Shown here: positions 1 to 64,000 of the stretch, in pieces | Layout: each line of letters begins with the position of its first letter | How positions within the stretch are numbered: the stretch's first letter is position 1 | Source of the DNA: a phage | Direction: 5' to 3' (one strand) | Sequence record: QB031382.1 | Length of the DNA: 64,000 nucleotides | Translations under genes and position numbers: made by a program | Notes under the pieces: generated by a model | Seen by the model: the letters and a program-made list of their open reading frames with translations, nothing else | What the model was told of the DNA's origin: nothing | Database searches by the model: none

Positions 1-890
1 AAAACCTCCCTAATTGCGGGGAAATCTTTATTATTGACACCACCAACCTGCCATGGTAACATGATAGAGGCTTCGAAGAGAGATCGAAGGTATGGTAACA
101 GTGTGTTAATTTAGATAATCCGCAGCGAAGCATCCGAAAGGATGAACGTTCAACGACTAGTCGAAAGACGTAGAATCAAGCGATTCGAAACGGGAGGGTG
201 AATGTGTAATACTAAAAAATGTATGGATTGCCAAAGAGTTCTACCTCTTGATGATTTCTTTTTATCATCTAAGAGCAAGGATGGATACTCAGGTACATGC
301 AAGGAATGCTATATGTACTACAGGAAGAATGGATCTCGTAGAAACAAAAATATGGTTAAGAGAGATGATGCAGCATCTTTTATTCAAGACTTGCTGAAGA
401 AAGGTGAGCTTTTTGAATGTAAATCTTGTCATGAAAGTATGCTTGCTGATAGTTTTTACACAAAACGTGACTATGGTAAAGTGTATCTGGTTACGAACAG
501 GTGTAAGATGTGTGAAAAGTTTTATCAGATTGAGAAGAAATTTCACATAACAAAAGATGAATACTATCGTTTACTCTCAGATCAAGATCATAAGTGTGCC
601 ATTTGTAGAATATCTCTTGATGAGTATAGGACGCAAGGGTACAGAGATTTCTTTTGTGTTGATCATGATCATAAAACTGGTGCTGTAAGAGGGTTGCTTT
701 GTGATAAATGCAACAGAGCTTTAGGTTTCTTCCAAGAGGATGAGGAAACCATTCTTAGAGCGGCAGAGTATTTGCACATTCATAAGATATAGTCTGGTCT
801 GCATGGAGACATGCAGCTGCCTGAAAATGGCGGGGCAAGACTAGCGACCTTGCCCGAACATAAACGACGCAGTTCGAATGGGAGCAGATA
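1..890 (+). mobile_element. Probable group I intron (5' end outside window) interrupting the large-terminase gene and carrying an HNH endonuclease ORF
   Basis: 1-201 and 793-~890 have stops in all frames. 12-24 reads AATTGCGGGGAAA, resembling a conserved group I intron core element. The downstream ORF encodes only the C-terminal part of a terminase. 3' boundary uncertain (864-899). Confidence 0.4.
202..792 (+). CDS. HNH homing endonuclease (intron-encoded or free-standing)
   Basis: ATG preceded by GGGAGGG. Cys-rich; C-terminal CVDHDHKTGAVRGLLCDKCNRALG is a classic HNH motif. AT-rich codon usage unlike neighbouring virion genes. Confidence 0.8.
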   Translation: MCNTKKCMDCQRVLPLDDFFLSSKSKDGYSGTCKECYMYYRKNGSRRNKNMVKRDDAASFIQDLLKKGELFECKSCHESMLADSFYTKRDYGKVYLVTNRCKMCEKFYQIEKKFHITKDEYYRLLSDQDHKCAICRISLDEYRTQGYRDFFCVDHDHKTGAVRGLLCDKCNRALGFFQEDEETILRAAEYLHIHKI

Positions 891-899
891 GACTATCTG

Positions 900-1988
900 A
901 TGTCTCGTCTGCGATCTCAGTCAAAGTATCCATCAAGAATGGTTATTAGCTGTAACCCCGATTCAGAACACATGCTTGCCAAACTGGTTAGATGGTGGTT
1001 GGACGATGAAGGGTATCCAGATCCGGAGAAATGCGGTAAGAAAAGATATTTTATCCGACGCGACGGTGAATTTATCTGGGGAGACTCTAAAGAAGAGTTG
1101 ATAGAGAAATACACCACGGTTAACGGACTGGGTGTGGAGATCAAGCCAAGACCGTTGTCATTCTCATTTATAGGCGCAACAATATTCGATAATCCTGTCT
1201 GCTTAAGAGACAACCCCGAATATCTTGCTTTCCTTGAAGGTCTGCCGGAACTGGAAAAAGCTCAGCTTCTTCATGGTAACTGGTTTGCAAAACCTGAGGG
1301 TGCAAACTATTTTCAAAGATCTTTCCTTCGTGATGCCGATAGAGTACCCCTTGGATCAGTATCTTGTAGGGCATGGGATAAGGCAGGAACCGAGAGAACT
1401 TCCGGTAATAAATTTCCTGACTTTACCGCCAGTGTTAAGGTAAGTAAAGATAGCGACGGCTTTTATTACCTGTCCGGTGATTATTGTCCTGAGAACGTGG
1501 ATGACGGGAGATATTCCACAGGTCTGGAAGGTAAGTTCTGTAAAAAGGCTGGTGAACGAGATGTGATCATCAGGAAACAGGCGCAGTTTGATGGTGATGA
1601 TTGTATAATCGTATTCTCTGTGGACCCAGGTCAGGCAGGTAAGAGTGAGTTCTTAACCTCCTCCAGATCCTTACTCGCCGAAGGGTTCAGGGTTGAAGAA
1701 GATCCAATGCCTTCCAACAAATCTAAACTGACAAGGTTCTCACCTTTTGCCAATCTTGCCCAACAAGGAATGGTGAGGATTGTAAAATCCAGTTTCCATC
1801 CTGACACTCTGGAAGCATTTCTGACTGAACTTGAAAAGTTCAACGGGGAAAGATCAACATTTAACAGAAAAGACGACTGGGCCGACTGTGTAGCTTCTGC
1901 GATTAATTTCCTGGAGAAAGAGGAGGTAGCTCTGCCTTGTGTGATTCCATCAATCTCATCACCTTCTATGTTCAAGCGTTTTATCTAA
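900..1988 (+). CDS. terL: Terminase large subunit, C-terminal portion (end of ATPase domain plus nuclease domain); true 5' boundary is an exon junction between 864 and 900
   Basis: Motifs FIGATIFDNP, VFSVDPGQAG and C-terminal DDWADCVASAINFL match terminase patterns. Frame is open from 864. No Walker A in this ORF. Confidence 0.6.
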   Translation: MSRLRSQSKYPSRMVISCNPDSEHMLAKLVRWWLDDEGYPDPEKCGKKRYFIRRDGEFIWGDSKEELIEKYTTVNGLGVEIKPRPLSFSFIGATIFDNPVCLRDNPEYLAFLEGLPELEKAQLLHGNWFAKPEGANYFQRSFLRDADRVPLGSVSCRAWDKAGTERTSGNKFPDFTASVKVSKDSDGFYYLSGDYCPENVDDGRYSTGLEGKFCKKAGERDVIIRKQAQFDGDDCIIVFSVDPGQAGKSEFLTSSRSLLAEGFRVEEDPMPSNKSKLTRFSPFANLAQQGMVRIVKSSFHPDTLEAFLTELEKFNGERSTFNRKDDWADCVASAINFLEKEEVALPCVIPSISSPSMFKRFI

Positions 1989-2037
1989 GTGTTGCCAATC
2001 TTAATTAGATGTGGTAGAATAGAGTAATCGGAGATAC

Positions 2038-2066
2038 TAGCCCTCTGACACGAGGGCTATTTTGTT
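2038..2066 (+). terminator. Intrinsic terminator after terminase
   Basis: Perfect 8-bp stem TAGCCCTC/GAGGGCTA, 6-nt loop, then TTTTGTT. Confidence 0.5.
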
Positions 2067-2090
2067 ATACTGTTTTGAGGGGTAAAGCTT

Positions 2091-3647
2091 GTGTCCAAAA
2101 AGAACCGCAGGAAACACAACGCCACAGCCAAAACTGTGAATAAATCTGGGAACGCAGGCGCACCAACTCATAATGTTCGTATGAGTGAGATCGGTTCTGG
2201 CGCACTTTCCCAAATTATGGCAGAGTCACAATCTATGATGGTTGAGGAATTGCGTTGGCCTCAGCTGATTGCAACAGTGGAGACTATGAAATGTGATTCC
2301 ACAGTTGCTACTGCCTTAGATACAAAATATGTTTTCATCACGAAAGCATTCAATGATTTTAAGATCCTTTATAATGTTAAAAGTGAAGACTCTAAGAAAG
2401 CTGCCGAGCTTATAGAGTATTCTTTGCGTAATTTGGCAAACCAACAAACTCTTCGAGATATTGCAAGAAGCGCAGCTACCTTTAACGAGTATGGTTTTTC
2501 ACTGTTTGAGAAAGTATACCGCAGAGAGAAAGAAGGTAAATACGCCGGGATGCTTCTTATTGATAAGATTGCGTTCCGACCACAGGCCAGTTTGTCCAGA
2601 TCAGAGCCGTTTGTCTTTGACAAGAATAGTAGAACACTGACAGGTATTTATCAATCACCTAATGCATTTCTAAACACGCAGAATGCACGCTGGGCTGGCC
2701 CTCTTGCTGCAATGCCTTCAAAAGGCTTTAATGAGCCTGAAATTTTCATCCCTGCTAAAAAGCTTATGCTCATGACCCTGTCAGGAACAGAATCTAACCC
2801 TGCAGGTGTGTCACCGATGATAGGTTGCTACAGATCTTTCCGTGAGAAAGTTCTGATTGAAAACCTTGAGGTTGTTGGCTGTTCCAAAGACCTTGGTGGT
2901 GTGCTTGAGCTGAAAATTCCTTCCAATATTCTGAACAAGGCCAGTATTGACCCGAATTCAATGGAAGGGAGAATGGTTGCAGATCTTATGCTTGACGCAG
3001 CAAATGCCCATAGCGGGGAGCAAAGTTTCTTTATACTTCCGTCTGATAGAGATAAGTCTGGTAAAGAGCTTTACTCCATGACCCTGAAGGGGGTTGACGG
3101 CATGGGTAAGCAGTATTCCACTAAAGATTTGATTGATGCCCGTAAGAAGGCGATTCTTGACCGTTTCGGTGCTGGCTTTATTAACCTCGGTAACGATAAC
3201 GTTGGGTCCTTCTCTCTGTCTGAGTCAAAACAATCTATCCATGGTCATTTTGTTCAGCGTGATATAGATATTATCACTGAGGCCTTCAATAAAGATCTTA
3301 TTCCACAGCTTCTGGCATTGAATGGTATCATCCTTGAAGATGATGATATGCCTAAACTGAAACCTGGTCTGATTGAAGAAGTGGACATGGAGAGCTTCTC
3401 CAAGTTTGTCCAGAGGATCGGTGCTGTAGGTTACTTGCCAAAAACTCCTGCAGTAATTAATAAGATTCTTGAAGTAGGCGGGTTTGATGAAAGATTTGAC
3501 GAAGACATGGATCAGGAAGAGCTGATGAAGCTCTTGGGCCAAGATATCAGCAGGGCTGGTGATGGTATGGCTGCAGGATCCACTGGCAACGGCACTTCTA
3601 AGATGTCATCAACCAGAGATAATTCCATATCTAACATGGAAAATTAA
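2091..3647 (+). CDS. Portal protein (putative)
   Basis: 518-aa ORF directly after terminase; GTG start with GAGGGG RBS. Called from position and size only. Confidence 0.5.
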   Translation: MSKKNRRKHNATAKTVNKSGNAGAPTHNVRMSEIGSGALSQIMAESQSMMVEELRWPQLIATVETMKCDSTVATALDTKYVFITKAFNDFKILYNVKSEDSKKAAELIEYSLRNLANQQTLRDIARSAATFNEYGFSLFEKVYRREKEGKYAGMLLIDKIAFRPQASLSRSEPFVFDKNSRTLTGIYQSPNAFLNTQNARWAGPLAAMPSKGFNEPEIFIPAKKLMLMTLSGTESNPAGVSPMIGCYRSFREKVLIENLEVVGCSKDLGGVLELKIPSNILNKASIDPNSMEGRMVADLMLDAANAHSGEQSFFILPSDRDKSGKELYSMTLKGVDGMGKQYSTKDLIDARKKAILDRFGAGFINLGNDNVGSFSLSESKQSIHGHFVQRDIDIITEAFNKDLIPQLLALNGIILEDDDMPKLKPGLIEEVDMESFSKFVQRIGAVGYLPKTPAVINKILEVGGFDERFDEDMDQEELMKLLGQDISRAGDGMAAGSTGNGTSKMSSTRDNSISNMEN

Positions 3648-3714
3648 AAATTATCAACACAGGGGGTTGCAAAACCTCCTTTGGCGTGATAAAATAATCC
3701 ACATGGGGAATAAA

Positions 3715-4134
3715 ATGCCACAGGAAGAAATGATTTCCTACGAAATCATCTACGAACCTGACACTAAAGATGCTCACGGTGAGTGGATGAGTAAAGACAC
3801 CATCAAAAAGGCTAAAGATAACTGGGACGCAGCATACGCCGCAGGCCTAGTTTCTGAAAACCTTTTTCACTTGACCTCTACAGATGCTTTCACCATTGAA
3901 AAGACGTGGATTCAAGAAGAGTTTGATGTTGTAGTGATTGGCACTGAGCAGGTCATCAAGGCTGGCTCTTGGGTTGCTAAAGTTAAATACAATAATCCTG
4001 AATTATGGGAAGCTAAGAAGGCTGGCATTGTTGGTGGCCTAAGCATTCAGGCAACAGGTAATGTTGATGAAGAAACTGGTGAAATTACCAACGTAAACTT
4101 CGGGATCAGTGTTGTAGAAGAGGGCAATGAATGA
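3715..4134 (+). CDS. Head morphogenesis protein, possibly XkdF-like prohead protease
   Basis: ATG 3715 after GGGGA; the longer ORF from 3559 would overlap the portal. YEPDTKDAHGEWMSKD resembles XkdF-type protease N-termini. Stop overlaps next start (ATGA). Confidence 0.35.
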   Translation: MPQEEMISYEIIYEPDTKDAHGEWMSKDTIKKAKDNWDAAYAAGLVSENLFHLTSTDAFTIEKTWIQEEFDVVVIGTEQVIKAGSWVAKVKYNNPELWEAKKAGIVGGLSIQATGNVDEETGEITNVNFGISVVEEGNE

Positions 4135-5111
4135 TGTCTGAAAAAACGATTACTATTAAAGAGAAGGGGATTGCCCTGTGCCATAAGGCGCAAGGCTATA
4201 GCGCTAACAACAGACCTGTATCTCTTTTGATGAAGAGTGATCTTCAGCCTGAGCAGTTGACAGACGATATTGTTAAGGCACTTCGCCAAGTTACTGTGGA
4301 GCTTAGTTTTGAAGAATACCTGCGTCGTTTCTTCGATATGTGGTATGACGATGCCAAGGCACTTGCACACATGCTTGGTTTTGAGATTGAAGAGGAAGCT
4401 TGGGCTAAAGAGCATCCTGATTGGGAATGGGCGCAAGCTGACGCAGAGTCTTGCATTGCATGGCTGGAAGAGCGTTGTGATAACGTGACCATTCATAAAG
4501 CTGCAAAAGAAGGCAAGCAGCTTAGTGTGGTAGATCAGTACAGCCTGTTAAAAACACAACAGATTTTTGAACAAGTAACCGCTGATCTCTTCGATAAAGA
4601 AGGGAACCTGATCAAGGCGGTACAGGAACCTGCTGAGGTGGATAAAACTACCGAGGTGGATGATGTTGCAAAATCCGCAAATACCGAGGAGAATCCGGTG
4701 GACGTAACCAAAACTAAAGAGTATCTGGATCTGCTGAAGCAAGTAGAAGAGCTGAAAGCAACCCAGAGTAAAGCTGAAGAAATCATCAAGGCCCAGGTTG
4801 AAGTTGAAAAAGCTAAAATGCTGGCTAAAGCTCAAGCTTTAAGCTTTGTTGGTGAAGAAGATCATGCAACCCTTGTTGACTTCATGCTGGAAAAAGCTAA
4901 CGAACCTATCGTAGCTATGCTGGAGAAAGCTCAAGCCAAAATTAAAGAGCTGGAAGCAGAGGTGCATAAAACCAAAGAAGAGTTTGCCACCACTGAACAT
5001 GGTAATGATGGCGAACCTGTTGTGGATGATATTGCAAAATCCGCAGAAGAAATTCTTGCTGAAAACGTTGCAAAAGCGCTTGCTCGTGCACGTGCAGAAT
5101 CTAACAAATAA
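4131..5111 (+). CDS. Scaffolding protein (putative)
   Basis: Acidic, Ala/Glu/Lys-rich, predicted coiled coil; lies between portal and capsid genes. Confidence 0.5.
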   Translation: MMSEKTITIKEKGIALCHKAQGYSANNRPVSLLMKSDLQPEQLTDDIVKALRQVTVELSFEEYLRRFFDMWYDDAKALAHMLGFEIEEEAWAKEHPDWEWAQADAESCIAWLEERCDNVTIHKAAKEGKQLSVVDQYSLLKTQQIFEQVTADLFDKEGNLIKAVQEPAEVDKTTEVDDVAKSANTEENPVDVTKTKEYLDLLKQVEELKATQSKAEEIIKAQVEVEKAKMLAKAQALSFVGEEDHATLVDFMLEKANEPIVAMLEKAQAKIKELEAEVHKTKEEFATTEHGNDGEPVVDDIAKSAEEILAENVAKALARARAESNK

Positions 5112-5131
5112 GACATTAACGGGGGAAATAA

Positions 5132-5524
5132 ATGATTACCGCTCAATATTCTGATATCGTGCTCGGCAAAGTTGATTCTAGCGATGCTGGCTACAATTTT
5201 AAAGAGATGCAAATTACACTGACAGAGCATCACCACGCTGGCACGGTTGTGACCAAAAATGGTAGCATTGCCAATCAGGACGGTTCAGACGCTTACGGCG
5301 TTCTGGTGGATCGTGCTTTAATTCCCGACTCTGCTGGTAAAGTTCATCTCGCTGAGCCTCTGCAAACAGGCCAGAAATATAAACTGGTTGTCGCCGTGCG
5401 TGGTGTTACTTTTGCCAAGGATAAATTGCTGGCAACTGATGGCGCTAAAGCAGCACAGGCTGTGTTAGACAAGCTTGAGGCTCTGGGTAACAAGGTTCAA
5501 GTCCAGACCCTTGGTGATGAGTAA
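5132..5524 (+). CDS. Head decoration or accessory protein (putative)
   Basis: 130-aa ORF immediately upstream of the capsid gene; host-optimised codons (ctg, cgt, ggt). Confidence 0.35.
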   Translation: MITAQYSDIVLGKVDSSDAGYNFKEMQITLTEHHHAGTVVTKNGSIANQDGSDAYGVLVDRALIPDSAGKVHLAEPLQTGQKYKLVVAVRGVTFAKDKLLATDGAKAAQAVLDKLEALGNKVQVQTLGDE

Positions 5525-5572
5525 GCCCTAAATTGTTCGGGAAAATATTTAAGTTTTACTTTGGAGAAATAA

Positions 5573-6580
5573 ATGATTACTCGTAAAGATGAATTTGGCA
5601 TTGTTGATTTAGGTGCTACTCTGGACCTTGTTCCGCGTCAATTCCGACTGATCACTGGTATGGATCTGTTCGAAACCCGTCTCGGCACCTCAACAATTGC
5701 CCAGATCGAGCGTGTTGATGAAGTTGTAACCGACATTCCGGCACGCCGTCGTGGTGGTGAGCGTAACTACGTTGGTAGTGAACGTGCTCAGGTTAAAAAC
5801 CTGAACATCCCGTTCTTCCCTCTGGACAAAGGCATCACTGCCGCAGATGTTCAGAACTTCCGTCGTTACTTCACCCCTGATGCTCCGAAAACTGTTCAGG
5901 ACGTAGTAACCCGCGTTGTTCGCCGTATCCGTGTTTCTCATGAAGCACTGCGTGAGAAAGCGCTGTTCCAGGCTATTCTGGGTAAATCCTATGCACCTGG
6001 TGACGCTACCTGTCAGTATGATTACTACACTCTGTGGGGTGTGTCTCAGAAGTCTGTTGAGATTGACCCTGCAAAAGCAGATCAGGATCCTATGGAGGTT
6101 CTGGAAGAAGCTCGTCTGCACATCGCACTGCAAGCTGGCGATAACGCAGCTGGCTATCGTATTGTAGCTCTGTGCTCACCAGAGTTCTTCAGCGCTATTA
6201 CCCATCACCCGCTGGTAGAACTGGCATACACCTATTACGGCTCTGCTCAGGAACCTCTGCGTCGCCGTCTGGGTGCTGGCGGTCAAGACAGCGTATATCG
6301 TGTGTTTGAACATAAAGGTATCACCTTTATCGAAGATATCTCTGGTAATATTCCTAAGAAAGAAGCTCGCATTCTGCCGATGGGTATTGATCAGATGTTC
6401 CAGCTGCACTTTGCTCCGGCAGACGATGTTAACGAAGCAAACACTCCAGCACAGGAACTGTACATGTGGTATAAACACTCTGCATACCTGCGTGAAGAGA
6501 AGATTGAATCTGAAACTTCCATGCTGGCAGTTAACACCCGTCCAGAGCTGGTTGTTAAAGCAACTCTGAAAAGTGAATAA
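5573..6580 (+). CDS. Major capsid protein, lambda gpE-like family
   Basis: 335 aa with strongly host-optimised codons. C-terminal region resembles gpE-type capsid proteins. Followed by a strong terminator. Confidence 0.65.
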   Translation: MITRKDEFGIVDLGATLDLVPRQFRLITGMDLFETRLGTSTIAQIERVDEVVTDIPARRRGGERNYVGSERAQVKNLNIPFFPLDKGITAADVQNFRRYFTPDAPKTVQDVVTRVVRRIRVSHEALREKALFQAILGKSYAPGDATCQYDYYTLWGVSQKSVEIDPAKADQDPMEVLEEARLHIALQAGDNAAGYRIVALCSPEFFSAITHHPLVELAYTYYGSAQEPLRRRLGAGGQDSVYRVFEHKGITFIEDISGNIPKKEARILPMGIDQMFQLHFAPADDVNEANTPAQELYMWYKHSAYLREEKIESETSMLAVNTRPELVVKATLKSE

Positions 6581-6604
6581 TCACTAAGGTGATTCATCCC
6601 ATAT

Positions 6605-6637
6605 GGGGAGGGGGTTCTCCCCCTCCCCTTTTTATTT
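6605..6637 (+). terminator. Intrinsic terminator after capsid gene
   Basis: Perfect 10-bp stem GGGGAGGGGG/CCCCCTCCCC, TTCT loop, then TTTTTATTT. Confidence 0.7.
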
Positions 6638-6661
6638 ATTAGGGTTTAACAGGAGTGTCCC

Positions 6662-7477
6662 GTGAAGAGAGCCGTATATCCAGTTGAGTATGATCCTCTA
6701 TTAAGAGTTTTCAACAATCAGCTAAGTTTCTATCAATTTTTAGCACAATATAACCCAGAAATCAATGTTGGTTTATCAGCCCTGCTGCCACCAACAGAGT
6801 TCGTTATTGGTAGTGTTCACTACCCATGCAGAACTATTGTAGACTTCTTCGAGAAGATTGCAAAACATACAGGCCTGCCAATTGATACTGGTATTTCAAC
6901 TATCCGTATGGGTGTTATTCTTCTGTTCTTCACAGAGAGCCTTGATGAAAGCACTTTAACACTGCAAAGCGGTGATGTCAATATCACACTCACTCCGTCA
7001 GTATTTAAAGAGGTAGATGCTGCTTTCAAAGTTTCCGTGGCAGAGGGACATCTGTGGGACCCTGTAGGGATGCCTAAAAAAGTGACCATAAACGATGAGC
7101 AATGCAACATTGTTTATGAAGAAGATACCCAAACTTTTACCATCGAATGGCCTAAGAAACGCTCTCAGGTTGTAAATCTTGGGCTGACCTCTACAGTGGC
7201 CCCAGAGCCTGAACCTGAAGTTCCGGAACCACCTCTTGAGGGTGACGGTGAAGACCCTGTAGCAGATCCACAAGATGTGGCTGTAGCCTCTTTCGCACCT
7301 GCAGCTGTTGAGAATAAGGATGAAATCCTTAAACAGGCCGCAGCTCTTAACAACGAAGATGACAAAAGTGGTTCAAAAGATGCACTCCAAACCTTTGCTA
7401 AAGAGTATGGTGTTACCTTAAGCAAGGCAAAAACTTTCCAAAATATGATGAAAGATTTTGAGGCTGCACTGGCATAA
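6662..7477 (+). CDS. Hypothetical virion protein with Pro/Glu-rich linker
   Basis: GTG start after AGGAG. Contains a PEPEPEVPEPP linker. Lies between capsid and tail genes. Confidence 0.5.
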   Translation: MKRAVYPVEYDPLLRVFNNQLSFYQFLAQYNPEINVGLSALLPPTEFVIGSVHYPCRTIVDFFEKIAKHTGLPIDTGISTIRMGVILLFFTESLDESTLTLQSGDVNITLTPSVFKEVDAAFKVSVAEGHLWDPVGMPKKVTINDEQCNIVYEEDTQTFTIEWPKKRSQVVNLGLTSTVAPEPEPEVPEPPLEGDGEDPVADPQDVAVASFAPAAVENKDEILKQAAALNNEDDKSGSKDALQTFAKEYGVTLSKAKTFQNMMKDFEAALA

Positions 7478-7486
7478 TTTTGTTAA

Positions 7487-7520
7487 GGCCCCTTCCAAGT
7501 CAGGAATGGGGCTTTATTTT
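7487..7520 (+). terminator. Intrinsic terminator
   Basis: GGCCCCTTCC ... GGAATGGGGC stem followed by TTTATTTTT. Confidence 0.45.
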
Positions 7521-7536
7521 TACGAGGTATTTTCAA

Positions 7537-8157
7537 ATGGCATGGTATGAAGATGAAGAGATTATCCCGTCCCCTCCTGACCATGATGGTGTAGTCGATA
7601 CCCCAGAAGAACCACCAAAAGAAGATCCTGCACCTTCTGAACCTGATCCAGACCAACCTCTTATTGATATTATGAGGTTATTGCTTGGCAATGTTGATGA
7701 GGAAACACTCCCTGACGGGGTAATTAAAACATTCCTTGACATGGAGAAGCTGAAACTAAATTATCCGGCAGACCCTGATAAGCTGCCCCTGCTTAAATAC
7801 AATGTGCTTGTGCAGCTTGTGCGGTGGCTGATGATGCAGGAAGTGTCTAGCGGTAATGCAAGTATAACTTCCCGTCTGGAAAAAATAGGTGATGAGACCA
7901 TAGAGATTCGTGGTGGATCTTCCTACGCCCAGTGGAAAGATTTCCTTGATTGGCTGCTGGCACACCCTGACTATGTAGACTCTGAGCTAGATGCTTATAG
8001 CAGAATGATTATCATTGGTGGTGTTCGTGTAGATGAAGGAATTCGGGTTAAATTTAATGAAAACAGTAACGGCCCGTTCGATGTTCAGGGAATTACACCT
8101 ATCAGTGGTCTAAATAATCAACCTCCTCGCCACCCAAGACGCAAACGCAGTTTTTAA
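7537..8157 (+). CDS. Hypothetical acidic protein (head-tail joining region)
   Basis: ATG 7537 downstream of GAGG. The TTG-initiated extension from 7480 would include the upstream terminator. Confidence 0.5.
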   Translation: MAWYEDEEIIPSPPDHDGVVDTPEEPPKEDPAPSEPDPDQPLIDIMRLLLGNVDEETLPDGVIKTFLDMEKLKLNYPADPDKLPLLKYNVLVQLVRWLMMQEVSSGNASITSRLEKIGDETIEIRGGSSYAQWKDFLDWLLAHPDYVDSELDAYSRMIIIGGVRVDEGIRVKFNENSNGPFDVQGITPISGLNNQPPRHPRRKRSF

Positions 8158-8163
8158 AAATTG

Positions 8164-8192
8164 TTGCTTTTGATGTATCTTTGTGGTAAAAT
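8164..8192 (+). promoter_or_regulatory. Sigma70-like promoter
   Basis: TTGCTT, 17-nt spacer, TGGTAAAAT. Confidence 0.5.
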
Positions 8193-8210
8193 ACATTAGT
8201 GAGGAATATA

Positions 8211-8675
8211 ATGCTAAAGGTTAAATGTCAAACAAGGTTCAACTTAAAGCGTTTAGATCGCTTTTATAAAGACCTTGTGAAACTTGAAAGCAAAACAATA
8301 ACCTACGGCTTTTATGATGAACCTCACCCGTCAGGCTTAAATATGGCAACATTGGCAGCTATTCACAACTTCGGTTGGAACGGGCTGCCTGTTCGCAATT
8401 TCATGGAGACGGCCTTTGCATTTCACAGCACGCAACTGCAGACCTTGACAGAAAAATTGTTGAGAGCTATGGCTAGAGGATCAAGCGCAGAGGCTGTTCT
8501 TAAGCAGATGGGGGACACAGGGGCCAAAGCTATCCAGTTTGTTATTGAGGCTGGGCAGTTTAGTAACCCTACTGTTAGTGAGCAGTGGGCACAAGAGAAG
8601 GGCTTCAACGAGGCTATGCGGCATTACGATGTGCTGCTGGAATCTGCAACCTTTAAAATTGGACAGCAAAAATAA
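8211..8675 (+). CDS. Hypothetical neck or head-completion protein
   Basis: ATG 8211 after GAGG; downstream of the 8164 promoter. Confidence 0.5.
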   Translation: MLKVKCQTRFNLKRLDRFYKDLVKLESKTITYGFYDEPHPSGLNMATLAAIHNFGWNGLPVRNFMETAFAFHSTQLQTLTEKLLRAMARGSSAEAVLKQMGDTGAKAIQFVIEAGQFSNPTVSEQWAQEKGFNEAMRHYDVLLESATFKIGQQK

Positions 8676-8684
8676 GGGGGTTGA

Positions 8685-9110
8685 GTGGCAGCAGGTTATA
8701 AGCTGATAGGAAAGAACAGGCTAATACCCCGTAAAACATTCAAAGGTCGCCACAGAGTGTATAACAAAACAGTTGGTGGTCCTTTTGCTAACGAGGGGTT
8801 AGAACTTGAGTATGAAGAGTTTGATGTCTTAGAGTGTGTTGTGCAGCCGTTGACGGGAAGGGCAGCTAAAGACTACTCCTCTCAAATAAATCCTGAAGGT
8901 GACAGACAGTACGAGGCTTTTACAGTTTACTCCTCAACCAAGTTGTATAGTCCAGATGAAGGAACATATGCAATGGCTGATCAAATTCAACTGCCTGGCA
9001 TCCGGGGTGACTTGAAATGGTTTACCGTTTTAAAATGCGATGCATATGTAACGTCTGGTGGTGGAAGATATAGATTTTTTGTGGTAGAAGAGCCTGAAGG
9101 AGAAGACTGA
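8685..9110 (+). CDS. Hypothetical neck or tail-completion protein
   Basis: GTG start after AAGGGGG; 141 aa. Confidence 0.45.
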   Translation: MAAGYKLIGKNRLIPRKTFKGRHRVYNKTVGGPFANEGLELEYEEFDVLECVVQPLTGRAAKDYSSQINPEGDRQYEAFTVYSSTKLYSPDEGTYAMADQIQLPGIRGDLKWFTVLKCDAYVTSGGGRYRFFVVEEPEGED

Positions 9111-9661
9111 TGGAAGCTTTCGAAAAAGTTTTTTCTGATCTTGAAACAACCATTGCTAAGCTTGTCAAGGTTGCCACAGGAAGAACTGTAGTTCTGGCAG
9201 AAAGCTCTACCATACCGAAGCCGGAAGGTGAGTTTGTACTTTTACAAACCTTGGCGATCAATCCCGCCACTTGGGAAGATAATGAGTTTCAAGATGCGGA
9301 GGGTAATGCTTACGTAACACACAGTTACACTGTTACCTATCTGTTAACAGCTTATCGTGGCAGGGCACATGCTGCACTTAGCAGAGTATTGCAAGCAATA
9401 AATCTTCCAATGTTTTATGACAAGTATTTCCCTCTGGGATCGTGCTTTGCTTACTCTAACAATTCAACAATCTCCCCTCAAAGGGTGCCGTTGAATAAGC
9501 AGACGTATGAAAATAGAGCCACGGTAATGCTGACATTTAACGTAAGGTTTGTTGAGACAGACATTGGGGCTTTTGAGGATCTTCAGGGAATTAAGGCTGA
9601 AATAACCACGCACTTCCCTTCACCCAATTCTGATAAATCGGTTACAGACAGTGGTCAGTAA
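9110..9661 (+). CDS. Hypothetical neck or tail-completion protein
   Basis: ATG overlaps upstream stop; 183 aa. Confidence 0.45.
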   Translation: MEAFEKVFSDLETTIAKLVKVATGRTVVLAESSTIPKPEGEFVLLQTLAINPATWEDNEFQDAEGNAYVTHSYTVTYLLTAYRGRAHAALSRVLQAINLPMFYDKYFPLGSCFAYSNNSTISPQRVPLNKQTYENRATVMLTFNVRFVETDIGAFEDLQGIKAEITTHFPSPNSDKSVTDSGQ

Positions 9662-9695
9662 TCGTTATAATTGTGTAGTGTAATGATTACACTGC
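9642..9695 (+). promoter_or_regulatory. Candidate promoter plus 5'-leader palindrome upstream of sheath gene
   Basis: TTACAG, 18-nt spacer, TATAAT (9666-9671), then near-perfect palindrome AGTGTAAT-G-ATTACACT (9677-9693). Confidence 0.4.
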
Positions 9696-9733
9696 GTGTT
9701 TGATATCCGTGCACAGATATTAAGAGGAAACAA

Positions 9734-11110
9734 ATGCCATATTTAGATAAAGTGGTAGATGTTACAGTTAACCTCGGAACCCAGCCTATTGACACTGTAG
9801 GTTTCGAAACCCCGCTGTTCATCGCTATCCACAACAACTTTACTGAGCGAGCTCGCGTATATGCTGAGCTGGATCAGATGGTGGAAGACGGTTTCGCACA
9901 AGGCTCTGCAGCGTATGAGTTTGCAGCAAAAGCTTTCGGCGGTGTATTCCCTCCACAGTATGTTATGATCGGCAGACAGGCAAAAGAAAAAACCACTGTA
10001 GATTTTAAAGGTATTGCTGCCGCAGCTGATACCGATGTCGTAATGACTATTGCAAAAGGTAGCTACAATACTTCTCTGATAGTGCCTATCTCTGGTGGAA
10101 CAGGTGCAACTCAGATTGCAGAGTCAATGAAGACTAAAATTGAAGCAGATGATAGCTTGAACGATATCACTGTAGCGGCTGAAGACGGTGTTCTCACCAT
10201 CACGGGTGACTGTACTGTTGGTTATCATACTGGTAACTATACAATCAAAAATATCGCAAATGCTGAAAAACCTTCTACAGTAGTTGATAAGATCAATGCT
10301 GAGCGTGACAATTGGTACTTCCTGTGCCATGAAGACCACACCGACATTGAAGCATGTGCGAAGTGGGCTCAGGCTAACTACAAGCTGCATGTCTACTCTA
10401 CTGCAGAAGATGTTACTGGTAAAGATAATAACATCGCCACCAAACTGAAAGCTGCACAATATGACAGTGTCGGCATGTACGATCCTCGTGCAGATAAGGA
10501 CTTCCCGGAGGGTGGTATCGTAGGCGCTATGGCATCCAACGATCCGTCTTACGGTGACAGCTTGCATTTAAAACAGATGCCAGGTGTGATTGCACCGTCT
10601 CTGACTTTAACTCAGCGTATGGCGATTTGGGAAAACCACGTTAACTTCTATAGAATGATTAACGGTGTCGGCGCTTTCTGGGAAGGTAAGTGTGCTTCAG
10701 GTCAGTATGCAGACGCTATTCGTTTTGCACACTGGATCAAGTTCAGATCTGAAGAATCCATGTTCGGGTACATGCATCGCCGCTCCAATATGGGTTTAAG
10801 CATGAAGATGTCTGATGATGATCTTCCGGTTATCAAGTCTGTTCTGATGAACAACCCGATCAATACTGGCATTAAGAATGGTGCGATCCTGACAGGTTTT
10901 GACGAAGACAACAATGTGTTCTACGACCCGATCATCACAGTTCCTAAACGTGCAGAAATCCCAACCAATCAGTTGGCTGCTCGTGTTCTGGAAGGTGTGA
11001 AAGTAGAACTGGTGTATAACAACGCCCTGCACTTCGTTCGTATCCGGATCAACGTCCTCCTGGACAAAGTTGGTTCTAAATCCACCAATGCTGTTGCAAT
11101 GACTGAATAA
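9734..11110 (+). CDS. Tail sheath protein (putative)
   Basis: 458-aa ORF with host-optimised codons, followed by a ~157-aa tube-sized ORF, chaperones and tape measure (canonical contractile-tail order). Confidence 0.5.
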   Translation: MPYLDKVVDVTVNLGTQPIDTVGFETPLFIAIHNNFTERARVYAELDQMVEDGFAQGSAAYEFAAKAFGGVFPPQYVMIGRQAKEKTTVDFKGIAAAADTDVVMTIAKGSYNTSLIVPISGGTGATQIAESMKTKIEADDSLNDITVAAEDGVLTITGDCTVGYHTGNYTIKNIANAEKPSTVVDKINAERDNWYFLCHEDHTDIEACAKWAQANYKLHVYSTAEDVTGKDNNIATKLKAAQYDSVGMYDPRADKDFPEGGIVGAMASNDPSYGDSLHLKQMPGVIAPSLTLTQRMAIWENHVNFYRMINGVGAFWEGKCASGQYADAIRFAHWIKFRSEESMFGYMHRRSNMGLSMKMSDDDLPVIKSVLMNNPINTGIKNGAILTGFDEDNNVFYDPIITVPKRAEIPTNQLAARVLEGVKVELVYNNALHFVRIRINVLLDKVGSKSTNAVAMTE

Positions 11111-11120
11111 GGAAGACTAG

Positions 11121-11594
11121 ATGGAAACTCAAATTTTAACTCCTTATGCGTATGACCCTAAAAAGGTCAAACTGTATCTGATGCAGCAGCGTGTCACTGG
11201 CTTCGCTGCTGACACCAAGATCGTTGTTTCAAGAAACGAAGACAACATCTACCCTCACGTTGGTGTGGATGGTGAAATGTCTGCGGCCCTGTCTCGTAAC
11301 CAATCTGGTGTTATGACTGTATCTTTGCAGAACACTTCTGTATGGAACGCTTACCTTTCTGACTGGCAGAAACAGGCATCGATTACTGGTCTGGTATTCT
11401 TCCCGGTTCTGCTGGAAGGTAGCCAAGGCCCTGGTATTTCTACAATCGGTTGGATCCAGAAACAGCCTGACCTGACTTACGGAACCGAAGTAGGTCAACT
11501 GGACTGGGATATCGGTATTCTGGATGCATGGCTCAACCGTGACAACATCACTGGTGCTCTCACTGGCCTCGCAGGTCTTGCAGGTATTATCTAA
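11121..11594 (+). CDS. Tail tube protein (putative)
   Basis: 157 aa directly after the sheath candidate; followed by a terminator. Confidence 0.5.
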   Translation: METQILTPYAYDPKKVKLYLMQQRVTGFAADTKIVVSRNEDNIYPHVGVDGEMSAALSRNQSGVMTVSLQNTSVWNAYLSDWQKQASITGLVFFPVLLEGSQGPGISTIGWIQKQPDLTYGTEVGQLDWDIGILDAWLNRDNITGALTGLAGLAGII

Positions 11595-11611
11595 GGGCAC
11601 ACTTTAGTATA

Positions 11612-11643
11612 AGCCTCACCTTCGGGTGGGGCTTTTTGCTTTT
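11612..11643 (+). terminator. Intrinsic terminator after tube gene
   Basis: AGCCTCACC / TTCG loop / GGTGGGGCT, then TTTTTGCTTTT. Confidence 0.6.
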
Positions 11644-11649
11644 AGGGTT

Positions 11650-11678
11650 TTGACATATTTGTTTGTTTTTAGTATCCT
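11650..11678 (+). promoter_or_regulatory. Sigma70-like promoter for the endonuclease-like gene
   Basis: TTGACA, 17-nt spacer, TATCCT (weak -10). Confidence 0.35.
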
Positions 11679-11699
11679 ACAATAAAGGAGGAGACAGTT

Positions 11700-13325
11700 A
11701 TGGCTAAATTGAGTGCAGAAAGGTTTATCGAAAAAGCTCGTAGGGTTCACGGAGATAAGTACGATTATTCTCTTATAGAATACAAAACATGCAAAGATAA
11801 GGTAGAAATAGTCTGCAATACCTGCGGTAACCACTTCAACCAGACACCTGATAACCATATAAATCTAAAAAGAGGATGCCCTGTTTGTGGAGCTGAGAGA
11901 TCTGCAAAATCAAGAAAGGGTAAGAAATTCCCACATGAGCGTGGTAACAGGTGCACTACCGAGGAGTGGATCAAAAAGGTACTAAAAAGATATCCTGAAA
12001 ATGCTGAAAAGTATGATTATAGCCATGTAGTGTACAAGACCTCTGGGGATAAGGTTGAGATTCATTGCAAAACGTGCGGAAGAATAATGTATCAGAAACC
12101 CAGCAAGCATTTATCTGGGCAAGGGTGCAAGACTTGCGCAGCAAGGTCTGTTTCTGTGAAAAAAGTTCCTAGCTTCCAAGAAATAGTTGAGAGATGTGTA
12201 GAAGTTCATGGTGGGGATTATGAGTATTTTGAAGACTCTTATGTGAACGCCTCAACGCCTATGATGATGCGCCACAAAGAGTGTGGGAATATCTTCATGC
12301 AGCGTCCTGAATTCCATTACGGGAAAGGACAAGGATGCCCTCGTTGCTGTCGCAATCAGTCTAATGGTGAAAAAGAGATCCTGACGTTCATTAAAAGTGT
12401 CTATAGCGGAGATATTGAAGAGAACGTGCGGATTCTGGACAACTTTAAAGATCCTTCCAAGAAAAAGATGGAGCTGGACATTTATATCCCGGAGCTTAAG
12501 CTTGCTGTGGAATATAATGGTGCCTATTGGCACTCCGTGGATAGTAAGGGGAAATGGTACCACATCCTGAAAAGGAAGGCCTGTGAAAAACAAGGTATTC
12601 GCATGTTGTCTATATGGGATTGTGATTGGCAGGATGCTCGGAAAAGACCTATCATTGAGAGATATCTTAAGAATGCTTTAGGAGTCAAAGACGAGAAGAC
12701 CGTCTATGCCAGAAAGTGCACAGTTAGGGATGTGGACAATAAAACTTACCGTGACTTTATGGAGAAAAACCACATTCAAGGGTATGCTCCCGCCAAGGAA
12801 GTGAAGAAGGGTCTGTTTACATCTGACGGTGAGCTGGTAGCTTGTATGAGTTTTAAGGTATTGAAAAACAGAGATCAAAAGGTAACCCCTTTCGTTATGT
12901 GGGACATGGTAAGGTATGCAACAAGCTGTAACGTTCCTGGTGGGCGTAGTAAGCTGTTTAAGCATATCCAAAAAGAGTTTAAGATGGATCATGTTCAATC
13001 CTTCCTTGACAGGGATTACTTCACAGGTGTGTCCTATAAGGAGGAGGATGGCTGGATTTTGGCAGAGGACGATCAGGTATCTACCAGCTTCTGGAGCTAC
13101 CGTGGTGGCAGAATGCCAAGACAGGCTTGGTGGAAGTCAAACATCCAAGAGACACTGAAGCATTTAGGGTTGGACGAGTCCTTATACGATCCTGAGAAAA
13201 CACAAGAGTGGAATGCTAAAAATGCAGGCTGCTATATCCTTGAAAACAGCGGCAACTCTCGCTTCGAATGGCACAGCGATGAAGGTAAAAATGATCCTGC
13301 GTACTTGGATTGGTTGAAAGGTTAA
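11700..13325 (+). CDS. Homing-endonuclease-like protein: three zinc-ribbon repeats plus a PD-(D/E)XK (DUF559/Vsr-like) nuclease motif
   Basis: Three ~55-aa repeats each with C-x2-C ... GCPxC. ELDIYIPELKLAVEYNGAYWHS matches the D...E-x-(D/N)-G..WH signature. AGA/AGG-rich codons; own promoter and RBS. Confidence 0.5.
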   Translation: MAKLSAERFIEKARRVHGDKYDYSLIEYKTCKDKVEIVCNTCGNHFNQTPDNHINLKRGCPVCGAERSAKSRKGKKFPHERGNRCTTEEWIKKVLKRYPENAEKYDYSHVVYKTSGDKVEIHCKTCGRIMYQKPSKHLSGQGCKTCAARSVSVKKVPSFQEIVERCVEVHGGDYEYFEDSYVNASTPMMMRHKECGNIFMQRPEFHYGKGQGCPRCCRNQSNGEKEILTFIKSVYSGDIEENVRILDNFKDPSKKKMELDIYIPELKLAVEYNGAYWHSVDSKGKWYHILKRKACEKQGIRMLSIWDCDWQDARKRPIIERYLKNALGVKDEKTVYARKCTVRDVDNKTYRDFMEKNHIQGYAPAKEVKKGLFTSDGELVACMSFKVLKNRDQKVTPFVMWDMVRYATSCNVPGGRSKLFKHIQKEFKMDHVQSFLDRDYFTGVSYKEEDGWILAEDDQVSTSFWSYRGGRMPRQAWWKSNIQETLKHLGLDESLYDPEKTQEWNAKNAGCYILENSGNSRFEWHSDEGKNDPAYLDWLKG

Positions 13326-13326
13326 A

Positions 13327-13355
13327 TTGACAATGCGCTATAATCATGGTAAAAT
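13327..13355 (+). promoter_or_regulatory. Sigma70-like promoter
   Basis: TTGACA, 17-nt spacer, TGGTAAAAT. Confidence 0.55.
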
Positions 13356-13398
13356 ACACAAATATGGTGCACAACATGACTAATAAGGATGCTATAAA

Positions 13399-13872
13399 AT
13401 GGCTATAAACTTTAGACCTACAACAGAGATTGATTTAGCAGGGCACAACTTTGTGATCACTCACTGGGGGCCGATGAAAGCAATGAAAAACATGCCTAAA
13501 ATCGGTAAGATTGTGGCTGTCCCGCTAGGTGCTATCGGTGGATCTATTCTCTCAGGCGGTCAAAATATGGCAGAGGTCCTTCCTACAGCCCTGGCTTACC
13601 TGTTCCAAGAACTTGATGATAACTCTATTGAAGAGTTATTTAAAATCTTGTTCGAAGATATTACCGTGGATGGTGTGGATAAGCTTAACCCTGATGTTGT
13701 GTTTGCAGGGCATCTGCTGGAGATGATTAAGCTGGCAGGTAAGGTTCTGGAGGTTAACTACGGCTGTTTTTTCACACAAGACGGTTTAGGAAGCCTTCTG
13801 GAGATGTTACAGCAGATGGGTATGATCCAGCAGGTGAACAATCTGGATCAGACTCCGGAAGAGCAGGAATAA
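13399..13872 (+). CDS. Tail assembly chaperone (putative)
   Basis: 157-aa acidic protein between tube and tape measure. Confidence 0.4.
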   Translation: MAINFRPTTEIDLAGHNFVITHWGPMKAMKNMPKIGKIVAVPLGAIGGSILSGGQNMAEVLPTALAYLFQELDDNSIEELFKILFEDITVDGVDKLNPDVVFAGHLLEMIKLAGKVLEVNYGCFFTQDGLGSLLEMLQQMGMIQQVNNLDQTPEEQE

Positions 13873-13883
13873 GCAAGGTTGTT

Positions 13884-14132
13884 GTGAGGGCCAGTGAGTG
13901 GGCAGCCAAGAACAGTTCACTTAACTGGTTCGACTTTCTTTGGTGCAGGGTGCTCAAGAATTTCAAAGGGGAAAATTTTGAATCGCTAAATCTTGCAGAT
14001 ATGGCGTATTTCCTGAAGCTCTGTGAGTATCTTGATATCGAAGAATTCCTAGATACCGTCCAAAACAGGGAAATGGAGCGGGAGCAGAAGGCTGCCGCAG
14101 CTGCTGCGAAAGCTAAGCGCAGGAGAGGATAA
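13884..14132 (+). CDS. Small protein upstream of tape measure (possible second chaperone)
   Basis: GTG-initiated 82-aa ORF in the -1 frame relative to the preceding gene; no slippery heptamer found. Confidence 0.35.
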   Translation: MRASEWAAKNSSLNWFDFLWCRVLKNFKGENFESLNLADMAYFLKLCEYLDIEEFLDTVQNREMEREQKAAAAAAKAKRRRG

Positions 14133-14137
14133 TCTAA

Positions 14138-14172
14138 GGGCCGGATTCCTTTTCTGGGATCTGGCCCTTTTT
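14138..14172 (+). terminator. Intrinsic terminator or attenuator
   Basis: GGGCCGGAT ... ATCTGGCCC stem followed by TTTTT. Confidence 0.45.
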
Positions 14173-14186
14173 ATTATGAGGAAAGC

Positions 14187-16523
14187 ATGGCTACAAACAA
14201 AATAGTTGCCACAACAGTCAACAAGATTGGCTTTGAGATAGAGAACTCCTCCTACAAAAAAGCTGTAGAGAAAATTCGCAGTATTGGGAGGGAGTTCAGG
14301 AAACTTGGCGAGGATTTTAACTCAGCCAACCCGATGAGTAGATGGCAGGCAGTGGCTGTTAAAACCCAGCAAACAATGCAGCGGGTTGCCAGACAGCAAT
14401 CTCAGGCAAATGCTAAACTGCACAGGGAGAGCGTAGCACAAGCCAAGAAAGAGGCTGCAGTAAGGGCCGCAATAGAACGTAGGGAGAACGCGAGACGTAA
14501 ACAAGCTGTAGGCAATCTTACCGCTAAAAATCCAGAAATGGCTAGGATGCGTAAGTTCTACCAGCAGCAAGCTAAAGAGGCCAAAAAGGCTGCCAAATCT
14601 ACACCAGTGTCTTACGGCGGTTATAAGGCACCTAAGGCAAGAGTTTTGGCTAATGCCAAATCTTTCAAGTATATCCCTGGTAACCATAATATGGGTGGTG
14701 TGGCTTCCGACCCTAACCTTGTGAAAGCTCAGACAGCCGCTATGAATCGTTATCATAGACAGCTAAGAAGGGACAGTAAAGCTGGCATGGATAATAGGCT
14801 TATGTCGGATCGTGAGGCAAGGAGAACCCACCTCTACAACTCTGCGATAAGACTTTCTGCCAAGTATGGAGCCGGATTCCGTGGAAGCTTGCCTGGATAC
14901 TCAGAGTTAGAGTCCAGGTTTGCTCGCGGGGAGATGAAAAAGTCAACCTTTAACGCCCACCTGTCAGCTCTGCAGTCTGGATTTAAAAGCGCCACCAGCC
15001 AAACGCTTACACTTGGTGATGCCATGAGAGACTTACGTAGGTCTGTTATTAATGCAACAGCTGCGTATACGGCTTTCTCTGGATTTACTGCTGTGAACAG
15101 ATCTGGTCACATGATGGAGGGGGCAAGTGCTGCTCTTACTGCTGTTACTGGAGATCCAAACAAAGCCAACAGTGAGGTTGCGTTTGTCCAGCAAGAGGCT
15201 ATGCGTCTTGGTTTTGATCTCAAATCTGGTCTTCAAGGTTACGCCCAGATGTCGGTAAACGCCAAAAACCAGATGACAAATCAGGAAGTGCATGAGCTGT
15301 TTTCTGCATACTCACAGTATGCTGCTGCTTATGGTGCCGATGAGGTAAAATACCAGCGTGGTATCATGGCAATCCAGCAAATGCTCGGGAAAGGACAGGT
15401 AATGTCCGAAGAACTGAAGCAACAACTTGCTGAAGCATTGCCTGGTGCATATGAACCTTTTATCAAGGCCACCAAAGAGGCTTTTGGTCTTTCTGAACTA
15501 TCCATGGATCAGTTCATGGACATGATGAAGAAAGGTGAGGTTAAGACAGCCAAGATCATGAAGTATGTGGCTAAGTACATGAACGAGGCATCTGCAGCTG
15601 GTTATGAAAGAATGCAGAAGTCTAACGTACTGGCAGAAAACAGACTGAAAACCTTCATCGAACTATCTCGTCAGAAGCTGTTCACCCGTTGGGCTGATGA
15701 ATTAACAGAGTTCTATTATACACTGATTCGCACAGGTGAGACTTTGCAATTTGTGTGGGATGCCTCTGGTGATTTTGTTAGCGGGTTTGTGAGAGGCCTC
15801 AACTGGGTAGTTGGTGAACTAAACAATACCATAGTCAAGATCCGCATGTTTTTCCTTGAGTGGGGGATTAAATGGGGATTCATAACAGCTAAGACGAAGG
15901 AATATTCTGAAGAGCTTCATGACACCTTTAGCTATGCTAAATGGGCAGGGTTTGCTGCTGCCATCATGCTGGTAGTGAACGCCCTGACAAAAGGTTTTGT
16001 CATGGCATCTATGCTTGTAAAAACCTTCAAATTCCTTAGCTCTATAAGAGGTGCAGCTGGAGCAGCAGCGGGTGCAGCTACCACAGAAGGATCTGGTGGG
16101 GGTGCAGCAGGAAAAGGGGGAGGTGGCCTCAAGACACCTGGTGGTAAAGTTGGCCTGCTTGGTAAGCTTGGTATTATCGGTACAATATTAAGTGCCGGGG
16201 AGTTATTTAATGACCGTTTCAACCCACTGAGTGAGAGAAATCAGCAACTGGATACTATCAGCGATATGATTCGCAAAGATATCATATCGGGAGGTAACGG
16301 GTTTGTTGATCCTTTGGATACCTTACCGGGAGGGACTCTTCCGTTGCCGGGTGGTCCTGGTTTTGCTTCTCAATTAAGAACTATGGAAATGCTACCTTTA
16401 GAGATCAGTGATGGCAAAATCACGATTTCAATAGATGAGGGTGAGTTTAGCAAAATACTTGATGCAAAACTTGAGTGGGAGAACAACAAAGATATTAACT
16501 TTATGTCAACAGATCTTTGGTAA
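14187..16523 (+). CDS. Tape measure protein
   Basis: 778 aa, largely helical. Contains a Gly/Ala-rich hydrophobic segment (GAAGAAAGAATTEGSGGGAAGKGGGG ... GIIGTILSAG). Confidence 0.7.
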   Translation: MATNKIVATTVNKIGFEIENSSYKKAVEKIRSIGREFRKLGEDFNSANPMSRWQAVAVKTQQTMQRVARQQSQANAKLHRESVAQAKKEAAVRAAIERRENARRKQAVGNLTAKNPEMARMRKFYQQQAKEAKKAAKSTPVSYGGYKAPKARVLANAKSFKYIPGNHNMGGVASDPNLVKAQTAAMNRYHRQLRRDSKAGMDNRLMSDREARRTHLYNSAIRLSAKYGAGFRGSLPGYSELESRFARGEMKKSTFNAHLSALQSGFKSATSQTLTLGDAMRDLRRSVINATAAYTAFSGFTAVNRSGHMMEGASAALTAVTGDPNKANSEVAFVQQEAMRLGFDLKSGLQGYAQMSVNAKNQMTNQEVHELFSAYSQYAAAYGADEVKYQRGIMAIQQMLGKGQVMSEELKQQLAEALPGAYEPFIKATKEAFGLSELSMDQFMDMMKKGEVKTAKIMKYVAKYMNEASAAGYERMQKSNVLAENRLKTFIELSRQKLFTRWADELTEFYYTLIRTGETLQFVWDASGDFVSGFVRGLNWVVGELNNTIVKIRMFFLEWGIKWGFITAKTKEYSEELHDTFSYAKWAGFAAAIMLVVNALTKGFVMASMLVKTFKFLSSIRGAAGAAAGAATTEGSGGGAAGKGGGGLKTPGGKVGLLGKLGIIGTILSAGELFNDRFNPLSERNQQLDTISDMIRKDIISGGNGFVDPLDTLPGGTLPLPGGPGFASQLRTMEMLPLEISDGKITISIDEGEFSKILDAKLEWENNKDINFMSTDLW

Positions 16524-16536
16524 TAAACAGCACACA

Positions 16537-16562
16537 GGGGGCTCCGGCCCCCTTTATTTTAT
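16537..16562 (+). terminator. Intrinsic terminator after tape measure
   Basis: GGGGGC / TCCG / GCCCCC followed by TTTATTTT. Confidence 0.6.
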
Positions 16563-16567
16563 CGGTG

Positions 16568-16596
16568 TTGTAAAAACGGCTATTTTATGATACAAT
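16568..16596 (+). promoter_or_regulatory. Sigma70-like promoter
   Basis: TTGTAA, 17-nt spacer, TACAAT. Confidence 0.5.
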
Positions 16597-16629
16597 ATTT
16601 AGATGGTATCGGAGTGTCCTGGAGAGGTT

Positions 16630-17514
16630 ATGCCAAGCAATATAGTTGATGAAAAAGACCTGTACAAGCCTCAAGAGGTTAAATCTCCAAAGGCTGAAAA
16701 GGCAGAGCAGCAAACTGAAAGCGATGTAAAATACACTATGTTTGTCAGCGGTCTTAACTATGGTGGTCGCAATACGGAGATGAAGGGTAAAAACTTTACT
16801 AACGATCTTGCCATCATCTTCGATCAGATTGAGAATTACTCTTTCAAACATTCTGTTGATAAGACTGATTTTGCGGTGGAAGATAAATCTACCCTGTCAG
16901 ACCACGCTGTAATTAAAGATGGTGTATTTTCTTTTACTGGTAGGGTAAATACATCACCACATATAATCTATGAGCAAAACTACATTGACAGGAATACTGA
17001 CTCTAAAAACCCTGCAGCGTCTATGCGACCCGGCGCTGCACTGGAGGCTTTGACTGAAATCATTAATAAGCGCCAGTTGGTTTCTTTGGTTACCGAGGAG
17101 AGACTCCTTGAGAACTACATCATAACCAGCCTTTCTGCCAACAAGTCTGTTGGTGAAGGTGCTGCGATGGTGTTTGATGTAGAACTTACAGAGTTCCGCA
17201 CATTCTACTTGAACAAGGTTGTTAATGCAACTGTATACAGCAACCCTAAGAAAGTAGGCAAGACCCAGCAAAAAGGTGCTGTCAACGACTGTAAGAATGG
17301 CAGTAACGTAGGTAACAAGAGGGACACAGGGGCATTTGCAGACACTGCATCCACAAATGCTGCAGAAGAGTGGCAGCCATACAAATCTATGATGTGGACG
17401 GATGAAAACGGTGTTACCCAATCTGCTGCGGATTGGTATTATCAGGAATATGGAAGACCTTCTACCATAGTCCCATCTGAGCAGGGAAACTACAACAAAG
17501 TTAACGGAAAATAA
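16630..17514 (+). CDS. Baseplate or distal tail protein (putative)
   Basis: First ORF after tape measure. ATG 16630 after GGAG; alternative leaderless ATG at 16603. Confidence 0.45.
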   Translation: MPSNIVDEKDLYKPQEVKSPKAEKAEQQTESDVKYTMFVSGLNYGGRNTEMKGKNFTNDLAIIFDQIENYSFKHSVDKTDFAVEDKSTLSDHAVIKDGVFSFTGRVNTSPHIIYEQNYIDRNTDSKNPAASMRPGAALEALTEIINKRQLVSLVTEERLLENYIITSLSANKSVGEGAAMVFDVELTEFRTFYLNKVVNATVYSNPKKVGKTQQKGAVNDCKNGSNVGNKRDTGAFADTASTNAAEEWQPYKSMMWTDENGVTQSAADWYYQEYGRPSTIVPSEQGNYNKVNGK

Positions 17515-17526
17515 GGGGAGCGTGTA

Positions 17527-17907
17527 ATGGAGCTTAAAGATTGGTGCATAATCACCTTTGTGTGGGACATTGACGGCTTTCCTGATCAAACCATGCGTGT
17601 TGTTTTAGACAATGAGACGTATGAAATGCGTATGCAATGGAATGAGAGGGATGAGTCCTGGTGGTTATCTCTTGGTCCGGTAGGTGACAGCCCTTTAGTA
17701 ACCAGAAAAGTAACAGCTTGTCAAGATATTCTAGACGGACTGCATTACAGAGACGACTTACCGAAAGGTAGATTGATGGTGCTGTCGTTTAAAGACGATC
17801 AATATTGGGGACGGGTTGGAAGATACAACCTTGGAGCAAGATCTGAGCTGCAACTTGTATACGGTACCCCAGTTGATCTTTACAAGGAACAGCAAGGGTT
17901 AGAATAA
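17527..17907 (+). CDS. Hypothetical tail or baseplate protein
   Basis: 126 aa, RBS AAGGGGAG, tightly packed in the operon. Confidence 0.45.
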   Translation: MELKDWCIITFVWDIDGFPDQTMRVVLDNETYEMRMQWNERDESWWLSLGPVGDSPLVTRKVTACQDILDGLHYRDDLPKGRLMVLSFKDDQYWGRVGRYNLGARSELQLVYGTPVDLYKEQQGLE

Positions 17908-18905
17908 TGGCAGAGTACAGACGTAGAACATGGCGACTGTTGTTTGGTCGCCCTGTAGAGCATGGCGGTAAATCAAAAACCAATATCCCAAAATCTGTTG
18001 AAAAGAAAGGAGAGAGTGATTCCGGAGTTTATGAGATTAGCTCGGACACTGGTGCTGCCAATATAGAGTTTGACATACAAAAGGACAATACTAAAGAGCC
18101 AAACAAAGGCTATGTGACAGTTTACAATCTGTCTGACGATACAGTCAACTATCTAGATATGCATCAAGCTGATGCTCTTGCAGTTATGTTTGAGGCTGGC
18201 TATGATAATGAGAACCAGTTGATATTTTCCGGAACTGTAGAGTTTGTTGAGGACAGATGGGAAGGCCCGACCAGAAAAACTAAGTTCATCTTTGGTGATG
18301 GCACTGAGAACATCATTAAGTGCCAAAGCACAAGATCTTATCAGAAAGGCACACCTCTAAACTCTGTGCTTAATGACCTGCTGAAGGATATGAACTTGCC
18401 AAAAGGTAGGGTTGTTGGTTTTGGAAACCAGACTTTGCAATACTCTATGGCTTTCTCTGGAAACACTGCAGAGAACCTCCGCAGGTTTGCAAGGCTGACA
18501 AACTCAACATTTAGCGTTCAGGACGGTGCTTTATATTGGACCAAGGTTGGAAAAAGGTTCAAGGACTCTGTATTTGAAATAAGTGCAGAATCTGGGATGC
18601 ACGGATCACCTACTCCTAAAAACCCAGAACCTGCTAAAAAACGAAAAGCTAAAGCTGCTGCGAAAGGTGGCACAAGTAAGAAAAAGAAAAACCCGAGAGA
18701 GGATGTTGGTCTTACTGTAACAACATGCCTTAACGGAGCTATCCTCCCAGAGTCCACCATTTATCTTAAAAGTAGGCAATACACAGGCTTCTATAAGGTG
18801 ATCACGGTGCACCATAAGGGCACCATAGAAGGCGGTGATTACACTACAGAGCTTGGCCTTGGGGAAACAATAGGTGGAGTTGTTGACAAAACTGAGGAGG
18901 TATAA
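17907..18905 (+). CDS. Baseplate or tail protein (putative)
   Basis: 332 aa with a basic Lys-rich patch (KKRKAKAAAKGGTSKKKKNP). Position suggests hub or baseplate. Confidence 0.4.
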   Translation: MAEYRRRTWRLLFGRPVEHGGKSKTNIPKSVEKKGESDSGVYEISSDTGAANIEFDIQKDNTKEPNKGYVTVYNLSDDTVNYLDMHQADALAVMFEAGYDNENQLIFSGTVEFVEDRWEGPTRKTKFIFGDGTENIIKCQSTRSYQKGTPLNSVLNDLLKDMNLPKGRVVGFGNQTLQYSMAFSGNTAENLRRFARLTNSTFSVQDGALYWTKVGKRFKDSVFEISAESGMHGSPTPKNPEPAKKRKAKAAAKGGTSKKKKNPREDVGLTVTTCLNGAILPESTIYLKSRQYTGFYKVITVHHKGTIEGGDYTTELGLGETIGGVVDKTEEV

Positions 18906-19582
18906 TGGCAATAAATAGGAAAGATGCTGCCGTAAGATCCTTTATAGAAAAAATAATGAGGGACTATCACACCAGTATCAGGGCTAGAGTTGTCAGTGTA
19001 GATTACAGTATCCCCTCCGCAGCAGTGCAGCCAATAGCTGAAACTACGTTTGATGACGGAGATGTTGAGAGATACCCTCTTATCTATGATGTGCCAATAC
19101 AGGTAATGTCTGCAAACAGTGGGAAGGCAAGGTTAACACTTCCTATTAAGGCTGGAGATGTTGTAGGATTGCAGTTTTCAGAGAGAAATGAAAACAATAA
19201 TGATGATCAACAAACTCACGGCCTGTTTCCGGGGTGGGCAATAACCTCTGTTCATTCAGACTCTAACGCCCTGCAGATCGATCCTGATAATGTAGAGTTA
19301 TGGAATGATAGGGTTTATTTTAAGCTGACACCTTCTGGTGATTTTGAGCTTCAAACCCCTGGTGGGACATTACGGTGCGACAGTAGCGGGGAGTTTTCTT
19401 TCACCAACGGAGCTGCCAATTTACGAGCTGCTGTGGATGGAAATATTAGAATGAATGGTGCCACAATAGACCCATCTGGTAGAATCATAACTGCTGCTGG
19501 TGTGGATTTGGACTCATTCTATGCAGAATATAAAGGTCATACCCACTCTTGCCCTGATGGTGAGACAAGTGGACCGCACTAA
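18905..19582 (+). CDS. Baseplate central spike protein (gp5/Gp138-like, putative)
   Basis: N-terminal region resembles spike OB-domain proteins from memory; lies in baseplate block. Confidence 0.4.
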   Translation: MAINRKDAAVRSFIEKIMRDYHTSIRARVVSVDYSIPSAAVQPIAETTFDDGDVERYPLIYDVPIQVMSANSGKARLTLPIKAGDVVGLQFSERNENNNDDQQTHGLFPGWAITSVHSDSNALQIDPDNVELWNDRVYFKLTPSGDFELQTPGGTLRCDSSGEFSFTNGAANLRAAVDGNIRMNGATIDPSGRIITAAGVDLDSFYAEYKGHTHSCPDGETSGPH

Positions 19583-19594
19583 TAGAGGGCTTGC

Positions 19595-20311
19595 ATGGCT
19601 ACGCTTTATAGTGATATATTGATGGACCCACAGACAGGCGATTTGGCGATAGACAAAGGTCTTGAGTTGATAGACTCAAACCAGGTAAGTCTGCGCCAGC
19701 GCCTGTGGATGAGGTTTAATACCTGGAAAGGGAGCTGGTACTTTGACGAGTTGTTTGGCTTCCCTTATATGGACTTTCTTAGTAAGAAGGTCATGAAGAC
19801 TGTTCTTGATAACAAGATTATGGAAGTGGCAAGACAAGAGCCGGATGTGCTAAACATCATAAACTTCCAGTCTACCATGGATCGAAGATCGAGAACATAC
19901 CAAGCGTTCTTTGAGGTTGTTACCAAAGAGAACGAGATTGTAAGGCTGGCCTTCGTAGGTCTTGATCAGTTCACCTACCCACAGCCTGATTCTGGGACAA
20001 CCTCTCTTTGTGATGATGAGGGTTGGATTAAGTGGGCTAATAAACTGTACTATCTGATCAACTTCAGATTGCCTAGAACCGGAGATGCCACATGGTGGAA
20101 CCAGTATGCTGGTCCTGAGATGGAAAACCCGATCCCTGTAGGCTCTCTGTTGACTCAGGATAAAGATCTGCTGATGACTGAGGCAGAACAAACCATTAAC
20201 CGCAATACCTGGACGCTTGCTCCAGATGAGCGCGAATACTCTGGTGTTATTGCTACCTCCAATGATGAGGCTATTGCCAACCAGTCTGGTCGTGCTATTG
20301 ATGTTAACTAA
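19595..20311 (+). CDS. Baseplate wedge protein (putative)
   Basis: 238-aa ORF in baseplate block. Confidence 0.35.
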   Translation: MATLYSDILMDPQTGDLAIDKGLELIDSNQVSLRQRLWMRFNTWKGSWYFDELFGFPYMDFLSKKVMKTVLDNKIMEVARQEPDVLNIINFQSTMDRRSRTYQAFFEVVTKENEIVRLAFVGLDQFTYPQPDSGTTSLCDDEGWIKWANKLYYLINFRLPRTGDATWWNQYAGPEMENPIPVGSLLTQDKDLLMTEAEQTINRNTWTLAPDEREYSGVIATSNDEAIANQSGRAIDVN

Positions 20312-20320
20312 GGAGAAATC

Positions 20321-20989
20321 ATGGCTGTAGCTTATCCTACAATACCAATTCCAGATCTTGAAGATGCAGAAACAGTCCTGAGTGATGACTTCTTGGTTGT
20401 CAACCAGACTGATGGGACAAGAAAGGCTAAGATTGACGATGTTGTCAACGATCTTAGCATTACTAAGATAGTCTATTTCACAGAGGGTGGTTATCTTAAG
20501 GGCAAGAAGGACTTTGCTTATGATCCAGAAACTAAGCGCTACTACACGTGGAACGGGGATTATCCTAAAATAATCCTCCCAGACTCCACTGTAGAGGGTG
20601 CTGGGGGTGTGTCTGCAAATGCCTGGTCTGTTTTTGGTGAGCTTGCTGCAACTTCTTCTGGCAGAATAGTTGATTACGGATCTATCGGTGGTCAGCTTGA
20701 TATGGATCTTGAAGTTGCGGATACCTTTAAGGTTCGACTAACTTCAAATACCACAATCTCTTTTGAAAATCAAACAGAAGGTCTTGAAGGGGTGGCGAGA
20801 ACCATAACCGTATGCATTACTCAGACCTCTGGCGGCAACAAAGTCTATTGGCCTGGTAATGTTAAATGGTCCTACGGAAGAGATCCTATCCTAACATTTA
20901 CAGCTGGTGCAACAGATATTTTCAAGTTAGAAACCTACGACAACGGGTTAACTTGGTACGGGGCACTGATTATAGCAGGAGCTATCTAA
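20321..20989 (+). CDS. Fibre/spike N-terminal anchor-domain protein
   Basis: N-terminal ~105 aa parallel the N-terminus of the 23624 product (D[D/Y]xLVVxQ.D.TR..KI.DVV ... EGG.L.G..DFAY ... AW.V). Confidence 0.5.
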   Translation: MAVAYPTIPIPDLEDAETVLSDDFLVVNQTDGTRKAKIDDVVNDLSITKIVYFTEGGYLKGKKDFAYDPETKRYYTWNGDYPKIILPDSTVEGAGGVSANAWSVFGELAATSSGRIVDYGSIGGQLDMDLEVADTFKVRLTSNTTISFENQTEGLEGVARTITVCITQTSGGNKVYWPGNVKWSYGRDPILTFTAGATDIFKLETYDNGLTWYGALIIAGAI

Positions 20990-20990
20990 G

Positions 20991-23588
20991 ATGCGTATTC
21001 AACACAACATTGATAACGTATTTCAGATGATTGAGGGGCACAGGAAGTGCCTCGATAACAACACAGGCATTACCAATCTCCCCACGCAGAACAAACTGGT
21101 AAACCAGGATGGACTTATAGCGTCAGGTTGGTCAGGGAGTAAGATAAATAATGATTGGGCAATGCATGAAGCTCAGGCTGTGTTGATTCTGGGGTACATT
21201 GAGGCATACAGGGCATCAAAAAGCGATTTTTACCTAGATAGGGCCAAAGAAGCTTGGGAAGCCTACAACAGTCATCTTCTAGGTGCATATGCAGTAGAAA
21301 GTAAAATGCAAAGATTGTCCCACTACCCATTATCCACAGACGGGGTTCCATCACATGGTGGGTTTAAAGATGTAGTGGTGTCTTTTACCAATGGTAGAGG
21401 AAAAATTCCAGCCGGATCTCCGACATGGGGTGAATACCTAGACAAGGCATTCCAAGCGTATAACGGTGTGCTAGGAAGAAACACTGTAGACTCTGATGTT
21501 TACGGCGGCACAGATGCTAACCCAAATTGGACAACATCTGGATTAAGTTGGTGGGTTGAGTGGTATATAGCATGGGATGGTAACCGCTATTGGGCCAACG
21601 GTAGCATAGCCGACAGTGGTCATACGTCTGCAGAGTTCGGCACAATCCAACTGCAGGATAAGGGTGTTACAGGCAGCCACAAGGTAACCTACTGTGTGAG
21701 ATTACCACAAGAGCAGGGTGGATCAGTGATACCTGCTGGATCCCCTGTAATTGTAAATCCTATAAATGTGGTTGCGGACAACCAAGCCCCAGAGTTGGAC
21801 GGGGAAGAAATGTGGTGTGACGCTTGTTATCAACTCTACACCTTGACAGGTGAGGAAAAGTATTATACAGCGTTTAAGCAGTCTTACAACAAGCTGCTTA
21901 ATTTCAGCGATATAAATGCCTACGACAAACTGTTTAGAAAGACCACGTTAATTAAGGCACCGTTCACAGATGGTACTTGTCTCGTCGCAGGAACAGTTCC
22001 TGTCATGAGCAGGGACAGTGACGGGTATATCAATTTTAGAATGAACGCACGTCAGCCTTGCGAAATAATTCAAAAAGGGACTACATACAAGATAGGCAGA
22101 GATGCTGAAATTGTTATGAATTTCGGAGGAGAAGGGGTTCTGTTCCAGCCACACTTCATTCTTAATGATGGTAACAATAACAAAAAACAGTATAGGATAG
22201 GTGTCCCTTTTGGAGGGGCAGAGGTAACAGAGACAGTTGCCAAGGTTACCGATTTCGTAGAGGTGGTTGGTAAAGATGGTAACCCGTATCTCTTACCAAA
22301 AGAGGAAAACATTGTCGTAAGCGGTGGCGCTAGTGTTAGTATGCAGTATGATACCGACATTTATAACCACTCCGACAACTTCACCCGTTGCAACATAGCA
22401 AGAGGCAAGGTAACTTTCAATTTTGGAAGAGAGATCTCTTTAAACTCAGTAACTTATCGATCAGATGATGAGATGGTAAGGGTCAAATTTCTTGACAAAG
22501 ACCGTTGGTTATGGTATGCTGATCTATATGCCACTAATGGACAATGGATAACAGAAACTCTTACCTTAGGTGATTTTAAACTAGACCCAACACAACCTCA
22601 TCACACAGAAGATGAGATTAAACCTTTCTTTGCTAACCCTAAAGGAATTACCTCTGTAGATTTCAGTCTGAGCGACAGGCAGATAGGCAATGGCTTGTTC
22701 GATCTGTATTGCGTCAACACGCTGCCGCAATTTTATGTTGCAGACAGAGATGCTTATATGATCTGGTTTAGTGTATGGATGGCAAGCAAGACAGAATCAA
22801 CAGCTAAGGTTGGTGATTGCTATGTCAGAAACTACAAGCAAGGCGCATACAGACACACTCCAGGTGTGTTCCCTGCCGGAAAGGTGATAGATAAGGAGAA
22901 TTATCTTCTAGAGGAAAGGCCAAATTGGCCCTATCCCGGCATGCAATATCCGGTAGTCTACTGTATGGGTGCGGAAAACATAGATCGTCAAAGATTGGCA
23001 AATACAATTGGATTTATGTACGACTCCCAAGTTTGGTATAATAACACATTTAGAACAGAAGGACCAGTTGCATCCCGCTACGTATGGCAGAGGGGTAATG
23101 AGGGGTTGACTGGTTGGTGGGAGATGGTAGATAACTCTAAACTCCAATCAAGAGCCTTTGTTGCTGCGTGCCGCACACTATATGAGCTTAAGAAACATAA
23201 AGAACCTGTTGATGAAAGACTGTTCCTGTTCTGCCAGAAATGGGCATGGTTCCTCAACAGATTCCAGTCATCTCATTCCGGAAATCTTCCTACAGACTTC
23301 AACACCTCAGGAGGATATTCTTATCAAGACAGAGGAGACAGGATGTGGGTGGTAGGTGAATGGCTTGCAGGTTGCTGCTGGCTAGGCCTTTGCGGGTATT
23401 CAGAAACAATACCCCAAATAGATATTGTTGTAGAAGCCTGTGTGAAGTTACTGCAAAAGCACCACTTCATTAACGGGGATAATGTTTTAAACGGCTGCTG
23501 GGCAGTTTCTGATCCGGTAGGCTATCACTCTGGCGAAATCCTTCGCGGTCTGGGACTTTATGCTCAATACCGTGGATTGTACCTTTAA
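20991..23588 (+). CDS. Large tail-associated protein, possibly an enzymatic spike body
   Basis: 865 aa, Trp/Tyr-rich. Starts 1 nt after the anchor-domain gene's stop. Confidence 0.4.
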   Translation: MRIQHNIDNVFQMIEGHRKCLDNNTGITNLPTQNKLVNQDGLIASGWSGSKINNDWAMHEAQAVLILGYIEAYRASKSDFYLDRAKEAWEAYNSHLLGAYAVESKMQRLSHYPLSTDGVPSHGGFKDVVVSFTNGRGKIPAGSPTWGEYLDKAFQAYNGVLGRNTVDSDVYGGTDANPNWTTSGLSWWVEWYIAWDGNRYWANGSIADSGHTSAEFGTIQLQDKGVTGSHKVTYCVRLPQEQGGSVIPAGSPVIVNPINVVADNQAPELDGEEMWCDACYQLYTLTGEEKYYTAFKQSYNKLLNFSDINAYDKLFRKTTLIKAPFTDGTCLVAGTVPVMSRDSDGYINFRMNARQPCEIIQKGTTYKIGRDAEIVMNFGGEGVLFQPHFILNDGNNNKKQYRIGVPFGGAEVTETVAKVTDFVEVVGKDGNPYLLPKEENIVVSGGASVSMQYDTDIYNHSDNFTRCNIARGKVTFNFGREISLNSVTYRSDDEMVRVKFLDKDRWLWYADLYATNGQWITETLTLGDFKLDPTQPHHTEDEIKPFFANPKGITSVDFSLSDRQIGNGLFDLYCVNTLPQFYVADRDAYMIWFSVWMASKTESTAKVGDCYVRNYKQGAYRHTPGVFPAGKVIDKENYLLEERPNWPYPGMQYPVVYCMGAENIDRQRLANTIGFMYDSQVWYNNTFRTEGPVASRYVWQRGNEGLTGWWEMVDNSKLQSRAFVAACRTLYELKKHKEPVDERLFLFCQKWAWFLNRFQSSHSGNLPTDFNTSGGYSYQDRGDRMWVVGEWLAGCCWLGLCGYSETIPQIDIVVEACVKLLQKHHFINGDNVLNGCWAVSDPVGYHSGEILRGLGLYAQYRGLYL

Positions 23589-23623
23589 CATAGGGGGCTG
23601 TTTGCCCCCTTTCAGGAGAAAGA

Positions 23624-26600
23624 ATGGCTGATATTAAAGTTGTCAGAATTGAATCTCTTCCTGCCACTACCGCAGTGACAGAGGATGATTACCTGGTTGT
23701 TCAACAACCAGACCTGACCCGTCGTGTAAAAATTGGCGATGTTGTCCATGTGGATGGGACTGTTTCTCATGTAATCTCCTTTAAGGAAGGTGGTAAGTTA
23801 AACGGCCCAATGGATTTTGCCTACTTCGAAGAGGAAGACCTCTACCTGCGTTGGAAAGGCGAATTTCCACACACTGTGCCTGCACTGTCTTCACCGTACT
23901 CTGATGGTGGGATTACCGATGCTGCATGGATGGTATATACAGATCCGTCCTTAAGGGAGGAGCTGGAGTCTACCATTGGCGCATCTATGATCATGACAGC
24001 CGAAGGGCAGTCTGTCCAGGATGTAATGGATGTTACGGTTCAGACAGCCAACGATGCTAAAGCACTTGCACAGCGGGTAGATTTTGGTACAGTGCATACT
24101 GTAGGCGATGTTATTCACCTTGTCAACTTTGTTGGTCCTGCAGTTATTGAAGAGGGAAGAACTACTAACTACCCTTCTGTAGCAGCTGGTGAAAAATTTC
24201 TGAACGGTGTGGTATCTCGTCGTGATACTACGACTGTTGATGGTATTTTCCGTGGCGCTACCTCTGGAGCCATGTATACCATTGCAGTAACCAATGGTGT
24301 AGCAACAACAAAAAGAATAGCACTTCGTGATGAATTTAAACGCCTGGAGGCAAACAACCCAACAAGAACAGTTATCCGTGCTGGAGATGATTTAAACACG
24401 GCAGGGTACTTGCAGCTTGATGCAGCAGGCCGTTGGGGTATGTGGAACCAGCAAACAGCCTCGTGGCAACCTCTTGCTATAGAGCAAGGTGGTACAGGTG
24501 CCAGAGATGCCGCTGGAGTCCGTATCAATATCGGTGCTTTCTATAAGCAACGTGCAGCCCTTGAGCCAAATTTCAATATCAATAACTTGACTGGTAATCA
24601 GGATGGTGTATACTACCAGCCAATGACTGCTTATGCAACTGAGGCAAATGGTTACCCTGCAGGTTCTGGTGCTGGTCACTTGATTGTTTGGCAGAACAAT
24701 GCTAACGGCGGTACAGGTTGTCGTCAGGAATACTATCCATTCTCTAACGTAGATGTTTGGTATTTAAGAACCTATCAGGCCAACACAAACCAGTGGACTG
24801 CATGGCAGCCAATGGTCAGACCTCGTAACGATGATACCTTTAGATCGCACATCGGTCTCGGGTCTAGAAACTCCCCTACCTTCGGGCACCTTTACCTGTC
24901 TCAAAGTTCTGCTGATGTTAAGTCAGCATCCGGTATTGTTAACGGGGACAAATACAGCGCTGACGGTGTCCTTGAGCATGGATATAGGATCTACTCAGAG
25001 GTAAGAAACGACAATAAGGCTTGGTTAACAATCCACCTGCACAAAGGTGCAAAAGGATCTGAAACTCATCGGTATTTAGGATTCCGTGAAGATGGTGTGT
25101 TAGATTGTCCTAAGTACATGCAGGTTGGGGATCTTACTGGTCAGCTGACAAACTGGGGACTGGGAGAATGGATTCGTAGTTCAGGGGCAGAAAGAGGGTT
25201 CTGGGGTTCCAAGAAAGCCGCTAAGATGGTCGTCTGGGATGGCGGTATGGATGAATCCGGTAATGGTTCTCTAGAATGGGGTGTTTATAACAACCGGAAG
25301 GCCAAGTGGGAGCCTTTACCTCAAGCTGCAGGTGGTACAGGGGCTACAACCCTGGCAGATGCTCAGAGTCTGTTCAAAGTTCCTATAGCTGCGGGTGTCA
25401 AAGATTTCTTAACACTGCCAAGAACTGCAGGTATGGAAGATGGGAAATATTACCCAATCATCGTTAGAACAGATCCGTATTATGCTCCAGCAACTGGCAC
25501 CGATATTACCCTAGTCACCAGATTGTCATCTGGCGGTGACCCTATGAACTGCGCCACCTTACAGTGTCACTATAGAACTGGCGGTTGGACAGATAGAGGG
25601 GACTCTTTCTACGGGGTAGTGAATTTCTATCAAAATGAAAAAGCACTTCTTGGGATGGTTGCTCCAACAAGGGGTAAACAAGAGTATGTTGCTTTCTATG
25701 CAGAGGCTCGTGCTTTCCCTGTCAGCATATACGCAAGTAGAAATGTTGTCGAAGTGTTTACCAGAGAGCAAGATTATCAAGTCGGCTCTGTAACAAACAA
25801 TCAGGACGGTGTTAAGTTCGTTGCACCTCTCCAGTCAGCAGATTTAAATCTGGCTGTTCTCGGAGATAACAATACCAACACCAGACCTATTGTTGACTTC
25901 AAAGGTACCTCTGGGTTCTACACTGGCGGCGGCACACAGTGGCACTATATAGGCACTGCTGAACGCTATGCGGTGATGAGCAAAATGAACATGCCTAAAG
26001 TCGAACTATGGGCTGACGGTATTGACTATTTGTGCTACGGCAGTCCTAGAAAGGCGTTATTCTCTAATGCAGGATTTCAGTGTGCATCAGATGGGACAGA
26101 TGATCTGACTAACGGTACGTTTACCTCTAAATGCGGTAATGGTGCTGGACTTCAAGGTCAGGCAGAGTTCAGATCTACCCCAGAAGCTGGTCAAGTTATT
26201 GTTCGTGATGTTGTAGGTTCCGCTCACAGATTCTACAATTTCAACAAAGACGGTACTTTCTCGGCCCCTGGTGGTTTTGTATGCCACACAGGTGCAGACT
26301 GGAACAACCAGTTCGGAAATAATAATCCGTCCAAAATACTGGCTGGCAACGTCAACGGGCCTGAAGGTTCAATGGTTGTTGGCGGGTTGTCTGTGGTGTT
26401 TTCTGGAAACTTTGCTTTCCAGATGGCTGGTCGCCTTGATAGGTTGTATACCAGATCTATCGAGGGTGGTGCTCACAGACCGTGGAACAAGATCTTCTCA
26501 CACAGAGGTGCAGGTCTTGAGTCTACAGACCTAAACACTTACGATGGTACTTGTGAGGGCATCTATCACCAACATCTTGATGCCAACTCGACATCTGAAA

Positions 26601-27436
26601 GACATTACCCAGCACCGTACGCTGGTACTCTGATTGTTTACCAGAACAATGCAAACAATCCGAAAGGATGCGTACAGGAGTACATCACACGTTTTGGTGA
26701 CAGATATACTCGTGTTGGTAACATGGATAGAACTGGGACCACTTATATGTGGGAAGTTTGGCGGCACGATTCTGGTAAAGCTATTCAGTTACGCCCGAAT
26801 CGTAATGTTGATGAAACAGATAAAGAGCTGTGTATTCATGTTGGTGGTTCTGATAACCCCAGAAACAACACCAGCCTACCTGCTGATAATGCCAGATTAT
26901 TCTATTGGGGTAATGGCGCGGATAGGAAGAATGTGCTGGAGCTTCAGATAAGTGATAACTCAACAGCCGCCAGCTGGGTATTCCACTGTGGAGCTAAGGC
27001 AGATGAGGCTAAATCAAGATATTTTGCTGTCAACGGCACGGTAGAATGCACCACTGTTAGTCAAAGTTCTGACCGTGACCTGAAGGATAATATAGAGGTA
27101 ATACCTAACGCTCTGGAAGCAATTAGAAAGATGAAAGGCTATACCTACACCTTGAAAGAGAATGGTATGCCTTATGCAGGCGTGATTGCTCAAGAGGTTA
27201 TGGAAGCATTGCCAGAGGCAGTAGGGTCTTTCGTGAAAAGGAAGGAAATAGAAGGTCCTACTCAAGACGGTATTCCTCTGATGACCGAGGAAAGGTTCTA
27301 TAACGTTGACTACGCAGCTGTTACAGGCTTGCTTGTCCAGGTTTGCAGGGAACAGGATGATAAAATAACCGCCCTTGAGGAGCAGGTTAAAAAATTGACA
27401 GAGGTTGTTACTGGGTTGCAAGAGAAACTGAAGTAA
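23624..27436 (+). CDS. Tail fibre/spike with C-terminal intramolecular chaperone (peptidase S74-like) domain
   Basis: 1270 aa; N-terminal anchor shared with 20321. C-terminal DRDLKDNIEV ... YNVDYAAVTGLLVQVCREQDDKITALEEQVKKL matches the auto-cleaving chaperone domain pattern. Confidence 0.65.
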   Translation: MADIKVVRIESLPATTAVTEDDYLVVQQPDLTRRVKIGDVVHVDGTVSHVISFKEGGKLNGPMDFAYFEEEDLYLRWKGEFPHTVPALSSPYSDGGITDAAWMVYTDPSLREELESTIGASMIMTAEGQSVQDVMDVTVQTANDAKALAQRVDFGTVHTVGDVIHLVNFVGPAVIEEGRTTNYPSVAAGEKFLNGVVSRRDTTTVDGIFRGATSGAMYTIAVTNGVATTKRIALRDEFKRLEANNPTRTVIRAGDDLNTAGYLQLDAAGRWGMWNQQTASWQPLAIEQGGTGARDAAGVRINIGAFYKQRAALEPNFNINNLTGNQDGVYYQPMTAYATEANGYPAGSGAGHLIVWQNNANGGTGCRQEYYPFSNVDVWYLRTYQANTNQWTAWQPMVRPRNDDTFRSHIGLGSRNSPTFGHLYLSQSSADVKSASGIVNGDKYSADGVLEHGYRIYSEVRNDNKAWLTIHLHKGAKGSETHRYLGFREDGVLDCPKYMQVGDLTGQLTNWGLGEWIRSSGAERGFWGSKKAAKMVVWDGGMDESGNGSLEWGVYNNRKAKWEPLPQAAGGTGATTLADAQSLFKVPIAAGVKDFLTLPRTAGMEDGKYYPIIVRTDPYYAPATGTDITLVTRLSSGGDPMNCATLQCHYRTGGWTDRGDSFYGVVNFYQNEKALLGMVAPTRGKQEYVAFYAEARAFPVSIYASRNVVEVFTREQDYQVGSVTNNQDGVKFVAPLQSADLNLAVLGDNNTNTRPIVDFKGTSGFYTGGGTQWHYIGTAERYAVMSKMNMPKVELWADGIDYLCYGSPRKALFSNAGFQCASDGTDDLTNGTFTSKCGNGAGLQGQAEFRSTPEAGQVIVRDVVGSAHRFYNFNKDGTFSAPGGFVCHTGADWNNQFGNNNPSKILAGNVNGPEGSMVVGGLSVVFSGNFAFQMAGRLDRLYTRSIEGGAHRPWNKIFSHRGAGLESTDLNTYDGTCEGIYHQHLDANSTSERHYPAPYAGTLIVYQNNANNPKGCVQEYITRFGDRYTRVGNMDRTGTTYMWEVWRHDSGKAIQLRPNRNVDETDKELCIHVGGSDNPRNNTSLPADNARLFYWGNGADRKNVLELQISDNSTAASWVFHCGAKADEAKSRYFAVNGTVECTTVSQSSDRDLKDNIEVIPNALEAIRKMKGYTYTLKENGMPYAGVIAQEVMEALPEAVGSFVKRKEIEGPTQDGIPLMTEERFYNVDYAAVTGLLVQVCREQDDKITALEEQVKKLTEVVTGLQEKLK

Positions 27437-27443
27437 CTGTTTT

Positions 27444-27472
27444 GCCCTCGCTTCAGCGGGGGCTTTTTGTTT
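27444..27472 (+). terminator. Intrinsic terminator
   Basis: GCCCTCGC / TTCA / GCGGGGGC followed by TTTTTGTTTG. Confidence 0.6.
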
Positions 27473-27475
27473 GTA

Positions 27476-27504
27476 TTGCGTATTAACTCAAAATCTGGTA
27501 AAAT
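27476..27504 (+). promoter_or_regulatory. Sigma70-like promoter
   Basis: TTGCGT, 17-nt spacer, TGGTAAAAT. Confidence 0.45.
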
Positions 27505-27535
27505 AACTATCATGATTGTTTAACCTGGAGGCACA

Positions 27536-28126
27536 ATGTTTTTATGGGAAAGGCCTAGATACCTTCCAGATATTAGATTGGAGCTGCTGGCAGATATTGT
27601 TACGTTTAAAAGTCCGTTTACAGGTAAAACGCAAAAAGTAACCTATGCCACACCTAACTGGAAAGGCACTTTGACGGTTTCCAATATCAGCGAGTCACAG
27701 TTGCTAGAGCTTAAGAGCTTTGTTGATCAGGTGTATAAAGATGGAAACATCTTTCTTATTAAAACTTACGGTCACTCAGTTACAGCTAATGAGCCAATCG
27801 CCCTTGGGCCTACTGGTAACGACGATTTTTTGAAGACGGTTGGGTGGGAGCCAAACAGAGACATAGCCAGAGCTGGGGATAAAATATCTGTCAATGATGA
27901 ATTGAAAGTGGTAACAGCTCCAGTGCGTAGCGATGGTGTTGGGTCTGCTGTTATAGGCATATCTCCAAGACTTAGAAAACCTATTGCCGCAGGGGACACC
28001 ATGAAGATAATAACTCAATCTCCGAAGGGTAGGTTTCATATCAGAGATATTTATAAAATTAAGCAAAAAGTCGATGCTATGCAAAAAGGTGATAATATAG
28101 TTATCAACTTCTTTGAGGATTTCTAA
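27536..28126 (+). CDS. Tail tip assembly protein (lambda gpL/gpM-like or GTA-like module, putative)
   Basis: 196 aa; first gene of a four-gene block ending in the J-like protein. Confidence 0.35.
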   Translation: MFLWERPRYLPDIRLELLADIVTFKSPFTGKTQKVTYATPNWKGTLTVSNISESQLLELKSFVDQVYKDGNIFLIKTYGHSVTANEPIALGPTGNDDFLKTVGWEPNRDIARAGDKISVNDELKVVTAPVRSDGVGSAVIGISPRLRKPIAAGDTMKIITQSPKGRFHIRDIYKIKQKVDAMQKGDNIVINFFEDF

Positions 28127-28127
28127 G

Positions 28128-28679
28128 ATGATCAGAGCGCCATTAGATAATTTATTTCTTGAAAAGCTGGAGCTTGATGGTGTTGAGATCTTAATTGCTG
28201 CAAAGCTGGAGCTACCGACAGGAACTGTCAGGGTGTGCTCAGGCACTGGTGTTGTAGTAATTGAGGGGCAACATTTTATAGGGATAGGTGGATCAGCAAC
28301 ATTGACTGCTGTGTCTGAGAAAGATGCCACCAACTTCGGATCTGTGGTAGCAACATTGAACGGGTTTGATCCTAAATATGTTGGCGATCTGCTGAAGACG
28401 GAGTATTCTGGTTGCCGTGCCACACTGTATATCACCGCTATGGAGAGTGGTTTACCTGTTACAACTAATGGCTTGTTTGACGGCCTTATAACAGACATGG
28501 CTATTCAGACAGGGGAGAATAGTGCTTTGTCCATATCCATCTCTTCCATCTTCAACAGCTGGTTAAGAGGTTTTCCTTATCGATACACAGAGGAAAGCCA
28601 TAGCTCAAGAAACGATAATGACAGATTTTTTAAATATGTGGATCAGGTGGCAAGCCGCCCGATCATTTGGGAGGTTTAA
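28128..28679 (+). CDS. Tail tip assembly protein (putative)
   Basis: ATG 28128 after GAGGA; a TTG-initiated extension to 28113 is less likely. Confidence 0.35.
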   Translation: MIRAPLDNLFLEKLELDGVEILIAAKLELPTGTVRVCSGTGVVVIEGQHFIGIGGSATLTAVSEKDATNFGSVVATLNGFDPKYVGDLLKTEYSGCRATLYITAMESGLPVTTNGLFDGLITDMAIQTGENSALSISISSIFNSWLRGFPYRYTEESHSSRNDNDRFFKYVDQVASRPIIWEV

Positions 28680-29104
28680 TGAGCACACACCCTCGTTTAG
28701 TAGACTGGCAAGAAAGATTGTGGAAAGTGTTTGACGAAGAAGCCACCGTCCCGTTTGAATGGGGATTCCACGATTGCTGCACTTTTGCGGCTAAGTGTGT
28801 TGATGCCCAATACGGAACAGATTTTCTTTCTAACTTTGAAGGAACTTATAAAACAGAGTTGGAAAGCAAGAGATGGTGTATGCTTCGTTTCAAAACCACA
28901 CACCTGCCTACTGTTTTTGATCTCTTTTTGACTCGACTGGATACTCCTAAACAGGTTCAGCGTGGTGATATTGTTATTTTCGAAGGTCTGAACGGCCTCA
29001 CCGCTGGTGTGTTCTGGAACAACCAGATTTGGGCGAAAGGTGATAAAGGGATCTTTACGTTCGATATGAAAGATTCTATCGTTGTTGATGTCTGGAGGTA
29101 TTAA
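28679..29104 (+). CDS. NlpC/P60-family peptidase-like tail protein (lambda gpK C-domain-like)
   Basis: ATG 28679 after GGGAGG. FHDCCTF matches the catalytic-Cys region of NlpC/P60 tail-tip proteins. Immediately upstream of the J-like gene. Confidence 0.5.
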   Translation: MSTHPRLVDWQERLWKVFDEEATVPFEWGFHDCCTFAAKCVDAQYGTDFLSNFEGTYKTELESKRWCMLRFKTTHLPTVFDLFLTRLDTPKQVQRGDIVIFEGLNGLTAGVFWNNQIWAKGDKGIFTFDMKDSIVVDVWRY

Positions 29105-32100
29105 TGCCAATTGCAATGATTGATAACATCGTTGCTTCTGCAAGATCTTCAAGTTATGACTGGAACGCATCCAAGGCAGCTCTGGCTGACAGCCTGAACA
29201 CTGTTACCACCAGAACTCTGGATAAGATTTTCGAGGGCAACAAATCTTACAGAAGTCAGCAAGATAGACAAAAGCTTCTCAGATCTTCTGCTGCACCTTG
29301 CTCTGTAGTATATGGAAAGACACGCACATCTGGATTGCTTGCGTTTTTGGAGCAGGACAGGGACAGAACCCTTCATTGTGCTATTGTTCTTGCTAATCAT
29401 CCCTTGGAAGGCATAGAAGATATACTTATCGACGGTAATCCTATTTCTTCGTATGGTGATTTGGTATCATGGGAGTTACATAACGACAGGAAAACCTCTG
29501 ATCCTTTCATGGGCACACACTGCCCTTCATGGTCACCAGACATGATAGGTAGAGGGATCAGTTGGCTACGTGCCAGCTTCAAGTTCGACCCTAACAAGTT
29601 TCCTTTTGGGTTGCCAAACGTTACACTCGTTAAGGTTGGTAAAAAATGCTATGATCCTCGTATCAGTAAAGAGGTGTACACCAATAACGCATCCTTGGTG
29701 ATCCTGGACTATTTAAGAACGTACCTTAAATGTCCTGACGAAACCATCAACTGGGAGTCCTTTAAGGAGGCTGCCAACATATGCGACGAGGCGGTAAAAA
29801 ACGCTGACGGAACCAGTGAGCGACGTTACACCATTAACGGTGAGTTTGACATGGATGAGGCCCCAGCAAGTATTATGGCAGAAATGCTGAAAGCTTGCGG
29901 TGCAGACCTTAGTTATGTTGCTGGTAAGTATGGTTTGCTGGTTGGTGCATACTATGGTCCGGCAACAATGACATTGAGTGAGGACTGTGTCTGTGGTGAG
30001 GTTAAGATCTATCCGGAAGCCTCATTTGACAAAAGATCTAACACAATAACTGGCAGATTCACTAGTCCGACCAAAGGGTATTCTGAAACAGATTTCCCAT
30101 CAGTGTTTGTCCCAGAGTGGATAGAGAAGGATGGAGAAAGAAAGATAATCGATATAGACTATCGCTTTGTTACCAGTCCTTATCAAGCTCAACGTGTTTC
30201 TGCAATCTTCTTAAGACGTGCTAGAGCTGGCAGGATTATTGAAGTCACCTGCAATATGCGAGGTTTTAAATTTAAGCCTGGCCGTTACGTTACAATGAAT
30301 CTCCCAAGTATTGGTATAGTAGGCCAAGAAATGAGGGTTCTTGAATGGGAGTTCACCAAAAAGGGTGGTGTCAAGGTAAAACTTCGTCAAGATGCTAAAG
30401 AGTGGAATGATGCCACAGGGCAACTTCCGGATTCTGGTGATGTAGATATTCCGATATCTCCATCTGGTGTAGCTCAACCGCAAAACTTCAGATACTCCGT
30501 CCTCCAAGCTGGGGAAATAACTCACGGTGTTCTGGCTTGGGACAACGTTGGGACTTACGCTCAAAATATTGTGCAGGTAAGAAAGAACGGAGAGATTGTT
30601 TGGACAGCACAGACAGTTGAGCAGTTTGTCCGAGTAGAAGGCTTGACCAAAGGGTCATACACAGCAACCGTGGTTGCAACATCTTATAAAGGTGGTGTAT
30701 CTCCAGAAGCGTACTGCGAGTTTAACATTCAGGCACCTGAAGCTCCTGTTTCTGTAGAGGTTAAGCAGGGATACTTTGCTATCACCTTGATTCCACACAG
30801 CAGGGATTTAGCAAGTGTAAGCACCCAGTATGACTTTTGGACATCTGGTATGACAAGGTTGCCCGACACCAGCGATGCAACCGTTACTTCAAACGCCACC
30901 CGTATGGGTGTTGGTTCAACTTGGACATCCGAAGGTCTGCAGAACGATAAGGTTTATTATTGGTATATTCGAACCACAAACGCTTTTGGTAGCTCTCAGT
31001 TTGTAGAGTGTGCTGCACGCTGCTATACCTCCATTGAGGATTTGATGCCTCAGATAGATGCTGAATTCAAAAAGACAGAAACTTATAAAGAGTTGATGAG
31101 CACTTTGGATTCCTCTATTGAAGAGGTTGAAAATCGTGTCACAGAACTTAACAGGTACATGGATGGTAGAGTTGACGAGGCTTTTGACCACATGGAAGGT
31201 GAGTTCTCTAGAGTAGACAAGCTGTATGCTCAGTTGGGAGATAGGGTTGGAATATTCATCCAAGAAACCCACGACAACTTCCAGGACGTTAATGGAACGC
31301 TTACCACTCTAGATCAGAAACTGGTAGCCACTCAGAACAAGTTTGCAGATGATCTTTCTAAAGAAAGTGGCAAGCTTGCTTCTCTAATCCAGACCACTAA
31401 CAAAGCTACAACCGATCTGTTAAATCAGAAAACTGAAGCTTTGGACGAGAAGATTGTTTCAACCAGGGGTGAGTTGGAAGATGCTTTAGCGCAGGAAAGC
31501 TCTGAGCTGAACTCCCTGATTGTATCAACCAATAAAACGACTACAGATCTCCTTAATCGGAAAACCGAGGCTTTAGACAATAAGCTGACGGCAACGAAAG
31601 GTGAGTTGACCAACAATCTGCAGAATGAGAGTGCTAAACTATCGTCCTTGATTGAGTCAACCAACAAATCCACCACTGATCTTCTTAATAAGAAAACAGA
31701 GGCGTTGGATGAAAAACTGGTTGCTGCACAGGGCGAGTTGACTGAGCAGATCGGAGATGTTGAAAAAGGCTATCTGGCTGGTGATAAGAGCCTAGAGGGC
31801 AAGTTGAATACTCAAAGATCTGAGTTGGATGCGAGCATTCTGAGCACTAACCAGGCCACTGTGGACTTGCTGAACAGAACTTCTGAGACTCTTGACCAGA
31901 AGATTAGCCAGACCAACGCCACAGTGTCCAAAAACTACACCACGCTTGATGGTAAGATAAACACCGCCAAGTCTGATCTTAATACGTTGATTTCTACCAC
32001 CAACAAGGCCACAACTGACCTGTTGAATCAGAAAACGGCAGCTTTGACTGAGCAGTTAACCACTGCTAAAGGGCAGATTACAACCAACACCAATAATATT

Positions 32101-33249
32101 ACTGGGTTGGACAATAAGCTGACTCAGACGAAGAAAGACTTGTCTGCGAATATTTCTGAAACTAATAACGCCACTGTTGATCTGATTAACGGCACAGCGT
32201 CAGCTATTCGTCAAGAACTTGCTGTTGCTAAGCAGGAGATCATTGATGGTGTTGGCGATGTGTCCGAGATCAGGGCTGCAGTAGCTACAACAGCTAAGGC
32301 TGTGACCGACTTAGAGGGTAAAGTAAATGCTCAGTGGGGTACAAAAATACAGGTAGACTCCGCAGGGAATAAATATGTTGCAGGTATCCAGTTGGGGATG
32401 GAAGGGTCTGGGGGCCAAGTTCAATCCTACTTCATGGTTAGTGCAAACAATTTTGCGGTATACAATCCTGGCAATGGAACAGCAACCCTTGCTTTCGCAA
32501 TCAAGAACAACCAAGCGTTCTTGAAAGACGCTTTTATAGAGAATGGCACGATCTCCTCTGCCAAGATCGCACAAGAAATTTCGTCAAACAACTACGATGG
32601 CAACGGGTACCATAAATACGGTTGGTATATTAACAAGAACGGGCACGCCCAATTTATGGATGTGTGGGTGAAAGGCAACATCAACGCCAGTTCTGGTAAC
32701 TTCACAGGGGCAGTTAACGCCACTAGTGGTACCTTCCGTGGGGATGTTTATGCCAATAATGGTAGCTTTAGAGGCACCATAGATGCAACCGGAGGTACCT
32801 TCCGTGGTCGTGTAGAAGCTTCTGTTATCCGTGCCAACCAGTTCGAAGGTGCAATTGTTGCACACAGGACTTACGGGGATTGTGCTCCAGTATATAACTC
32901 TCAGCAAAGGGTTTGCCGTTGGAGGTGGAGATACGTAGATAACGTTTCAGGTCAGGGTAAGAACGTAACATTCTTCTTTAAACTGAACGGTACTCTTGCC
33001 AGCTCCCAACTGAATGCATGGATAGCTGGTCATCAGATCCTTGCTGGCAAGAAGTATTTTAACGACAACAACGGCATGTGTGCGGTAGGGATAACAGGTC
33101 TGGGTGAACAAACTATAGACATTGTTATCGAGATTTACACACCGTGGTCAACGTCGAGCGTGACAGGTGTCACAATCTCCTGTCCCACTGTGATAGTAAG
33201 TCGTTCAAACTCTAGCTTCCAGGGACCTTGGAACGAGTCTCACAACTAA
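29104..33249 (+). CDS. Host specificity / central tail fibre protein, lambda gpJ-like, with expanded coiled-coil repeats
   Basis: Segments parallel lambda J as recalled: APEAPVSVEVKQGYFAITLIPH, YYWYIRTTNAFGSSQFVE, KYVAGIQLGMEGSGGQVQSYFMVSANNFAVYNP, NINASSGNFTGAVNATSGTFRG. Confidence 0.7.
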   Translation: MPIAMIDNIVASARSSSYDWNASKAALADSLNTVTTRTLDKIFEGNKSYRSQQDRQKLLRSSAAPCSVVYGKTRTSGLLAFLEQDRDRTLHCAIVLANHPLEGIEDILIDGNPISSYGDLVSWELHNDRKTSDPFMGTHCPSWSPDMIGRGISWLRASFKFDPNKFPFGLPNVTLVKVGKKCYDPRISKEVYTNNASLVILDYLRTYLKCPDETINWESFKEAANICDEAVKNADGTSERRYTINGEFDMDEAPASIMAEMLKACGADLSYVAGKYGLLVGAYYGPATMTLSEDCVCGEVKIYPEASFDKRSNTITGRFTSPTKGYSETDFPSVFVPEWIEKDGERKIIDIDYRFVTSPYQAQRVSAIFLRRARAGRIIEVTCNMRGFKFKPGRYVTMNLPSIGIVGQEMRVLEWEFTKKGGVKVKLRQDAKEWNDATGQLPDSGDVDIPISPSGVAQPQNFRYSVLQAGEITHGVLAWDNVGTYAQNIVQVRKNGEIVWTAQTVEQFVRVEGLTKGSYTATVVATSYKGGVSPEAYCEFNIQAPEAPVSVEVKQGYFAITLIPHSRDLASVSTQYDFWTSGMTRLPDTSDATVTSNATRMGVGSTWTSEGLQNDKVYYWYIRTTNAFGSSQFVECAARCYTSIEDLMPQIDAEFKKTETYKELMSTLDSSIEEVENRVTELNRYMDGRVDEAFDHMEGEFSRVDKLYAQLGDRVGIFIQETHDNFQDVNGTLTTLDQKLVATQNKFADDLSKESGKLASLIQTTNKATTDLLNQKTEALDEKIVSTRGELEDALAQESSELNSLIVSTNKTTTDLLNRKTEALDNKLTATKGELTNNLQNESAKLSSLIESTNKSTTDLLNKKTEALDEKLVAAQGELTEQIGDVEKGYLAGDKSLEGKLNTQRSELDASILSTNQATVDLLNRTSETLDQKISQTNATVSKNYTTLDGKINTAKSDLNTLISTTNKATTDLLNQKTAALTEQLTTAKGQITTNTNNITGLDNKLTQTKKDLSANISETNNATVDLINGTASAIRQELAVAKQEIIDGVGDVSEIRAAVATTAKAVTDLEGKVNAQWGTKIQVDSAGNKYVAGIQLGMEGSGGQVQSYFMVSANNFAVYNPGNGTATLAFAIKNNQAFLKDAFIENGTISSAKIAQEISSNNYDGNGYHKYGWYINKNGHAQFMDVWVKGNINASSGNFTGAVNATSGTFRGDVYANNGSFRGTIDATGGTFRGRVEASVIRANQFEGAIVAHRTYGDCAPVYNSQQRVCRWRWRYVDNVSGQGKNVTFFFKLNGTLASSQLNAWIAGHQILAGKKYFNDNNGMCAVGITGLGEQTIDIVIEIYTPWSTSSVTGVTISCPTVIVSRSNSSFQGPWNESHN
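31351..32240 (+). repeat. In-frame tandem repeats (period ~123 nt) encoding coiled-coil modules in the J-like protein
   Basis: At least three clear copies (from 31351, 31474, 31597) of L..SLI.STNK.TTDLLN.KTEALD.KL..T.GEL, then degenerate copies. Confidence 0.7.
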
Positions 33250-33257
33250 CCTTTAAA

Positions 33258-33284
33258 GCCCCGCTTCGGCGGGGTTTATTTTTA
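33258..33284 (+). terminator. Intrinsic terminator
   Basis: CCCCGC / TTCG / GCGGGG followed by TTTATTTTTA. The 16-mer is identical to that at 59420-59435. Confidence 0.65.
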
Positions 33285-33292
33285 TGCTCAGA

Positions 33293-33321
33293 TTGACTAT
33301 TGTTACAAAATTTGGTAAAAT
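33293..33321 (+). promoter_or_regulatory. Sigma70-like promoter
   Basis: TTGACT, 17-nt spacer, TGGTAAAAT. Confidence 0.55.
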
Positions 33322-33354
33322 ACCTTGTAGAGATTTTCATACCGGAGGAGTGAC

Positions 33355-34845
33355 GTGGCTAAGTATGGATTGACAGAGGCTGGTTTCGTTATACCAACCC
33401 TAAATGACCTAATCGTTGAAACTAAGCAAAGCCTGATCCGTGCTTTTGGCGAAAACTTCAACGTACAGAGTAACTCCGTTGCAGATAAGCTGACCACTAT
33501 CTTCAACGAGCGAGAGTATCAACTTATTCTTATGGCAGCATCTGTATACGCATCACAGACGCTGTATGGGGCAGAAGGTATTTACCTAGATGAGCTTCTT
33601 GGAAGACAGGGTATTTACCGAAGAGGCCGTTCTAAATCATCAGGTACCTGCCAGTTGACAATCAACACAACTGTGCCGTACAATATGATTTATGATTCCA
33701 AAACTTATACGCTGGACAGTGGCAACTTTGTTCTTAGCAACGATGTGCAAGTAGCAGGGAATCTTATTGCTCACAGAATAAATGCTCCAGACCTAAGGAT
33801 TGGGAAATACAACTTCCAAATTACCAACCAGACAGATGGAAGTATCAAAACAAAAAGCCTGGTTTTAACAGATAAGTCTCTGGACTCTTCTGATTTGCCA
33901 AGCTTTTACGGAGAGATTAAGCAATTCATTGTCGATAATACAACCCTGTTGAACGACGATTTGATTCAGATCGATATGTTGACAGGGACGTTGTGGATAG
34001 GGTACAATTCAAATCTTGATCAAGTTGGACTTAATAGCAGAGTAGATTTCAGAGTATCCCCGATTGTAGGGGAAAGAACTATCACACTGGATGTTATCGC
34101 TAACGAGGCTGGTGAGCTGTCAAGAGAAGCAGAAACCGTGACAACAATGTCGCCTACTCCTAGTGGATTTATCAAGCTTACCAACCGAGAAAGATTCAAT
34201 GAGGGCAGGGATGTTGAGAAGGACTCAGAGTATCGCTTAAGAGCTTCCAGCACTAAACAGTTAACATCTAAAGCTACCCGTCCTGCAATCCTTAGCGCTG
34301 TAAGCGAGGTGAAAGGTGTTGAGAAAGTAAGAGTGTTCTCTAACAACACCGATAAAACGGATGCGAAAGGTATACCACCTTATAAGTTTCAAGTGGTGGT
34401 GTTCGGTGGTGCAACAGAGGATATCTGTCAGGCGCTGTATCAAACCATAGCTTGCACAAACAGAACTTATGGGAATATCTTCTACGATATTACCACATCA
34501 GACGGTCAGACTGAAAGGATTTATTATTCTAAGGCAAACACTTACCGCCTGGATATGAGAATTACCTACTCAGGTGCTGCGCTTTCTACTACCGAAAAAG
34601 ATGCCATTACAGAGGCTCTTTTGCAGGTTGTTAACGGCTTGGATGTTGCCGATACGTTGTACAATATCCAATTGGTCGGTGCTGCATCTGCTGCTGTGTC
34701 GATAGGCAGATTTAATAGACTGGTAATTCAAGTTAAACCTGTGGGAGCTTCTGATGAAGCTTACACTACAAACGACATTGTTGCGAACATGACCGAGGTG
34801 TTTGACCTCGATGAAAGTAATATAACTTTCCAACAAACTATTTAA
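33355..34845 (+). CDS. Baseplate J-like protein (P2 gpJ / T4 gp6 family, putative)
   Basis: GTG start after GGAGGAG. AEGIYLDELLGRQGIYRRGRSKSSGTCQL resembles the Baseplate_J N-terminal signature. Confidence 0.45.
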   Translation: MAKYGLTEAGFVIPTLNDLIVETKQSLIRAFGENFNVQSNSVADKLTTIFNEREYQLILMAASVYASQTLYGAEGIYLDELLGRQGIYRRGRSKSSGTCQLTINTTVPYNMIYDSKTYTLDSGNFVLSNDVQVAGNLIAHRINAPDLRIGKYNFQITNQTDGSIKTKSLVLTDKSLDSSDLPSFYGEIKQFIVDNTTLLNDDLIQIDMLTGTLWIGYNSNLDQVGLNSRVDFRVSPIVGERTITLDVIANEAGELSREAETVTTMSPTPSGFIKLTNRERFNEGRDVEKDSEYRLRASSTKQLTSKATRPAILSAVSEVKGVEKVRVFSNNTDKTDAKGIPPYKFQVVVFGGATEDICQALYQTIACTNRTYGNIFYDITTSDGQTERIYYSKANTYRLDMRITYSGAALSTTEKDAITEALLQVVNGLDVADTLYNIQLVGAASAAVSIGRFNRLVIQVKPVGASDEAYTTNDIVANMTEVFDLDESNITFQQTI

Positions 34846-34856
34846 GGTGGCGGGAT

Positions 34857-35543
34857 ATGGCAGAGATTAAGTCGGATGTTAACCACATCCACACTCTGCC
34901 AGATTTTGTTCAGGGGGGTCTTGACTACCTGCCTGGAGATTTTCTGGCTGAGAAGGTTAATTTAGTCACATTCTTAACCGTGTACCTTAAAAGGTTGGAG
35001 GATGTTGATAAGATGCTGGTAGGTTTGGCTGAAGGAAGATTGCTTAACAATGCCAGCGGAAGATACCTTGACGAAGTTGGTAATCAACTTGGTATTCTTA
35101 GGAATGGACTTTCAGATGCTGATTTTCGTGCCACACTAATTATTCAGCAGGCCGCAGCATCAAGGGGCGGGACTCGCGAAGATGTCATCTCCACCTTGCG
35201 ACAATTGTTCGGAAGAGACAATTTCGATACGTGGAAAGGAGACAACTTCAGGCTTGACATAAATATTAGAAAAACTTGCTTTGACATATTGCAGTCTATT
35301 GATCAGATCTTAGACATGCTACCATTGCCTTGTCATTTGCGTCTTACAGAATCGCAAGGGCAAGCTTTTGGTTTTGAAGGGGACTCTACAGCTCTTGGCT
35401 TCGGATCGGTGTGGGAAGAAAACCAATTCGGAGTTGGTGGGCTGGCTACTTTGTTGTATGTTCCTGACGTAAGACCTGACTGGGACACCACAACCATTTA
35501 TTGTGAAAGTATTACAGTAAACGCAACTAGACAGGAGGGTTAA
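34857..35543 (+). CDS. Baseplate or tail protein (P2 gpI-like, putative)
   Basis: 228-aa ORF directly after the baseplate-J-like gene. Confidence 0.35.
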   Translation: MAEIKSDVNHIHTLPDFVQGGLDYLPGDFLAEKVNLVTFLTVYLKRLEDVDKMLVGLAEGRLLNNASGRYLDEVGNQLGILRNGLSDADFRATLIIQQAAASRGGTREDVISTLRQLFGRDNFDTWKGDNFRLDINIRKTCFDILQSIDQILDMLPLPCHLRLTESQGQAFGFEGDSTALGFGSVWEENQFGVGGLATLLYVPDVRPDWDTTTIYCESITVNATRQEG

Positions 35544-37615
35544 TGGCAACAGCTGTTTTTAAACCTTACCGTGATTACTCTACAATGGCTGCACAGTTTC
35601 ATTACCGAACAGTTCAGGATACTGCTGTTCCTGGGAGGGATTATAATCATGTTGAGGGCGATGTAACTATCCCGGTTGGGGCAACCAGTATCGAGATCCC
35701 TGTAGAAATTGTTGACAAATTGCCAAACAGGTTGCCAAGAAGCTTCTTTATGGAGTTTTCATCAAACTCACAAGGGGTTATGATTGGAACACAAAGAGCG
35801 AAATGTACAATAGTTTCAGATGAGAATCTTGACAGAATATCTTGGGATACCGTTGAGGAGAGAATGTTTCACCCAAGATATTGGGTTACAACCACACAGC
35901 AGACTGAAAGCACCTGTATTGTTGCGGATAATAACTGCTGTATTAACCGTTTAGTGTCAAGAACATATGGAGGCATGGCTGGGTGCATTTGGGAAACAGT
36001 TGACAAGTATGACCATTTCGGCATTGGATTTGATGATCACTACGAGATGAGAAACACCAAGCTTTGGTTCAGAATGTCAATAACCAATGCCAGCAACTTC
36101 TCCACCCCTGAAAAGATGATTATGACTGTAGACCTTGTTGATGGCACAATCATCTATGTTCCTTTAGCTCAATATGCTGTCAGCATCTCAGAGGATAAGA
36201 ATGTTGCAGAAATTCATATTGATTTCGAGGACTGCGTCGGGATGGACCAGAACAACAACATGATGGGTGTTGATCCTCGGCAGGTGAGAAGGATTTTAAT
36301 ACCACTTATGCCTAAAGATTGGGTAAGTAATAGCACAGACCCAAGAACGGAAAATGTAGAGTGCGAGTTGCGTCTAGATCTGCTTCAGCCGGACACAGGC
36401 TGGAAAATGATGCAACTTAACAATATCCAGGTGAAAGAGCACGACGTCGGGATCTGCACAGCATATGACGATATGTGGAACGTATCTCCTTTAAGGGTGT
36501 TGAGCAATATCAAGCGTCTAGGCTATACCGGAACCATAAACCATTATGTTGGTATGAGCCATTATTATGATTACACATGGTCCGGAACTCAATGGTCTAT
36601 AAACAGAACAGGAGCTCTAAACGCTGCAGCTTACAAATGGCACGATGATTTTATGTACAATGCCAAACGACATGACTTTGATGTTATGCAGTCTGTAAGC
36701 TTTGAGCTTTACAGTGATGCCTGTCCGTTGGAATGGACCCAAAGGGATTGGAACGATAACTATGCTAAAACAGGCTATACACCTTGTAGTTACCTCCTGT
36801 CTCCAACCATTGAAGAGGGTATGAATTTCCTTACTGCAGTATTTAAGAATTTTGCATCAGCCGCTATGAGGAACAGCCTGCCAGTGATCATGCAGATTGG
36901 TGAACCGTGGTGGTGGTTCAATACCGATACTCGTAAGCCTTGTATTTATGACTACCCTACAAAACAGGCGTTTTATGATGAAACTGGTGAATATGCCCTA
37001 GACATTGGGACTATTGACGATCCTAAAACTGGTGGTGTTTATGACAAGTATGTAGCATTTTGTCGTGGTAAGCTTGGCGCTCGTATTGCAGCTATTTCAA
37101 AGGCAATAAAAGCACACGCTGCATCGGCTCAGATGACAGCCTTGCTGTTTTTCCCAACCATTATGGAAACCGAGCTTACGCAAAAACTGAACCTTGCCGA
37201 CCAATATAAAAAGGAAGCAGGCGCTCTTGATTTCTTCTGCACTGAGTGCTACGATTGGGTGATGCAGGGTGGTATTGAAAAGGCAAAAGAGTCTGTAAAC
37301 ATACCTATCGTTAAGTTAGGTTGGCAACCGTCTGAAATACAATACCTTGCAGGGTTCGTTCCTAGTAAAGAGCTTGCTCCAGTATATGGCTACGACCCAA
37401 CCAGGAATTACCAAGAATTTTTATGGAGATGTATTTGCGGAAACATGGCAACCATAGAGTATAGATACCCTGAGGTAAAACAGTATGTGTGGGCATACCC
37501 GCAAGTAATGTCTGACAGCATCACTGTTACCGCCAGAGATTCTACCGTGCTTCATATGGGGCAGGTTGCTCTGAAAGGGTATGTAGAAGATGTTGTCCCG
37601 CCAGACTTCTCATAA
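35543..37615 (+). CDS. Tail fibre/spike protein with N-terminal Calx-beta-like module
   Basis: 690 aa. N-terminus (VPGRDYNHVEGDVTIPVGATSIEIPVEIVD) resembles a Calx-beta/Ig-like module; remainder Trp/Cys-rich. Confidence 0.4.
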   Translation: MATAVFKPYRDYSTMAAQFHYRTVQDTAVPGRDYNHVEGDVTIPVGATSIEIPVEIVDKLPNRLPRSFFMEFSSNSQGVMIGTQRAKCTIVSDENLDRISWDTVEERMFHPRYWVTTTQQTESTCIVADNNCCINRLVSRTYGGMAGCIWETVDKYDHFGIGFDDHYEMRNTKLWFRMSITNASNFSTPEKMIMTVDLVDGTIIYVPLAQYAVSISEDKNVAEIHIDFEDCVGMDQNNNMMGVDPRQVRRILIPLMPKDWVSNSTDPRTENVECELRLDLLQPDTGWKMMQLNNIQVKEHDVGICTAYDDMWNVSPLRVLSNIKRLGYTGTINHYVGMSHYYDYTWSGTQWSINRTGALNAAAYKWHDDFMYNAKRHDFDVMQSVSFELYSDACPLEWTQRDWNDNYAKTGYTPCSYLLSPTIEEGMNFLTAVFKNFASAAMRNSLPVIMQIGEPWWWFNTDTRKPCIYDYPTKQAFYDETGEYALDIGTIDDPKTGGVYDKYVAFCRGKLGARIAAISKAIKAHAASAQMTALLFFPTIMETELTQKLNLADQYKKEAGALDFFCTECYDWVMQGGIEKAKESVNIPIVKLGWQPSEIQYLAGFVPSKELAPVYGYDPTRNYQEFLWRCICGNMATIEYRYPEVKQYVWAYPQVMSDSITVTARDSTVLHMGQVALKGYVEDVVPPDFS

Positions 37616-37627
37616 TCAGGAGATAAA

Positions 37628-38668
37628 ATGTCAAAACCTAGTTTTCCATTAGAGATTTGGGCAGAGGAGGATCAGGTTCTGCCTAACACCCACAGACAGA
37701 ACAGGCTACGCCCGATTGATGATTTGTGGAGAAAAGGTTGGGATCTTGGTCAAAAGCCATCCTGTGAAGAACTTAACTATATTTTCAATATGCTCGGGAC
37801 TTGGGCAAAATACATTGCTGACGAGCAGATCCCCGCTCAAGAAGGCCGCTATCTGGTACGTGATAATAACTTGAGTGATCTTTTGAACATCCCTGTTGCC
37901 CGTAGAAACCTTGGAATTATTACTAAGGAAGAGGCAGACGCCAGGTATGTAAAAGTTACAGGTGATACAATGACAGGCCCATTGGGTTTGCAACGTATCA
38001 ACTTTAAAGCTGCCGAGACAGATAAGGCTTGGATAGAGACAACTATTGGCCCAGATAAGACAACTCTTGACTTTGGGTTAAGTGATAATATTGGAGCGTT
38101 CGATGATGGTGGCACATCTACAGTGGATGCGTTCCGTTGGAGATTCCAGCCAACTCAGCCGGACATTAACCCAGAGTTCACTTTAATGTACCTGAACGCA
38201 ATCACGGCTAATCGTGCGTTGTTGAAAGTGGTGGGCAATGTTGAAGTTGTTGATAACATGCGGTGTAATAACCTCACCATTAGTAGCACAGCAACATTCA
38301 CCAACTGCAATGTAGCCAGTCAGTTGACAGCTGGGTCAGTATATGTCAATGGCGGTGCAAGTTGTGATAGTATGGTTGTAAGAAGCCAGCATTGTGTTGT
38401 CGGTAACAGAAATGTGGTGCGCTCTGTGAATGGAGTGACGGCTAACGGCAACGGCGATGTAACGATCACCATCCTACAGACAGGTGTACAGGATATCAGA
38501 ATCGGTGCAAGACTTGTTGATGGTGTTTCTGAATCTCCAGTTCGCAACGGCTACGTTGTCACAGGTTGGCATTTTGGTGATAAAAAAGAGATGCGTGGTT
38601 CAACCTACTGGGCAGGGCCTTTACAAAAACTTGTAAATGGTCAATGGATCACTGTTAATTATGCGTAG
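37628..38668 (+). CDS. Tail fibre protein (paralog A)
   Basis: Shares PLEIWA..D, LKGWD, GDTMTG, LQRI, FRWRFQP, LNAITANRA, RNVVR.VNG and VNGQWIT with the 39684 product. Confidence 0.65.
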   Translation: MSKPSFPLEIWAEEDQVLPNTHRQNRLRPIDDLWRKGWDLGQKPSCEELNYIFNMLGTWAKYIADEQIPAQEGRYLVRDNNLSDLLNIPVARRNLGIITKEEADARYVKVTGDTMTGPLGLQRINFKAAETDKAWIETTIGPDKTTLDFGLSDNIGAFDDGGTSTVDAFRWRFQPTQPDINPEFTLMYLNAITANRALLKVVGNVEVVDNMRCNNLTISSTATFTNCNVASQLTAGSVYVNGGASCDSMVVRSQHCVVGNRNVVRSVNGVTANGNGDVTITILQTGVQDIRIGARLVDGVSESPVRNGYVVTGWHFGDKKEMRGSTYWAGPLQKLVNGQWITVNYA

Positions 38669-38682
38669 ATCGGAGGACTAGC

Positions 38683-39267
38683 ATGAAAATACTTCAAGAG
38701 TTTAAGCTTTACCAGCCGGGATCTGGCGAATACCACACCAACAAAGGTACCAAGGAGCTGACTCCTCAGGAGGTTGAGGATTACACGGCATACACTGGAT
38801 ATTTTTTACGTAATGATGATGGTGATTGGTATGTGCAATCACGAACACTACGACAAGAAAATCCAGGCTGTATCTTCCTACTTGTTGACGAGAAGGGTAT
38901 TCTTAAGACATCTACAGAAGAACCTGATGCCTTGTGGCCTGCTCCAGGTCTTCGTGTGGTTATCGCCAAAAAAGAAGAGGTACCAGAAAACATTATGCTC
39001 CACCACGACGCTTTGCGTTTAGTTGGTGATGAATTTGTCACAGACAATGAATTCTTTGTTCAACAGGCAGAGGGTGTCATAGAGACAGAACTTGCTTGGG
39101 CTACTGCTAGAATTGGTGCCTATCAAGACATGATTGACCTTGAATACGATCTCACTGATGACCAAAAACGCAACATCAGAGATTTGAAAATGTACAGGGT
39201 AAAACTTCTTGAAATAGATACATCTAAAGCCCCTGACATTTTCTTCCCGGAACGACCTACCCTCTAA
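38683..39267 (+). CDS. Tail fibre assembly chaperone (Tfa-like)
   Basis: C-terminus DQKRNIRDLKMYRVKLLEIDTSKAPDIFFPERP matches the conserved Tfa C-terminal motif. Directly downstream of a fibre gene. Confidence 0.55.
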   Translation: MKILQEFKLYQPGSGEYHTNKGTKELTPQEVEDYTAYTGYFLRNDDGDWYVQSRTLRQENPGCIFLLVDEKGILKTSTEEPDALWPAPGLRVVIAKKEEVPENIMLHHDALRLVGDEFVTDNEFFVQQAEGVIETELAWATARIGAYQDMIDLEYDLTDDQKRNIRDLKMYRVKLLEIDTSKAPDIFFPERPTL

Positions 39268-39278
39268 GAGGAGGTGTT

Positions 39279-39593
39279 GTGGAGTTGGATTTGGCGGCAT
39301 TGTACGGTATCTGCATGGGTACCGTTGTCCCGATCTGTGTATGGGCTTTCAACCAGTGGCACACCAAATGGAAAGGCATTTCCAAGAGGCTGGATGAGCT
39401 GGAGAAAGACCTCATTTTAGTGAAAAATAGCATGGTTACAAAAGATAGACTTGATTCCATTATTGAGACCCGGTTAAGTAAGCTAGAGGCCGATATTAAC
39501 GACCTTAAGCAAGATGTCAGGACAGATGTCTCCGGTATCAGAGCCGATGTGCAAAAGATTTTACACATGCTTGTAGAGCACAGTAAAAGGTAA
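39279..39593 (+). CDS. Small membrane protein with N-terminal TM helix and coiled coil (holin, spanin-like or other)
   Basis: GTG start after AAGAGGAGG. LAALYGICMGTVVPICVWAF hydrophobic helix, then heptad-like coiled coil. Followed by a terminator. Confidence 0.45.
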   Translation: MELDLAALYGICMGTVVPICVWAFNQWHTKWKGISKRLDELEKDLILVKNSMVTKDRLDSIIETRLSKLEADINDLKQDVRTDVSGIRADVQKILHMLVEHSKR

Positions 39594-39603
39594 ACAAAGG
39601 TCA

Positions 39604-39623
39604 GAACGGCAAGGATGCCGTTC
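39604..39623 (+). terminator. Intrinsic terminator overlapping next promoter
   Basis: GAACGGCA / AGGA / TGCCGTTC followed by TTGCATTTTGTT. Confidence 0.5.
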
Positions 39624-39652
39624 TTGCATTTTGTTCTCTAAAGTGTTAAAAT
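39624..39652 (+). promoter_or_regulatory. Sigma70-like promoter
   Basis: TTGCAT, 17-nt spacer, TGTTAAAAT. Confidence 0.45.
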
Positions 39653-39683
39653 AGTCCTTAAGGAATTTTCTCAGGAGAACGTG

Positions 39684-40727
39684 ATGACTAAACCAGTTAT
39701 CCCTCTTGATATTTGGGCCAATCAGGATGTTGTGCTTGAAAATACAGGAGAGTTGAACAAATCTCAACCGAACAAAGAAGAGAGATTGAAAGGTTGGGAT
39801 ATGACACAAAGGATAGCATGTGAAGTTGTTAACTTTGAACTCCACATGCTCTCTGCGTGGCTAAAGCATTTAACAGAAGATGTTGTCCCAGGATGGGATA
39901 ATAGATTCTTAAGGGTCACTAATAATCTGGCAGACGTTCCAGACAAAGCTGCTGCACGTCAAGTTCTCAATGTATACTCGCCTGAAGAAATGGATGACCT
40001 TTATGTTGACAAGGCTGGAGACACAATGATCCAGACTCAAACTTTAGGTCTTCAAAGAATCGAGTTTGCATCCGCGTCAACAGATAGTGCGGCGATATAC
40101 ACCACTATAACTCCAGACAAGACGATGATGGATTTCTGGATTATGGACAACATCGGTGGTGCTGACGGCACAGACCTTGATGATCCCTCTCACCAAATAG
40201 ACGGTTTCCGTTGGAGATTTCAACCTTCTGGTGGGCAGCCTGTGTTTTCGGCTATGAAGCTCAATGCTATAACTGCCAACCGTGCAAGACTGGCTATCCA
40301 AGGAAATCTTGAATGCAATGATGCAAAAAGCTCCTCTGCAAATGCTAATGCGGTAACGATACCTAGAGCCACTGTTAATGGACAACAATCCTGCGGCAGC
40401 GCTCAAATAGATGGAAGAGTAGATTGTAACGATAAAACCGCCAGGGGTCAATATGCAACAGTTGGTGGAAGAAACGTGGTCCGCAGGGTAAATGGTAGTA
40501 GCGCAGACAGTAGTGGTAACCTTACTATTCCTATGCCTAGTAGGGGTGTTGAAGATGTAAGGATAGCAAACCGTTTCAGAACCACCTACAGAGAATCAAG
40601 AGTATACCCTGGGCATGTAATGTGCTCCGGCAATTACGCCTATAAACACCCGTATCAGGGCGACTATTGGACTGGAGCTATTCAAAAATTTGTAAACGGT
40701 CAATGGATCACCATATCTTATGCTTAA
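39684..40727 (+). CDS. Tail fibre protein (paralog B)
   Basis: ATG 39684 after AGGAG (GTG 39681 alternative). Shares the motif set with paralog A but diverges in the central and C-terminal regions. Confidence 0.65.
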   Translation: MTKPVIPLDIWANQDVVLENTGELNKSQPNKEERLKGWDMTQRIACEVVNFELHMLSAWLKHLTEDVVPGWDNRFLRVTNNLADVPDKAAARQVLNVYSPEEMDDLYVDKAGDTMIQTQTLGLQRIEFASASTDSAAIYTTITPDKTMMDFWIMDNIGGADGTDLDDPSHQIDGFRWRFQPSGGQPVFSAMKLNAITANRARLAIQGNLECNDAKSSSANANAVTIPRATVNGQQSCGSAQIDGRVDCNDKTARGQYATVGGRNVVRRVNGSSADSSGNLTIPMPSRGVEDVRIANRFRTTYRESRVYPGHVMCSGNYAYKHPYQGDYWTGAIQKFVNGQWITISYA

Positions 40728-40736
40728 AGAGGGTAA

Positions 40737-41003
40737 ATGAAATTAACTCAGTTTTTATGGGGACTGGTTGCAGCATCTGATGACCCTACAAAAGTGTCCC
40801 AATCTAAGCTATGGTCAAACATAGGCATGGCAGTGATGACTGGGGTGTTTATTCATATGGGGTACAATGATACGCTTCCTGAATGGTATGCGTGGATATA
40901 CGCACCTTCAGTAGCCTGCCCCCAGCTTATTAGCAAATTCATCTCGCTCCGGTGGGGTTGCCAGCACCCTGACCACGTTAAAAACGAAGAGCAAAAAGCT
41001 TAA
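40737..41003 (+). CDS. Small membrane protein (holin-like candidate)
   Basis: 88 aa with two or three hydrophobic segments and a charged C-terminus (HPDHVKNEEQKA). Confidence 0.4.
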   Translation: MKLTQFLWGLVAASDDPTKVSQSKLWSNIGMAVMTGVFIHMGYNDTLPEWYAWIYAPSVACPQLISKFISLRWGCQHPDHVKNEEQKA

Positions 41004-41012
41004 GGAGAAATC

Positions 41013-42758
41013 ATGGCGCAAGACATGACAAGCTTCGAGCAGGCGGTAGATCAAGTAATTGTTGATTCTGAACGTTTGCACTTGATTGTCAACGGTAACG
41101 CTGTGGATGAAGTTGTCGTAGAGGATGGGACCACCATCCCTACGGTACGAAAAGCCATGCTTGACACCCTTTATTTTAAAACGCCACCAATCCCTTGGGC
41201 GTATGGTGCATCCACAACAGTTTTTAACCAGTTATATGAGTTTAAAGGGGACACAGGCCCTCAGTGGTGGTACGCTCCCGCAGCATCAAAATCTAACCCG
41301 GTTAGAATGCCAGCAGATCCTTCACAATCTCCGAACTGGAGATTATATACCGATTCTGCAGTAATGGCAAAATACTACGCAAAACTTAACAGCCCAAGAT
41401 TCGAAGGTGACCCGCGAGTACCTACACCTCCAATGGACGATAAGTCCGAGTCTATAGCAAACACAGAGTTTGTTGTGGACTATGTGGATAGCATATTTAA
41501 AGCCATGGAGGGGATGAAAGTTACTGTAGGGTCTTTGGTGGTAAAAGGTCTTACAGAACTTGCTAACACCATAGTTGGTGGCACCCTTACCTTACATGGG
41601 CCTGTTAATGGAGCGGATTCTACTGCACGCTTCAGGAACCTAATCCTTACTGCAAATACTTCTACACTGACTTTTGCGTGGAGCGATCCTAAGCATGCAG
41701 ACTGGAGAAGCACAGAGCTGCAACCTCATGAAGTAGCCACCCACAGAGTTATAGCTGACACTATAACTTCTGGGAAACCAGTGGCTAATAACAACGATGT
41801 GCATTTTGATGGTCTAGGTAATAACTTTTTTGACTACGTGTACATTCGTGGTAATGCCATGAAGGCAGCAACCGAACCGACATTGCAGGTCGATGGGACC
41901 ACCAGGGTTAAGAACCTTGAGGTGACAGGCACCGTTACAGGAATAACCTACTCTGTAGATGGCACCATGATCTACCCTAGCTATATTGAAAGCACAGGAG
42001 ATGCACTGATCAATGGAGATTTAGAGGTTGGCGGATCTATAGTCATTCGTGGCACAGCATCTGTCCAGAACATATCTTTAAATACTCTGAGGGTGAATGA
42101 GCGTGCCACTTTTGAAGGAGAAGGGCTTACAGCCAACAAAGGTGCAATTACCGAGCTGACAACCACTACTCTAACTGCAACAACTGCAAACTCTGAAAAC
42201 TGCAACGTTACCCGCAACTTGCAGGTAAATGGAGATGTTAGTTTAAACGCAGCAGGTACGGGAACCACTTATCTTCACAACCTTGGAATATCCGGCACGG
42301 TGACTGGGTGGCTGCCAGACTTCTCTAATGTTAACTTTGTCTGCAACGGCATTAACTCCAGTGGTAAGATAACCACCTCTCAAGAAATTGAGGCTGGTAA
42401 AACCATTACTGCCCCTACTTTCCACGCAGGAAAGGTAGATTTTGATTTAGAGGAGGTTGACGCATCTAGTGGGACATGGACACCTAACGGGCAGGCCAGC
42501 ATGTATGTTGTCCACGCGAAAGGGGATTTTACAATAGGCCAATGGCCTGGAACATCGGCTGAAGATAAACCTTACCCGTTTACTGCAATCATCTATGTCA
42601 TTCAAGATGCTGTAGGTCACAACGTGACTTTGCACGATAAGTATGCTATCCTGTCGGCAACACCTGTTATTAACAACAAGGCTAACAGTGTTACCTTGCT
42701 GCAATTAACGTATTGTGGTGTTGGTGATATCGTAGACGTAGTAATTGCACAACGTTAA
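41013..42758 (+). CDS. Tail fibre protein (putative)
   Basis: 581 aa, Thr/Gly/Asn/Val-rich beta-type composition; lies in the fibre cluster. Confidence 0.45.
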   Translation: MAQDMTSFEQAVDQVIVDSERLHLIVNGNAVDEVVVEDGTTIPTVRKAMLDTLYFKTPPIPWAYGASTTVFNQLYEFKGDTGPQWWYAPAASKSNPVRMPADPSQSPNWRLYTDSAVMAKYYAKLNSPRFEGDPRVPTPPMDDKSESIANTEFVVDYVDSIFKAMEGMKVTVGSLVVKGLTELANTIVGGTLTLHGPVNGADSTARFRNLILTANTSTLTFAWSDPKHADWRSTELQPHEVATHRVIADTITSGKPVANNNDVHFDGLGNNFFDYVYIRGNAMKAATEPTLQVDGTTRVKNLEVTGTVTGITYSVDGTMIYPSYIESTGDALINGDLEVGGSIVIRGTASVQNISLNTLRVNERATFEGEGLTANKGAITELTTTTLTATTANSENCNVTRNLQVNGDVSLNAAGTGTTYLHNLGISGTVTGWLPDFSNVNFVCNGINSSGKITTSQEIEAGKTITAPTFHAGKVDFDLEEVDASSGTWTPNGQASMYVVHAKGDFTIGQWPGTSAEDKPYPFTAIIYVIQDAVGHNVTLHDKYAILSATPVINNKANSVTLLQLTYCGVGDIVDVVIAQR

Positions 42759-42766
42759 TATATCTA

Positions 42767-42793
42767 ACCGCTCCTGACGGGGCGGTTTTCTTA
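42767..42793 (+). terminator. Intrinsic terminator
   Basis: ACCGCTCC / TGAC / GGGGCGGT followed by TTTCTT. Confidence 0.45.
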
Positions 42794-42806
42794 TCTGGAG
42801 AACACA

Positions 42807-45800
42807 ATGCTTCCAATCCCTTTGCTAAAACTTGGTCGTCATTTCCTCGATAAGAGGGGTGGAATTAAGGAACTTGCTGTTCTGTCATACCCAATAGACA
42901 ACAGTGATGGCACAAGCACTACAGTACCCTATGTAAATAGCTTAGCTATACTTTTTGATGATGGTCAACTTAATATCACGGGCTATAACAGGTTCGGAGA
43001 GTGCCGTACTGGGGATCTTGACACGATAAACTATCCCAACGAGGCTGCCTGGAACGTTGATCATGTGTGGAGAGCAGACCGTGCGTTTGTAATCCGAACT
43101 TTTGATAATCAGTTTTTCTACATCGGCTGCACTGCAGGGCTTATTGGGTCTGATGCCGCAGGCGGTAATGATGTTTGTGTAAGAGAGTGGACACCTCTTC
43201 CTGAACAGATCGTTAAAGGGTTGCACCTTGACACCCACCCAGAGCGCCTTATTGAGGTGATGGGTGGTATTAACAACACTGTCTGGGTTATTGCAGAGGC
43301 AGAAGGCACTGGTATACTGAACCTGTACGGGTCTGGTAACAACACCTACGGATCTTTGCATGTAGATAAAAATCAGCATGCAACCCCTGTAAAGATCGGT
43401 GAGACATCGGAAAATCCTGAAACAGGCCCTTGGAAAAACCCAAGCATTAACTGCGAGGTGCATGACAACTCTGTTATTTTCGGCGGTCCTAGAGGTTTCT
43501 GGATTGCTGGATACGATTTTCTGAGAAACAACAGTAGAAACGACCTTGTTTGGCCTCCTGTGCAGATTACTCGTAACGATTTGAGGGGCATTCCTGCAGA
43601 TGAGGAGTGGAAAGGGTTTATGTGCGGTCCTAACGGGGCAATAATTGCCACGCAGAGGATGCACACACCCAATGACCAGCAGCTTGTTAACGTATTCTAC
43701 GGGCAAAACGTCTGGGGAGATGACACATGGCGTTCCTTAAATATCACCTACACCCATGAGGTGATAATGGCTCGTGGATACGGCACAAGTGGCATTTTCT
43801 TCAATAATGGCACTAAGCAGTATCGTGGATTCTCTCGCAACTTGTGTAATGATATTGGCGCACAATCTGCAAACAATAGCCCTAGGGCCAATTTTATCCA
43901 CTATCAAGCTCTTGCCACAGCCAAATACGTTGAGCAACGCCTCCCAGTTAGCTGGACAGAGAGTGTTTATTTCCAAGGCATCCACAGGGAAGGTTTCTTA
44001 GGAACCTTTACTGTTGTTAATGGTAAACTTTGGTGGTCAGGCATCCCAAGGGGAAATTTTGCAGGATCTAATAACCTGTTTGGCGGCAGACTTAATAGCC
44101 AAGGGTTCACAGAGGTCCCCGAGAATTGGTATAAAAATGTCCCAGTAGACAGTTGGGGTGTTGAGGATATTTTCGACGTTAACGGTGTTAGCAGCGTTAG
44201 CAATATTTACATTGGTGATACGGTCAAGATGAAATTGAAGCCTCAGCCAGAAGGGGCCACGTTCATTATTGACAAGATTGAACTGGTAAATGCTGCAGGT
44301 ACGGTTGTTACAGATGCAAATTACCAATTCTCTACCAACTGGAACCACGGCGGGGCCAACGAAGTTATTGTTACCCAGTATAACAGGAATGTTAACAGGC
44401 GTGGCCTGTACTCTGTAAAAATAACCTATCATGACAAACATGGCACAGGAAGAACCCACACAACAAGGAATTTGAACTGGAACACTATCGTCCCAGCGTA
44501 TCCGTCTGATGGTAAATGGCATACTGTAGGTAGAAACAAACAGTTCCATGTTAACGACACTGTATACTTTGGACTAAATGCGGCCCAGCCTGCAGTAGAA
44601 GGGGATACATCGTATATGGTCAGACTCCATAGAATGGATGCTGGATCAGTAACTTATGATGTTACCCAAGAGATTTATAATCAGCGACGAAATACCTATG
44701 ATAACTTGGTGCAGACACAGGCCCTATGGGAGTTCAACCCAAACGGAAGGGGTGGTAAAATGTTGCAGGTCAACGAACAAAACGGGACATCGTTGACTGT
44801 TCACGAACACCCAAACCCTTGGCCTGATCCTGGGAAACCGAATTCAGGTGCTCGTACACTAAAAATTGTCAGCCATGACGTAGGATATTTCGGAATACGT
44901 TGGGAAGCCACAGTAAGATATGCCGACGGGACAACAAACAATATTGGGATTACCCTTGGCGGCACCAGTGAGGATAACTCACTGAAAATTGCCTACACTC
45001 CTAGAGGTATTTCTATTGATAATATGGATGTTGTTCGCAATGGTTACGGCGATGTGAATGTCAAAGTTACTCTTGGCGAGCACCTTGGTGGGGAAAGGAT
45101 TATCATGTATGCTTTTGATCATGATCCGCGCACCAATGGAACTTATGCAAATCAGGCATGGAGTTACCTAATAAATGCACCTGAGCCGAATACTAAAGAG
45201 TTCTACTATGGTATGAAGCGAGATGTGTGCAAGAAAACAGGAACACATGACTGGATTGCTATCTGCGTTAAAGATGAGCGCACAGCTTGGGATGAGCCTG
45301 TTAACAGATGGTTCATAGGTATTCCTACCAGAAGTGATAAGTATGTCGCAGAGTATATTGTATGCATGGGCGGTACCAACCTGAACATGTGTTGGAACGA
45401 AGATGTAAACAAATACTCTACTTATGACTATATGAGGGATTATGCTTGTAATCTGTGGTTTAGCCAAACTACAGGTTACCCTCCGCGTCAGGCGAGAGTA
45501 AATCCTGCAATCTTCACAGATACGCAGGTTTTCTTGACAAAACAGGCTAACGAGGTTCAGACCTTTAAGAACAAATACGACCCTAACAAGTGGTTCTACA
45601 ACTGTTCCGGAGCAATATTCTGGGGACCTGCTGAACTGCCTGATACAGGTTCTTGCTTAGGGGCTGCAACCTATGGCAGTGACTATATTATGGGTCAGGT
45701 CAAGAAGTACAAGATAATTCCTGGACCTGCAATTCTAGGTAATGCTGTTGACCCGTACATAAATTTCGCAGCTATACATGCTAATATGGATGGAGGGAGA

Positions 45801-48434
45801 TATCCGTTTGTTGTTCCGTTAAACTGGGGGTACAAACGTGTCGTGATGATTATTAAATGCGATCTGATCGGGAAGCAAGTTCTTGCAGAAAACGGAACCT
45901 CAACACATTTATTCGAGACTGCTCTGCACTACCAGTTTGCAGACTCACCATATGCAGGGGATAAAAGAATATCCGACACAGACTCTAAGCGCTGTAAGAA
46001 AGTTTTACTTGGAGCTGGGTGGTGGTGGTACGAGTTTGATTTGACAGATAAGTTCACAGATGATACCAAAACTCTCACAGGTATCCGTCTGAACCTTGGT
46101 GAGAACATGCATAAAAGTGTTTGTGATGGTACCTACGGTGACCCTACGGTATATCTAAAGTATGTTTCTCTTGAGCATCGCGAAGAGGATGTTTATGGTC
46201 CAAAACTGAGATTGTTTGGCTCATGGATTGCTAAAGACAGAGTAGGTATGGGTAAGAAGGTGAGAGGCTTCTTGATAGATGCAGGGACAGAAGACATGCT
46301 GGTTAATGCAGTATGGCCTGAATTACCAGGAACTCAGTGGGACAACTCTGCCAAATCTATAAACTGGTACAACATTCACAGAGCCATGTGGACCACCAAC
46401 TGCTACTTGTGGAGAGAGCTTAACGATCAGGCTTTCGGCTTCAGTAACGGTAGAAGGATGGCAATCATCTGCTGGACAACGCTGCAAAGATGTTATGACC
46501 ATGACTACGAGATTGGCGGTAGGGCATGGAAAGATATTAGGGATAGAATCATATACAATTTTGCAGATGATAATGGTGGCGGGGCGTATAACTTCGGCAC
46601 AAGCAGGCTCATCCATTTGAACGGATCCTTGGCCTACAAGAAAGAAGGCTACTCTGGGTCCATGATTGAGTGGGGTCTGGTGAAAGATGCTCGCGTATTG
46701 ATGGGTCAACAACTTGCTGCTGCAATAGGACCTAACGCAGTGCAGTCTGTCAAACCAGCGTGGTTCGATATCCCAATATGGTCACCGGGAACTGCGGCAA
46801 TCAACCCTACCACTGGGGATCTGGAAATCTCTTGGGAGGACTTAAAGCAGGTCGGTGGCTGGGATAAGACAGGCTACCAGGTGCAATGGTGGAGATCTGA
46901 CGGATCGTTAGCGGCTGATGAGTTTGTTAAGGACAATTTCTACACCATGTCCTCTGCAAAAGCACAGCAATTGTTTGGTCAGGCCACTCCGTCAACGATC
47001 ACCATGTCCATGTGCTGTAAAGACACCAGGACTGGAGCTCTGGGGCCAAGGGTTGCTAAAGTTTTCTCAGGTATTAAATGGAATCTCCCTGTTCAAGGTG
47101 TTTCATGGAAGCAAATAGGCGATAACAAGCTACTGGTTACTCCTGCCTGCCAGTTCGATGCAACTCTTGACGTTGATCCAGCTGTTGCAGCAAACTCAGC
47201 CAGAGCTTCTGACTTCTCTGTGTCTAACACTGCTATGGCAGATGTGAGAAAGATTGACACACTGAATGCCAGAATTACCTGTAAAAACACTTATGGCACA
47301 TTCCAAATCATCAACAACTTCACAGATACTGATTCTAAGGTGGTGAGGACAGCAAGCCAGACTATGCAGTTGGGTACTCTGGCATACTCTGCCCTGATCA
47401 CTGAACAGTCCTCCACTCTCCAGGGTGGTGGTGTTGGTAAGTTGATCACAACCCCTGTGTGGAAGCCAAACGAGTGGGTTGTGTTTGATTTGACTGTGGA
47501 CTTCTCCAGCGATAATAACTGGACATGGGTGAGGAATTGCTTGTCACAGCTGATGGGTGGCCCAAACTCCATTAGTGATAGCCATGACTCTACTGACCCG
47601 AGTGTGTTCCAGGTTGGTAAAACTCACCCAGAGACTGGGGCACTGTTGCCTGACAGGAAGTATGCTTTGGTTTGCATCTCCAACGGCAAGGCAGATGTAA
47701 CCTTCTCAGGGACACACACATATAACGGCACTTACAACTTCTCTAAAAAGTACAGCCTCAAGGCAGGTAACATTGTAGACGAGGTTGGTGCGTTGTATAA
47801 TCCAGGGAACGGGATAGGGATTGTGGGTGGTAAGCTGCAGATGCAGGAACCTTCTATTACCCCTTCCAATGTGCCAGGAATTAGGAAGACTTGGGAAAGT
47901 AGTGATACCAACATTGCAACAGTGGATGCTACCACAGGGCTGGTAACATTTAAAGCTACTGGGAATGTTACTATAAGGTTTGTAGTTACAGATGATGCAG
48001 GACGCAAAACGTCTTCAACATCGTTTACTGTCAAACAGATGGCACCACAGTGGAGAATGTGGATAGGTACAGCAACAAACGGGGCATATCCTAATCCGGC
48101 AGGGACTTCTGGTATGAAGACTTTCTCTACAAGCAAGCCGATGGAGTACGGCAGCGGTCCTAAGGTAGGGCAGATGGTGTACTTTGGTGCATATATTCCT
48201 GAAATTATAGGGCTTCCGAGAAGTCAGCTTCAGTTGCTGTTTGGGGCTGGTGTTGACGATCTTGCCACTTTCGGGTATAGCGACAACATCGAGGCTGCAA
48301 GGAGTTCAGGATGGGTAGGGTTCAGAATGGAGTCTGGAAAGGAAGGCAGGATTCTAGGGACAGCCTCTATAGGTGTTATGTTCCCTGGTGACCAGCAGTA
48401 TCGTCTGGGAGCCTACGCAACCTTTTCTCGTTAA
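42807..48434 (+). CDS. Giant tail fibre or host-recognition protein with C-terminal Ig-like (Big_2-like) domain
   Basis: 1875 aa, aromatic-rich. Residues encoded ~47855-48035 (TWESSDTNIATVDATTGLVTFKATGNVTIRFVVTDDAGRKTSSTSFTV) fit a Big_2-type Ig-like domain. Confidence 0.5.
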   Translation: MLPIPLLKLGRHFLDKRGGIKELAVLSYPIDNSDGTSTTVPYVNSLAILFDDGQLNITGYNRFGECRTGDLDTINYPNEAAWNVDHVWRADRAFVIRTFDNQFFYIGCTAGLIGSDAAGGNDVCVREWTPLPEQIVKGLHLDTHPERLIEVMGGINNTVWVIAEAEGTGILNLYGSGNNTYGSLHVDKNQHATPVKIGETSENPETGPWKNPSINCEVHDNSVIFGGPRGFWIAGYDFLRNNSRNDLVWPPVQITRNDLRGIPADEEWKGFMCGPNGAIIATQRMHTPNDQQLVNVFYGQNVWGDDTWRSLNITYTHEVIMARGYGTSGIFFNNGTKQYRGFSRNLCNDIGAQSANNSPRANFIHYQALATAKYVEQRLPVSWTESVYFQGIHREGFLGTFTVVNGKLWWSGIPRGNFAGSNNLFGGRLNSQGFTEVPENWYKNVPVDSWGVEDIFDVNGVSSVSNIYIGDTVKMKLKPQPEGATFIIDKIELVNAAGTVVTDANYQFSTNWNHGGANEVIVTQYNRNVNRRGLYSVKITYHDKHGTGRTHTTRNLNWNTIVPAYPSDGKWHTVGRNKQFHVNDTVYFGLNAAQPAVEGDTSYMVRLHRMDAGSVTYDVTQEIYNQRRNTYDNLVQTQALWEFNPNGRGGKMLQVNEQNGTSLTVHEHPNPWPDPGKPNSGARTLKIVSHDVGYFGIRWEATVRYADGTTNNIGITLGGTSEDNSLKIAYTPRGISIDNMDVVRNGYGDVNVKVTLGEHLGGERIIMYAFDHDPRTNGTYANQAWSYLINAPEPNTKEFYYGMKRDVCKKTGTHDWIAICVKDERTAWDEPVNRWFIGIPTRSDKYVAEYIVCMGGTNLNMCWNEDVNKYSTYDYMRDYACNLWFSQTTGYPPRQARVNPAIFTDTQVFLTKQANEVQTFKNKYDPNKWFYNCSGAIFWGPAELPDTGSCLGAATYGSDYIMGQVKKYKIIPGPAILGNAVDPYINFAAIHANMDGGRYPFVVPLNWGYKRVVMIIKCDLIGKQVLAENGTSTHLFETALHYQFADSPYAGDKRISDTDSKRCKKVLLGAGWWWYEFDLTDKFTDDTKTLTGIRLNLGENMHKSVCDGTYGDPTVYLKYVSLEHREEDVYGPKLRLFGSWIAKDRVGMGKKVRGFLIDAGTEDMLVNAVWPELPGTQWDNSAKSINWYNIHRAMWTTNCYLWRELNDQAFGFSNGRRMAIICWTTLQRCYDHDYEIGGRAWKDIRDRIIYNFADDNGGGAYNFGTSRLIHLNGSLAYKKEGYSGSMIEWGLVKDARVLMGQQLAAAIGPNAVQSVKPAWFDIPIWSPGTAAINPTTGDLEISWEDLKQVGGWDKTGYQVQWWRSDGSLAADEFVKDNFYTMSSAKAQQLFGQATPSTITMSMCCKDTRTGALGPRVAKVFSGIKWNLPVQGVSWKQIGDNKLLVTPACQFDATLDVDPAVAANSARASDFSVSNTAMADVRKIDTLNARITCKNTYGTFQIINNFTDTDSKVVRTASQTMQLGTLAYSALITEQSSTLQGGGVGKLITTPVWKPNEWVVFDLTVDFSSDNNWTWVRNCLSQLMGGPNSISDSHDSTDPSVFQVGKTHPETGALLPDRKYALVCISNGKADVTFSGTHTYNGTYNFSKKYSLKAGNIVDEVGALYNPGNGIGIVGGKLQMQEPSITPSNVPGIRKTWESSDTNIATVDATTGLVTFKATGNVTIRFVVTDDAGRKTSSTSFTVKQMAPQWRMWIGTATNGAYPNPAGTSGMKTFSTSKPMEYGSGPKVGQMVYFGAYIPEIIGLPRSQLQLLFGAGVDDLATFGYSDNIEAARSSGWVGFRMESGKEGRILGTASIGVMFPGDQQYRLGAYATFSR

Positions 48435-48443
48435 CAAGGGGTA

Positions 48444-48476
48444 AATAAAAAGGGGCCAAACGGCCCCTTTCTTTTT
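48444..48476. terminator. Bidirectional intrinsic terminator at convergent junction
   Basis: AGGGGCC / AAAC / GGCCCCT flanked by an A-run upstream and T-run downstream. Confidence 0.65.
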
Positions 48477-48480
48477 ATAG

Positions 48481-48681
48481 TTAGTAATACTCCCAACATG
48501 CCCCATCTTCAGACGGCTTGACGCGCTTACCTTTATGGTCAACATAGGTATAGCCACAACCTTCACAAATAACAGGTGCTGCATAGCCTTCCTTCCACTG
48601 ATCCTCAGTGATCAGACCTTCCAAATCTTTGCAGTCAAAGCCAAACAACTCTTCAGAGCAATCTTTACAAAAATCAGCCAT
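48481..48681 (-). CDS. Small zinc-ribbon-like protein
   Basis: 66 aa with CKDC and CEGCG pairs; RBS GAGG; start overlaps upstream stop. Confidence 0.45.
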   Translation of the reverse strand: MADFCKDCSEELFGFDCKDLEGLITEDQWKEGYAAPVICEGCGYTYVDHKGKRVKPSEDGACWEYY

Positions 48682-48684
48682 TTC

Positions 48685-49092
48685 TCAGTCCTCGCATTTA
48701 ACAAATTTTTCTACAGATCCGCCAAGCACAGCTTGTTGCTTGATGGCACTTCCTTCATCATAGTGGATAGATTTATGCTCCGTTCCACCAAACTTCCCTG
48801 TGTGGAAAGTATGCACCCAAATCTCTTTGGGAAGGGATTTATTCTCTTCCTCCACCAACTCCCACATACCCCACAAGTGATCTGTGATATCTCTGATGAA
48901 ATATCCCTCACCAAGATTTGTATTCACACTGTAGGTGGATTTGTGATCTCCGCAAATATAACGGAAGGCAGTGTACTCTTTTCCCGGTGTGAAGTGGGTA
49001 TCCATCAGTATGGCTGTTAGAGAATAAGGGTCTCGAAAGCCCAAGAATTTTAGTTTAACAATTTCGACGTTCACACTTGCAAGATTATCCAT
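48685..49092 (-). CDS. Hypothetical early protein
   Basis: ATG 49092 preceded by AGAGGAGA; the longer ORF to 49167 would start at TTG. Candidate promoter TTGACA-15-TATGAT at 49125-49151. Confidence 0.45.
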   Translation of the reverse strand: MDNLASVNVEIVKLKFLGFRDPYSLTAILMDTHFTPGKEYTAFRYICGDHKSTYSVNTNLGEGYFIRDITDHLWGMWELVEEENKSLPKEIWVHTFHTGKFGGTEHKSIHYDEGSAIKQQAVLGGSVEKFVKCED

Positions 49093-49255
49093 GACAATCT
49101 CCTCTGTTTGGTTGGTGAGATAATCATATATAAGTCTGGTGTTAGTGTCAAGCTTAATTTTAAGCAATTTGAGAAGGTATTTTATTCAGAAGGGTAATCA
49201 CACAGAGGTAGGCAGTTTATGAAGGCACAGGCCTCTTTTGAGGCCTTAAAATCGA

Positions 49256-49636
49256 TTATGACACTTTGACGTAGCGCTCTGACAAAGCTGGAAAGCCAAC
49301 AGAAGTACCTATGCTGCCGTATGCTATCCACCATTGAAGTTCATCGTGACACCATTTTCCGATCAGAAAGGTGCTGGGGTAGCGAGTCAGTATTTTGGCA
49401 TAAGCTTTAGGATCTGCATCCTCTGGGATAATGATGCTTGGAGCATCTTTGTTATGACCACAGCAGCAGTTTAGAGTTTTCAATCCTGCCGCCCATAGAC
49501 TCATGATAGGCTTAACCATGCACTTATCAAGGCACACACGTTTTTTGCCGTCACGGAGCTTTTTAGGCACATCAACGATAACATTTTGATGCTTGGCACC
49601 TTTCACTTTCCAATTATAGGATTTACACTTGCACAT
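49256..49636 (-). CDS. Hypothetical Cys-rich protein
   Basis: 126 aa; RBS GGAG. Confidence 0.45.
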   Translation of the reverse strand: MCKCKSYNWKVKGAKHQNVIVDVPKKLRDGKKRVCLDKCMVKPIMSLWAAGLKTLNCCCGHNKDAPSIIIPEDADPKAYAKILTRYPSTFLIGKWCHDELQWWIAYGSIGTSVGFPALSERYVKVS

Positions 49637-49687
49637 TTAATCAGTCTCCATTTAGAAGTACACACTATTACGTTTTTGAGGCATACC

Positions 49688-49858
49688 TTACTTAAAGTCT
49701 TTATCACCTGTTACGATTGCACGAATCCACTCATTGTGATGCTTAATGGCGGTAAGGTGTAACATAATGTAGTGATTGTCATTACCAAACACGGCGCGAC
49801 AAGCTTTAGCAGCACCATGGTGTAACTTCCACATCAAGTAATGGTATCTTCGTTTCAT
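49688..49858 (-). CDS. Small basic His-rich ORF (56 aa), not in the supplied ORF track
   Basis: MKRRYHYLMWKLHHGAAKACRAVFGNDNHYIMLHLTAIKHHNEWIRAIVTGDKDFK. Start overlaps the upstream stop (ATGA); fills an otherwise empty 218-nt gap. Confidence 0.3.
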   Translation of the reverse strand: MKRRYHYLMWKLHHGAAKACRAVFGNDNHYIMLHLTAIKHHNEWIRAIVTGDKDFK

Positions 49859-50328
49859 GGCTCTTTCTCCGGTTCAGGATCTGGGTAATCTTCAATAATA
49901 AAGGGCCATCCGTTACGCTTAGCGTCAGACTTATACTCAATTTCCTTCATTGCAAACTCTAGCTGATTCTTGGCTGGAATGCAAGCTGGAGAATCATCAA
50001 CCCAGATGTCCGGGTAGATATCAAACTGCGCCAGATAAGCGGCCTTTTGAACACCTCCAGTATAAAACACTCCAACATCAAGTTCCTTGCGCCAGTATTC
50101 AATGTCCACATTATCTTGAGTGATGAATCGAAAAGTCACAAGGTAGACTGTCCACCCTTCCTTCTTCAGGTCCTTAATCAAGCGGGAGAAGATGAAAGGG
50201 CTCGCATTAAACGTTCCATCAAAGTCAATGGCTATGATATGTGTGCCGTGGCGAGTCTCATATGGATTGCTCGTGGTAAGATTGCTGTAGTTAAAAGGCA
50301 CTTCTTCCCCGCAGTAGCTGTAGTCCAT
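49855..50328 (-). CDS. HAD-superfamily phosphatase-like protein (possible nucleotidase)
   Basis: IIAIDFDGTF (DxDGT motif I) and VWVDDSP (motif IV-like). ATG 50328 with GAAGGTG RBS; GTG 50334 alternative. Confidence 0.45.
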   Translation of the reverse strand: MDYSYCGEEVPFNYSNLTTSNPYETRHGTHIIAIDFDGTFNASPFIFSRLIKDLKKEGWTVYLVTFRFITQDNVDIEYWRKELDVGVFYTGGVQKAAYLAQFDIYPDIWVDDSPACIPAKNQLEFAMKEIEYKSDAKRNGWPFIIEDYPDPEPEKEP

Positions 50329-50330
50329 AT

Positions 50331-50606
50331 TCACACCTTCTCGTTAATAAATTTACGGGCGGTTTGGTGAGTTGTTTCTGCTGTCTTCAGAATGATATTA
50401 ATTTTATTGTCAAGATCATTCATCTCAGCAGTTAATTCAGGAATCTCTCCAGCATGCATGGTGAAATCATACATAGACATGCCTAGAATCTCGTTAATGC
50501 GGCGGTTGCATTCTGCAGCACGCTGGTTCATTTTCCACGCTAACACCAAAGCCTCCTGTGTGGCTTCTAATGCAAAGTCTAATACGTCGGCCTCTTCTTT
50601 CGTCAT
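50331..50606 (-). CDS. Hypothetical helical protein
   Basis: 91 aa; RBS AGGAGAG. Confidence 0.45.
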   Translation of the reverse strand: MTKEEADVLDFALEATQEALVLAWKMNQRAAECNRRINEILGMSMYDFTMHAGEIPELTAEMNDLDNKINIILKTAETTHQTARKFINEKV

Positions 50607-50661
50607 CTCAGTCTCTCCTGTTTATTGTTGATAGGTGCATGAATGCCTTATAACTAACTCT

Positions 50662-51228
50662 TTATTCAAATTGCAATAGCAAGTCCACCACCGCGCTAGG
50701 TCTGTCAACAAACTCCCCAGGCCCACATGCCCATAGAGGGTATCCGTCCACATACCTCCATATCCAACCTGAAGTGTGGAGCTCAAGAAGGGCAGTACCG
50801 TCCTCACTGTCAACCACTCTTTCCCACAGTGTTGGGCAGCGAAGCTTGAGGATCGGATCCCCGCCCTTATACCCATCCATGTAGATACCCATTGCAAAGT
50901 TCAGCATCATCTTTTTGTGCACTGACCTCTTACTGAGGGTGCTCATCACTTCCTCCTTGTGGATGTTTGTAAGCTTCTCCTTGGCTACCTGCAGATCGTT
51001 GCAGCCATTGTTCAGGAGATCTTCCAGACACTTTACCCTAAGGTCGTGGATATCTTTGTCGTGCACCGTTGGTACAGGGTCGTAGCGATATAGCACTGTT
51101 GATACAAGGTTGCTAGGGTGTGGGTCTGACAGCAGCCCATAACCCCAATACTCTTCTGTATCTGAAAGGACAAGACACCCAATATCTCTGTCAAGCTTTC
51201 CTGTGTTGTACGCCACATTGACCGCCAT
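50662..51228 (-). CDS. Hypothetical protein
   Basis: 188 aa; RBS GGAG 8 nt upstream. Confidence 0.45.
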   Translation of the reverse strand: MAVNVAYNTGKLDRDIGCLVLSDTEEYWGYGLLSDPHPSNLVSTVLYRYDPVPTVHDKDIHDLRVKCLEDLLNNGCNDLQVAKEKLTNIHKEEVMSTLSKRSVHKKMMLNFAMGIYMDGYKGGDPILKLRCPTLWERVVDSEDGTALLELHTSGWIWRYVDGYPLWACGPGEFVDRPSAVVDLLLQFE

Positions 51229-51230
51229 GA

Positions 51231-51476
51231 TTATAGCTCCACTAACAAAGTGCTTTCAAAATGCCTCTCATGCAGACCGCTATAAGGAACCACTTCCACA
51301 ACACCGTCTCGGATATATGGAGTCATCATGGCAACATAATCACCGAATGGGTTGGCATTATCACTAACCACAACCACATGCTGCCCCTCCTTGGCAGAGT
51401 GCCAGATAGATCTGCATTTCATCATGTGTTCGAGAGCTCCAGGTAAAATCTTGTTACGTTCTTTACGGGTCTTCAT
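51231..51476 (-). CDS. Hypothetical protein
   Basis: 81 aa; start overlaps upstream stop (ATGA). Confidence 0.45.
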   Translation of the reverse strand: MKTRKERNKILPGALEHMMKCRSIWHSAKEGQHVVVVSDNANPFGDYVAMMTPYIRDGVVEVVPYSGLHERHFESTLLVEL

Positions 51477-51922
51477 AACAGGTATAGCTCCTTATGAAAG
51501 TGGGCTTTCAATTTCTCACCGAGAAACTTCTTGATACCTTCCTCTAAGGTGTTTTCGATGTAGTCCAGCTTAACTGCTTCTATGGACATATCATAGATCG
51601 CCAGCTCTAAGCTGTCAAGTCCCATCATAGCATGAACCATAAGATTTTCATCTTCAGATACATTCAGGGGGCTGCCTATAACATCCGGGGGCAGAATAGT
51701 TTCCCAATTATTCTGGGTGGTAGATCTCTCGCCATCCACCTTACGTCGCAGCTCGAAGGTGTTTTTAGTGTAAAACACTTCATAAGAAACGATACGACTG
51801 TCGCTCTCGTAATAAACGAAGTTCAGGTAGGAGCCGAGCCGTAGTCGGCAAACTTCTACTCCAAACCATTGTTTCTTATAAGAATTCAGGCTAATGCTTT
51901 CGCATTCGCGTTTGCTCAACAC
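51473..51922 (-). CDS. Hypothetical protein
   Basis: 149 aa; GTG start after AAGGAG. Confidence 0.45.
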   Translation of the reverse strand: MLSKRECESISLNSYKKQWFGVEVCRLRLGSYLNFVYYESDSRIVSYEVFYTKNTFELRRKVDGERSTTQNNWETILPPDVIGSPLNVSEDENLMVHAMMGLDSLELAIYDMSIEAVKLDYIENTLEEGIKKFLGEKLKAHFHKELYLL

Positions 51923-51937
51923 GGCTCTCTCCTTTTG

Positions 51938-52171
51938 TTAATCTTCGTAAATCAGGATCTCTGCTTTAGGTTTTCGTGCTTTCAGGTCCAGCTCTATCCA
52001 GTGCACCACAGATGTTTCAAGAAAAACAGCCTGTATGCATCCGTCTTCAGCGTGTCCTACTAGCATAACAAGATCTTCACCTTCGTCATCTGCATCACGA
52101 ACATACAGAATCTCTCCAGATTCAAAGTCTTTCACAACCTGGTTGCTGGATAATTTACGAATTTTTGCCAT
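51938..52171 (-). CDS. Hypothetical acidic protein
   Basis: 77 aa; tightly packed in operon. Confidence 0.4.
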   Translation of the reverse strand: MAKIRKLSSNQVVKDFESGEILYVRDADDEGEDLVMLVGHAEDGCIQAVFLETSVVHWIELDLKARKPKAEILIYED

Positions 52172-52172
52172 A

Positions 52173-52436
52173 TCAGAAACCCTCTAAAAAGCTCTTGTAG
52201 AAAATAATCTCAGTATCCACACCAGTCACGATCTTATCGTTCCTGATTTCATCTGTAAGATAGGTGTCAAAACGCAGAACCTGTGTGGTGTTGTCACACA
52301 TCCACTCGGCTGTGACCATGGCGAAAATCTTAGCATCTTCATTGTCAGGTGTGAATGTTACCACCTCACCGCATTTAAACTTTTCGATAGGCTGCGTGTT
52401 AGCTTTCGGTTCTGCAATGGTTATTTTTGTGGTCAT
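52173..52436 (-). CDS. Hypothetical protein
   Basis: 87 aa; start overlaps upstream stop. Confidence 0.4.
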   Translation of the reverse strand: MTTKITIAEPKANTQPIEKFKCGEVVTFTPDNEDAKIFAMVTAEWMCDNTTQVLRFDTYLTDEIRNDKIVTGVDTEIIFYKSFLEGF

Positions 52437-52693
52437 TGTTCTTCCTCCATAGTTTCACCAAATACTTCGATACGAGCGTCAAGCTCTGTTGCTTTCAGCT
52501 CTCCAACAAAATCTTTCAGTTCTTTCTCGTCAAGATCATATGCCCACACACAAGATGAGCACGCAGATTTCACGATTAGCAGTGTAGATACACGACCTGA
52601 CTCTGTAATCATGCTCACAATAGTTCCTACAGGAAACGTGTTGATAGCTTTTTTAACTGGGCGTTCAGCTTTAATTACTACTTCTGTTGCCAT
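52433..52693 (-). CDS. Hypothetical protein
   Basis: ATG 52693 lies 9 nt after AGAGAGG; ATG 52702 abuts the RBS. Confidence 0.4.
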   Translation of the reverse strand: MATEVVIKAERPVKKAINTFPVGTIVSMITESGRVSTLLIVKSACSSCVWAYDLDEKELKDFVGELKATELDARIEVFGETMEEEQ

Positions 52694-52708
52694 AAATAAC
52701 ATCCTCTC

Positions 52709-54169
52709 TTATTTAGCGTACTCGATCAATTCTACAGTTTTCCCAAAGCTTGGGATATAATTTTTATTATACCCTTCGGTGAGAACCCATAAAGTATCGT
52801 ACTTTTTCCACTTGTTGTCAACAGCCTTTTGTTCAAAGTTATGCTCAAAGTATAGGTCGGTCAGGACGATGACATCTTTTGCATTTGGTATGTTAGCGTC
52901 CAGATACTCGAACACGCAAGCGGCTGTTGTTCCCCATGTTGAGTGGACCTCATAGTTGATCATCTCGTCGATGTTCCCACGAGTGTATACTTTAACCTCT
53001 CCAACCTCGGTTGACCAGCAGAACATCGTAACCTTGAACTCTTTATACAGATTGCACAACCCAGTGATCTCATTGAACATTTTCTTTAAAGTTCTTTGGG
53101 AGATCGATCCAGAAACGTCTAGAGCCACCACAATATCTATAGTGTTTTCCGGATTACGACCTGGAACAACAACGTGCTGATTCTTGTTTATAGCCCCAAC
53201 TTTTCGCATTGTGCTGGTCAAAGACCCAGATCGGCGACCGGGTTTTCTATAGGTTAGTTCAGCCTTTCGTTTAGACAGCATACGTTGCTTAATGATGTCT
53301 ATATAATTGATTACAGGCTTACCTCTGTTCTTGACAAACTCACGCACAGCCTCAGGGCAACGACCTCCGGAAGCCTGCATTGCTGCTTCCAACATGTCAC
53401 CAGAGTCCTGCATGGCTTGATCTTTATCAGATTGACTGATCACTGGTTGTGGCTGATCATACCCCATCGCCTTTCCAAGATCATCACTAGTGCCACCGTT
53501 ACCACTCATGTGATCATCGGTTTGTCGTTTATCTCCTTGAGAGTTCTCTCCTTTACCGTTCTTACTTTTACCGCTATTCTGATCTCTTTGCTTATCAAGA
53601 ACCGCATAGACGTTCTCAGCAATCCATCCATGGAACCTCATGTCACAGTAGCAACTAGCTAAGAAGCCAAAAGGCTTACCTTTTACAAACGTAGTGCTTT
53701 TCCCCTTCGGGAAGAAAACACAAGGTGGCTTGCTAAAGTCAACCACAAGACCTGTGTTGATAACATGATCACAGGCAATATTGAACAGCTCCGGCTCAAA
53801 GCTTTTACCACGGACCAGATGATCACAGATAATATGTCCCACCTCATGCGATAGAAGAAATGCCACCTCTTTCACAGATTTGGGGGAATAGAAAACCTCA
53901 GCCATCTCAAACTGCTTGTCAGTCAAAGATGCCTTAAGAATGGTTTTGCGCTCATCGGCCAATCCCATAACGAACTCAGGACTGTAATAAATGCGTTTAT
54001 GATCTGTTGCCATGGTGGAGCACCATGTGTGGTTTTCTACGAACTGCAACCCTGATAACAGTGTGCCATAAAACGGCAGTTTTTCAAGAAGATACATACG
54101 TGCTGCCTGCAGCATTCGCAAGGCGTCATCTTTTTGTGCGGCAATGATTTCTGAACTTCTGCTATCCAT
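52709..54169 (-). CDS. VWA-domain protein with N-terminal HExxH metallopeptidase-like region
   Basis: HEVGHIICDH (HExxH) in the N-terminal third. C-terminal DVSGSIS fits a MIDAS DxSxS motif. Gln/Asp/Ser-rich linker between. Confidence 0.55.
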   Translation of the reverse strand: MDSRSSEIIAAQKDDALRMLQAARMYLLEKLPFYGTLLSGLQFVENHTWCSTMATDHKRIYYSPEFVMGLADERKTILKASLTDKQFEMAEVFYSPKSVKEVAFLLSHEVGHIICDHLVRGKSFEPELFNIACDHVINTGLVVDFSKPPCVFFPKGKSTTFVKGKPFGFLASCYCDMRFHGWIAENVYAVLDKQRDQNSGKSKNGKGENSQGDKRQTDDHMSGNGGTSDDLGKAMGYDQPQPVISQSDKDQAMQDSGDMLEAAMQASGGRCPEAVREFVKNRGKPVINYIDIIKQRMLSKRKAELTYRKPGRRSGSLTSTMRKVGAINKNQHVVVPGRNPENTIDIVVALDVSGSISQRTLKKMFNEITGLCNLYKEFKVTMFCWSTEVGEVKVYTRGNIDEMINYEVHSTWGTTAACVFEYLDANIPNAKDVIVLTDLYFEHNFEQKAVDNKWKKYDTLWVLTEGYNKNYIPSFGKTVELIEYAK

Positions 54170-54181
54170 TAAAACTCCAGA

Positions 54182-54198
54182 AGGGGCCTTTGGCCCCT
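54182..54198 (-). other. Intercistronic hairpin between two leftward genes
   Basis: GGGGCC / loop / GGCCCC between stop at 54203 and start at 54169. Confidence 0.35.
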
Positions 54199-54202
54199 GT
54201 CA

Positions 54203-55192
54203 TTATTTAACGTGCTTGAAAATACCAGCCAACTCGGTCATTGTCATGCGGGTGGTCTTCATGAGGTCTGTCATAGCCTTCTCCATAATTGGAGATACTA
54301 CCATAAAGTTACCTTTGGTGAAACCTTTATTCCAGTCGGTAACTAATAGTGGTTTAAGTCCGGACCCGAGACGCTCACCAGTTAAAGCACAACATTTTCG
54401 AATGTATGTGCTCTTAAACTGGCTGAATGACAGATCAACTTTCATACCTGCATCGTAGAACGTCTGGCAATAGAAAGTGTAAGCTTTGGCAATCTCAACA
54501 TCGTCAGGCAGTGCAGGAACCTCTTCTGTAAGCTCTTCTTCGCCCCCTTGAGGCTCTTTTTCCTCTTCGTGGTCTTGTTGTATCATTTCTTCAATCTCTT
54601 CTGTTACAGGCTCGTTTACAATGTCAGAAATGTGCTTGTTGGCTCCACGATTAGCCATGAAGTTTTTAAAATCCTGCATTGGTGACATATCTTCCTCCCA
54701 TTCTTCGTCAAAGAGTGCTAGTTTATCCTCTTCCGTTCCATATTGCAAGATGAAATCTTCAAAAGTGTAATCACCTTTCAATTTCTCCATACGCTCTTCG
54801 CTCAGGTGGAGCATCATCTGCTGGACAATTTTTCGATCAGTTTTGTCTTTAATCAAGATTGCGGTCTTTTTATCTACCAGGCAGTCTTTCAGAGAGTTAC
54901 ACCTCAATCCTACCACACAACAGTTATCAATTGCGTAAGGACCTTCATCATCTATCCGCTCCAGAGATGGGTAGAAAGGATTCCCCAGCCCGTTTTCATC
55001 TGTGTGCATGTCGAAAGGTATAAGGGTATAGTCGCATACCCCCTCTCCTAAAAGTTTTTTACCAAATAGGAGGTATTCTTCCCATGACAGGTTGAACTCT
55101 ATATCTCGTTTCCGTGCATTATTTTGTTTGCGTCTGTATTTTTTGAGCAGGCGCTCTAACTCTTCTGGTGTATAATATTTTTCAAGATTCAT
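54203..55192 (-). CDS. Early protein with degenerate HNH_3-like segment and acidic linker
   Basis: ATG 55192 chosen because a promoter (TTGACA-17-TAAGAT) sits inside the TTG-initiated extension to 55258. LERIDDEGPYAIDNCCVVGLRCNSLK resembles an HNH_3 core lacking the catalytic His. Confidence 0.4.
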   Translation of the reverse strand: MNLEKYYTPEELERLLKKYRRKQNNARKRDIEFNLSWEEYLLFGKKLLGEGVCDYTLIPFDMHTDENGLGNPFYPSLERIDDEGPYAIDNCCVVGLRCNSLKDCLVDKKTAILIKDKTDRKIVQQMMLHLSEERMEKLKGDYTFEDFILQYGTEEDKLALFDEEWEEDMSPMQDFKNFMANRGANKHISDIVNEPVTEEIEEMIQQDHEEEKEPQGGEEELTEEVPALPDDVEIAKAYTFYCQTFYDAGMKVDLSFSQFKSTYIRKCCALTGERLGSGLKPLLVTDWNKGFTKGNFMVVSPIMEKAMTDLMKTTRMTMTELAGIFKHVK

Positions 55193-55223
55193 GAGTTGTC
55201 TCTTGTGCTCTGTAGGTGGAGAA

Positions 55224-55252
55224 ATCTTATCAAGTGCCTGGGAATATGTCAA
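55224..55252 (-). promoter_or_regulatory. Leftward sigma70-like promoter
   Basis: On the minus strand: TTGACA, 17-nt spacer, TAAGAT. Confidence 0.5.
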
Positions 55253-55265
55253 CCTCAAAAACGTG

Positions 55266-55294
55266 TTGACTTTACTCTAAATCCACGATATAGT
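55266..55294 (+). promoter_or_regulatory. Rightward sigma70-like promoter
   Basis: TTGACT, 17-nt spacer, TATAGT; divergent from the leftward promoter. Confidence 0.5.
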
Positions 55295-55334
55295 TCACCC
55301 ATTCGAAAGAAAACGAACACAGGAGTACTTAATC

Positions 55335-56234
55335 ATGGCAAATCTTAACAGCTTTAGCACTCGATGGAAACAAGATATCACAACTAATCTCTCTGCAGGC
55401 GATATCCTTTCTGCAATTTACGAGGCTTTGGATGATAAAGCTACTTCAAAATCGGTTTGTACCAACCCGTTAATTCCTATGGTAATGAAGGTGATTGAGC
55501 GTAGGTTGGTATCCGGATCTGATAAGTGGACATATCTGGATAATGGAGGCCACACTTACTCCAACGGCTATGTAGATATAAAAGTAGAATATGCGGTATC
55601 ATATCGCCGGAGCGGCTCTGTAACTTTCAACTTCTCTGGTGGTTTCCGATCTCTGGCAACTTCACCTTTTGTTTCCTCAGAGCAGAAGTTTGAACTTCCG
55701 TTCCTTTGGATGATGGCTAACGCGACAGGCAAAACCCCTGTAAGCATTCGCGTAAAATACAACTACAACGGATCTAGTAAGATCTATGCCGAGAGTGTCT
55801 CAGCAAGTTTTTATTTTGTGATGGGGGATGGAATCCTCAAACATATAAAGATGTGCGATATGCATGATGTTATAAATGAAGTGACTGATAAGAATGTTCT
55901 GGTGAAGGATCTCAACAATTTTTATACACCGGGAGACTATTACGTCAACCGTCCACTGTGCATCTTTAATGCTGCACACCCTTTAGGTGAGTATTTGATT
56001 GCCAATAGTGATATTGCCAATAACCGCTTCGAGGTAGCAAGAGTACAGAATGAGGTGTTGACATCTTGCAAGAGCGGTGATAAGTTTACCGAAGAAGAGA
56101 TGGGTGTTTTAGAAATGATGGGATATAAGTGTAGCCTTTGGGTAGATGAGGTGTTTAATGACGGCATCTATGGACAGGATATTTACCCGTTAAAGAAGTA
56201 TACTGATTCCAGTTTAATTTACGCGGAGATTTGA
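55335..56234 (+). CDS. Hypothetical protein
   Basis: 299 aa; RBS AGGAG; first gene of the rightward operon. Confidence 0.5.
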   Translation: MANLNSFSTRWKQDITTNLSAGDILSAIYEALDDKATSKSVCTNPLIPMVMKVIERRLVSGSDKWTYLDNGGHTYSNGYVDIKVEYAVSYRRSGSVTFNFSGGFRSLATSPFVSSEQKFELPFLWMMANATGKTPVSIRVKYNYNGSSKIYAESVSASFYFVMGDGILKHIKMCDMHDVINEVTDKNVLVKDLNNFYTPGDYYVNRPLCIFNAAHPLGEYLIANSDIANNRFEVARVQNEVLTSCKSGDKFTEEEMGVLEMMGYKCSLWVDEVFNDGIYGQDIYPLKKYTDSSLIYAEI

Positions 56235-56236
56235 CT

Positions 56237-56509
56237 ATGATGAAGGCATGTGGTAGTGTATACTATGTGGGTGAAAATGTTCAGGCAGACAGTGTGTGGA
56301 AATCCATTAAGTCCACCACCGATGATGCCTTCTTGAGCGGGCTATGTTTCCCCAATCCTGGAGACATTCTCCCTCACCCTGGGGATTTTGTTGTTAACAA
56401 GACAGATGGTTATACTGTGTGCCTGATGGTTGAAAAAATCTTTTTAGACACTAGACACAATCACCGTCTTGTGTTAAAATTTCAAGAATGTAAAATGACA
56501 GTTGCCTAA
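56237..56509 (+). CDS. Hypothetical protein
   Basis: ATG 56237 after GGAG; TTG 56231 alternative. Confidence 0.4.
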   Translation: MMKACGSVYYVGENVQADSVWKSIKSTTDDAFLSGLCFPNPGDILPHPGDFVVNKTDGYTVCLMVEKIFLDTRHNHRLVLKFQECKMTVA

Positions 56510-56521
56510 GGAGGCCTACCA

Positions 56522-56881
56522 ATGTCTAAAGTTACTTATCGTGCAGCTATTTACTGCAATGAGCAACCAATCAATAGTGATGGTCACTGCTTTTTTAAAG
56601 AAAATCAGTTGGGCTGTATTGCCCTCCTTGATGAAGGGGAAGGTTATATGATTGCATTGACAGGGTTTGAGCCTGAAGCCTTGGAAGCCAATCTGGACTA
56701 CCTGGTAGAGAAGGGTGCTGCAGACTTGGTTGCCAATGGCCTCTCCATAAGCCTTGAAGAAGTGGAGCGCTTCATGGGCAATTACCGTGTAGTGCGTGAG
56801 TTTACTGTCGAGGTGGAAACTCCAGAGTGGGGTAGCACTGAAACTAATGCTGAAGAAAAAGAAGAGGGGGTAGAAGAATGA
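56522..56881 (+). CDS. Hypothetical acidic protein
   Basis: RBS AGGAGG; 119 aa. Confidence 0.45.
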   Translation: MSKVTYRAAIYCNEQPINSDGHCFFKENQLGCIALLDEGEGYMIALTGFEPEALEANLDYLVEKGAADLVANGLSISLEEVERFMGNYRVVREFTVEVETPEWGSTETNAEEKEEGVEE

Positions 56882-57135
56882 AAGTGCAGATCTTGACTAA
56901 TGCCGAGAAGATGTTTATCGAAGATACGCCTTTTGAAACTGGTGAGCTACAGTTTGTATATTTTGTTGACTTAGATAAGGTTTTTCCTGCGCTGAATCTG
57001 GGTTTGGAGAAAGTACCTTATAAAACTCTATGCCAGGTTGTCCGTGCCTTAGCTGCAGATGGGGAGTTCCACACCCTTGAAGATATCCAGACCTATGGGT
57101 ATCTTGAACTGCAACGAGAAGAAGAGGTAGACTGA
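56878..57135 (+). CDS. Hypothetical protein
   Basis: 85 aa; start overlaps upstream stop. Confidence 0.45.
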   Translation: MKVQILTNAEKMFIEDTPFETGELQFVYFVDLDKVFPALNLGLEKVPYKTLCQVVRALAADGEFHTLEDIQTYGYLELQREEEVD

Positions 57136-57137
57136 TA

Positions 57138-57518
57138 ATGGCCCAGTGGAAGACAACAGTTGACCTTCATGATCAGTGGTTAGGACGCATAACTGAAGAC
57201 GGGAAACTGGTAGAGTGGGACAACAAGCATGTTAGCGAGTTGGCAAGTATTGTGGCTGGCAAGTTACGCTCCAAGTTCCCTGAACAACTGGATCCTGATA
57301 GTTCAAAGTTCGATCCTGAGTTGGAGGATGTTGTATACTACTTCGACACCGTGGATGACTACGATGCGTGGTTTGCAGCACTGGAGTTATACCCACAAGG
57401 ATCCGCTATGCGCCGGATGGAAGAAGATTACCCTCCGTGTGAGCAATTCAATAGTGCAATGACTTGCCTTTATGATTGGGCAGATAAGAACCTTGTCTGG
57501 ATTCGGACTGCATTTTAG
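57138..57518 (+). CDS. Hypothetical acidic protein
   Basis: 126 aa. Confidence 0.45.
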   Translation: MAQWKTTVDLHDQWLGRITEDGKLVEWDNKHVSELASIVAGKLRSKFPEQLDPDSSKFDPELEDVVYYFDTVDDYDAWFAALELYPQGSAMRRMEEDYPPCEQFNSAMTCLYDWADKNLVWIRTAF

Positions 57519-57562
57519 TGGGTAGGGATGGCGGCAAGGATGCTGCTTAAGGAGCAGTAGAG

Positions 57563-57832
57563 ATGTTATACCAGCAGTACGAACTTCGTGCAGAAAAAGA
57601 ATTAAATTTTGACAAAGATATTCACAGATATTATTATGGGAAAGTTAGAGGACAAGCAAGAAAGTGTACTCCAACACTCTTTCATGCCAGCAGACGACTA
57701 GCTCCAGAAGAGGCAACAGCAGAAAGGGTTGCATATGGCTGGAGAGTTGCGTATGATATTGACAGATCCGATGTGATGTCTGTTTTGGAAAACTTTGAAA
57801 ACACTTACACACAAGTAGAGGACTTTTACTAA
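57563..57832 (+). CDS. Hypothetical protein
   Basis: 89 aa; RBS GGAG. Confidence 0.45.
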   Translation: MLYQQYELRAEKELNFDKDIHRYYYGKVRGQARKCTPTLFHASRRLAPEEATAERVAYGWRVAYDIDRSDVMSVLENFENTYTQVEDFY

Positions 57833-59016
57833 TGTCAAGAAACGTATTCGAAAGTGGTCAAATCACTGTCCGCGAGTTGCCAGCTATTATTCAATTTGCC
57901 CAGCGTCATAACCGATCTGTCCTGATTTTAGGACCGATGGGTGTGGGGAAGAGCCAGGTGATGAAGCAGATTGCTGATAATATGTTCGGTGAGCGAGATG
58001 ACAACCTGGTTGACGTGCGGCTGTCAGATAAAGATCCTGCTGACTTATCTGGACTACCTATCCCTGTAGAGGCAGATGGAACTACACGCACAGTGTTTGC
58101 AATTCCAGAATTTTGGCCTGCAGACTCGGACTGGAGCGGAATTATCTTTCTGGATGAGCTTACTCATGCAGATAACTACCTGCAGAAGGTTGCAATGCAA
58201 ATTATGCTCGACCACAAGTGCGGCACCTATGCATTTCCTAAGGGCTCTGTTTTTGTAGCTGCAGGTAACCGTGCTACAGATGGTGCTGTTCTTTCGGCGC
58301 TCGAAGCTCCTCTGGCTAACCGCTTTATCATTGTAGAAGTTACAAGCAATGCAGAGGTATTTATTGAGGACTACGCATTCCTTAATGGTGTACATTCCTC
58401 TGTAATTGGATATCTGAAAAGAGTTCCATCAGCTATCGATAATTATGAGGCTATGGCTGAGATTAATTGTCCGTCTTTTGCCACACCGCGATCTTGGGTT
58501 GCTGCATCTGACATCCTGCACGATTTTGACAGCGGTATTATTTCTGACGCTATGGCTCGTGTTCTTCTGCAAGGTGCTATTGGTCACACTGCAGCGGTAG
58601 AAATCTGGACCTACCACACCAAGAAACGAAACTTGCCAGAAATCGGTCGGATTATGGCAGGGGGTTGCAAAGAGTATGTAGGTCCTAAGCAGCCAGACAT
58701 CTTGTGGATTCTGGGGTCTGAAGGTTGTATCGCTATTCGTAACATGATGGAAAATGCAAGTATCTCCGACGAAGATCTTGTCAGCTGTGTGGCAAACTTC
58801 CTTGATTTCCTTTGGGAAAATTTCAAAGATGAAAACCGAGACTTTGTATTCTCAGTCTTTATGGCGATGATGAAACCCAACGCCCTAGGGAATGCCTTAC
58901 TTATTGGTAAAGGCCGGGACAAGATCGTTGCTCAGCTGATCAAAGCATACCCAAACCTGATGAAGATTGTAAAAGAGTTTGGTGAAGAGTTTAGCGCCAT
59001 TTTAGCTAAAGCTTGA
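57832..59016 (+). CDS. AAA+ ATPase, MoxR/CobS-like (AAA_5-type)
   Basis: Walker A GPMGVGKS, Walker B IIFLDELTHA, then VFVAAGNRATDG. Single-module length typical of MoxR-type ATPases. Confidence 0.6.
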   Translation: MSRNVFESGQITVRELPAIIQFAQRHNRSVLILGPMGVGKSQVMKQIADNMFGERDDNLVDVRLSDKDPADLSGLPIPVEADGTTRTVFAIPEFWPADSDWSGIIFLDELTHADNYLQKVAMQIMLDHKCGTYAFPKGSVFVAAGNRATDGAVLSALEAPLANRFIIVEVTSNAEVFIEDYAFLNGVHSSVIGYLKRVPSAIDNYEAMAEINCPSFATPRSWVAASDILHDFDSGIISDAMARVLLQGAIGHTAAVEIWTYHTKKRNLPEIGRIMAGGCKEYVGPKQPDILWILGSEGCIAIRNMMENASISDEDLVSCVANFLDFLWENFKDENRDFVFSVFMAMMKPNALGNALLIGKGRDKIVAQLIKAYPNLMKIVKEFGEEFSAILAKA

Positions 59017-59025
59017 GGAGGTTGT

Positions 59026-59406
59026 ATGGCTAAAGTAGGTAAGCGGGGAAACTACCTGGTGGTATTGACAGAGGAGCCGGAGAAGGAGTACGAATGCAGC
59101 TCCACCTGCGTGATCGATATCCGAGAAAAAGATGTAGATGAAATCTGGTTTAAAATACTGGACGCTTGCGACAGTAGTGATTATTTCTTCATCTATGTCA
59201 ACGATAAAGCTGGGTTCTTCCATGACGATGGAGAGTTACCGTATGAAATCTATGAACTTGTAGAGGCTTGCCATCGTGGAGATGCGGAGTTGTTTGGTCT
59301 ACGGCTGAAAAGCGGTAAATTTTTCTACCAAGATGAGTGCATGAATCTTCACAACTTCGTAGAGGGGACTTGCAATGATGGAGAGATTTTGGCACACTAC
59401 GACTAA
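59026..59406 (+). CDS. Hypothetical acidic protein
   Basis: 126 aa; RBS GAGGAGG. Confidence 0.45.
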   Translation: MAKVGKRGNYLVVLTEEPEKEYECSSTCVIDIREKDVDEIWFKILDACDSSDYFFIYVNDKAGFFHDDGELPYEIYELVEACHRGDAELFGLRLKSGKFFYQDECMNLHNFVEGTCNDGEILAHYD

Positions 59407-59418
59407 TTTCTAAGACCA

Positions 59419-59446
59419 CCCCCGCTTCGGCGGGGATTTTCTATTT
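59419..59446 (+). terminator. Intrinsic terminator
   Basis: CCCCGC / TTCG / GCGGGG followed by ATTTTCTATTT. Confidence 0.55.
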
Positions 59447-59455
59447 GGAGTTATT

Positions 59456-59956
59456 GTGAAAATTAAGATCTTTGCTATTATTTTGAGCGCATTTTTATCG
59501 CTGCCTGTTGTTGCAGCACCAAAACAAAAAGTATATCACACCTGCAAGCCATCGGATACTAAGGAAAACATTCTAGCATGTAATATCTACAGGGAGGCTA
59601 GAGGGGATGGCACGATGGGTATGCTGGCATCAGGGTTTGCCACACTAAACAGGAAATCTCACCCCAAATACCCGGACACCATAAGAAAGATTGTCTACCA
59701 ACCTAACCAGTTTTCGTGGACAAACCACGGCAAAACTTTTAAGGTGACAGAAAAAGATTCATGGGATCACGCTAAAAGTCTTGCAAAGATGCTTCTAAAG
59801 GTCTATAATAACAACCATGTTGCATACATGGCTATGGATATAACAGGTGGAGCAACACACTATCATACAACAAAAGTACGACCGAAATGGGCAAAAAAGA
59901 TGCAGAGGACAGCTCAATTCGGGAGTCATATCTACTACAAGGAGCGCAATAAATGA
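59456..59956 (+). CDS. Secreted cell-wall hydrolase (SleB/CwlJ Hydrolase_2-like), candidate endolysin
   Basis: GTG start after GGAG. N-terminal signal-peptide-like MKIKIFAIILSAFLSLPVVAAP. Domain motifs NIYREARGDG ... GGATHYHT ... RPKWA. Confidence 0.6.
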   Translation: MKIKIFAIILSAFLSLPVVAAPKQKVYHTCKPSDTKENILACNIYREARGDGTMGMLASGFATLNRKSHPKYPDTIRKIVYQPNQFSWTNHGKTFKVTEKDSWDHAKSLAKMLLKVYNNNHVAYMAMDITGGATHYHTTKVRPKWAKKMQRTAQFGSHIYYKERNK

Positions 59957-61935
59957 TTGTAAACAGTAATGAAACTAAAGCAGTGCTAACTGGGAATTTG
60001 GAGGTAACAAGGGGATCAATTTCTCTGAACAAAGAAACTTTTGGGTTAATCATTAAAGGGATTTATGAAGATAAGGTGCTGGCAAGCTGCCGTGAACCAA
60101 TCTTCAATGCTGTGGACTCTCATGTTGAGTCTGGACGTGGTGATGTTCCGATCATCATTCACTCCCCTACAGATCTTGAACCATACTTCTTTGTGCAGGA
60201 CGTTGGCCTCGGTATGTCAGAAGAGATGGTCCGCAACACTTTCATGAACCTCGGCGAGTCAACCAAGCGCGACAGCAACGATCTGGTAGGCAATAAAGGT
60301 GTTGGTTCAAAGGCCCCGTTCAGCATGGTGGACACTTTCGATGTAATCAGTGTGCACAATGGTGTGGAAAGCACATACCTATTGTTCTTGGACCAGGGTA
60401 TCCCAAATGTCACCAAGATCCGTGAGCGGAAGACTGAAGAGCACAATGGAGTAAAAGTTCAGTTTCATGTTAAGAAAGAGCATGTTCTGAAATATCGCAC
60501 CGCTATTGCATCATGTCTGCGCTATGCAAAATTTCCGTTCACTGTCACCGATCCGATGACGAGCAAGATGCTGGAGGGAGACAAAGTAGAGGCGCAGTAT
60601 TATTATGAAAAAGATGGTTGGAAGATGACCATCCTGAAGGGCTATACCAGCTCTGACGAGAGTCGTGTGGTAATGGGTCACCAACCTTACCGTTCTAAGT
60701 TCCTGGAAACACTAACAGATTATCCTGCAATTTGTGTAGAGATCCCTATCGGAGATTGCAATATTAACCCAGGGCGTGAATGGACCATAGAAGGTCACGA
60801 CGATGGTGGATTCCAAGAGCGTTTGGAAGCTTTTGTCAAAGAAGGCATTCGCCTTCGTGGAGCAGAAGTTGTTGCAGAACTGGAGACAGCAAAAACATCC
60901 TCAGAAGCACGCGAGATGATGAAGAACAGTGGAGTGTTCGGGCACATCTTCGGTAAGAATTTTATGTATAACCGTTGGGAAGAAACAGGACTAGGGAATT
61001 TGGGGGACTGCGAGATCTTCGCGGGTGGCTTAAATAAAGGCCGCATAGGCTACGCTTGTTACGGAAAGGTAGAATTCTTACGAGGAGTCTATTTAGTATT
61101 TAACGACGGAGACGGTAAATATAACCGAAATAAGTGTAACTACTTAAGCGAGATCACCGGACGCAACGTTTTCTATTGCCGGAACACGGATCTGGTAAAA
61201 GAGTTTAAAGAGGCGGCACACCATCCGTTTTTTGCAGATACGGTCAAATTGTTATCAGAGCTTCCTCGCCGACCTGTGAAGAAAGGTGAAACCAAAACTC
61301 GTTACGAGCCAGGCTATTGGGTTAAAAAACTTGAGAAGGATGGTTACTTCCGTCGTGAGCGTATTACTAAGGCAGAGTTCAGGAAGATTAAGCACTGCAT
61401 TCCTTATGAGGGTGATATCCAACGTGGAAGTTGTTGGCTGGGACAGCTGAGTAACATCTACCAGCAAAATTATGACCGTGTGCGTGCGGCACTCCAGATT
61501 CCTGAAGGGGAAGATCTGTACCTAGTATCAGAATCTCGTCTGCTTTGGACTGATCCTGATTGCCAGTATGTTACAGAGAAGAATGTGGAACATTTGTTGA
61601 AAGAGGACGCCTGGAAATTCTTACTGACTCGCGCAGCAAATGAAACTTCATATGACAGCCTGTATAGACAATTAGGGAAAATTATTCCCATGCAAGATTT
61701 TGGAAATTATCGGCCACATTTCCACAAGTGGGAAGGTAACACCGCGTGGAAGCACAGTGAGCTAAATCATCGTGCCAAAATCTTAATCGCCAACCGAGTT
61801 AAATGCGGGAAGGCCTATATTGCAAGATTGGAAAAGAAATACCCACTTTTGAAGCATGTAGGCTTGAAATATTGGGACACTCCTGCTATGATTGAATACC
61901 GTGAACTGATCGATACAAAGAATAACATCAAATAA
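59953..61935 (+). CDS. rIIA: rIIA-like protein with N-terminal GHKL ATPase fold
   Basis: GHKL motifs in order: EPIFNAVDSH, VQDVGLGMSEEMV, GNKGVGSKAPF. Closely parallels the T4 rIIA N-terminus as recalled. Confidence 0.6.
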   Translation: MIVNSNETKAVLTGNLEVTRGSISLNKETFGLIIKGIYEDKVLASCREPIFNAVDSHVESGRGDVPIIIHSPTDLEPYFFVQDVGLGMSEEMVRNTFMNLGESTKRDSNDLVGNKGVGSKAPFSMVDTFDVISVHNGVESTYLLFLDQGIPNVTKIRERKTEEHNGVKVQFHVKKEHVLKYRTAIASCLRYAKFPFTVTDPMTSKMLEGDKVEAQYYYEKDGWKMTILKGYTSSDESRVVMGHQPYRSKFLETLTDYPAICVEIPIGDCNINPGREWTIEGHDDGGFQERLEAFVKEGIRLRGAEVVAELETAKTSSEAREMMKNSGVFGHIFGKNFMYNRWEETGLGNLGDCEIFAGGLNKGRIGYACYGKVEFLRGVYLVFNDGDGKYNRNKCNYLSEITGRNVFYCRNTDLVKEFKEAAHHPFFADTVKLLSELPRRPVKKGETKTRYEPGYWVKKLEKDGYFRRERITKAEFRKIKHCIPYEGDIQRGSCWLGQLSNIYQQNYDRVRAALQIPEGEDLYLVSESRLLWTDPDCQYVTEKNVEHLLKEDAWKFLLTRAANETSYDSLYRQLGKIIPMQDFGNYRPHFHKWEGNTAWKHSELNHRAKILIANRVKCGKAYIARLEKKYPLLKHVGLKYWDTPAMIEYRELIDTKNNIK

Positions 61936-61945
61936 GGAGACCAAG

Positions 61946-63151
61946 ATGATTTTCATCTACGAACATTTCAAAACCCGTAAAGAAGCAAGAGACCGCCGTG
62001 CAGAACTTGAGAAGAAGGGTTTCATATGTGCCATTGAGAAAGGCGACACAACCTGGACACTGGCAGTTGGTGCCCCAGAGTTGTTCGATCCTGACCGTGA
62101 CAGCGTCTGCTACACCCGTGAAGATTTTGAAACCCGCGAAGAGGCCCGTTTATTTCGATACGGTCTGGAAGATAACGGTAAGTACGCCATGATCTTAGAT
62201 TTAGGCGAAGGGTCCGTTAAACGTTGGGGCGTGGTATACCCACTGTGTGTTGTTCATGGTGTGGGGTTCACTGGGGTAGCAATCAAGTCAGAAGAACCTT
62301 TAGTAGAAGTCAAAGATCCGGTGCTGGAGGTGGTGAGCAGTGTATCTCAGCAACAGACTCGAAGTATTGAGCCTTTGGTAGTTATTTGTGGGGAACTCCT
62401 CCAGATCACCTGCAACGAAGGCATTTTTGAAATTCGCCGCAGTGAAAGTGAGGAAGTTTACCAGAAAGTCTTCGACCATATCTCTGCCCAGAAATATGAC
62501 GAGGCAATTGGTGAAATCCTTGTCTGGTTGGAACGCAAGAATGAGTTCACTACACTTGCAGACAACCTGATCATGAAAGATGGTAAGCTCTACTACTACG
62601 GTGTAGAGATGCGATCCACCATTGCAAAGAAAATTGAGAAAGATTATGCAGACGGAACACTAGATGACCGCTATGTGAAATTCCTAGTTCGCCTGCTACG
62701 CAATCCTTCTGCAAAATCTGTAAACATGCTCTACGATTTTATGCAGGCCAACGATATCCAGGTTGCAGAAGATGGTCGAATCATTTGCTACAAAGGGGTT
62801 CAGTTTAACGGCAGCAAGTGGGTGGATTGGCACAGTGGTAAAGTTCCACAATACCAGGGTGCTTTTGTATCCATGCCTCGTAACTTTGTAGAGGATGATC
62901 CTGAAGCTGCTTGCTCCTATGGCTTACACTGCGCCAGCAAAGAGTATGCAAAGAGCTACGGCACTGTAATGACTGTTATGGTTGATCCTGCAGATGTGGT
63001 CAGTGTGCCATACCAACACAATAGCGCTAAGTGCCGTGCATGCCGCTATGAGATTGTGGTAGCTCCGGAAGCACGCAAAGACGGAGACCCTATTGAATAT
63101 GTAGTTGATCGTGACGGTAACACTATCGACATTCTTTACGAGGAGGCGTAA
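61946..63151 (+). CDS. rIIB: rIIB-like protein
   Basis: C-terminal NPSAKSVNMLYDFMQANDIQVAEDGRIICYKGV ... GLHCASKEYAKSYG ... VDPADVVSVPYQHNSAKCRACRYEIV parallels T4 rIIB as recalled; adjacent to rIIA-like gene. Confidence 0.6.
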   Translation: MIFIYEHFKTRKEARDRRAELEKKGFICAIEKGDTTWTLAVGAPELFDPDRDSVCYTREDFETREEARLFRYGLEDNGKYAMILDLGEGSVKRWGVVYPLCVVHGVGFTGVAIKSEEPLVEVKDPVLEVVSSVSQQQTRSIEPLVVICGELLQITCNEGIFEIRRSESEEVYQKVFDHISAQKYDEAIGEILVWLERKNEFTTLADNLIMKDGKLYYYGVEMRSTIAKKIEKDYADGTLDDRYVKFLVRLLRNPSAKSVNMLYDFMQANDIQVAEDGRIICYKGVQFNGSKWVDWHSGKVPQYQGAFVSMPRNFVEDDPEAACSYGLHCASKEYAKSYGTVMTVMVDPADVVSVPYQHNSAKCRACRYEIVVAPEARKDGDPIEYVVDRDGNTIDILYEEA

Positions 63152-64000
63152 TGGAAAAAGGGCAGTATGATGTAGGCACAGATGCTGCCCTCGTTGCAAT
63201 CATGAGCGGTGAGAATGTCTTCGTTTCAGGACCTGCAGGTTGTGGGAAGACGTATCTCATCAACATGATCCAGTCAATGTATGGAGACTCTTGCATAACG
63301 GTTGCCCCGACAGGGGTAGCCGCTTTAAACGTTAATGGAGCAACAGCACACCGAACCTTCGATCTTGCAGCAGGTGTGAGCATGGAGTCAGACTGGACCG
63401 CAATAAGGGCAAAAACAGCAAAGCCTTTGAAAAGCAAGGCATTTACCATCCTAATTATCGATGAAATCTCTATGATCCGTGCTGATAAGTTTATAGAGAT
63501 GGATAGGAAACTCCGCTTCCTTCGAAAAAATGACAAACCTTTCGGAGACATACAGGTCATATTGTTTGGCGATTTTTACCAGGCACCTCCTGTTGTCTCT
63601 TCTATGGAGAAGGAAGCCTACTTCAACTTCTACCATACGGACCTGTGTTGCTATACCGAATCTTGGAAAGAGCTTGACCTCCACAACATAGCCCTAGTAG
63701 ATCAGTTCCGACAGGAGTCTATTCGATTTGCCACAATGCTCAACTGTGTTCGTGAGGGTCGTCGCATAAAAGAGGTTGTAGCAGAACTTAATGCTCGCTG
63801 TTACAAAGGCGGTGTACCAACAGACGCTCTCACAATTTGCGCCACCAACAAACAAGCGGAGGAAGTGAACAGAAGGTTCTATGATGCCATCAACGCCCCA
63901 GAGAAGGTATACACTGGTGAAATGAAGGGTAAGTTTCCCTCCACCCTGCCAGTTGAGCAGGAGATGAAGTTGAAAATTGGCATGAAAGTTATGATAACCG
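63151..64000 (+). CDS. Pif1/RecD/Dda-like SF1 helicase (3' end outside window)
   Basis: ATG overlaps upstream stop (TAATG). Walker A GPAGCGKT, APTGVAA, IIDEISM, ILFGDFYQAPPV. ORF runs to window end. Confidence 0.65.
   Translation, partial: MEKGQYDVGTDAALVAIMSGENVFVSGPAGCGKTYLINMIQSMYGDSCITVAPTGVAALNVNGATAHRTFDLAAGVSMESDWTAIRAKTAKPLKSKAFTILIIDEISMIRADKFIEMDRKLRFLRKNDKPFGDIQVILFGDFYQAPPVVSSMEKEAYFNFYHTDLCCYTESWKELDLHNIALVDQFRQESIRFATMLNCVREGRRIKEVVAELNARCYKGGVPTDALTICATNKQAEEVNRRFYDAINAPEKVYTGEMKGKFPSTLPVEQEMKLKIGMKVMIT

Follow-up and report, generated by a model that had tools for sequence, protein, structure and literature searches.

The 64,000-nucleotide stretch of DNA analysed here (the window) comes from an rV5-like myovirus of E. 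coli in the genus Vequintavirus and shows 95-98% nucleotide identity to about 120 rV5-like genomes. It contains a complete contractile tail gene set, comprising genes for sheath, tube, tape measure (TMP), tube initiator, hub, gp138-type spike, sheath initiator and Baseplate_J wedge. Between the myovirus lateral-fibre gene and the wedge gene lies a set of four tail-tip genes (27536-33249), which forms a late transcription unit of its own and encodes a siphovirus-type distal tail protein (Dit), an L-like hub subunit, a DUF6950 protein in the position of lambda gpK and a large J-like protein (Table 1). The three genes upstream of J are tightly packed; the coordinates listed for them are the likeliest ones, with longer ORFs from TTG starts for the second and third gene. 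The J gene has already been annotated in this heavily sequenced genus, as 'tip attachment protein J' or 'central tail fiber J'.

Table 1. Contractile tail genes, tail-tip cassette and flanking signals in the window.
Feature	Position	Strand	Remarks
Sheath	9734-11110	+	phrog_205, E 2e-118
Tube	11121-11594	+	
TAC	13399-13872	+	
TMP	14187-16523	+	sole TMP gene of the window
Tube initiator	16603-17514	+	Dit_like
Plug-like	17527-17907	+	
Hub, gp27-like	17907-18905	+	phrog_196, E 2e-83
gp138-type spike	18905-19582	+	Gp138_N
Sheath initiator, gp25-like	19595-20311	+	Pfam Sheath_initiator recorded for orthologue
Upstream lateral-fibre gene	23624-27436	+	ends at following hairpin
Intrinsic-terminator-like GC hairpin with T run	27444-27463	+	from sequence
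TGGTAAAATA, late-promoter-like -10 motif of the phage	27496-27505	+	31 nt upstream of Dit start
Siphovirus-type Dit, T5 pb9 fold, 196 aa (rV5 gp40)	27536-28126	+	phrog_1302, E 5e-50
L-like hub subunit, 183 aa (rV5 gp39)	28128-28679	+	phrog_2048, E 2e-67; 188 aa from TTG at 28113
DUF6950 protein, 141 aa (rV5 gp38)	28679-29104	+	PF22262, E 2.7e-34; 145 aa from TTG at 28667
J-like protein, 1381 aa (rV5 gp37)	29104-33249	+	
J aa 1-47, polar N-terminal segment	29104-29244	+	stands where all siphoviral homologues have a TM-like hydrophobic segment
J aa 48-460, probable hub domains	29245-30483	+	55-58% identical to Queuovirinae J
J aa 461-660, FN3/Ig_J domains	30484-31083	+	Ig_J_second, Ig_J; lambda J 666-844
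J aa 661-1060, coiled-coil shaft	31084-32283	+	Apolipoprotein, DUF7217, SpiroCoCo matches
J aa 1061-1230, Phage_Tail_Tip (DUF1983) central-fibre domain	32284-32793	+	PF09327; lambda J 850-991; 50-55% identical to Queuovirinae J
J aa 1231-1381, C-terminal domain, candidate receptor-/partner-binding end	32794-33249	+	Vequintavirus only
Terminator-like hairpin at cassette end	33256-33277	+	from sequence
Second TGGTAAAATA, serving wedge gene	33313-33322	+	after closing hairpin
Wedge, gp6-like	33355-34845	+	Baseplate_J

The suggestion of the sequence-only reading that the product of the last cassette gene is lambda-J-like was borne out by Pfam matches to Phage_Tail_Tip (PF09327, E 7.6e-39), Ig_J_second (PF24489, E 1.3e-30) and Ig_J (E 3e-5), by a PHROG match to 'central tail fiber J' (E 6e-160) and by two blocks that aligned with lambda gpJ in the PDB, an FN3 block (query 497-678 with J 666-844, E 4e-15) and a DUF1983 block (query 1065-1218 with J 850-991, E 6e-11). 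Equivalence to lambda J does not extend over the full length, as the NCBIfam model lambda_TipJ scored 147 bits against a cut-off of 1950 and was matched at positions 665-1050 only. The hub profile matched T5 pb3 at residues 511-745 (E 4e-5), Foldseek placed the hub with lambda J (E 5e-23, about 850 columns) and pb3 (E 4e-19), and a weak Pfam match to Phage-tail_3 was obtained (E 0.099); since the hub model is poor (pLDDT 60, TM below 0.25), its geometry was not relied on. The shaft contains six repeats of 44-62 aa (S.I.STNKATTDLLN.KTEAL), which are visible at the protein level only; in the DNA of J, Tandem Repeats Finder detected none. The shaft is not of constant length in the genus, and it is here that the 1199-, 1279- and 1381-aa alleles of J differ. 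The coiled coil of the Seuratvirus counterpart measures only about 60-100 aa, that of Vequintavirus J having about 350 extra residues. The C-terminal domain had no Pfam match and was found by tblastn in 117 records, all of them Vequintavirus, nearly all at 91-99% identity and two at 60-80%.

The three preceding genes had been regarded as a lambda/GTA-like tip module. They do represent the rest of a siphovirus tip module, but the nearest relatives of this module are found in Queuovirinae and T5, and hhalign detected no similarity to lambda gpM or to lambda gpL (probability 0.3% for gpL). Single-sequence and 6-sequence profiles of the three small proteins likewise gave no matches against the PDB, and assigning them took deeper alignments and a structure model. 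The AF2 model of Dit (pLDDT 84) matched the two-domain Dit fold, with DT57C Dit (E 7.5e-9) and T5 pb9 (E 2.8e-8) as the best Foldseek matches at TM about 0.63, a DT57C/T5 range extending to 1e-6 at TM 0.6-0.65, and the Dit proteins of R4C, Chi and JBD30 next; the profile comparison with pb9 gave E 0.0035. For the L-like protein a simpler homologue search yielded three near-identical sequences, and the family was gathered by an exhaustive representative search. The resulting 111-sequence profile matched residues 16-178 of the DT57C/T5 baseplate hub (8hqz_A, E 1.1e-8; 7zhj_b, E 1.8e-6), and PF09931 was matched by 11 of the 111 members (best E 6e-5), the window protein itself falling below threshold. 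No Cys is conserved among these 111 sequences, whereas gpL has C-terminal cysteines for an Fe-S cluster. To judge from such profile matches, the L-like protein is the equivalent of the N-terminal attachment domain of T5 pb3 and GTA g13, and by position that of lambda gpL.

The third protein, previously called NlpC/P60-like, is a member of DUF6950, whose domain spans it from end to end, so that the N-terminal MPN/JAB domain of gpK is missing. It retains the catalytic-Cys D-C motif in the form of an invariant D36-C37-C38 (window ORF numbering), which aligned with 'TDCYT' of gpK, and hhalign with lambda K (E 0.003) brought the Cys and GD motifs into register. Opposite the catalytic-His motif 'NHAAIY' of gpK, however, it has 'LTAGVF', with Thr in place of His, an equivalence that was judged by eye and that differs from the MAFFT columns; the DUF6950 family alignment contains no invariant His. 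Pfam NLPC_P60 was matched by a single relative (E 0.063), the window protein remaining below threshold, and a search with a concatenated Dit+K alignment recovered Dit relatives only. The motifs and weak scores together suggest a gpK-position protein derived from NlpC/P60.

The borders of the cassette are marked by terminator-like hairpins and by TGGTAAAATA (Table 1), four exact copies of which occur in the window, each intergenic and each upstream of structural genes. The same motif is invariant in the spacers upstream of the wedge gene in other Vequintavirinae genera, in which the wedge gene directly follows the fibre gene. The J gene lies 12.6 kb downstream of the sole TMP gene, past the myovirus hub, spike and fibre genes. 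An origin of this arrangement by recent mosaicism or misassembly, in which siphovirus DNA was joined to a myovirus contig, can be regarded as refuted and its probability as negligible. No point in its favour was found, GC content is flat over the cassette junctions, and dS relative to the nearest siphovirus is past saturation at only 33-58% amino acid identity. Moreover, the arrangement is not an assembly artefact: a deep sister lineage has the same junctions, and so do about 117-122 genome records obtained independently of one another.

An ordinary siphovirus tip on a non-contractile tail, with the sheath, tube and baseplate calls all wrong, would be supported by the siphoviral homology of the module and by nothing else, and is refuted by the genes around it. 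The product of the gene at 9734, on whose identity as a sheath the sequence-only reading had made its own case depend, is a sheath (phrog_205), and the other contractile-tail calls were confirmed as well, with matches for the hub (phrog_196), the spike (Gp138_N), the TMP, the tube initiator (Dit_like) and the wedge (Baseplate_J). In addition, the TMP gene directly precedes the myovirus initiator and hub genes and not the cassette. The rV5 tail was seen as contractile by electron microscopy (PMC3606486), and the FV3 orthologue of the sheath is reported to give rise to polysheaths (PMC6357053). An identical PHROG set of contractile-tail proteins is present in virions of a relative that lacks J, and the phiTE baseplate model 9CUY shows the same contractile set without any J. 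There is thus next to no chance that the tail is non-contractile, and the combination of a siphovirus-type J tip with contractile baseplate parts is as unusual as it had first appeared. The term 'central fibre' is a homology label for J and not a demonstrated location; the phage has its own axial hub and spike.

Comparison of synteny with related genomes, which had been proposed as a check, placed the cassette at this position in about 117 Vequintavirus genomes, and it was absent from the baseplate clusters of five other lineages belonging or related to Vequintavirinae, namely Seunavirus, phi92-like phages, Mydovirus, Acinetobacter ABPH49 and Aeromonas PhAER-3. The cassette is thus restricted to one genus among those sampled. 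Vibrio phage 'vB_VibM_83AMN', considered as a second myovirus with the module, proved to be classified in Queuovirinae. Since the cassette is also present in a divergent Vequintavirus lineage (L093) at saturated dS, its residence predates the split of two deep lineages of the genus. The source would have been an enterobacterial siphovirus of Seuratvirus/Nonagvirus type (Queuovirinae), from which the ancestor of Vequintavirus captured the cassette, the insertion occurring between the lateral-fibre and wedge genes, where it would have come to be driven by a phage-type late promoter.

All four cassette genes are under strong purifying selection. The saturated dS made dN/dS relative to L093 unusable, and in the nearer pair with EmilHeitz the values were 0 for Dit (0 N, 11 S), 0.013 for L, 0.069 for K and 0.087 for J (0.017 for the J hub), compared with 0.058 for the sheath and 0.021 for the wedge. 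The parts that tie a siphovirus tip to the tube are the altered ones. Dit is 33% identical to the post-TMP gene of Seuratvirus, as opposed to about 50% expected from the J-hub identity, which represents a disproportionate divergence, and the polar N-terminus of J stands in place of the TM-like one in all three Vequintavirus lineages; to this are added the longer shaft and the new C-terminus. Such remodelling is consistent with a changed role of the complex.

The reading that we favour, and to which we would give a probability of roughly 0.55, is that the captured cassette has been exapted as an accessory fibre complex. Its proteins are predicted still to assemble a tip-like Dit6-L3-J3 complex, which would no longer end a tube or conduct DNA; delivery of the genome would fall to the tube initiator, hub, spike and sheath that the phage has of its own. 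Reused as a further fibre for adsorption, the complex would be mounted on the baseplate or fibre network by a foot made of its hub and Dit end, and its lengthened shaft (about 55-60 nm) would hold out to the cell surface both the conserved tip domain and the C-terminal domain specific to the genus. For the DUF6950 protein, a role as assembly factor or minor component is more likely than one as an active peptidase. In purified rV5, gp37 was represented by four peptides and five spectra, and of the peptides only one was both fully tryptic and high-scoring. This shallow virion data set of 19 proteins contained no gp38-40 and, with only 15 spectra even for the sheath, does not yield copy numbers. 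Counting against an accessory fibre, it is hard to see where on the wedge periphery a six-fold Dit ring would sit. Cryo-EM of the Vequintavirus phages Bas49 and Bas54 located three fibres, the J-like protein not being among them (PMC12143355). Receptor screens identified the NGR glycan for rV5-like phages and earlier genetics an LPS-core sugar, and neither report appears to ascribe a receptor to the J-like fibre.

The same proteins might instead form a central cap, with a Dit ring and an L/J cone placed axially beneath the baseplate around the short gp138-type spike, so that J would be a true central fibre and receptor binding would open the cone, as in T5 and lambda, thereby licensing sheath contraction. 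Every homologue of the cassette proteins is an axial tip component, three copies per virion would agree with the few spectra of gp37, and the parts that would face the new partner, Dit and the first 47 residues of J, are the most altered ones. However, relatives that share the hub, spike and wedge are infectious although they lack the cassette, and the spike could not work until a cap had been shed or pierced. The spike is 60% identical, without gaps, to that of Seunavirus, which lacks the cassette, and since the wedge is equally diverged there is no sign of co-adaptation of the spike to the cassette. Likewise, the phi92 reconstruction (described in PMC8594841) and the study of Bas49 and Bas54 (PMC12143355) report lateral fibres only. 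We therefore consider a cap unlikely, and rather unlikely also the specific proposal that a J-type central fibre acts as a receptor-gated cover over a myovirus spike and opens before the sheath contracts.

A role outside the virion would agree with the J-like protein escaping cryo-EM and with the weak detection of gp37 and the missing gp38-40 in virions. Cassette complexes in the cell might serve as an assembly scaffold, or they might be decoys for tail initiation by which co-infecting Queuovirinae siphoviruses are sabotaged; the donor lineage shares the hosts and habitats of the phage. A decoy, however, needs no 400-aa shaft, tip domain and private C-terminal domain, all under purifying selection, and the lost hydrophobic N-terminus and the divergence of Dit would weaken the interaction with the TMP or tube of a competitor. 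Together with the one good gp37 peptide from purified phage, these considerations make a non-virion role very improbable and leave the exapted accessory fibre as our preferred reading.

That phage morphotypes exchange fibre tips is textbook knowledge. The move of an entire tail-tip hub complex (Dit, hub and J) into a contractile phage with a hub and spike of its own, and its long retention there, is not; in the searchable literature, outside which lie subscription texts such as the FV3 genome paper, no description of whole-module capture in rV5-like phages was found. If the complex is part of the virion, a tube-terminating machine can be reused as a free-standing adsorption organelle, and one still-unassigned fibre would be identified in the rV5-like phages, a group often considered for therapy and biocontrol. 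Should the cap prove true, it would be a chimeric siphovirus-myovirus trigger, of which none has been described for any phage. The loss of the hydrophobic J N-terminus, the rapid change of Dit and the longer shaft point to the tip parts that couple to tube, tape measure or membrane.

Among known systems, phi92 and Vequintavirinae relatives with 'Swiss-army-knife' baseplates have the same backbone tail and baseplate and several co-expressed lateral fibres; in contrast to the window, they are without the Dit-L-K-J cassette, and their extra fibres are of the tailspike type, carried on Tail_spike_N-type adaptors. The four-gene layout of RcGTA is alike in outline. RcGTA g12-g15 and phiJL001 gp84-type hubs are connected to the cassette through PF09931, the g13/gp84 N-terminal attachment domain, which some L-like members reach, but the relationship is distant, the window protein being below the Pfam threshold and no Phage_BR0599 domain being detected. 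In lambda, gpM-gpL-gpK-gpI-gpJ follow the same positional logic, FN3 and DUF1983 domains are common to J, and the Cys and GD motifs of the C40 domain occur in both K and the DUF6950 protein, whereas the cassette has no Fe-S cysteines, gpI gene, MPN domain, catalytic His or LamB-binding C-terminus. T5 and DT57C share the two-domain pb9 fold of Dit, and one pb3 corresponds to the L-like protein (matching pb3 16-178) and J (matching pb3 511-745) taken together. However, T5 has a single pb3 with separate pb4 and pb5, while in the cassette the hub is split over two genes and, in the manner of lambda J, runs on into the fibre; sequence identity amounts to only about 12-14%, and the context is a contractile tail.

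The closest counterparts are those of Queuovirinae (Seuratvirus/Nonagvirus; SeppeHuegi bas24_0017-0020, CAjan, 9g), in which the same four genes occur in the same order with overlapping stops and starts. Gene order and sizes were the same in SeppeHuegi, PY54, PSTCR4, Vibrio 1.066 and Halfdan, apart from one extra gene between the Dit and L-like genes of Halfdan, and in all five phages the module directly follows the TMP gene, which is annotated in three and inferred from position and size in two. Similarly, among 80 IMG/VR loci with the K family, Dit was present in 76, the L-like gene in 79 and J in 79, in that order. Amino acid identity to the Seuratvirus/Nonagvirus module is 33% for Dit, 40% for the L-like protein, 45% for the DUF6950 protein and, within J, 58% for the hub, 64% for FN3 and about 50-55% for the tip. 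In Queuovirinae the module stands after the TMP gene and is followed by an RBP or lateral-fibre locus, whereas in Vequintavirus it lies between the myovirus fibre and wedge genes; and Queuovirinae J has a TM-like N-terminus, a shorter coiled coil and an unrelated C-terminus, whereas the N-terminus of Vequintavirus J is polar.

Agreement among Pfam (Ig_J, weak; Ig_J_second, E 1.3e-30; Phage_Tail_Tip, E 7.6e-39), PHROGs ('central tail fiber J', E 6e-160) and alignments to lambda gpJ confirmed the J-like assignment of the largest cassette protein. In a search of solved structures, residues 497-678 corresponded to gpJ 666-844 and residues 1065-1218 to gpJ 850-991; with the two blocks thus separated, about 390 coiled-coil residues are intercalated relative to lambda, and lambda J equivalog status was not reached (147 bits versus an NCBIfam cut-off of 1950). 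The N-terminal 549 residues share 55-58% identity over 91% of their length with Queuovirinae 'J-like tail tip proteins' of 879-1040 aa, encoded in siphovirus genomes of about 60 kb (e.g. ChristophMerian, SP8, SE1Kor and SeppeHuegi). The top Foldseek matches of a low-confidence AF2 model (pLDDT 60), namely lambda J, Ur-lambda J, the DT57C and T5 hub proteins and the T1 and JBD30 tip proteins, lend local support only.

Tail, cassette and neighboring genes in the window
Feature	Position	Size or evidence
Sheath	9734-11110	phrog_205 E 2e-118; DUF3383
Tube	11121-11594	KPP10_Orf10
HNH/homing endonuclease	11700-13325	541 aa; phrog_559 E 9e-112
Tail assembly chaperone	13399-13872	Phage_TAC_15
Tape measure	14187-16523	TMP_3
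Tube initiator	16603-17514	Dit_like
Plug-like protein	17527-17907	Pam3 gp18
Hub	17907-18905	phrog_196 E 2e-83
Spike	18905-19582	Gp138_N
Sheath initiator	19595-20311	PF10934 recorded for orthologue
Fibre 5' of cassette	23624-27436	1270 aa; Peptidase_S74 chaperone end
Cassette gene 1, Dit	27536-28126	196 aa; start as in published annotations
Cassette gene 2, L-like	28128-28679	183 aa; start as in published annotations
Cassette gene 3, K position (DUF6950)	28679-29104	141 aa; start as in published annotations
Cassette gene 4, J-like	29104-33249	1381 aa
Baseplate_J wedge	33355-34845	3' of cassette
Wedge partner	34857-35543	3' of cassette
Fibre with N4 gp65-type 'non-contractile tail sheath' domains	35543-37615	690 aa; NCTSP_N; TIM-barrel_NCTSP E 1.4e-79; Calx-beta

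The three preceding genes, earlier read as a tip module, are indeed collinear with siphovirus tips and co-located with J. Each stop in the cassette abuts or overlaps the next start, and the same four genes directly follow the tape-measure gene (annotated as such in two genomes, assigned from its position and size in the remaining two) in SeppeHuegi, PY54, PSTCR4 and Vibrio 1.066, while Halfdan carries one additional gene between Dit and the L-like gene. Among 80 IMG/VR loci found via the third protein, Dit was co-located in 76, the L-like gene in 79 and J in 79. With tblastn, the relatives of each small protein fell into two classes, rV5-like genomes at 90% identity or more, and matches below 60%, every one of which, among those sampled, lay in a siphovirus genome of 40-83 kb. 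The Dit model (pLDDT 84) superposes across both its domains on the DT57C and T5 distal tail proteins (E 7.5e-9 to 1e-6, TM about 0.63), with R4C, Chi and JBD30 Dit ranking next, and the best PDB matches of the Dit profile were likewise DT57C/T5 distal tail proteins (E 0.0035). Of 111 members of the L-like family (615 representatives), 11 reached PF09931, the hub attachment domain of GTA g13 and phiJL001 gp84; since the family has no conserved cysteines, a lambda gpL-type Fe-S site is lacking.

The third protein (DUF6950, E 2.7e-34) is the weakest assignment of the four. Its description as NlpC/P60-like held in part: the invariant PFxWGxxDCC and RGD(I/V)V motifs align with the lambda gpK C40 domain (E 0.003 by hhalign, probability only 11%) and one relative touched NLPC_P60 (E 0.063), but the DUF6950 family has no conserved histidine, showing 'LTAGVF' against the catalytic-His motif 'NHAAIY' of gpK in a motif comparison (MAFFT placed the two in different columns), and the gpK MPN domain is missing. 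Judged from these motifs, the protein is taken to be NlpC/P60-derived and is probably not an active peptidase.

The phage itself belongs to a well-populated group, as more than 100 rV5-group Escherichia phages of the genus Vequintavirus match the 7-kb region around the cassette at 95-98% nucleotide identity, and GC content (about 0.44) is flat throughout. Over window positions 27000-34000, eighteen GenBank MG0656xx 'Campylobacter phage' records (135-143 kb, host given as C. jejuni) share 93-96% identity with rV5-like phages of E. coli, and this host label looks doubtful. The contractile-tail gene set is complete, running from sheath through sheath initiator 5' of the cassette, with the wedge and its partner 3'. 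The co-occurrence of these genes with a J-like tip, as proposed from sequence alone, was borne out: the sheath call stands, and the rV5 tail is contractile by electron microscopy (PMC3606486). The refuting condition, a failed sheath call, therefore does not apply; a simple siphovirus and an artefact are both refuted. The HNH gene between the tube and chaperone genes occurs in just about 4-5 of 118 Vequintavirus records, is absent from EmilHeitz, and resembles a mobile, intron-less homing element lodged within the tail operon.

The cassette was found in all Vequintavirus records (Dit at 90% identity or more in 119, the J C-terminus in 117, the wedge at 95% or more in 117) and, in the same arrangement, in the deep sister lineage L093 (amino acid identity 85% for Dit, 87% for L-like, 57% for K and 79% for J; dS saturated). 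Fibre genes abut the wedge gene in Seunavirus KE22, phi92-like Eryne, Mydovirus VIK251, Acinetobacter ABPH49 and Aeromonas PhAER-3, and none of the four cassette proteins was detectable within 12-20 kb at these baseplate clusters. Capture was therefore old, probably of single origin, and specific to Vequintavirus among the genera sampled. Identity to the J hub of E. coli Seuratvirus was 58% for the window versus 52% for one Vibrio member of the Queuovirinae, which suggests a donor among enterobacterial Queuovirinae. The DUF6950 protein, at 57% identity to its L093 counterpart (9145-9570) versus 79-87% for its neighbors and with low dN/dS in the close pair, is the fast-evolving cassette member.

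Conservation since transfer is uneven. All siphoviral J homologues examined (36 database proteins and six from fetched loci) start with an Ala/Gly/Ile-rich, TM-like segment of about 42 aa (maximum 19-residue hydropathy 1.9-2.45), and the three Vequintavirus lineages share a conserved polar N-terminus of the same length (0.31-0.39), encoded in the window at 29104-29244. The TM-like start (Queuovirinae, PY54, PSTCR4, Vibrio, Halfdan; alignment A8; loci L001, L008-L011, L096) is absent from lambda J, and its role in those siphoviruses appears undescribed; it might plug the lumen, insert into a membrane or stand in for gpI. Dit shares 33% identity with Seuratvirus versus 58% for the J hub, while between siphoviruses a J hub identity of 55% pairs with 52% for Dit, and the final 25 or so Dit residues are unalignable. 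The J shaft, lengthened to about 400 residues with six repeats of 44-62 aa, is the sole part of variable length in the genus (alleles of 1199, 1279 and 1381 aa), and the C-terminal 151 aa are confined to Vequintavirus, where nearly all copies are 91-99% identical. The remodelled parts are those facing tube, tape measure or membrane in a siphovirus; conservation is seen in the hub core and in the FN3 and tip domains.

The cassette also appears to be in use. Relative to EmilHeitz, dN/dS was 0 in Dit (0 N, 11 S), 0.013 in L-like, 0.069 in K and 0.087 in J, with 0.017 for the J hub and 0.033 for its tip, on a level with sheath, hub and wedge (0.02-0.06). The cassette lies between two near-identical units, in each of which a promoter-like element follows a terminator hairpin. 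The element TGGTAAAATA, present in the cassette's own upstream spacer, has four exact plus-strand copies in the window (8184, 13347, 27496 and 33313), all intergenic and 35-50 nt 5' of a structural gene, two of them preceded by a GC hairpin and T run; with one mismatch, 18 matches were found versus 5.8 expected. It is invariant 5' of the wedge gene in other genera and may be a late-promoter -10 element common to Vequintavirinae genera. The J orthologue rV5 gp37 was reported from purified virions (one good tryptic peptide and three weak ones); that shallow data set, which recovered 19 proteins and just 15 spectra even for sheath, did not include gp38-40. A non-virion or decoy role seems very improbable to us.

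We favor, at a probability of roughly 0.55, exaptation of the complex as an accessory fibre for adsorption, in which the end formed by hub and Dit would serve as foot, because the tail axis is already taken up by the hub and spike of the phage itself, cassette-less relatives are fully infectious, and the spike shows neither indel nor extra divergence. The spike's gap-free 60% identity to a cassette-less genus, the same as the wedge's, also makes an axial receptor-gated cap unlikely. Cryo-EM of Bas49 and Bas54 placed three fibre types, the J-like fibre not among them, left unassigned density on the TC8 fibre head, and described the N-terminal region of the Vequintavirinae J-like fibre as 'common in central tail fibers' (PMC12143355). 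Together with FN3 and tip domains, a coiled coil of 300-400 residues would measure about 70 nm, like the five to six thin 70-nm fibres mentioned for rV5 micrographs (PMC3606486). Of the neighboring fibres, the 690-aa protein has a homologue in rV5-like phages for which binding to the N4 glycan receptor has been proposed (bioRxiv 10.64898/2026.04.02.716166), and the fibre gene 5' of the cassette is allelic, EmilHeitz having a 1478-aa version together with a separate gene of 110 aa (L002 15134-19902), which fits the TC12 head swap seen by cryo-EM (PMC12143355).

The J-like gene itself already has GenBank annotations, which call it tip attachment protein J, central tail fiber J or a lateral tail fibre with FN3 domain, and the rV5 paper reported COG4733 and gp27-like HHpred matches; according to the BASEL paper, the assignment of genes to fibres is unclear. 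In the open-access text searched, no paper was found that interprets the four-gene set as a tip module captured from a siphovirus or considers its mounting. The cryo-EM baseplate of the related phiTE comprises hub, puncture apparatus, tube initiator, spacer, wedge and sheath initiator, a J-like component being absent (PMC11972413). T5 offers a parallel: the L-like family profile matches the T5/DT57C baseplate hub protein over residues 16-178 (E 1e-8 and 2e-6), at the N-terminal part of pb3, and a profile of J-like sequences reaches the pb3 hub (J 234-469 against pb3 511-745, E 4e-5), so that the L-like and J proteins together correspond to one pb3-type hub.

Follow-up and report, generated by a model that had tools for sequence, protein, structure and literature searches.

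A repeat-built, length-variable and predicted helical shaft in the lambda J-like fibre protein of an rV5-like Vequintavirus

The sequence analysed here (record QB031382.1; the window is the whole stretch of 64,000 nucleotides of phage DNA) encodes a protein related to the lambda tip attachment protein J in which an array of repeats occupies the place of a short helical linker of lambda J. This locus raises the question of what structure the array builds, and whether the number of repeats sets the length of the fibre.

The J-like protein and its domains

The gene and the domains that frame the array are the following.

29104–33249, + strand: coding sequence of the J-like tail fibre protein (1381 aa) that contains the repeat array (ORF list)
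30580–31059, + strand: two Ig/FNIII-like domains directly N-terminal of the shaft, Ig_J (partial, aa 493–545) and Ig_J_second (aa 547–652) (Pfam)
31033–32340, + strand: predicted alpha-helical shaft, aa 644–1079, counterpart of the alpha-helical shaft (AHS) of lambda gpJ and about 8 times as long (AF2 monomer, absence of proline, hydrophobic period)
32278–32700, + strand: Phage_Tail_Tip domain (beta-prism), aa 1059–1199, homologue of the lambda gpJ central straight fibre (Pfam, PDB matches)

The source phage is an rV5-like Vequintavirus, and the J-like protein is the orthologue of rV5 gp37 (1279 aa), which has been found in virions; rV5 shows thin 70-nm fibres (PMC3606486). The gene shares 99.4% nucleotide identity with that of the "tip attachment protein J" of Escherichia phage BP9. 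The profile PHROG 31, "central tail fiber J", matches the protein with E=6e-160, and the Pfam families Ig_J_second (PF24489; 106 bits, cut-off 27) and Phage_Tail_Tip (PF09327; 133 bits, cut-off 22) are detected well above their cut-offs, with a partial match to Ig_J (PF24421) at 24.5 bits, under the cut-off of 29. The PDB matches, lambda J structures included, are to 9wca, 8xcj and 8iyk (E 1e-24 to 1e-28). The N-terminal hub family Phage-tail_3 (PF13550) gives no match in the protein at E<=0.1; PHROG 31 and PHROG 5616 together cover aa 44–502, and over its first 850 residues the protein shares 50% identity with Seurat J, itself a weak PF13550 match. Upstream of the gene are Dit-like, L-like and K-like genes (32–46% identity to Seurat gp16–18), themselves preceded by a tail fibre gene rather than a TMP gene. 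Judging by the PHROG 31, Pfam and PDB matches, the protein is J-like, as the original prediction had proposed.

The domains of lambda gpJ follow the order HDs-FNIII-1-FNIII-2-AHS-CSF-RBD, where the AHS (residues 809–861, 53 residues) consists of three parallel helices bundled on the axis of the trimer (PMC11101478). In an alignment to lambda J, aa 497–684 correspond to residues 666–850 and aa 1064–1228 to residues 849–990, which places the array, as predicted, at the site of the short helical linker. The shaft thus resembles the lambda AHS (PDB 8iyk, 8xci; PMC11101478) in position and domain order, and both flanking domains are homologous, but it comprises about 430 residues compared with 53. 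The linker between Ig_J_second and Phage_Tail_Tip measures 26 aa in lambda, 55–91 aa in Seuratvirus and Vid5, and 225, 304 and 406 aa in three Vequintavirus alleles. Other differences concern the carrier, here a myophage that has a baseplate hub of its own, and the C-terminus: the LamB-binding domain of lambda (PF12421, Ig_GpJ_C), which scores 247 bits in lambda J, gives no match in this protein, whose C-terminal ~150 aa form another domain.

The repeat unit and its copies

A BLOSUM62 self-correlation of aa 741–1050 peaks at 0.94 at a lag of 44 residues, whereas none of 200 shuffles exceeds 0.26, so that the periodicity is well beyond chance. The repeat unit comprises 44 aa (132 nt) and is present in six copies, preceded by half a unit.

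31291–31374, + strand: half repeat unit, aa 730–757, C-terminal half of the unit (unit profile hmmsearch, positions 17–44, i-E 1.4e-4; DNA repeat family D5)
31375–31506, + strand: repeat unit 1, aa 758–801, 44 aa, missing in the rV5-type and FFH2-type alleles (motif, DNA repeats, HMM; 88-aa alignment gap versus RudolfGeigy)
31507–31638, + strand: repeat unit 2, aa 802–845, 44 aa, missing in the rV5-type and FFH2-type alleles (motif, DNA repeats, HMM, alignment)
31639–31824, + strand: repeat unit 3, aa 846–907, 62 aa, of which 18 are an insertion into the 44-aa unit (motif, HMM)
31825–31977, + strand: repeat unit 4, aa 908–958, 51 aa (motif, HMM)
31978–32139, + strand: repeat unit 5, aa 959–1012, 54 aa (motif, HMM)
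32140–32271, + strand: repeat unit 6, aa 1013–1056, the last, running into the beta-prism domain (motif, HMM)

Each of the six units starts with the motif L-x-x-L-I-x-x-T-N-K-A-T-T-D-L-L-N, and an HMM of the unit recovers all six full copies and the half copy. A repeat search at the DNA level finds families of 60–98 nt with spacings of 132, 132, 186 and 153 nt. Units 1–3 are well preserved (57–61% protein identity), and the three later units are 27–55% identical; insertions of 7–18 residues bring the spacings to 62, 51 and 54 aa. The expectation of at least three well-preserved repeats accompanied by degenerate copies is therefore borne out, with a unit of 44 rather than 41 aa; the predicted interval, 31351–32240, covers most of the array, which extends from approximately 31291 to 32271 and forms the central part of the longer helical shaft.

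Seven columns are invariant across the six units, and a polar node (T8, N9, T12, D14 and N17) is conserved in every unit. Three of the invariant residues, N9, D14 and N17, are outside the core positions described below, a constraint that exceeds what a plain spacer needs. The polar clusters could accordingly be docking nodes for another component of the virion, for instance a side fibre or a chaperone, or a buried polar layer fixing the register of the trimer; copy number would then determine valency or the fidelity of assembly, with length as a side effect. The unusually complex multi-fibre apparatus of Vequintaviruses (PMC8594841, PMC12143355) is compatible with this possibility, which nevertheless seems unlikely: no partner is known, and among 1.84 billion representatives the unit profile matches nothing but Vequintavirus J proteins, which leaves no co-occurrence to use. 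The 44-residue unit is lineage-specific.

Periodicity and predicted fold of the shaft

An AF2 monomer model contains helices at aa 644–890, 896–1050 and 1053–1079, i.e., about 430 almost uninterrupted helical residues, with moderate confidence (pLDDT 70–83 in the repeat region; model mean pLDDT 64, pTM 0.26). The only substantial predicted break is at the following site.

31768–31788, + strand: G-Y-L-A-G-D-K, aa 889–895, sole substantial predicted helix break and possible hinge (AF2 break at model residues 252–256, aa 891–895)

The 406-aa linker between Ig_J_second and Phage_Tail_Tip contains no proline at all. Hydrophobicity along the shaft has a period of 3.64 residues (power 286, against 102 for the 99th percentile of shuffles), and in units 1–3 the period peaks at 3.68, with power of 132 at 3.667 and 0.2 at 3.5. 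A canonical heptad coiled coil was rejected, given that the power at 3.5 is 3.9 for the whole shaft and 0.2 for units 1–3; only the N-terminal 44 residues of the shaft (aa 644–687, period 3.48) are heptad-like. The periodicity is that of hendecads (11/3), and each unit consists of four of them (44 = 4 x 11). In units 1–3, which comprise 12 hendecads, L occupies position a in 9 and position d in 6, and position e is I or L in all 12. The h positions carry polar residues (T/K/E), so that the core would be thinner than in a textbook hendecad bundle. Thus, the predicted coiled coil needs correction to a hendecad periodicity in place of the canonical heptad one.

Compared with described hendecad coiled coils (PMC4786415), the shaft shares the period (3.64–3.68), the unit of 44 = 4 x 11 and L/I at positions a, d and e; it differs in the polar h position and the heptad-like N-terminal 44 residues. 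Its geometry would be straight or slightly right-handed. The lambda AHS has a hydrophobic period of ~3.4–3.5, compared with ~3.64 here, and is not built of 44-aa internal repeats. The alpha/beta coiled coil, in which 2 or 6 additional residues at motifs like MATKDD interrupt a heptad frame and form beta-layers (nonad or hexad insertions; PMC4786415), was considered as well, given that 44 = 6x7+2 and that KATTDLLN loosely resembles MATKDDIAN. In the shaft, the hydrophobic 11-residue spacing runs unbroken through the KATTDLLN motif (L1-T12-L23, I5-L16-I27), and AF2 keeps the motif helical.

Weak Pfam matches to Apolipoprotein A1/A4/E (PF01442, E=1.2e-7), Spectrin_7 and ApoLp-III raise the possibility that the region folds back into compact antiparallel helical bundles, as in apolipoproteins, which likewise have 11/22-residue periodicity, or in spectrin; the repeat number would then alter bulk and not reach. 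This arrangement is very improbable. The Apolipoprotein match attains 32 bits, far under the curated cut-off of 90, and membership in that family, with its proline-punctuated 22-mers, was rejected on this score and on the absence of proline in the linker, which also has no regular loop-forming motif. Moreover, the helices predicted by AF2 span 247 and 155 residues, with one break and no turn per unit, the homologous segment of lambda J forms the parallel three-helix bundle mentioned above (PMC11101478), and the BASEL orthologue has been described as elongated in AF2-multimer models (PMC12143355).

Copy number and exchange of the shaft among relatives

The repeat number differs among relatives, contrary to the identical fixed count that had been named beforehand as refuting the prediction. 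Three architectures are found, namely a long type (including this phage) with 6 units, the rV5 type with 4 and the FFH2 type with 3, and no other among 140 proteins; the J protein of Seuratvirus siphophages has zero units. The rV5 type lacks exactly two 44-aa units, seen as an 88-aa gap in the alignment, and its first unit is best matched by unit 3 (73% nucleotide identity). Within each allele class, copy number is fixed, and each architecture is 97–100% conserved across many isolates; hence the array is not a fast-tuning ruler. Indels between alleles, of 4, 11, 14, 18, 47 and 88 aa, correspond to 1.10, 3.03, 3.86, 4.96, 12.95 and 24.24 helical turns, i.e., approximately whole turns, so that the hydrophobic seam is preserved. 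Alleles with 3, 4 or 6 units coexist with the same neighbouring genes, which argues against docking with a fixed stoichiometry. The host names in the records reveal no obvious link to the shaft allele; K-12 and O157:H7 have each served as isolation host for phages of the rV5 type and of the FFH2 type.

The differences between alleles are confined to a segment with sharp boundaries.

31174–32340, + strand: hypervariable shaft cassette (sliding identity, allele/flank matrices, 16-kb profile)

Nucleotide identity between alleles is 45–80% within this cassette and 90–100% in its flanks; the C-terminal third of the protein is 98–100% identical. In the shaft, long alleles are 0.97–1.0 identical to one another and 0.70 identical to short ones. 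In its N-terminal part, ECP32, which carries a long allele, resembles a short-allele phage more than it does this phage (0.971 vs 0.941), and the C-terminal part of this phage's gene is closer to that of RudolfGeigy, a short-allele phage, than to that of ECP32 (0.984 vs 0.904). The shaft alleles are thus distributed incongruently with their flanks, which points to recombinational exchange.

Divergence in the shaft and not in the tip, indels of whole turns as expected where only the seam is constrained, and the absence of a visible host correlation in the record metadata could also mean that the polymorphism results from evasion of a host defence or another selective agent, or from drift of a core-constrained spacer, with recombination shuffling alleles and length being incidental; defence systems that target central fibres are noted in the RBPseg discussion (PMC12143355). 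We consider this reading doubtful, however, because the amino-acid sequence is under purifying selection (see below) and not free to drift, and the architectures are discrete and highly conserved within each class.

Synonymous divergence of the units

Among units 1–3, pS is 0.73–0.89 and pN 0.27–0.30; with synonymous sites saturated, the latter values indicate purifying selection on the amino-acid sequence. The conservation at the protein level along with synonymous divergence noted from the sequence is thus confirmed. It had been taken to suggest selection against recombinational collapse of the array, and indeed the units share no more than 7–9 consecutive identical nucleotides and are only 57–60% identical in DNA despite the 57–61% identity of the protein. 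Shared codons at identical residues, however, number 10, 9 and 13, compared with 9.6, 9.2 and 9.4 expected from the codon usage of the gene (sd ~2.4). This random level is what saturation by age gives, so that age explains the divergence with no excess avoidance; furthermore, alleles differ by whole units, which shows that units have been gained or lost. Active selection for synonymous divergence is accordingly improbable. No younger arrays with synonymous differences beyond those of the flanking sequence were found, only the three old architectures. The array does not qualify as a recombination-prone tandem repeat (VNTR or contingency locus), which would have near-identical DNA units and a copy number varying among close isolates: Tandem Repeats Finder detects no array, as expected at 57–60% nucleotide identity, the architectures are fixed, and the array is recombinationally inert today.

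Likely role of the shaft

These observations are best compatible with the array being the repeat-built core of a ~430-residue helical shaft in a lambda J-like fibre, a nearly straight parallel three-helix rod that serves as a length spacer; we assign this reading a probability of roughly 0.6. By analogy with lambda gpJ (PMC11101478), the fibre would be a trimer, with the shaft leading from the second Ig/FNIII domain to the beta-prism, where gpJ has its AHS. Given a period near that of an undistorted helix, the three chains would run as an almost straight parallel rod and not as a left-handed heptad coiled coil. The most likely role of such a rigid trimeric spacer would be to set the distance of the conserved C-terminal tip from the particle. 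With a rise of 0.15 nm for each residue, the predicted reach is ~64 nm here, ~50 nm for the rV5 type and ~38 nm for the FFH2 type, the two extra units of this phage adding ~13 nm. The suggestion that repeat number sets fibre length is thus compatible with the comparative data. The alleles are old, given their saturated synonymous sites, and pass between genomes that are nearly identical elsewhere through homologous recombination in the conserved flanks. The analysis shows the repeats and their period, the helical prediction, the position relative to lambda J, the copy-number differences among alleles and the incongruence of shaft and flanks; the trimeric parallel rod, its lengths and a role of length in adsorption are inferred from these. 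The lambda AHS refolds upon receptor binding, whereupon the tail tip opens, and nothing suggests the same for the 64-nm rod.

A further, rather speculative extension of the spacer reading is that the shaft is a deliberately exchangeable length cassette, in which a conserved receptor-binding tip is combined with three old alleles (about 38, 50 and 64 nm) that are maintained by balancing selection and swapped by recombination, either to match the thickness of the host surface layer (O-antigen, capsule) or to evade a shaft-recognising host factor, all within a complete siphophage-type tail-tip module (Dit, L, K, J) co-opted by a myophage as an extra fibre. If so, stalk length, and not tip specificity, would be the evolving host-range variable for the J-like fibre.

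Other J-like fibres and repeat-built stalks

An AF2-multimer survey has described a J-like fibre with a large coiled-coil domain in Vequintavirinae and coiled coils of varying length in J-like fibres; cryo-EM of two BASEL Vequintavirinae resolved 3 of 9 annotated fibres (PMC12143355). Elongated coiled coils are found in the RBPseg classes TC9/TC5, in Tempevirinae (Mishu), in the Klebsiella phage K50 type and in chain S of PDB 9l9p. These fibres share a long helical linker between FNIII and Phage_Tail_Tip (~280 aa in Mishu, ~447 aa in K50), with hydrophobic periods of 3.58 (Mishu) and 3.63 (K50). Internal repetition is present in K50 as a weak top self-correlation (0.12) at a lag of 40 aa, and in 9l9p chain S as a duplicated 33-aa segment, counted by eye in an alignment. 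The 44-aa TNKATTDLLN unit was not found in these fibres; given this and its absence outside Vequintavirus J proteins, the expansions are independent. Since variable-length coiled coils in J-like fibres are already documented, the protein represents no new kind of system but an ordinary fibre whose stalk varies in length and can be swapped. The copy-number polymorphism of three alleles and the cassette exchange are not described in the literature on these fibres that we consulted.

The adenovirus fibre shaft, the stalks of trimeric autotransporter adhesins and the streptococcal M protein are trimeric or dimeric stalks in which repeat number sets length and varies by serotype or strain, affecting receptor access. 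The adenovirus shaft folds as a beta-spiral, and the repeats of M protein are near-identical in DNA and recombine often. Unlike those of M protein, the units described here are saturated at synonymous sites, and each allele class keeps a constant number of them.

The J-like protein and its repeat array

The source phage is an rV5-like myophage of the genus Vequintavirus, and the array analyzed here resides in its J-like gene, which shares 99.4% identity with the gene annotated as "tip attachment protein J" in Escherichia phage BP9 and matches 117 phage records, nearly all of them from Vequintavirus. Searches with the protein recover PHROG 31 ("central tail fiber J") as well as the solved structures of lambda gpJ, and its rV5 orthologue, gp37 (1279 aa), is found in virions (PMC3606486). 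The relevant features are as follows.

29104-33249, + strand: J-like ORF, 4146 nt, with a 1381-aa product
aa 547-652 of the J-like protein: Ig_J_second (Pfam), the Ig/FNIII domain before the shaft
aa 1059-1199 of the J-like protein: Phage_Tail_Tip (Pfam), the beta-prism domain after the shaft
31768-31788, + strand (aa 889-895): G-Y-L-A-G-D-K, within an 18-aa insertion of unit 3; AlphaFold2 helix break
32683-32814, + strand: short second repeat of four 11-aa units (NASSGNFTGAV / NATSGTFRGDV / YANNGSFRGTI / DATGGTFRGRV), after Phage_Tail_Tip

A separate observation concerns 18 "Campylobacter phage" records (MG0656xx; host Campylobacter jejuni) that are 93-97% identical to the E. coli Vequintavirus J-like gene; their host attribution looks doubtful.

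The original prediction placed 41-aa coiled-coil repeats at 31351-32240, that is, aa 750-1045 of the J-like protein. The repeats are real and well above chance by self-correlation, motif recurrence and profile search, with a period of 44 aa instead of 41. Self-correlation of the protein is highest at lag 44 (score 0.94, compared to a maximum of 0.26 in 200 shuffles), with a secondary signal at lag 22. The motif L-x-x-L-I-x-x-T-N-K-A-T-T-D-L-L-N begins at aa 758, 802, 846, 908, 959 and 1013, and a search of the protein with the unit profile identifies six full copies (units 1-6) plus a half copy at aa 730-757. Among the well-preserved units 1-3, identity is 57-61% at the protein level and 57-60% at the DNA level, and the DNA repeat families in the array are spaced by 132, 132, 186 and 153 nt. 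Tandem Repeats Finder, run on 29000-35000, reported no array in this region; DNA divergence between the units is too great, which made protein-level methods necessary. A homologue search with aa 726-1059 alone returned three fragments, missed the query's own cluster and is uninformative on copy number; its candidate list was probably swamped by coiled-coil word matches.

The unit length of 44 residues equals 4 x 11. For units 1-3, hydrophobic power is highest at a period of 3.68 residues (132 at 11/3 and 0.2 at 3.5); for the whole shaft, the predicted helical stretch at aa 644-1079, the peak lies at 3.64 with a power of 286 (99th percentile of shuffles, 102). In the hendecads of units 1-3 (n=12), position e is I or L in 12/12, position a is L in 9 and T in 3, and position d is L in 6. 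Thus, what the sequence specifies is a helical bundle that is essentially straight, as opposed to a heptad coiled coil with a left-handed twist. Prolines are absent from the shaft linker. An AlphaFold2 monomer model, weak overall (pTM 0.26) and with pLDDT of 70-83 in the repeats, has helices at aa 644-890, 896-1050 and 1053-1079, interrupted only at G-Y-L-A-G-D-K and at G-D 1051-1052. The former motif, conserved in the short rV5-type allele, is the sole substantial predicted break in ~430 helical residues and, judging from the model, is a possible hinge. Weak Pfam matches to Apolipoprotein, Spectrin_7, DUF7217, DUF1664, FliK and PhaP, all under the curated cut-offs, were taken as generic amphipathic-helix matches and dismissed.

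Relationship to lambda gpJ and other J-like fibres

In the alignment to lambda J, window aa 497-684 match lambda 666-850 and window aa 1064-1228 match lambda 849-990, so that ~380 window residues are without a lambda counterpart. The domain order of lambda gpJ is hub domains, FNIII-1, FNIII-2, the alpha-helical shaft (AHS; residues 809-861, a three-helix bundle), beta-prism and receptor-binding domain (PMC11101478). Taken together, the alignment and this order identify the repeat array as an expanded AHS and bear out its original placement at the short helical linker of lambda J. Across the J family, the length of this linker, taken as the residues between Ig_J_second (or the last fn3 domain) and Phage_Tail_Tip, differs widely, from 26 to about 447 aa.

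Linker length in J-like proteins
lambda: 26 aa
KurtStettler: 55 aa
Seurat: 89 aa
Vid5: 91 aa
FFH2 type: 225 aa
Mishu: about 280 aa
rV5 type: 304 aa
Window: 406 aa
Klebsiella K50 type: about 447 aa

Long shafts are therefore not unique to the window phage. The hydrophobic periods of the Mishu and K50 shafts are 3.58 and 3.63, respectively. The top self-correlation of the K50 shaft is at lag 40 aa and is weak (0.12), and in PDB entry 9l9p_S a 33-aa segment is duplicated, as counted by eye in the alignment; both shafts appear to carry internal repeats of their own that are unrelated to the 44-aa unit. An AF2-multimer survey of BASEL phages describes coiled coils of varying length in J-like fibres and draws attention to a Vequintavirinae fibre whose coiled-coil domain is large (PMC12143355).

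Copy number, divergence and exchange of the shaft

Repeat number, which the original prediction singled out for comparison, differs among relatives, with only three architectures among the 140 proteins collected.

Repeat architectures and spacings between units (aa)
Six units (long allele: window, BP9, ECP32, NHEP1): 44, 44, 62, 51, 54
Four units (rV5 type): 62, 51, 54
Three units (FFH2 type, 1199 aa): 44, 47

In the rV5 type (RudolfGeigy, 1279 aa), precisely two 44-aa units (88 aa) are missing, along with a 14-aa segment upstream. The J proteins of Seuratvirus siphophages, 50% identical in both flanks, contain no units. An intermediate five-unit form was not found among the 140 proteins or the listed members of the 129-member 90% cluster of the long allele. 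At 97-100% identity, the long allele is present in about 13 of the 72 phage records matching the shaft. A search of 1.84 billion representative proteins with the unit profile yields matches limited to Vequintavirus J clusters, which indicates that the unit arose in the Vequintavirus lineage. The indels between alleles, which depend on the alignment, are 4, 11, 14, 18, 47 and 88 aa, or 1.10, 3.03, 3.86, 4.96, 12.95 and 24.24 helical turns; such near-whole-turn indels are what a continuous hydrophobic seam would require.

As first noted, units 1-3 are conserved in protein and diverged at silent sites: synonymous sites are saturated (proportion different 0.73-0.89), compared to 0.27-0.30 for non-synonymous differences. 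The longest identical nucleotide run between units is at most 7-9, and as it stands now, the array is inert with respect to homologous recombination. This inertness is fully explained by ancient duplication combined with purifying selection on the protein. Active selection against recombinational collapse, the explanation initially proposed, is less probable: at identical residues, shared codons number 10, 9 and 13, compared to 9.6, 9.2 and 9.4 expected from random draws under the codon usage of the gene, so that there is no excess codon avoidance. The protein alignment hinted that the first unit of the rV5 type is a unit 1/unit 3 crossover hybrid; its DNA is nearest to unit 3 throughout (73% identity vs 61% and 59%), which does not support recent unequal crossing-over in this allele.

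Comparison of the three alleles gives 90-100% identity over the initial two thirds and the final third of the J-like gene, and at ~31174-32340 identity falls abruptly to 45-80%, with indels. The shafts of the long allele are 0.97-1.0 identical to each other. The N-terminal part of ECP32 and NHEP1, which carry the long allele, is 0.97 identical to a short-allele phage vs 0.94 to the window, and the C-terminal part of the window is 0.984 identical to RudolfGeigy (short allele) and 0.904 to ECP32 (long allele). This incongruence of shaft alleles with their flanks is the signature of shaft cassettes being swapped through homologous recombination within the conserved flanks. The 100% identity to BP9 across 29676-34175, a block that covers most of the J gene and the beginning of the following one, gives way to 90-97% in the flanks, a pattern suggestive of a recent recombination tract. 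Only one other hypervariable segment occurs within the 16 kb around the shaft.

25200-27275, + strand: C-terminal half of the upstream 1270-aa tail fibre gene (23624-27436), 47-90% nucleotide identity to close relatives vs 94-99% around it

Linkage of the shaft allele to this fibre tip was considered and rejected, since BP9 combines a 100% identical shaft with a fibre tip unlike that of the window.

Predicted function of the shaft

By homology with lambda gpJ, the J-like protein would be a trimer and its shaft a parallel three-helix rod; a compact fold-back bundle is rated as less likely than a rod. Given a rise of 0.15 nm per residue, the expected rod lengths are about 64 nm (window), 50 nm (rV5 type) and 38 nm (FFH2 type); ~13 nm of the rod in the window would come from its two extra units. 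Thin 70-nm fibres are mentioned for rV5 (PMC3606486), roughly matching the expected length of the rV5-type protein. The length of the rod would determine how far out the conserved beta-prism and C-terminal domain extend. Every unit contains a conserved polar cluster (T8, N9, T12, D14, N17) that may fix the register or offer a contact surface; a role of the repeats as docking nodes is considered less probable, as is an origin of the shaft polymorphism in evasion or drift.

Discussions of host range in the rV5 group of therapeutic E. coli phages usually centre on fibre tips. In the J-like fibre, the tip is nearly invariant, and it is the stalk that is hypervariable and exchangeable; it exists in three discrete lengths, each assembled from 44-residue, phase-preserving units. 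Databases already contain the protein, and its family, its placement within the J architecture and the occurrence of long, length-variable coiled coils in J-like fibres have been documented; the hendecad unit, the three copy-number alleles, the phase-preserving indels and the localization of hypervariability to the shaft are added by this analysis and hold moderate interest for work on phage structure and fibre engineering. Should length affect adsorption, unit boundaries would be natural splice points for fibres of defined reach, at ~6.6 nm per unit; otherwise, the locus remains a clean case of a rod that tolerates only whole-helical-turn indels.

Tail-tip module and neighbouring genes

More striking, as a side observation, is the presence of a whole siphophage-type tail-tip module in a myophage, which has its own tape measure, baseplate hub and wedge genes.

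27536-33249, + strand: four-gene module (Dit-like, L-like, K-like, J-like), syntenic with tail-tip genes gp16-19 of siphophage Seurat
14187-16523: tape measure of the myophage
17907-18905: baseplate hub of the myophage
37628-38668 and 39681-40727, + strand: paralogous pair of short tail fibre genes, both PHROG 4465
38683-39267: tail fibre assembly gene, between the two PHROG 4465 genes
42807-48434, + strand: 1875-aa ORF, full-length match to PHROG 15684 (unknown function); the C-terminus matches an Ig-domain structural protein

The four products are 32, 40, 46 and 50% identical to Seurat gp16-19, respectively. The structure papers on phiTE (PMC11972413) and phi92 (PMC13450770) do not mention a J-like component and hence do not place this protein. 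The 11-aa units that follow Phage_Tail_Tip are presumably rungs of the beta-prism; at this repeat, Seuratvirus J proteins have a 22-aa gap, that is, two units fewer than the window protein. The two PHROG 4465 fibre genes and the assembly gene fit the description of Vequintavirinae sensu stricto (PMC8594841).

Follow-up and report, generated by a model that had tools for sequence, protein, structure and literature searches.

Two diverged short tail fibre paralogs and a lone Tfa chaperone in a Vequintavirus phage

The phage DNA analyzed here (64,000 nucleotides, hereafter the window) represents one more member of the genus Vequintavirus, with FV3-type phages as its closest relatives. Its region 37628–40727 is very probably the short tail fibre locus of these rV5/FV3-like E. 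coli myophages, encoding two homologous fibres, A and B, with the fibre roles that we infer for them below. At the DNA level the window shares 98% identity with Vequintavirus phages including FV3 and rV5 (98.5% with FV3-like phages), and at least 80% of the region is covered in 111 records. A pair of paralogous short tail fibres with a chaperone was published in 2013 (Kropinski 2013) and in 2021 (Maffei et al.); the pair and its interpretation are already known, and the observation is real but ordinary. The additions made here are the placement of fibre B in the slot of a membrane-protein gene, an asymmetry between the N-terminal anchors, a lineage-wise co-variation of the C-termini, and a lineage-specific insertion in the Tfa chaperone. 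They provide handles on why the genus Vequintavirus retains two short fibres. Phages of the rV5 type are often considered for therapy and for the biocontrol of E. coli O157 and further pathogenic E. coli, and their broad host range has been ascribed to an unusually rich fibre set; for host-range engineering, the binding target and the position of each short fibre matter.

Composition and Conservation of the Locus

A Baseplate_J protein (33355–34845) and a 228-aa baseplate protein are encoded upstream of the fibres. The fibre locus sits downstream of two wedge genes and is collinear with those of FV3, rV5, Murica, and the BASEL phages. It comprises the following features:

37628..38668, + strand: short tail fibre A, 346 aa, ortholog of rV5 gp33 (ORF, phrog_4465), with an N-terminal wedge-attachment joint (aa ~1–90), a central shaft, and a Mu-S-like C-terminal tip (aa ~287–346)
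38683..39267, + strand: tail fibre assembly chaperone Tfa, 194 aa, ortholog of rV5 gp32 (PF02413, phrog_136)
39279..39593, + strand: 104-aa protein, ortholog of rV5 gp31 (phrog_5345, E 1e-48)
39603..39633, + strand: terminator-like hairpin with a 9-bp stem and a 4-nt loop, then TTGCATTTTGT (scan, fold, and lineage comparison)
39629..39666, + strand: predicted late promoter of fibre B (rV5 'P030'), core motif TGTTAAAATA at 39644–39653
39684..40727, + strand: short tail fibre B, 347 aa from the ATG, ortholog of rV5 gp30 (ORF, phrog_4465)
40737..41003, + strand: 88-aa protein, ortholog of rV5 gp29 (phrog_1322 'membrane protein', E 2.7e-32)
41013..42758, + strand: 581-aa lateral tail fibre, ortholog of rV5 gp28 (phrog_4549, E 4e-249)
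42766..42797, + strand: intrinsic terminator found by scan, identical in sequence to rV5 t028, CCGCTCCTGACGGGGCGGTTTTCTTAT

The preliminary description of this DNA had noted two similar fibre genes at 37628–40727, and both open reading frames are indeed there on the + strand. An in-frame GTG at 39681 would lengthen fibre B to 348 aa; all public annotations take the ATG. The gene order of the window is that of rV5 gp33, gp32, gp31, gp30, and gp29. The same genes occur in the same order, at 95–99% protein identity, in rV5/V5, FV3, LL12, and the BASEL Vequintavirus phages DrSchubert, EduardKellenberger, EmilHeitz, and MaxTheCat, and there is no essential difference between rV5 and its relatives and the window. 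Public annotations of these relatives give 'short tail fiber protein (x2)' and 'tail fiber chaperone', and the ortholog of the 581-aa protein is annotated as the lateral tail fibre in BASEL phages. In rV5, gp30, gp32, and gp33 were detected in the virion/phage proteome (Kropinski 2013).

Fibre A is present at 95% identity or more in 116 phage records and fibre B at 90% or more in 117, each of the latter always with a second matching place. Both genes are intact, conserved in all genus members examined, and under strong purifying selection. Within the genus, dN/dS is 0.029 for A (against EduardKellenberger) and 0.058 for B at dS ~0.28–0.30, and B evolves about twice as fast as A. The preliminary description had suggested computing dN/dS along the pair, but because synonymous sites between A and B are saturated (pS 0.86), dN/dS between the copies is uninformative.

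Predicted Transcription Units

From motif predictions, the hairpin at 39603..39633 closes a unit made up of fibre A, Tfa, and the 104-aa gene; in phage EduardKellenberger a C-G pair of its stem is replaced by A-T, a compensatory change. By these predictions, fibre B has a terminator hairpin and a late-promoter motif of its own. The promoter matches rV5 P030 (rV5 Table S4) save for a one-base indel, and loci L011 and L008 have the conserved motif T-G-(T/C)-TAAAATA ahead of B as well. The terminator t028 is predicted to end the unit of fibre B, the 88-aa gene, and the 581-aa gene, the last being the final gene read from the fibre B promoter.

This arrangement differs from that of phage Mu, which switches between S/U and S′/U′ by DNA inversion, whereas the window holds two fixed paralogs, both expressed, and one chaperone. 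We found no sign of invertible switching of the Mu type: both fibre genes lie on the + strand, are separately promoted according to the predictions, and keep their order in more than 110 genomes.

Homology of the Two Fibres and Their Known Relatives

Fibres A and B align end to end by BLASTP with 152/356 identities (43%; E 6e-94); for the corresponding gp30/gp33 pair of rV5, 42.3% identity was reported (Kropinski 2013). Both fall in the family phrog_4465 along its entire profile, fibre A with aa 1–346 on positions 1–342 of 342 (E 2.5e-170) and fibre B with aa 2–348 on the same positions (E 1.1e-162). By sequence comparison, A and B share ancestry over their whole length, beyond chance and generic motifs, and the paralogy proposed earlier stands; a similarity confined to generic fibre motifs is ruled out. 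Their identification as tail fibre genes is likewise borne out by PDB matches of the family profile to the N-terminus of the phiTE short tail fibre 9CUY (E 3.4e-34) and to the Mu S tip 5YVQ (E 2.8e-13); the domain homologies also include the repeat-bearing short tail fibre gp92 (9zd7).

In phmmer searches of the PDB, aa 1–108 of fibre A match 9cuy_c (E 1.4e-19) and aa 287–343 match residues 441–501 of Mu S 5yvq_A (E 3.5e-6). Fibre B matches 9cuy_c far more weakly (aa 2–84, E 1.6e-8), and B alone gives no phmmer match to the Mu S tip. The sole significant Foldseek match for either AlphaFold model is the Mu fibre-chaperone complex 5yvq (E 3e-7 for A and 5.5e-6 for B, both from low-confidence models). 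The terminal motif is kept in B, for which homology to the Mu S tip is weak. The monomer models (mean pLDDT 63.5 for A and 58.8 for B) are too poor for a comparison of tip structures.

Each fibre is built from a ~90-aa N-terminal joint homologous to the phiTE wedge clamp, a central shaft, and, at its C-terminus, a homolog of the Mu S tip, and A and B are homologous fibres of the Mu-S and phi92-gp147 kind. In the phiTE short tail fibre (9CUY/9MJN), homologous over its N-terminal ~80–108 aa, residues 3–92 form the joint bound to wedge protein 1. The remainder of that 554-aa fibre is different, with a coiled coil and Ig-like domains, and phiTE is flagellotropic. Mu GpS, with GpU (TfaMu; 5YVQ/9KI1), is homologous over the C-terminal ~60 aa and is immediately followed by a PF02413 Tfa, as is A here, but Mu S has 504 aa, and its N-terminal part is unrelated.

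The single short tail fibre of Justusliebigvirus/Phapecoctavirus, phi92 gp147 (fibre III), is homologous at its N- and C-termini. It is encoded at the same position, after two wedge genes, and downstream of it come Tfa and a small protein that combines a TM segment with a coiled coil; LL12 gp29 has been reported to align with nearly the full length of gp147. This system differs in having one copy and a replaced central region (tblastn covers ~38% of A at 48% identity). The phi92 fibre III points downward and moves on contraction, and a role in irreversible adsorption was proposed for it. T4 gp12 has an analogous role, LPS-core binding and irreversible adsorption, and HHpred matches of gp30 and gp33 to gp12 were reported by Kropinski et al. 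However, no T4 gp12 chain appears in PDB searches by phmmer (E ≤ 1), by hmmsearch with the profile (E ≤ 0.01), or among the significant Foldseek matches, and T4 gp12 depends on the chaperone gp57A, not on a Tfa. The resemblance is functional and does not amount to membership in the same family.

Divergence Between the Paralogs

The two copies had been described as differing in their central and C-terminal regions. The centre proves to be the most conserved part (aa ~105–200, 54–67% identity in 30-aa windows), and the least similar stretches are aa 16–90, 205–245, and 276–325; the ~22 terminal residues are again nearly identical. In the lineage of the window, the sub-terminal tip segments (aa 205–245 and 290–325) are ~30% identical. 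In the metagenome lineage L008, by contrast, A and B are 80–90% identical over their last ~60 aa and 48% identical overall.

The preliminary description also spoke of receptor-binding divergence; the divergence extends beyond the receptor-binding end, and the clearest asymmetry lies in the N-terminal baseplate-attachment joint of B. Of 29 conserved N-terminal positions, 13 are changed in B and 1 in A (Fisher p 4e-4), against 6/50 and 8/50, respectively, over the remainder of the protein. This B-type N-terminal signature is conserved in three lineages. Fibre B thus combines a remodelled joint and divergent sub-terminal tip loops with a C-terminal end (~22 aa) in common with A, which is the conservative copy and resembles the single fibre of the sister genera.

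A Single Tfa Chaperone

The gene after fibre A matches PF02413 (Caudo_TAP) with aa 122–192 on profile positions 61–130 (45.5 bits; cut-off 22.1) and phrog_136 at E 2e-36. No second Tfa-like sequence was found by tblastn in the 64-kb window, and the 88-aa protein encoded after fibre B has no similarity to Tfa in Pfam, PHROGs, or tblastn searches, in agreement with the earlier statement that a Tfa-like chaperone follows only A. The protein has a variable N-domain (aa 1–~120) and a C-domain (aa 122–192) that is the more conserved in every comparison; Tfa proteins bind the fibre with their N-domain and trimerise through the conserved C-domain. An insertion of ~21–26 aa in the N-domain occurs only in the two-fibre lineages, and the Tfa of the sister genera is without it.

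At their extreme C-termini A and B change together from lineage to lineage, as NYA/SYA and QTL/QTL, and the single-fibre genera read NLN there; in lineage L008, where the last ~60 aa of the two fibres are so alike, Tfa is also strongly diverged. This co-variation fits one chaperone shared by both fibres, and fibre B presumably uses the lone Tfa. By way of its variable N-domain, the single Tfa probably folds the tip of each fibre and stays attached to it, which would be a feature in common with Mu S.

The Small Neighbouring Genes

The 104-aa protein has one strong N-terminal hydrophobic segment (aa 5–23) by hydropathy and a coiled-coil-like remainder. It is 32% identical to its Av-05 ortholog and is annotated in rV5 as 'membrane protein, 1 TMD'; its gene directly follows Tfa throughout the Vequintavirinae, one-fibre genera included. 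The preliminary description placed a small membrane protein after fibre B, and the 88-aa gene is found there. Its product is weakly hydrophobic, with no 19-aa window reaching a mean Kyte-Doolittle value of 1.6 and no TMD in the rV5 annotation, so 'membrane protein', as given by PHROGs and RefSeq, is an annotation label and not a demonstrated property. The 88-aa protein is 51% identical to an 87-aa protein of Av-05 and is present in single-fibre genera; as an ancestral resident of the locus, it was rejected as a B-specific substitute chaperone.

More broadly, either small protein could be proposed as B's own non-Tfa chaperone or as a membrane-associated assembly factor, given that both genes flank B and are co-transcribed with the fibre genes in the predicted units. 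We regard this as quite improbable: both proteins occupy the same positions in genera that lack fibre B, neither resembles a chaperone family in Pfam or PHROGs, and B retains the C-terminal motif common to A and to the Tfa-using fibres of the Mu S type.

Possible Roles of Two Short Fibres

Both A and B would form homotrimeric, downward-pointing short fibres. In the proposed sequence of events, the lateral fibres would bind surface glycans first, after which the short fibres would bind the LPS outer core and relay a signal to the baseplate wedge, resulting in sheath contraction. Because its joint is changed at many otherwise conserved positions, B probably docks at another baseplate site or partner than A, which would let both fibre sets coexist on one particle. 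Because their tip loops differ (aa ~205–245 and ~290–325), A and B may prefer different LPS-core variants, in line with the "two chemotypes of LPS" proposed for rV5 (Kropinski 2013). Low-resolution cryo-EM of Bas49 and Bas54, two BASEL Vequintavirinae, does not obviously point to two sets of short fibres: it showed a single class of short-fibre density and no more than three types of fibre close to the baseplate.

We tentatively suggest, as a possibility that is not the likelier one, that B is a neofunctionalised anchor variant with a second docking site on the baseplate or on another fibre, giving two short-fibre sets whose tips are both served by one Tfa with its N-domain insertion. If true, one chaperone would serve two diverged clients, and baseplate valency would have grown through gene replacement.

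A second copy may instead provide avidity, dosage, or robustness with no new specificity, which we consider a serious possibility although somewhat short of likely. All Vequintavirinae tested by Maffei et al., whether they have a single short fibre or two, fail on mutants in waaC and waaG, and LL12 requires WaaC, WaaF, and WaaG. According to Maffei et al., all Vequintavirinae share their terminal receptor and neither paralog has notable allelic variation, an argument that fits redundancy as well as divergence in specificity. Moreover, both genes are highly conserved within the genus and the tips are nearly alike in lineage L008. On the other hand, redundancy sits poorly with tip segments whose difference in the window's lineage is held by purifying selection and with the two LPS chemotypes of Kropinski et al., and it leaves the broad host range across core types unexplained.

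It is extremely unlikely that A and B co-assemble as heterotrimers, so that two gene products make one fibre type. Their equal length, similar central shafts, common C-terminal motif, and single chaperone would permit this, as would the single density class. However, Mu S, the phiTE short tail fibre, and phi92 gp147 are homotrimers in the cited structures, the joints that intertwine in the trimer differ at the 13 of 29 conserved positions noted above, and the two genes lie in separate predicted transcription units.

Origin of Fibre B

The sister genera, represented by Avunavirus Av-05, Seunavirus PVP-SE1/GAP31/NINP13076, and Mydovirus, share the order fibre, Tfa, 104-aa protein, an intervening segment, 88-aa protein, and ~581-aa fibre, and their fibre is 46–51% identical to A. 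They differ in having one fibre; by synteny, a gene for a polytopic 157-aa membrane protein occupies the place of fibre B with its hairpin and promoter. This gene occurs in 107 phage records, with no Vequintavirus among the matches listed, and in only 16 Escherichia-phage records in all, in a collection with over 110 Vequintavirus genomes; the 64-kb window lacks it.

The preliminary description invoked duplication. Common ancestry is upheld, but a tandem duplication is not demonstrated, as the bootstrap for A and B as sisters depends on the taxon set. In neighbour-joining trees it was 78% with the first set and fell to 32% with more taxa (0–64% by region; the 0% belongs to the first 100 aa, in which each of the two is nearer to the single-copy fibres of other genera than to its paralog).

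Alternatively, B could be no duplicate made in situ but an already diverged allele, acquired along with its promoter by recombination with a related phage, that took the place of the 157-aa membrane-protein gene; this is a real possibility, though not the likelier one. A B-type protein is nowhere the sole fibre in the 50,697-record phage collection, and the best matches of B outside Vequintavirus reach at most ~42% identity over partial length, no better than its identity to A. Over aa 101–285, A and B pair as closest relatives with 64% bootstrap support (0.90 apart, versus 1.19 from B to the single-copy fibres), and the earlier tree had them as sisters (78%), its long stem of B being consistent with acceleration after duplication. 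Acquisition would nevertheless account for A being closer to the single-copy fibres than to B (43–44%), for the loss of sisterhood with fuller taxa, and for the terminator and promoter cassette of B in a replaced slot. It would also agree with the mosaic nature of fibre modules, as the tip of A is 58% identical to tips of ~53-kb Rosemountvirus-like phages.

Gene content of the locus

The locus holds two intact, conserved and expressed homologous fibre genes, A and B, with a single tail fibre assembly chaperone (Tfa). The 5.8 kb around it have matches in 118 phage records, almost all of Vequintavirus (rV5-like coliphages), with 98.5% identity to Escherichia phage EPFV3-03/2025 and 98.1% to FV3. 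In the BASEL annotation, both fibres carry the label 'short tail fiber protein' and the Tfa (194 aa) is a 'tail fiber chaperone', and the phage proteome of Kropinski et al. includes all three products (rV5 gp30, gp32 and gp33). The genes upstream encode a Baseplate_J wedge protein (33355-34845), a baseplate protein of 228 aa (34857-35543) and a 690-aa protein that carries non-contractile-tail-sheath-protein (NCTSP) domains; in the rV5 gene table, gp28 and gp27 come after gp29.

Features of the short tail fibre locus and its surroundings
35543-37615, 690-aa protein, Calx-beta, N-terminal and TIM-barrel domains of an N4-type non-contractile tail sheath protein (E 1.4e-79)
37628-38668, + strand, fibre A, 346 aa (rV5 gp33)
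38683-39267, + strand, Tfa, 194 aa (rV5 gp32), above the Pfam threshold for PF02413
39279-39593, + strand, 104-aa protein (rV5 gp31), one transmembrane domain in the rV5 gene table
39594-39680, intergenic gap of 87 nt with hairpin and promoter motif
39603-39624, terminator-like hairpin, 9-bp stem, with a T-rich run to 39633
39644, late promoter motif P030 of Kropinski et al., core TGTTAAAATA, matching the listed rV5 sequence
39684-40727, + strand, fibre B, 347 aa from ATG, with an in-frame GTG at 39681 (rV5 gp30)
40737-41003, + strand, 88-aa protein (rV5 gp29)
41013-42758, + strand, 581-aa fibre
42766-42797, rV5 terminator t028, end of unit
42807-48434, + strand, Ig-like fibre, 1875 aa

The NCTSP domains of the 690-aa protein are of the same kind as those in N4 gp65, and the protein corresponds to the Vequintavirus lateral fibre reported as binding the N4 glycan receptor (NGR). 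Counterparts of the 1875-aa fibre in related phages are annotated as Ig-like or intimin-domain-bearing. The locus is also matched by 16 to 21 GenBank 'Campylobacter phage' records (MG065639-MG065682, host C. jejuni), those among the matches listed at ~95% DNA identity. Their host labels look doubtful, and the same holds for one record named 'Listeria phage' in the Rosemountvirus-like matches.

Homology and domain anatomy of the two fibres

Fibre A can be aligned with fibre B over the full length at 43% identity (E 6e-94), and both cover PHROG 4465 from one end to the other. Together with the PF02413 match of the 194-aa protein, these results confirm, far beyond chance, the preliminary description of two paralogous fibres with a Tfa following A only; no second Tfa was found in the 64-kb window. 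Chance similarity, the sharing of generic fibre motifs only and a pseudogenised copy are rejected in view of the A-B alignment, the within-genus dN/dS and the rV5 proteome.

The N-terminal part of each protein matches the phiTE short tail fibre (PDB 9CUY; aa 1-108 of A, E 1.4e-19; aa 2-84 of B, E 1.6e-8; family profile against the 9CUY N-terminus, E 3.4e-34), in which a globular joint formed by residues 3-92 binds wedge protein 1. A second short tail fibre of solved structure, 9zd7, shares the 'NLxD...ARxNLG' repeat present at residues ~70-117. Over the C-terminal ~60 aa, the fibres match the tip of Mu S in the fibre-chaperone complex 5YVQ (A, E 3.5e-6; profile, E 2.8e-13). AlphaFold2 monomers predicted from an alignment of 32 sequences were of poor quality (mean pLDDT 63.5 for A and 58.8 for B; pTM 0.33 and 0.28), as expected because such fibres are intertwined trimers, and the sole significant Foldseek match of these low-confidence models was Mu 5yvq at a TM-score of just 0.15. 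As T4 gp12 was recovered by none of the sequence, profile or Foldseek searches with A, B or the family profile, 'short tail fibre' is used here as a functional label combined with Mu-S/phi92-type homology rather than as a sign of membership of the gp12 family.

The tip of A (38486-38659, aa 287-344) is 57–59% identical to fibre tips of unrelated ~53-kb phages, including Salmonella phage birk and Escherichia phage BEC1-17, which points to a putative mobile tip module. Fibre B gave no such tip matches to ~53-kb phages in the phage-record search.

Divergence between the paralogs and selection

In sliding windows, A and B are most alike over aa ~105-200 (54–67% identity) and less so over aa 16-90 (27–37%), aa 205-245 (27–35%) and aa 276-325 (30–40%), while the last ~22 aa are nearly identical (YWxGxxQKxVNGQWITxxYA). 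The earlier statement that the pair differs in its central regions therefore needs correction. Nor is a divergence focused on the tip, as had been proposed, established. Of 79 alignment columns conserved at >=90% among 26 other family members, 29 fall in the N-terminal joint (aa 4-62), and of these 13 deviate from consensus in B and 1 in A (Fisher p 4e-4), whereas outside the joint the counts are 6/50 for B and 8/50 for A. A B-type N-terminal signature (…LNKxQPxK[ED]…GWDxxQRxAxExxNFE…) is retained in three lineages that are 46–77% identical overall; the motif specific to the N-terminus of A is RPIDDLW.... The anchor end therefore defines paralog B at least as much as the tip does.

A dN/dS scan along the A/B pair was uninformative, synonymous differences being saturated (pS 0.86; 0.71–1.05 in every 40-codon window), and so orthologs within the genus were compared instead. 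Between the window and phage EduardKellenberger (dS ~0.28–0.30), A has a dN/dS of 0.029 and B one of 0.058, similar to the 0 to 0.03 of neighbouring genes, with about twice as many amino-acid changes in B (14) as in A (6). Both fibre copies are maintained by purifying selection.

The slot of fibre B and the origin of the pair

In sister genera the gene order is one fibre, Tfa, a 104-aa protein, a 157-aa polytopic membrane protein, an 88-aa protein and a ~581-aa fibre. This single-fibre order is seen in Avunavirus Av-05, Seunavirus GAP31 and NINP13076, and Mydovirus NDO71, the middle gene being annotated shorter (123 aa) in the last. The ~157-aa gene lies at 6449-6922 in Av-05 and at 6497-6970, 6461-6934 and 6450-6821 in three further single-fibre loci (L004, L005 and L006). 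The 104-aa and 88-aa proteins of the window are orthologs of the sister-genus genes (32% and 51% identity), and no remnant of the 157-aa gene was found in the window, where the best tblastn match (E 0.044) lies away from the locus. Phage records with the 157-aa protein number 107, from single-fibre Vequintavirinae and phiTE-like phages, with no Vequintavirus among the matches listed and 16 Escherichia-phage records in all, against >110 Vequintavirus genomes in the collection. Given this distribution and the lack of a window counterpart, fibre B sits exactly in the slot of that gene. The two-fibre order is kept in a diverged locus, L011 (A 88% and B 77% identical to the window), and in a metagenome contig, L008 (A 73%, B-like fibre 46%).

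The 104-aa protein, always found after Tfa, has one N-terminal transmembrane segment and a long coiled-coil-like region; in the same place, Phapecoctavirus ukendt encodes a 111-aa 'lipoprotein' whose N-terminus is similarly hydrophobic and whose remainder is charged and heptad-like.

A and B certainly share a common ancestor. The in-situ tandem duplication proposed in the preliminary description is a plausible origin of the pair that the trees do not establish. A first neighbour-joining tree placed A and B as sisters with 78% bootstrap and a long B stem (0.50 vs 0.18); with extra lineages added, the neighbour-joining value fell to 32%, and by region it was 0% for aa 1-100, 64% for aa 101-285 and 18% for the tip. 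A is also closer to single-copy fibres (46–51% identity) than to B. As a whole, the earlier interpretation is partly supported: the homology, the identification as fibres and the chaperone stand.

A proposed common chaperone for two fibres

We infer that the single Tfa serves both A and B. The small proteins on either side of B belong to the ancestral locus and are not specific to B. The extreme C-termini of A and B co-vary by lineage (...VNYA/...ISYA in the window and L011, ...VQTL/...VQTL in L008), and in single-fibre genera the fibre ends in ...NLN. In L008, A and B (116-1156 and 2190-3254) are 80–90% identical over their last ~60 aa and 48% identical overall, with third-codon identity raised to 0.47–0.57 in this stretch, which suggests past gene conversion or a joint constraint on the tips. 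The L008 Tfa is only 44% identical to that of the window. Tfa proteins bind the fibre through a variable N-domain, and in the three two-fibre lineages this domain shares a ~21–26-aa insertion (aa ~14-35 of the window Tfa, '...KELTPQEVEDY...') that Tfas of single-fibre genera do not have.

Published work and proposed function

Maffei et al. described these short fibres as homologous to the one locus that phi92-like phages have and ultimately to Mu GpS/GpU, found little variation between genomes in either paralog, named as variable in the genus the three lateral fibre genes of greatest size, up to gp27, and reported that all these phages require the LPS outer core. In phi92, cryo-EM identified gp147, which aligns with LL12 gp29, as fibre III, which points downward and is rearranged during contraction. 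For two BASEL Vequintavirinae phages, RBPseg (PMC12143355) reported density of short tail fibres, and it also pointed out a Mu-like C-terminus that likely needs Tfa. The fibre pair with its chaperone was thus already known, and our finding is a correct re-discovery; gene replacement, anchor asymmetry, C-terminal co-variation and the Tfa insertion are modest new points.

By analogy with these homologs, A and B would each form trimeric, downward-pointing short fibres. Lateral fibres would engage surface glycans first, with NGR bound by the 690-aa NCTSP-domain fibre, after which the short fibres could bind the LPS outer core and pass a signal to the wedge, triggering contraction. A would retain the ancestral wedge joint and B, its joint remodelled, would dock elsewhere, such that both fibre sets coexist; the A and B tips may favour different core variants.

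Predicted transcription signals before fibre B

The gap at 39594-39680 is the only sizeable one in the operon, and its predicted hairpin and promoter indicate that A and B are probably in separate late transcription units, a prediction made at the level of motifs; transcription of the B unit would start at about 39655-39665. The EduardKellenberger hairpin carries a compensatory C-G to A-T change. Unlike in the window, the corresponding genes of Av-05 overlap and leave no gap. In L011 and L008, too, B is preceded by a hairpin and promoter motif in this layout.
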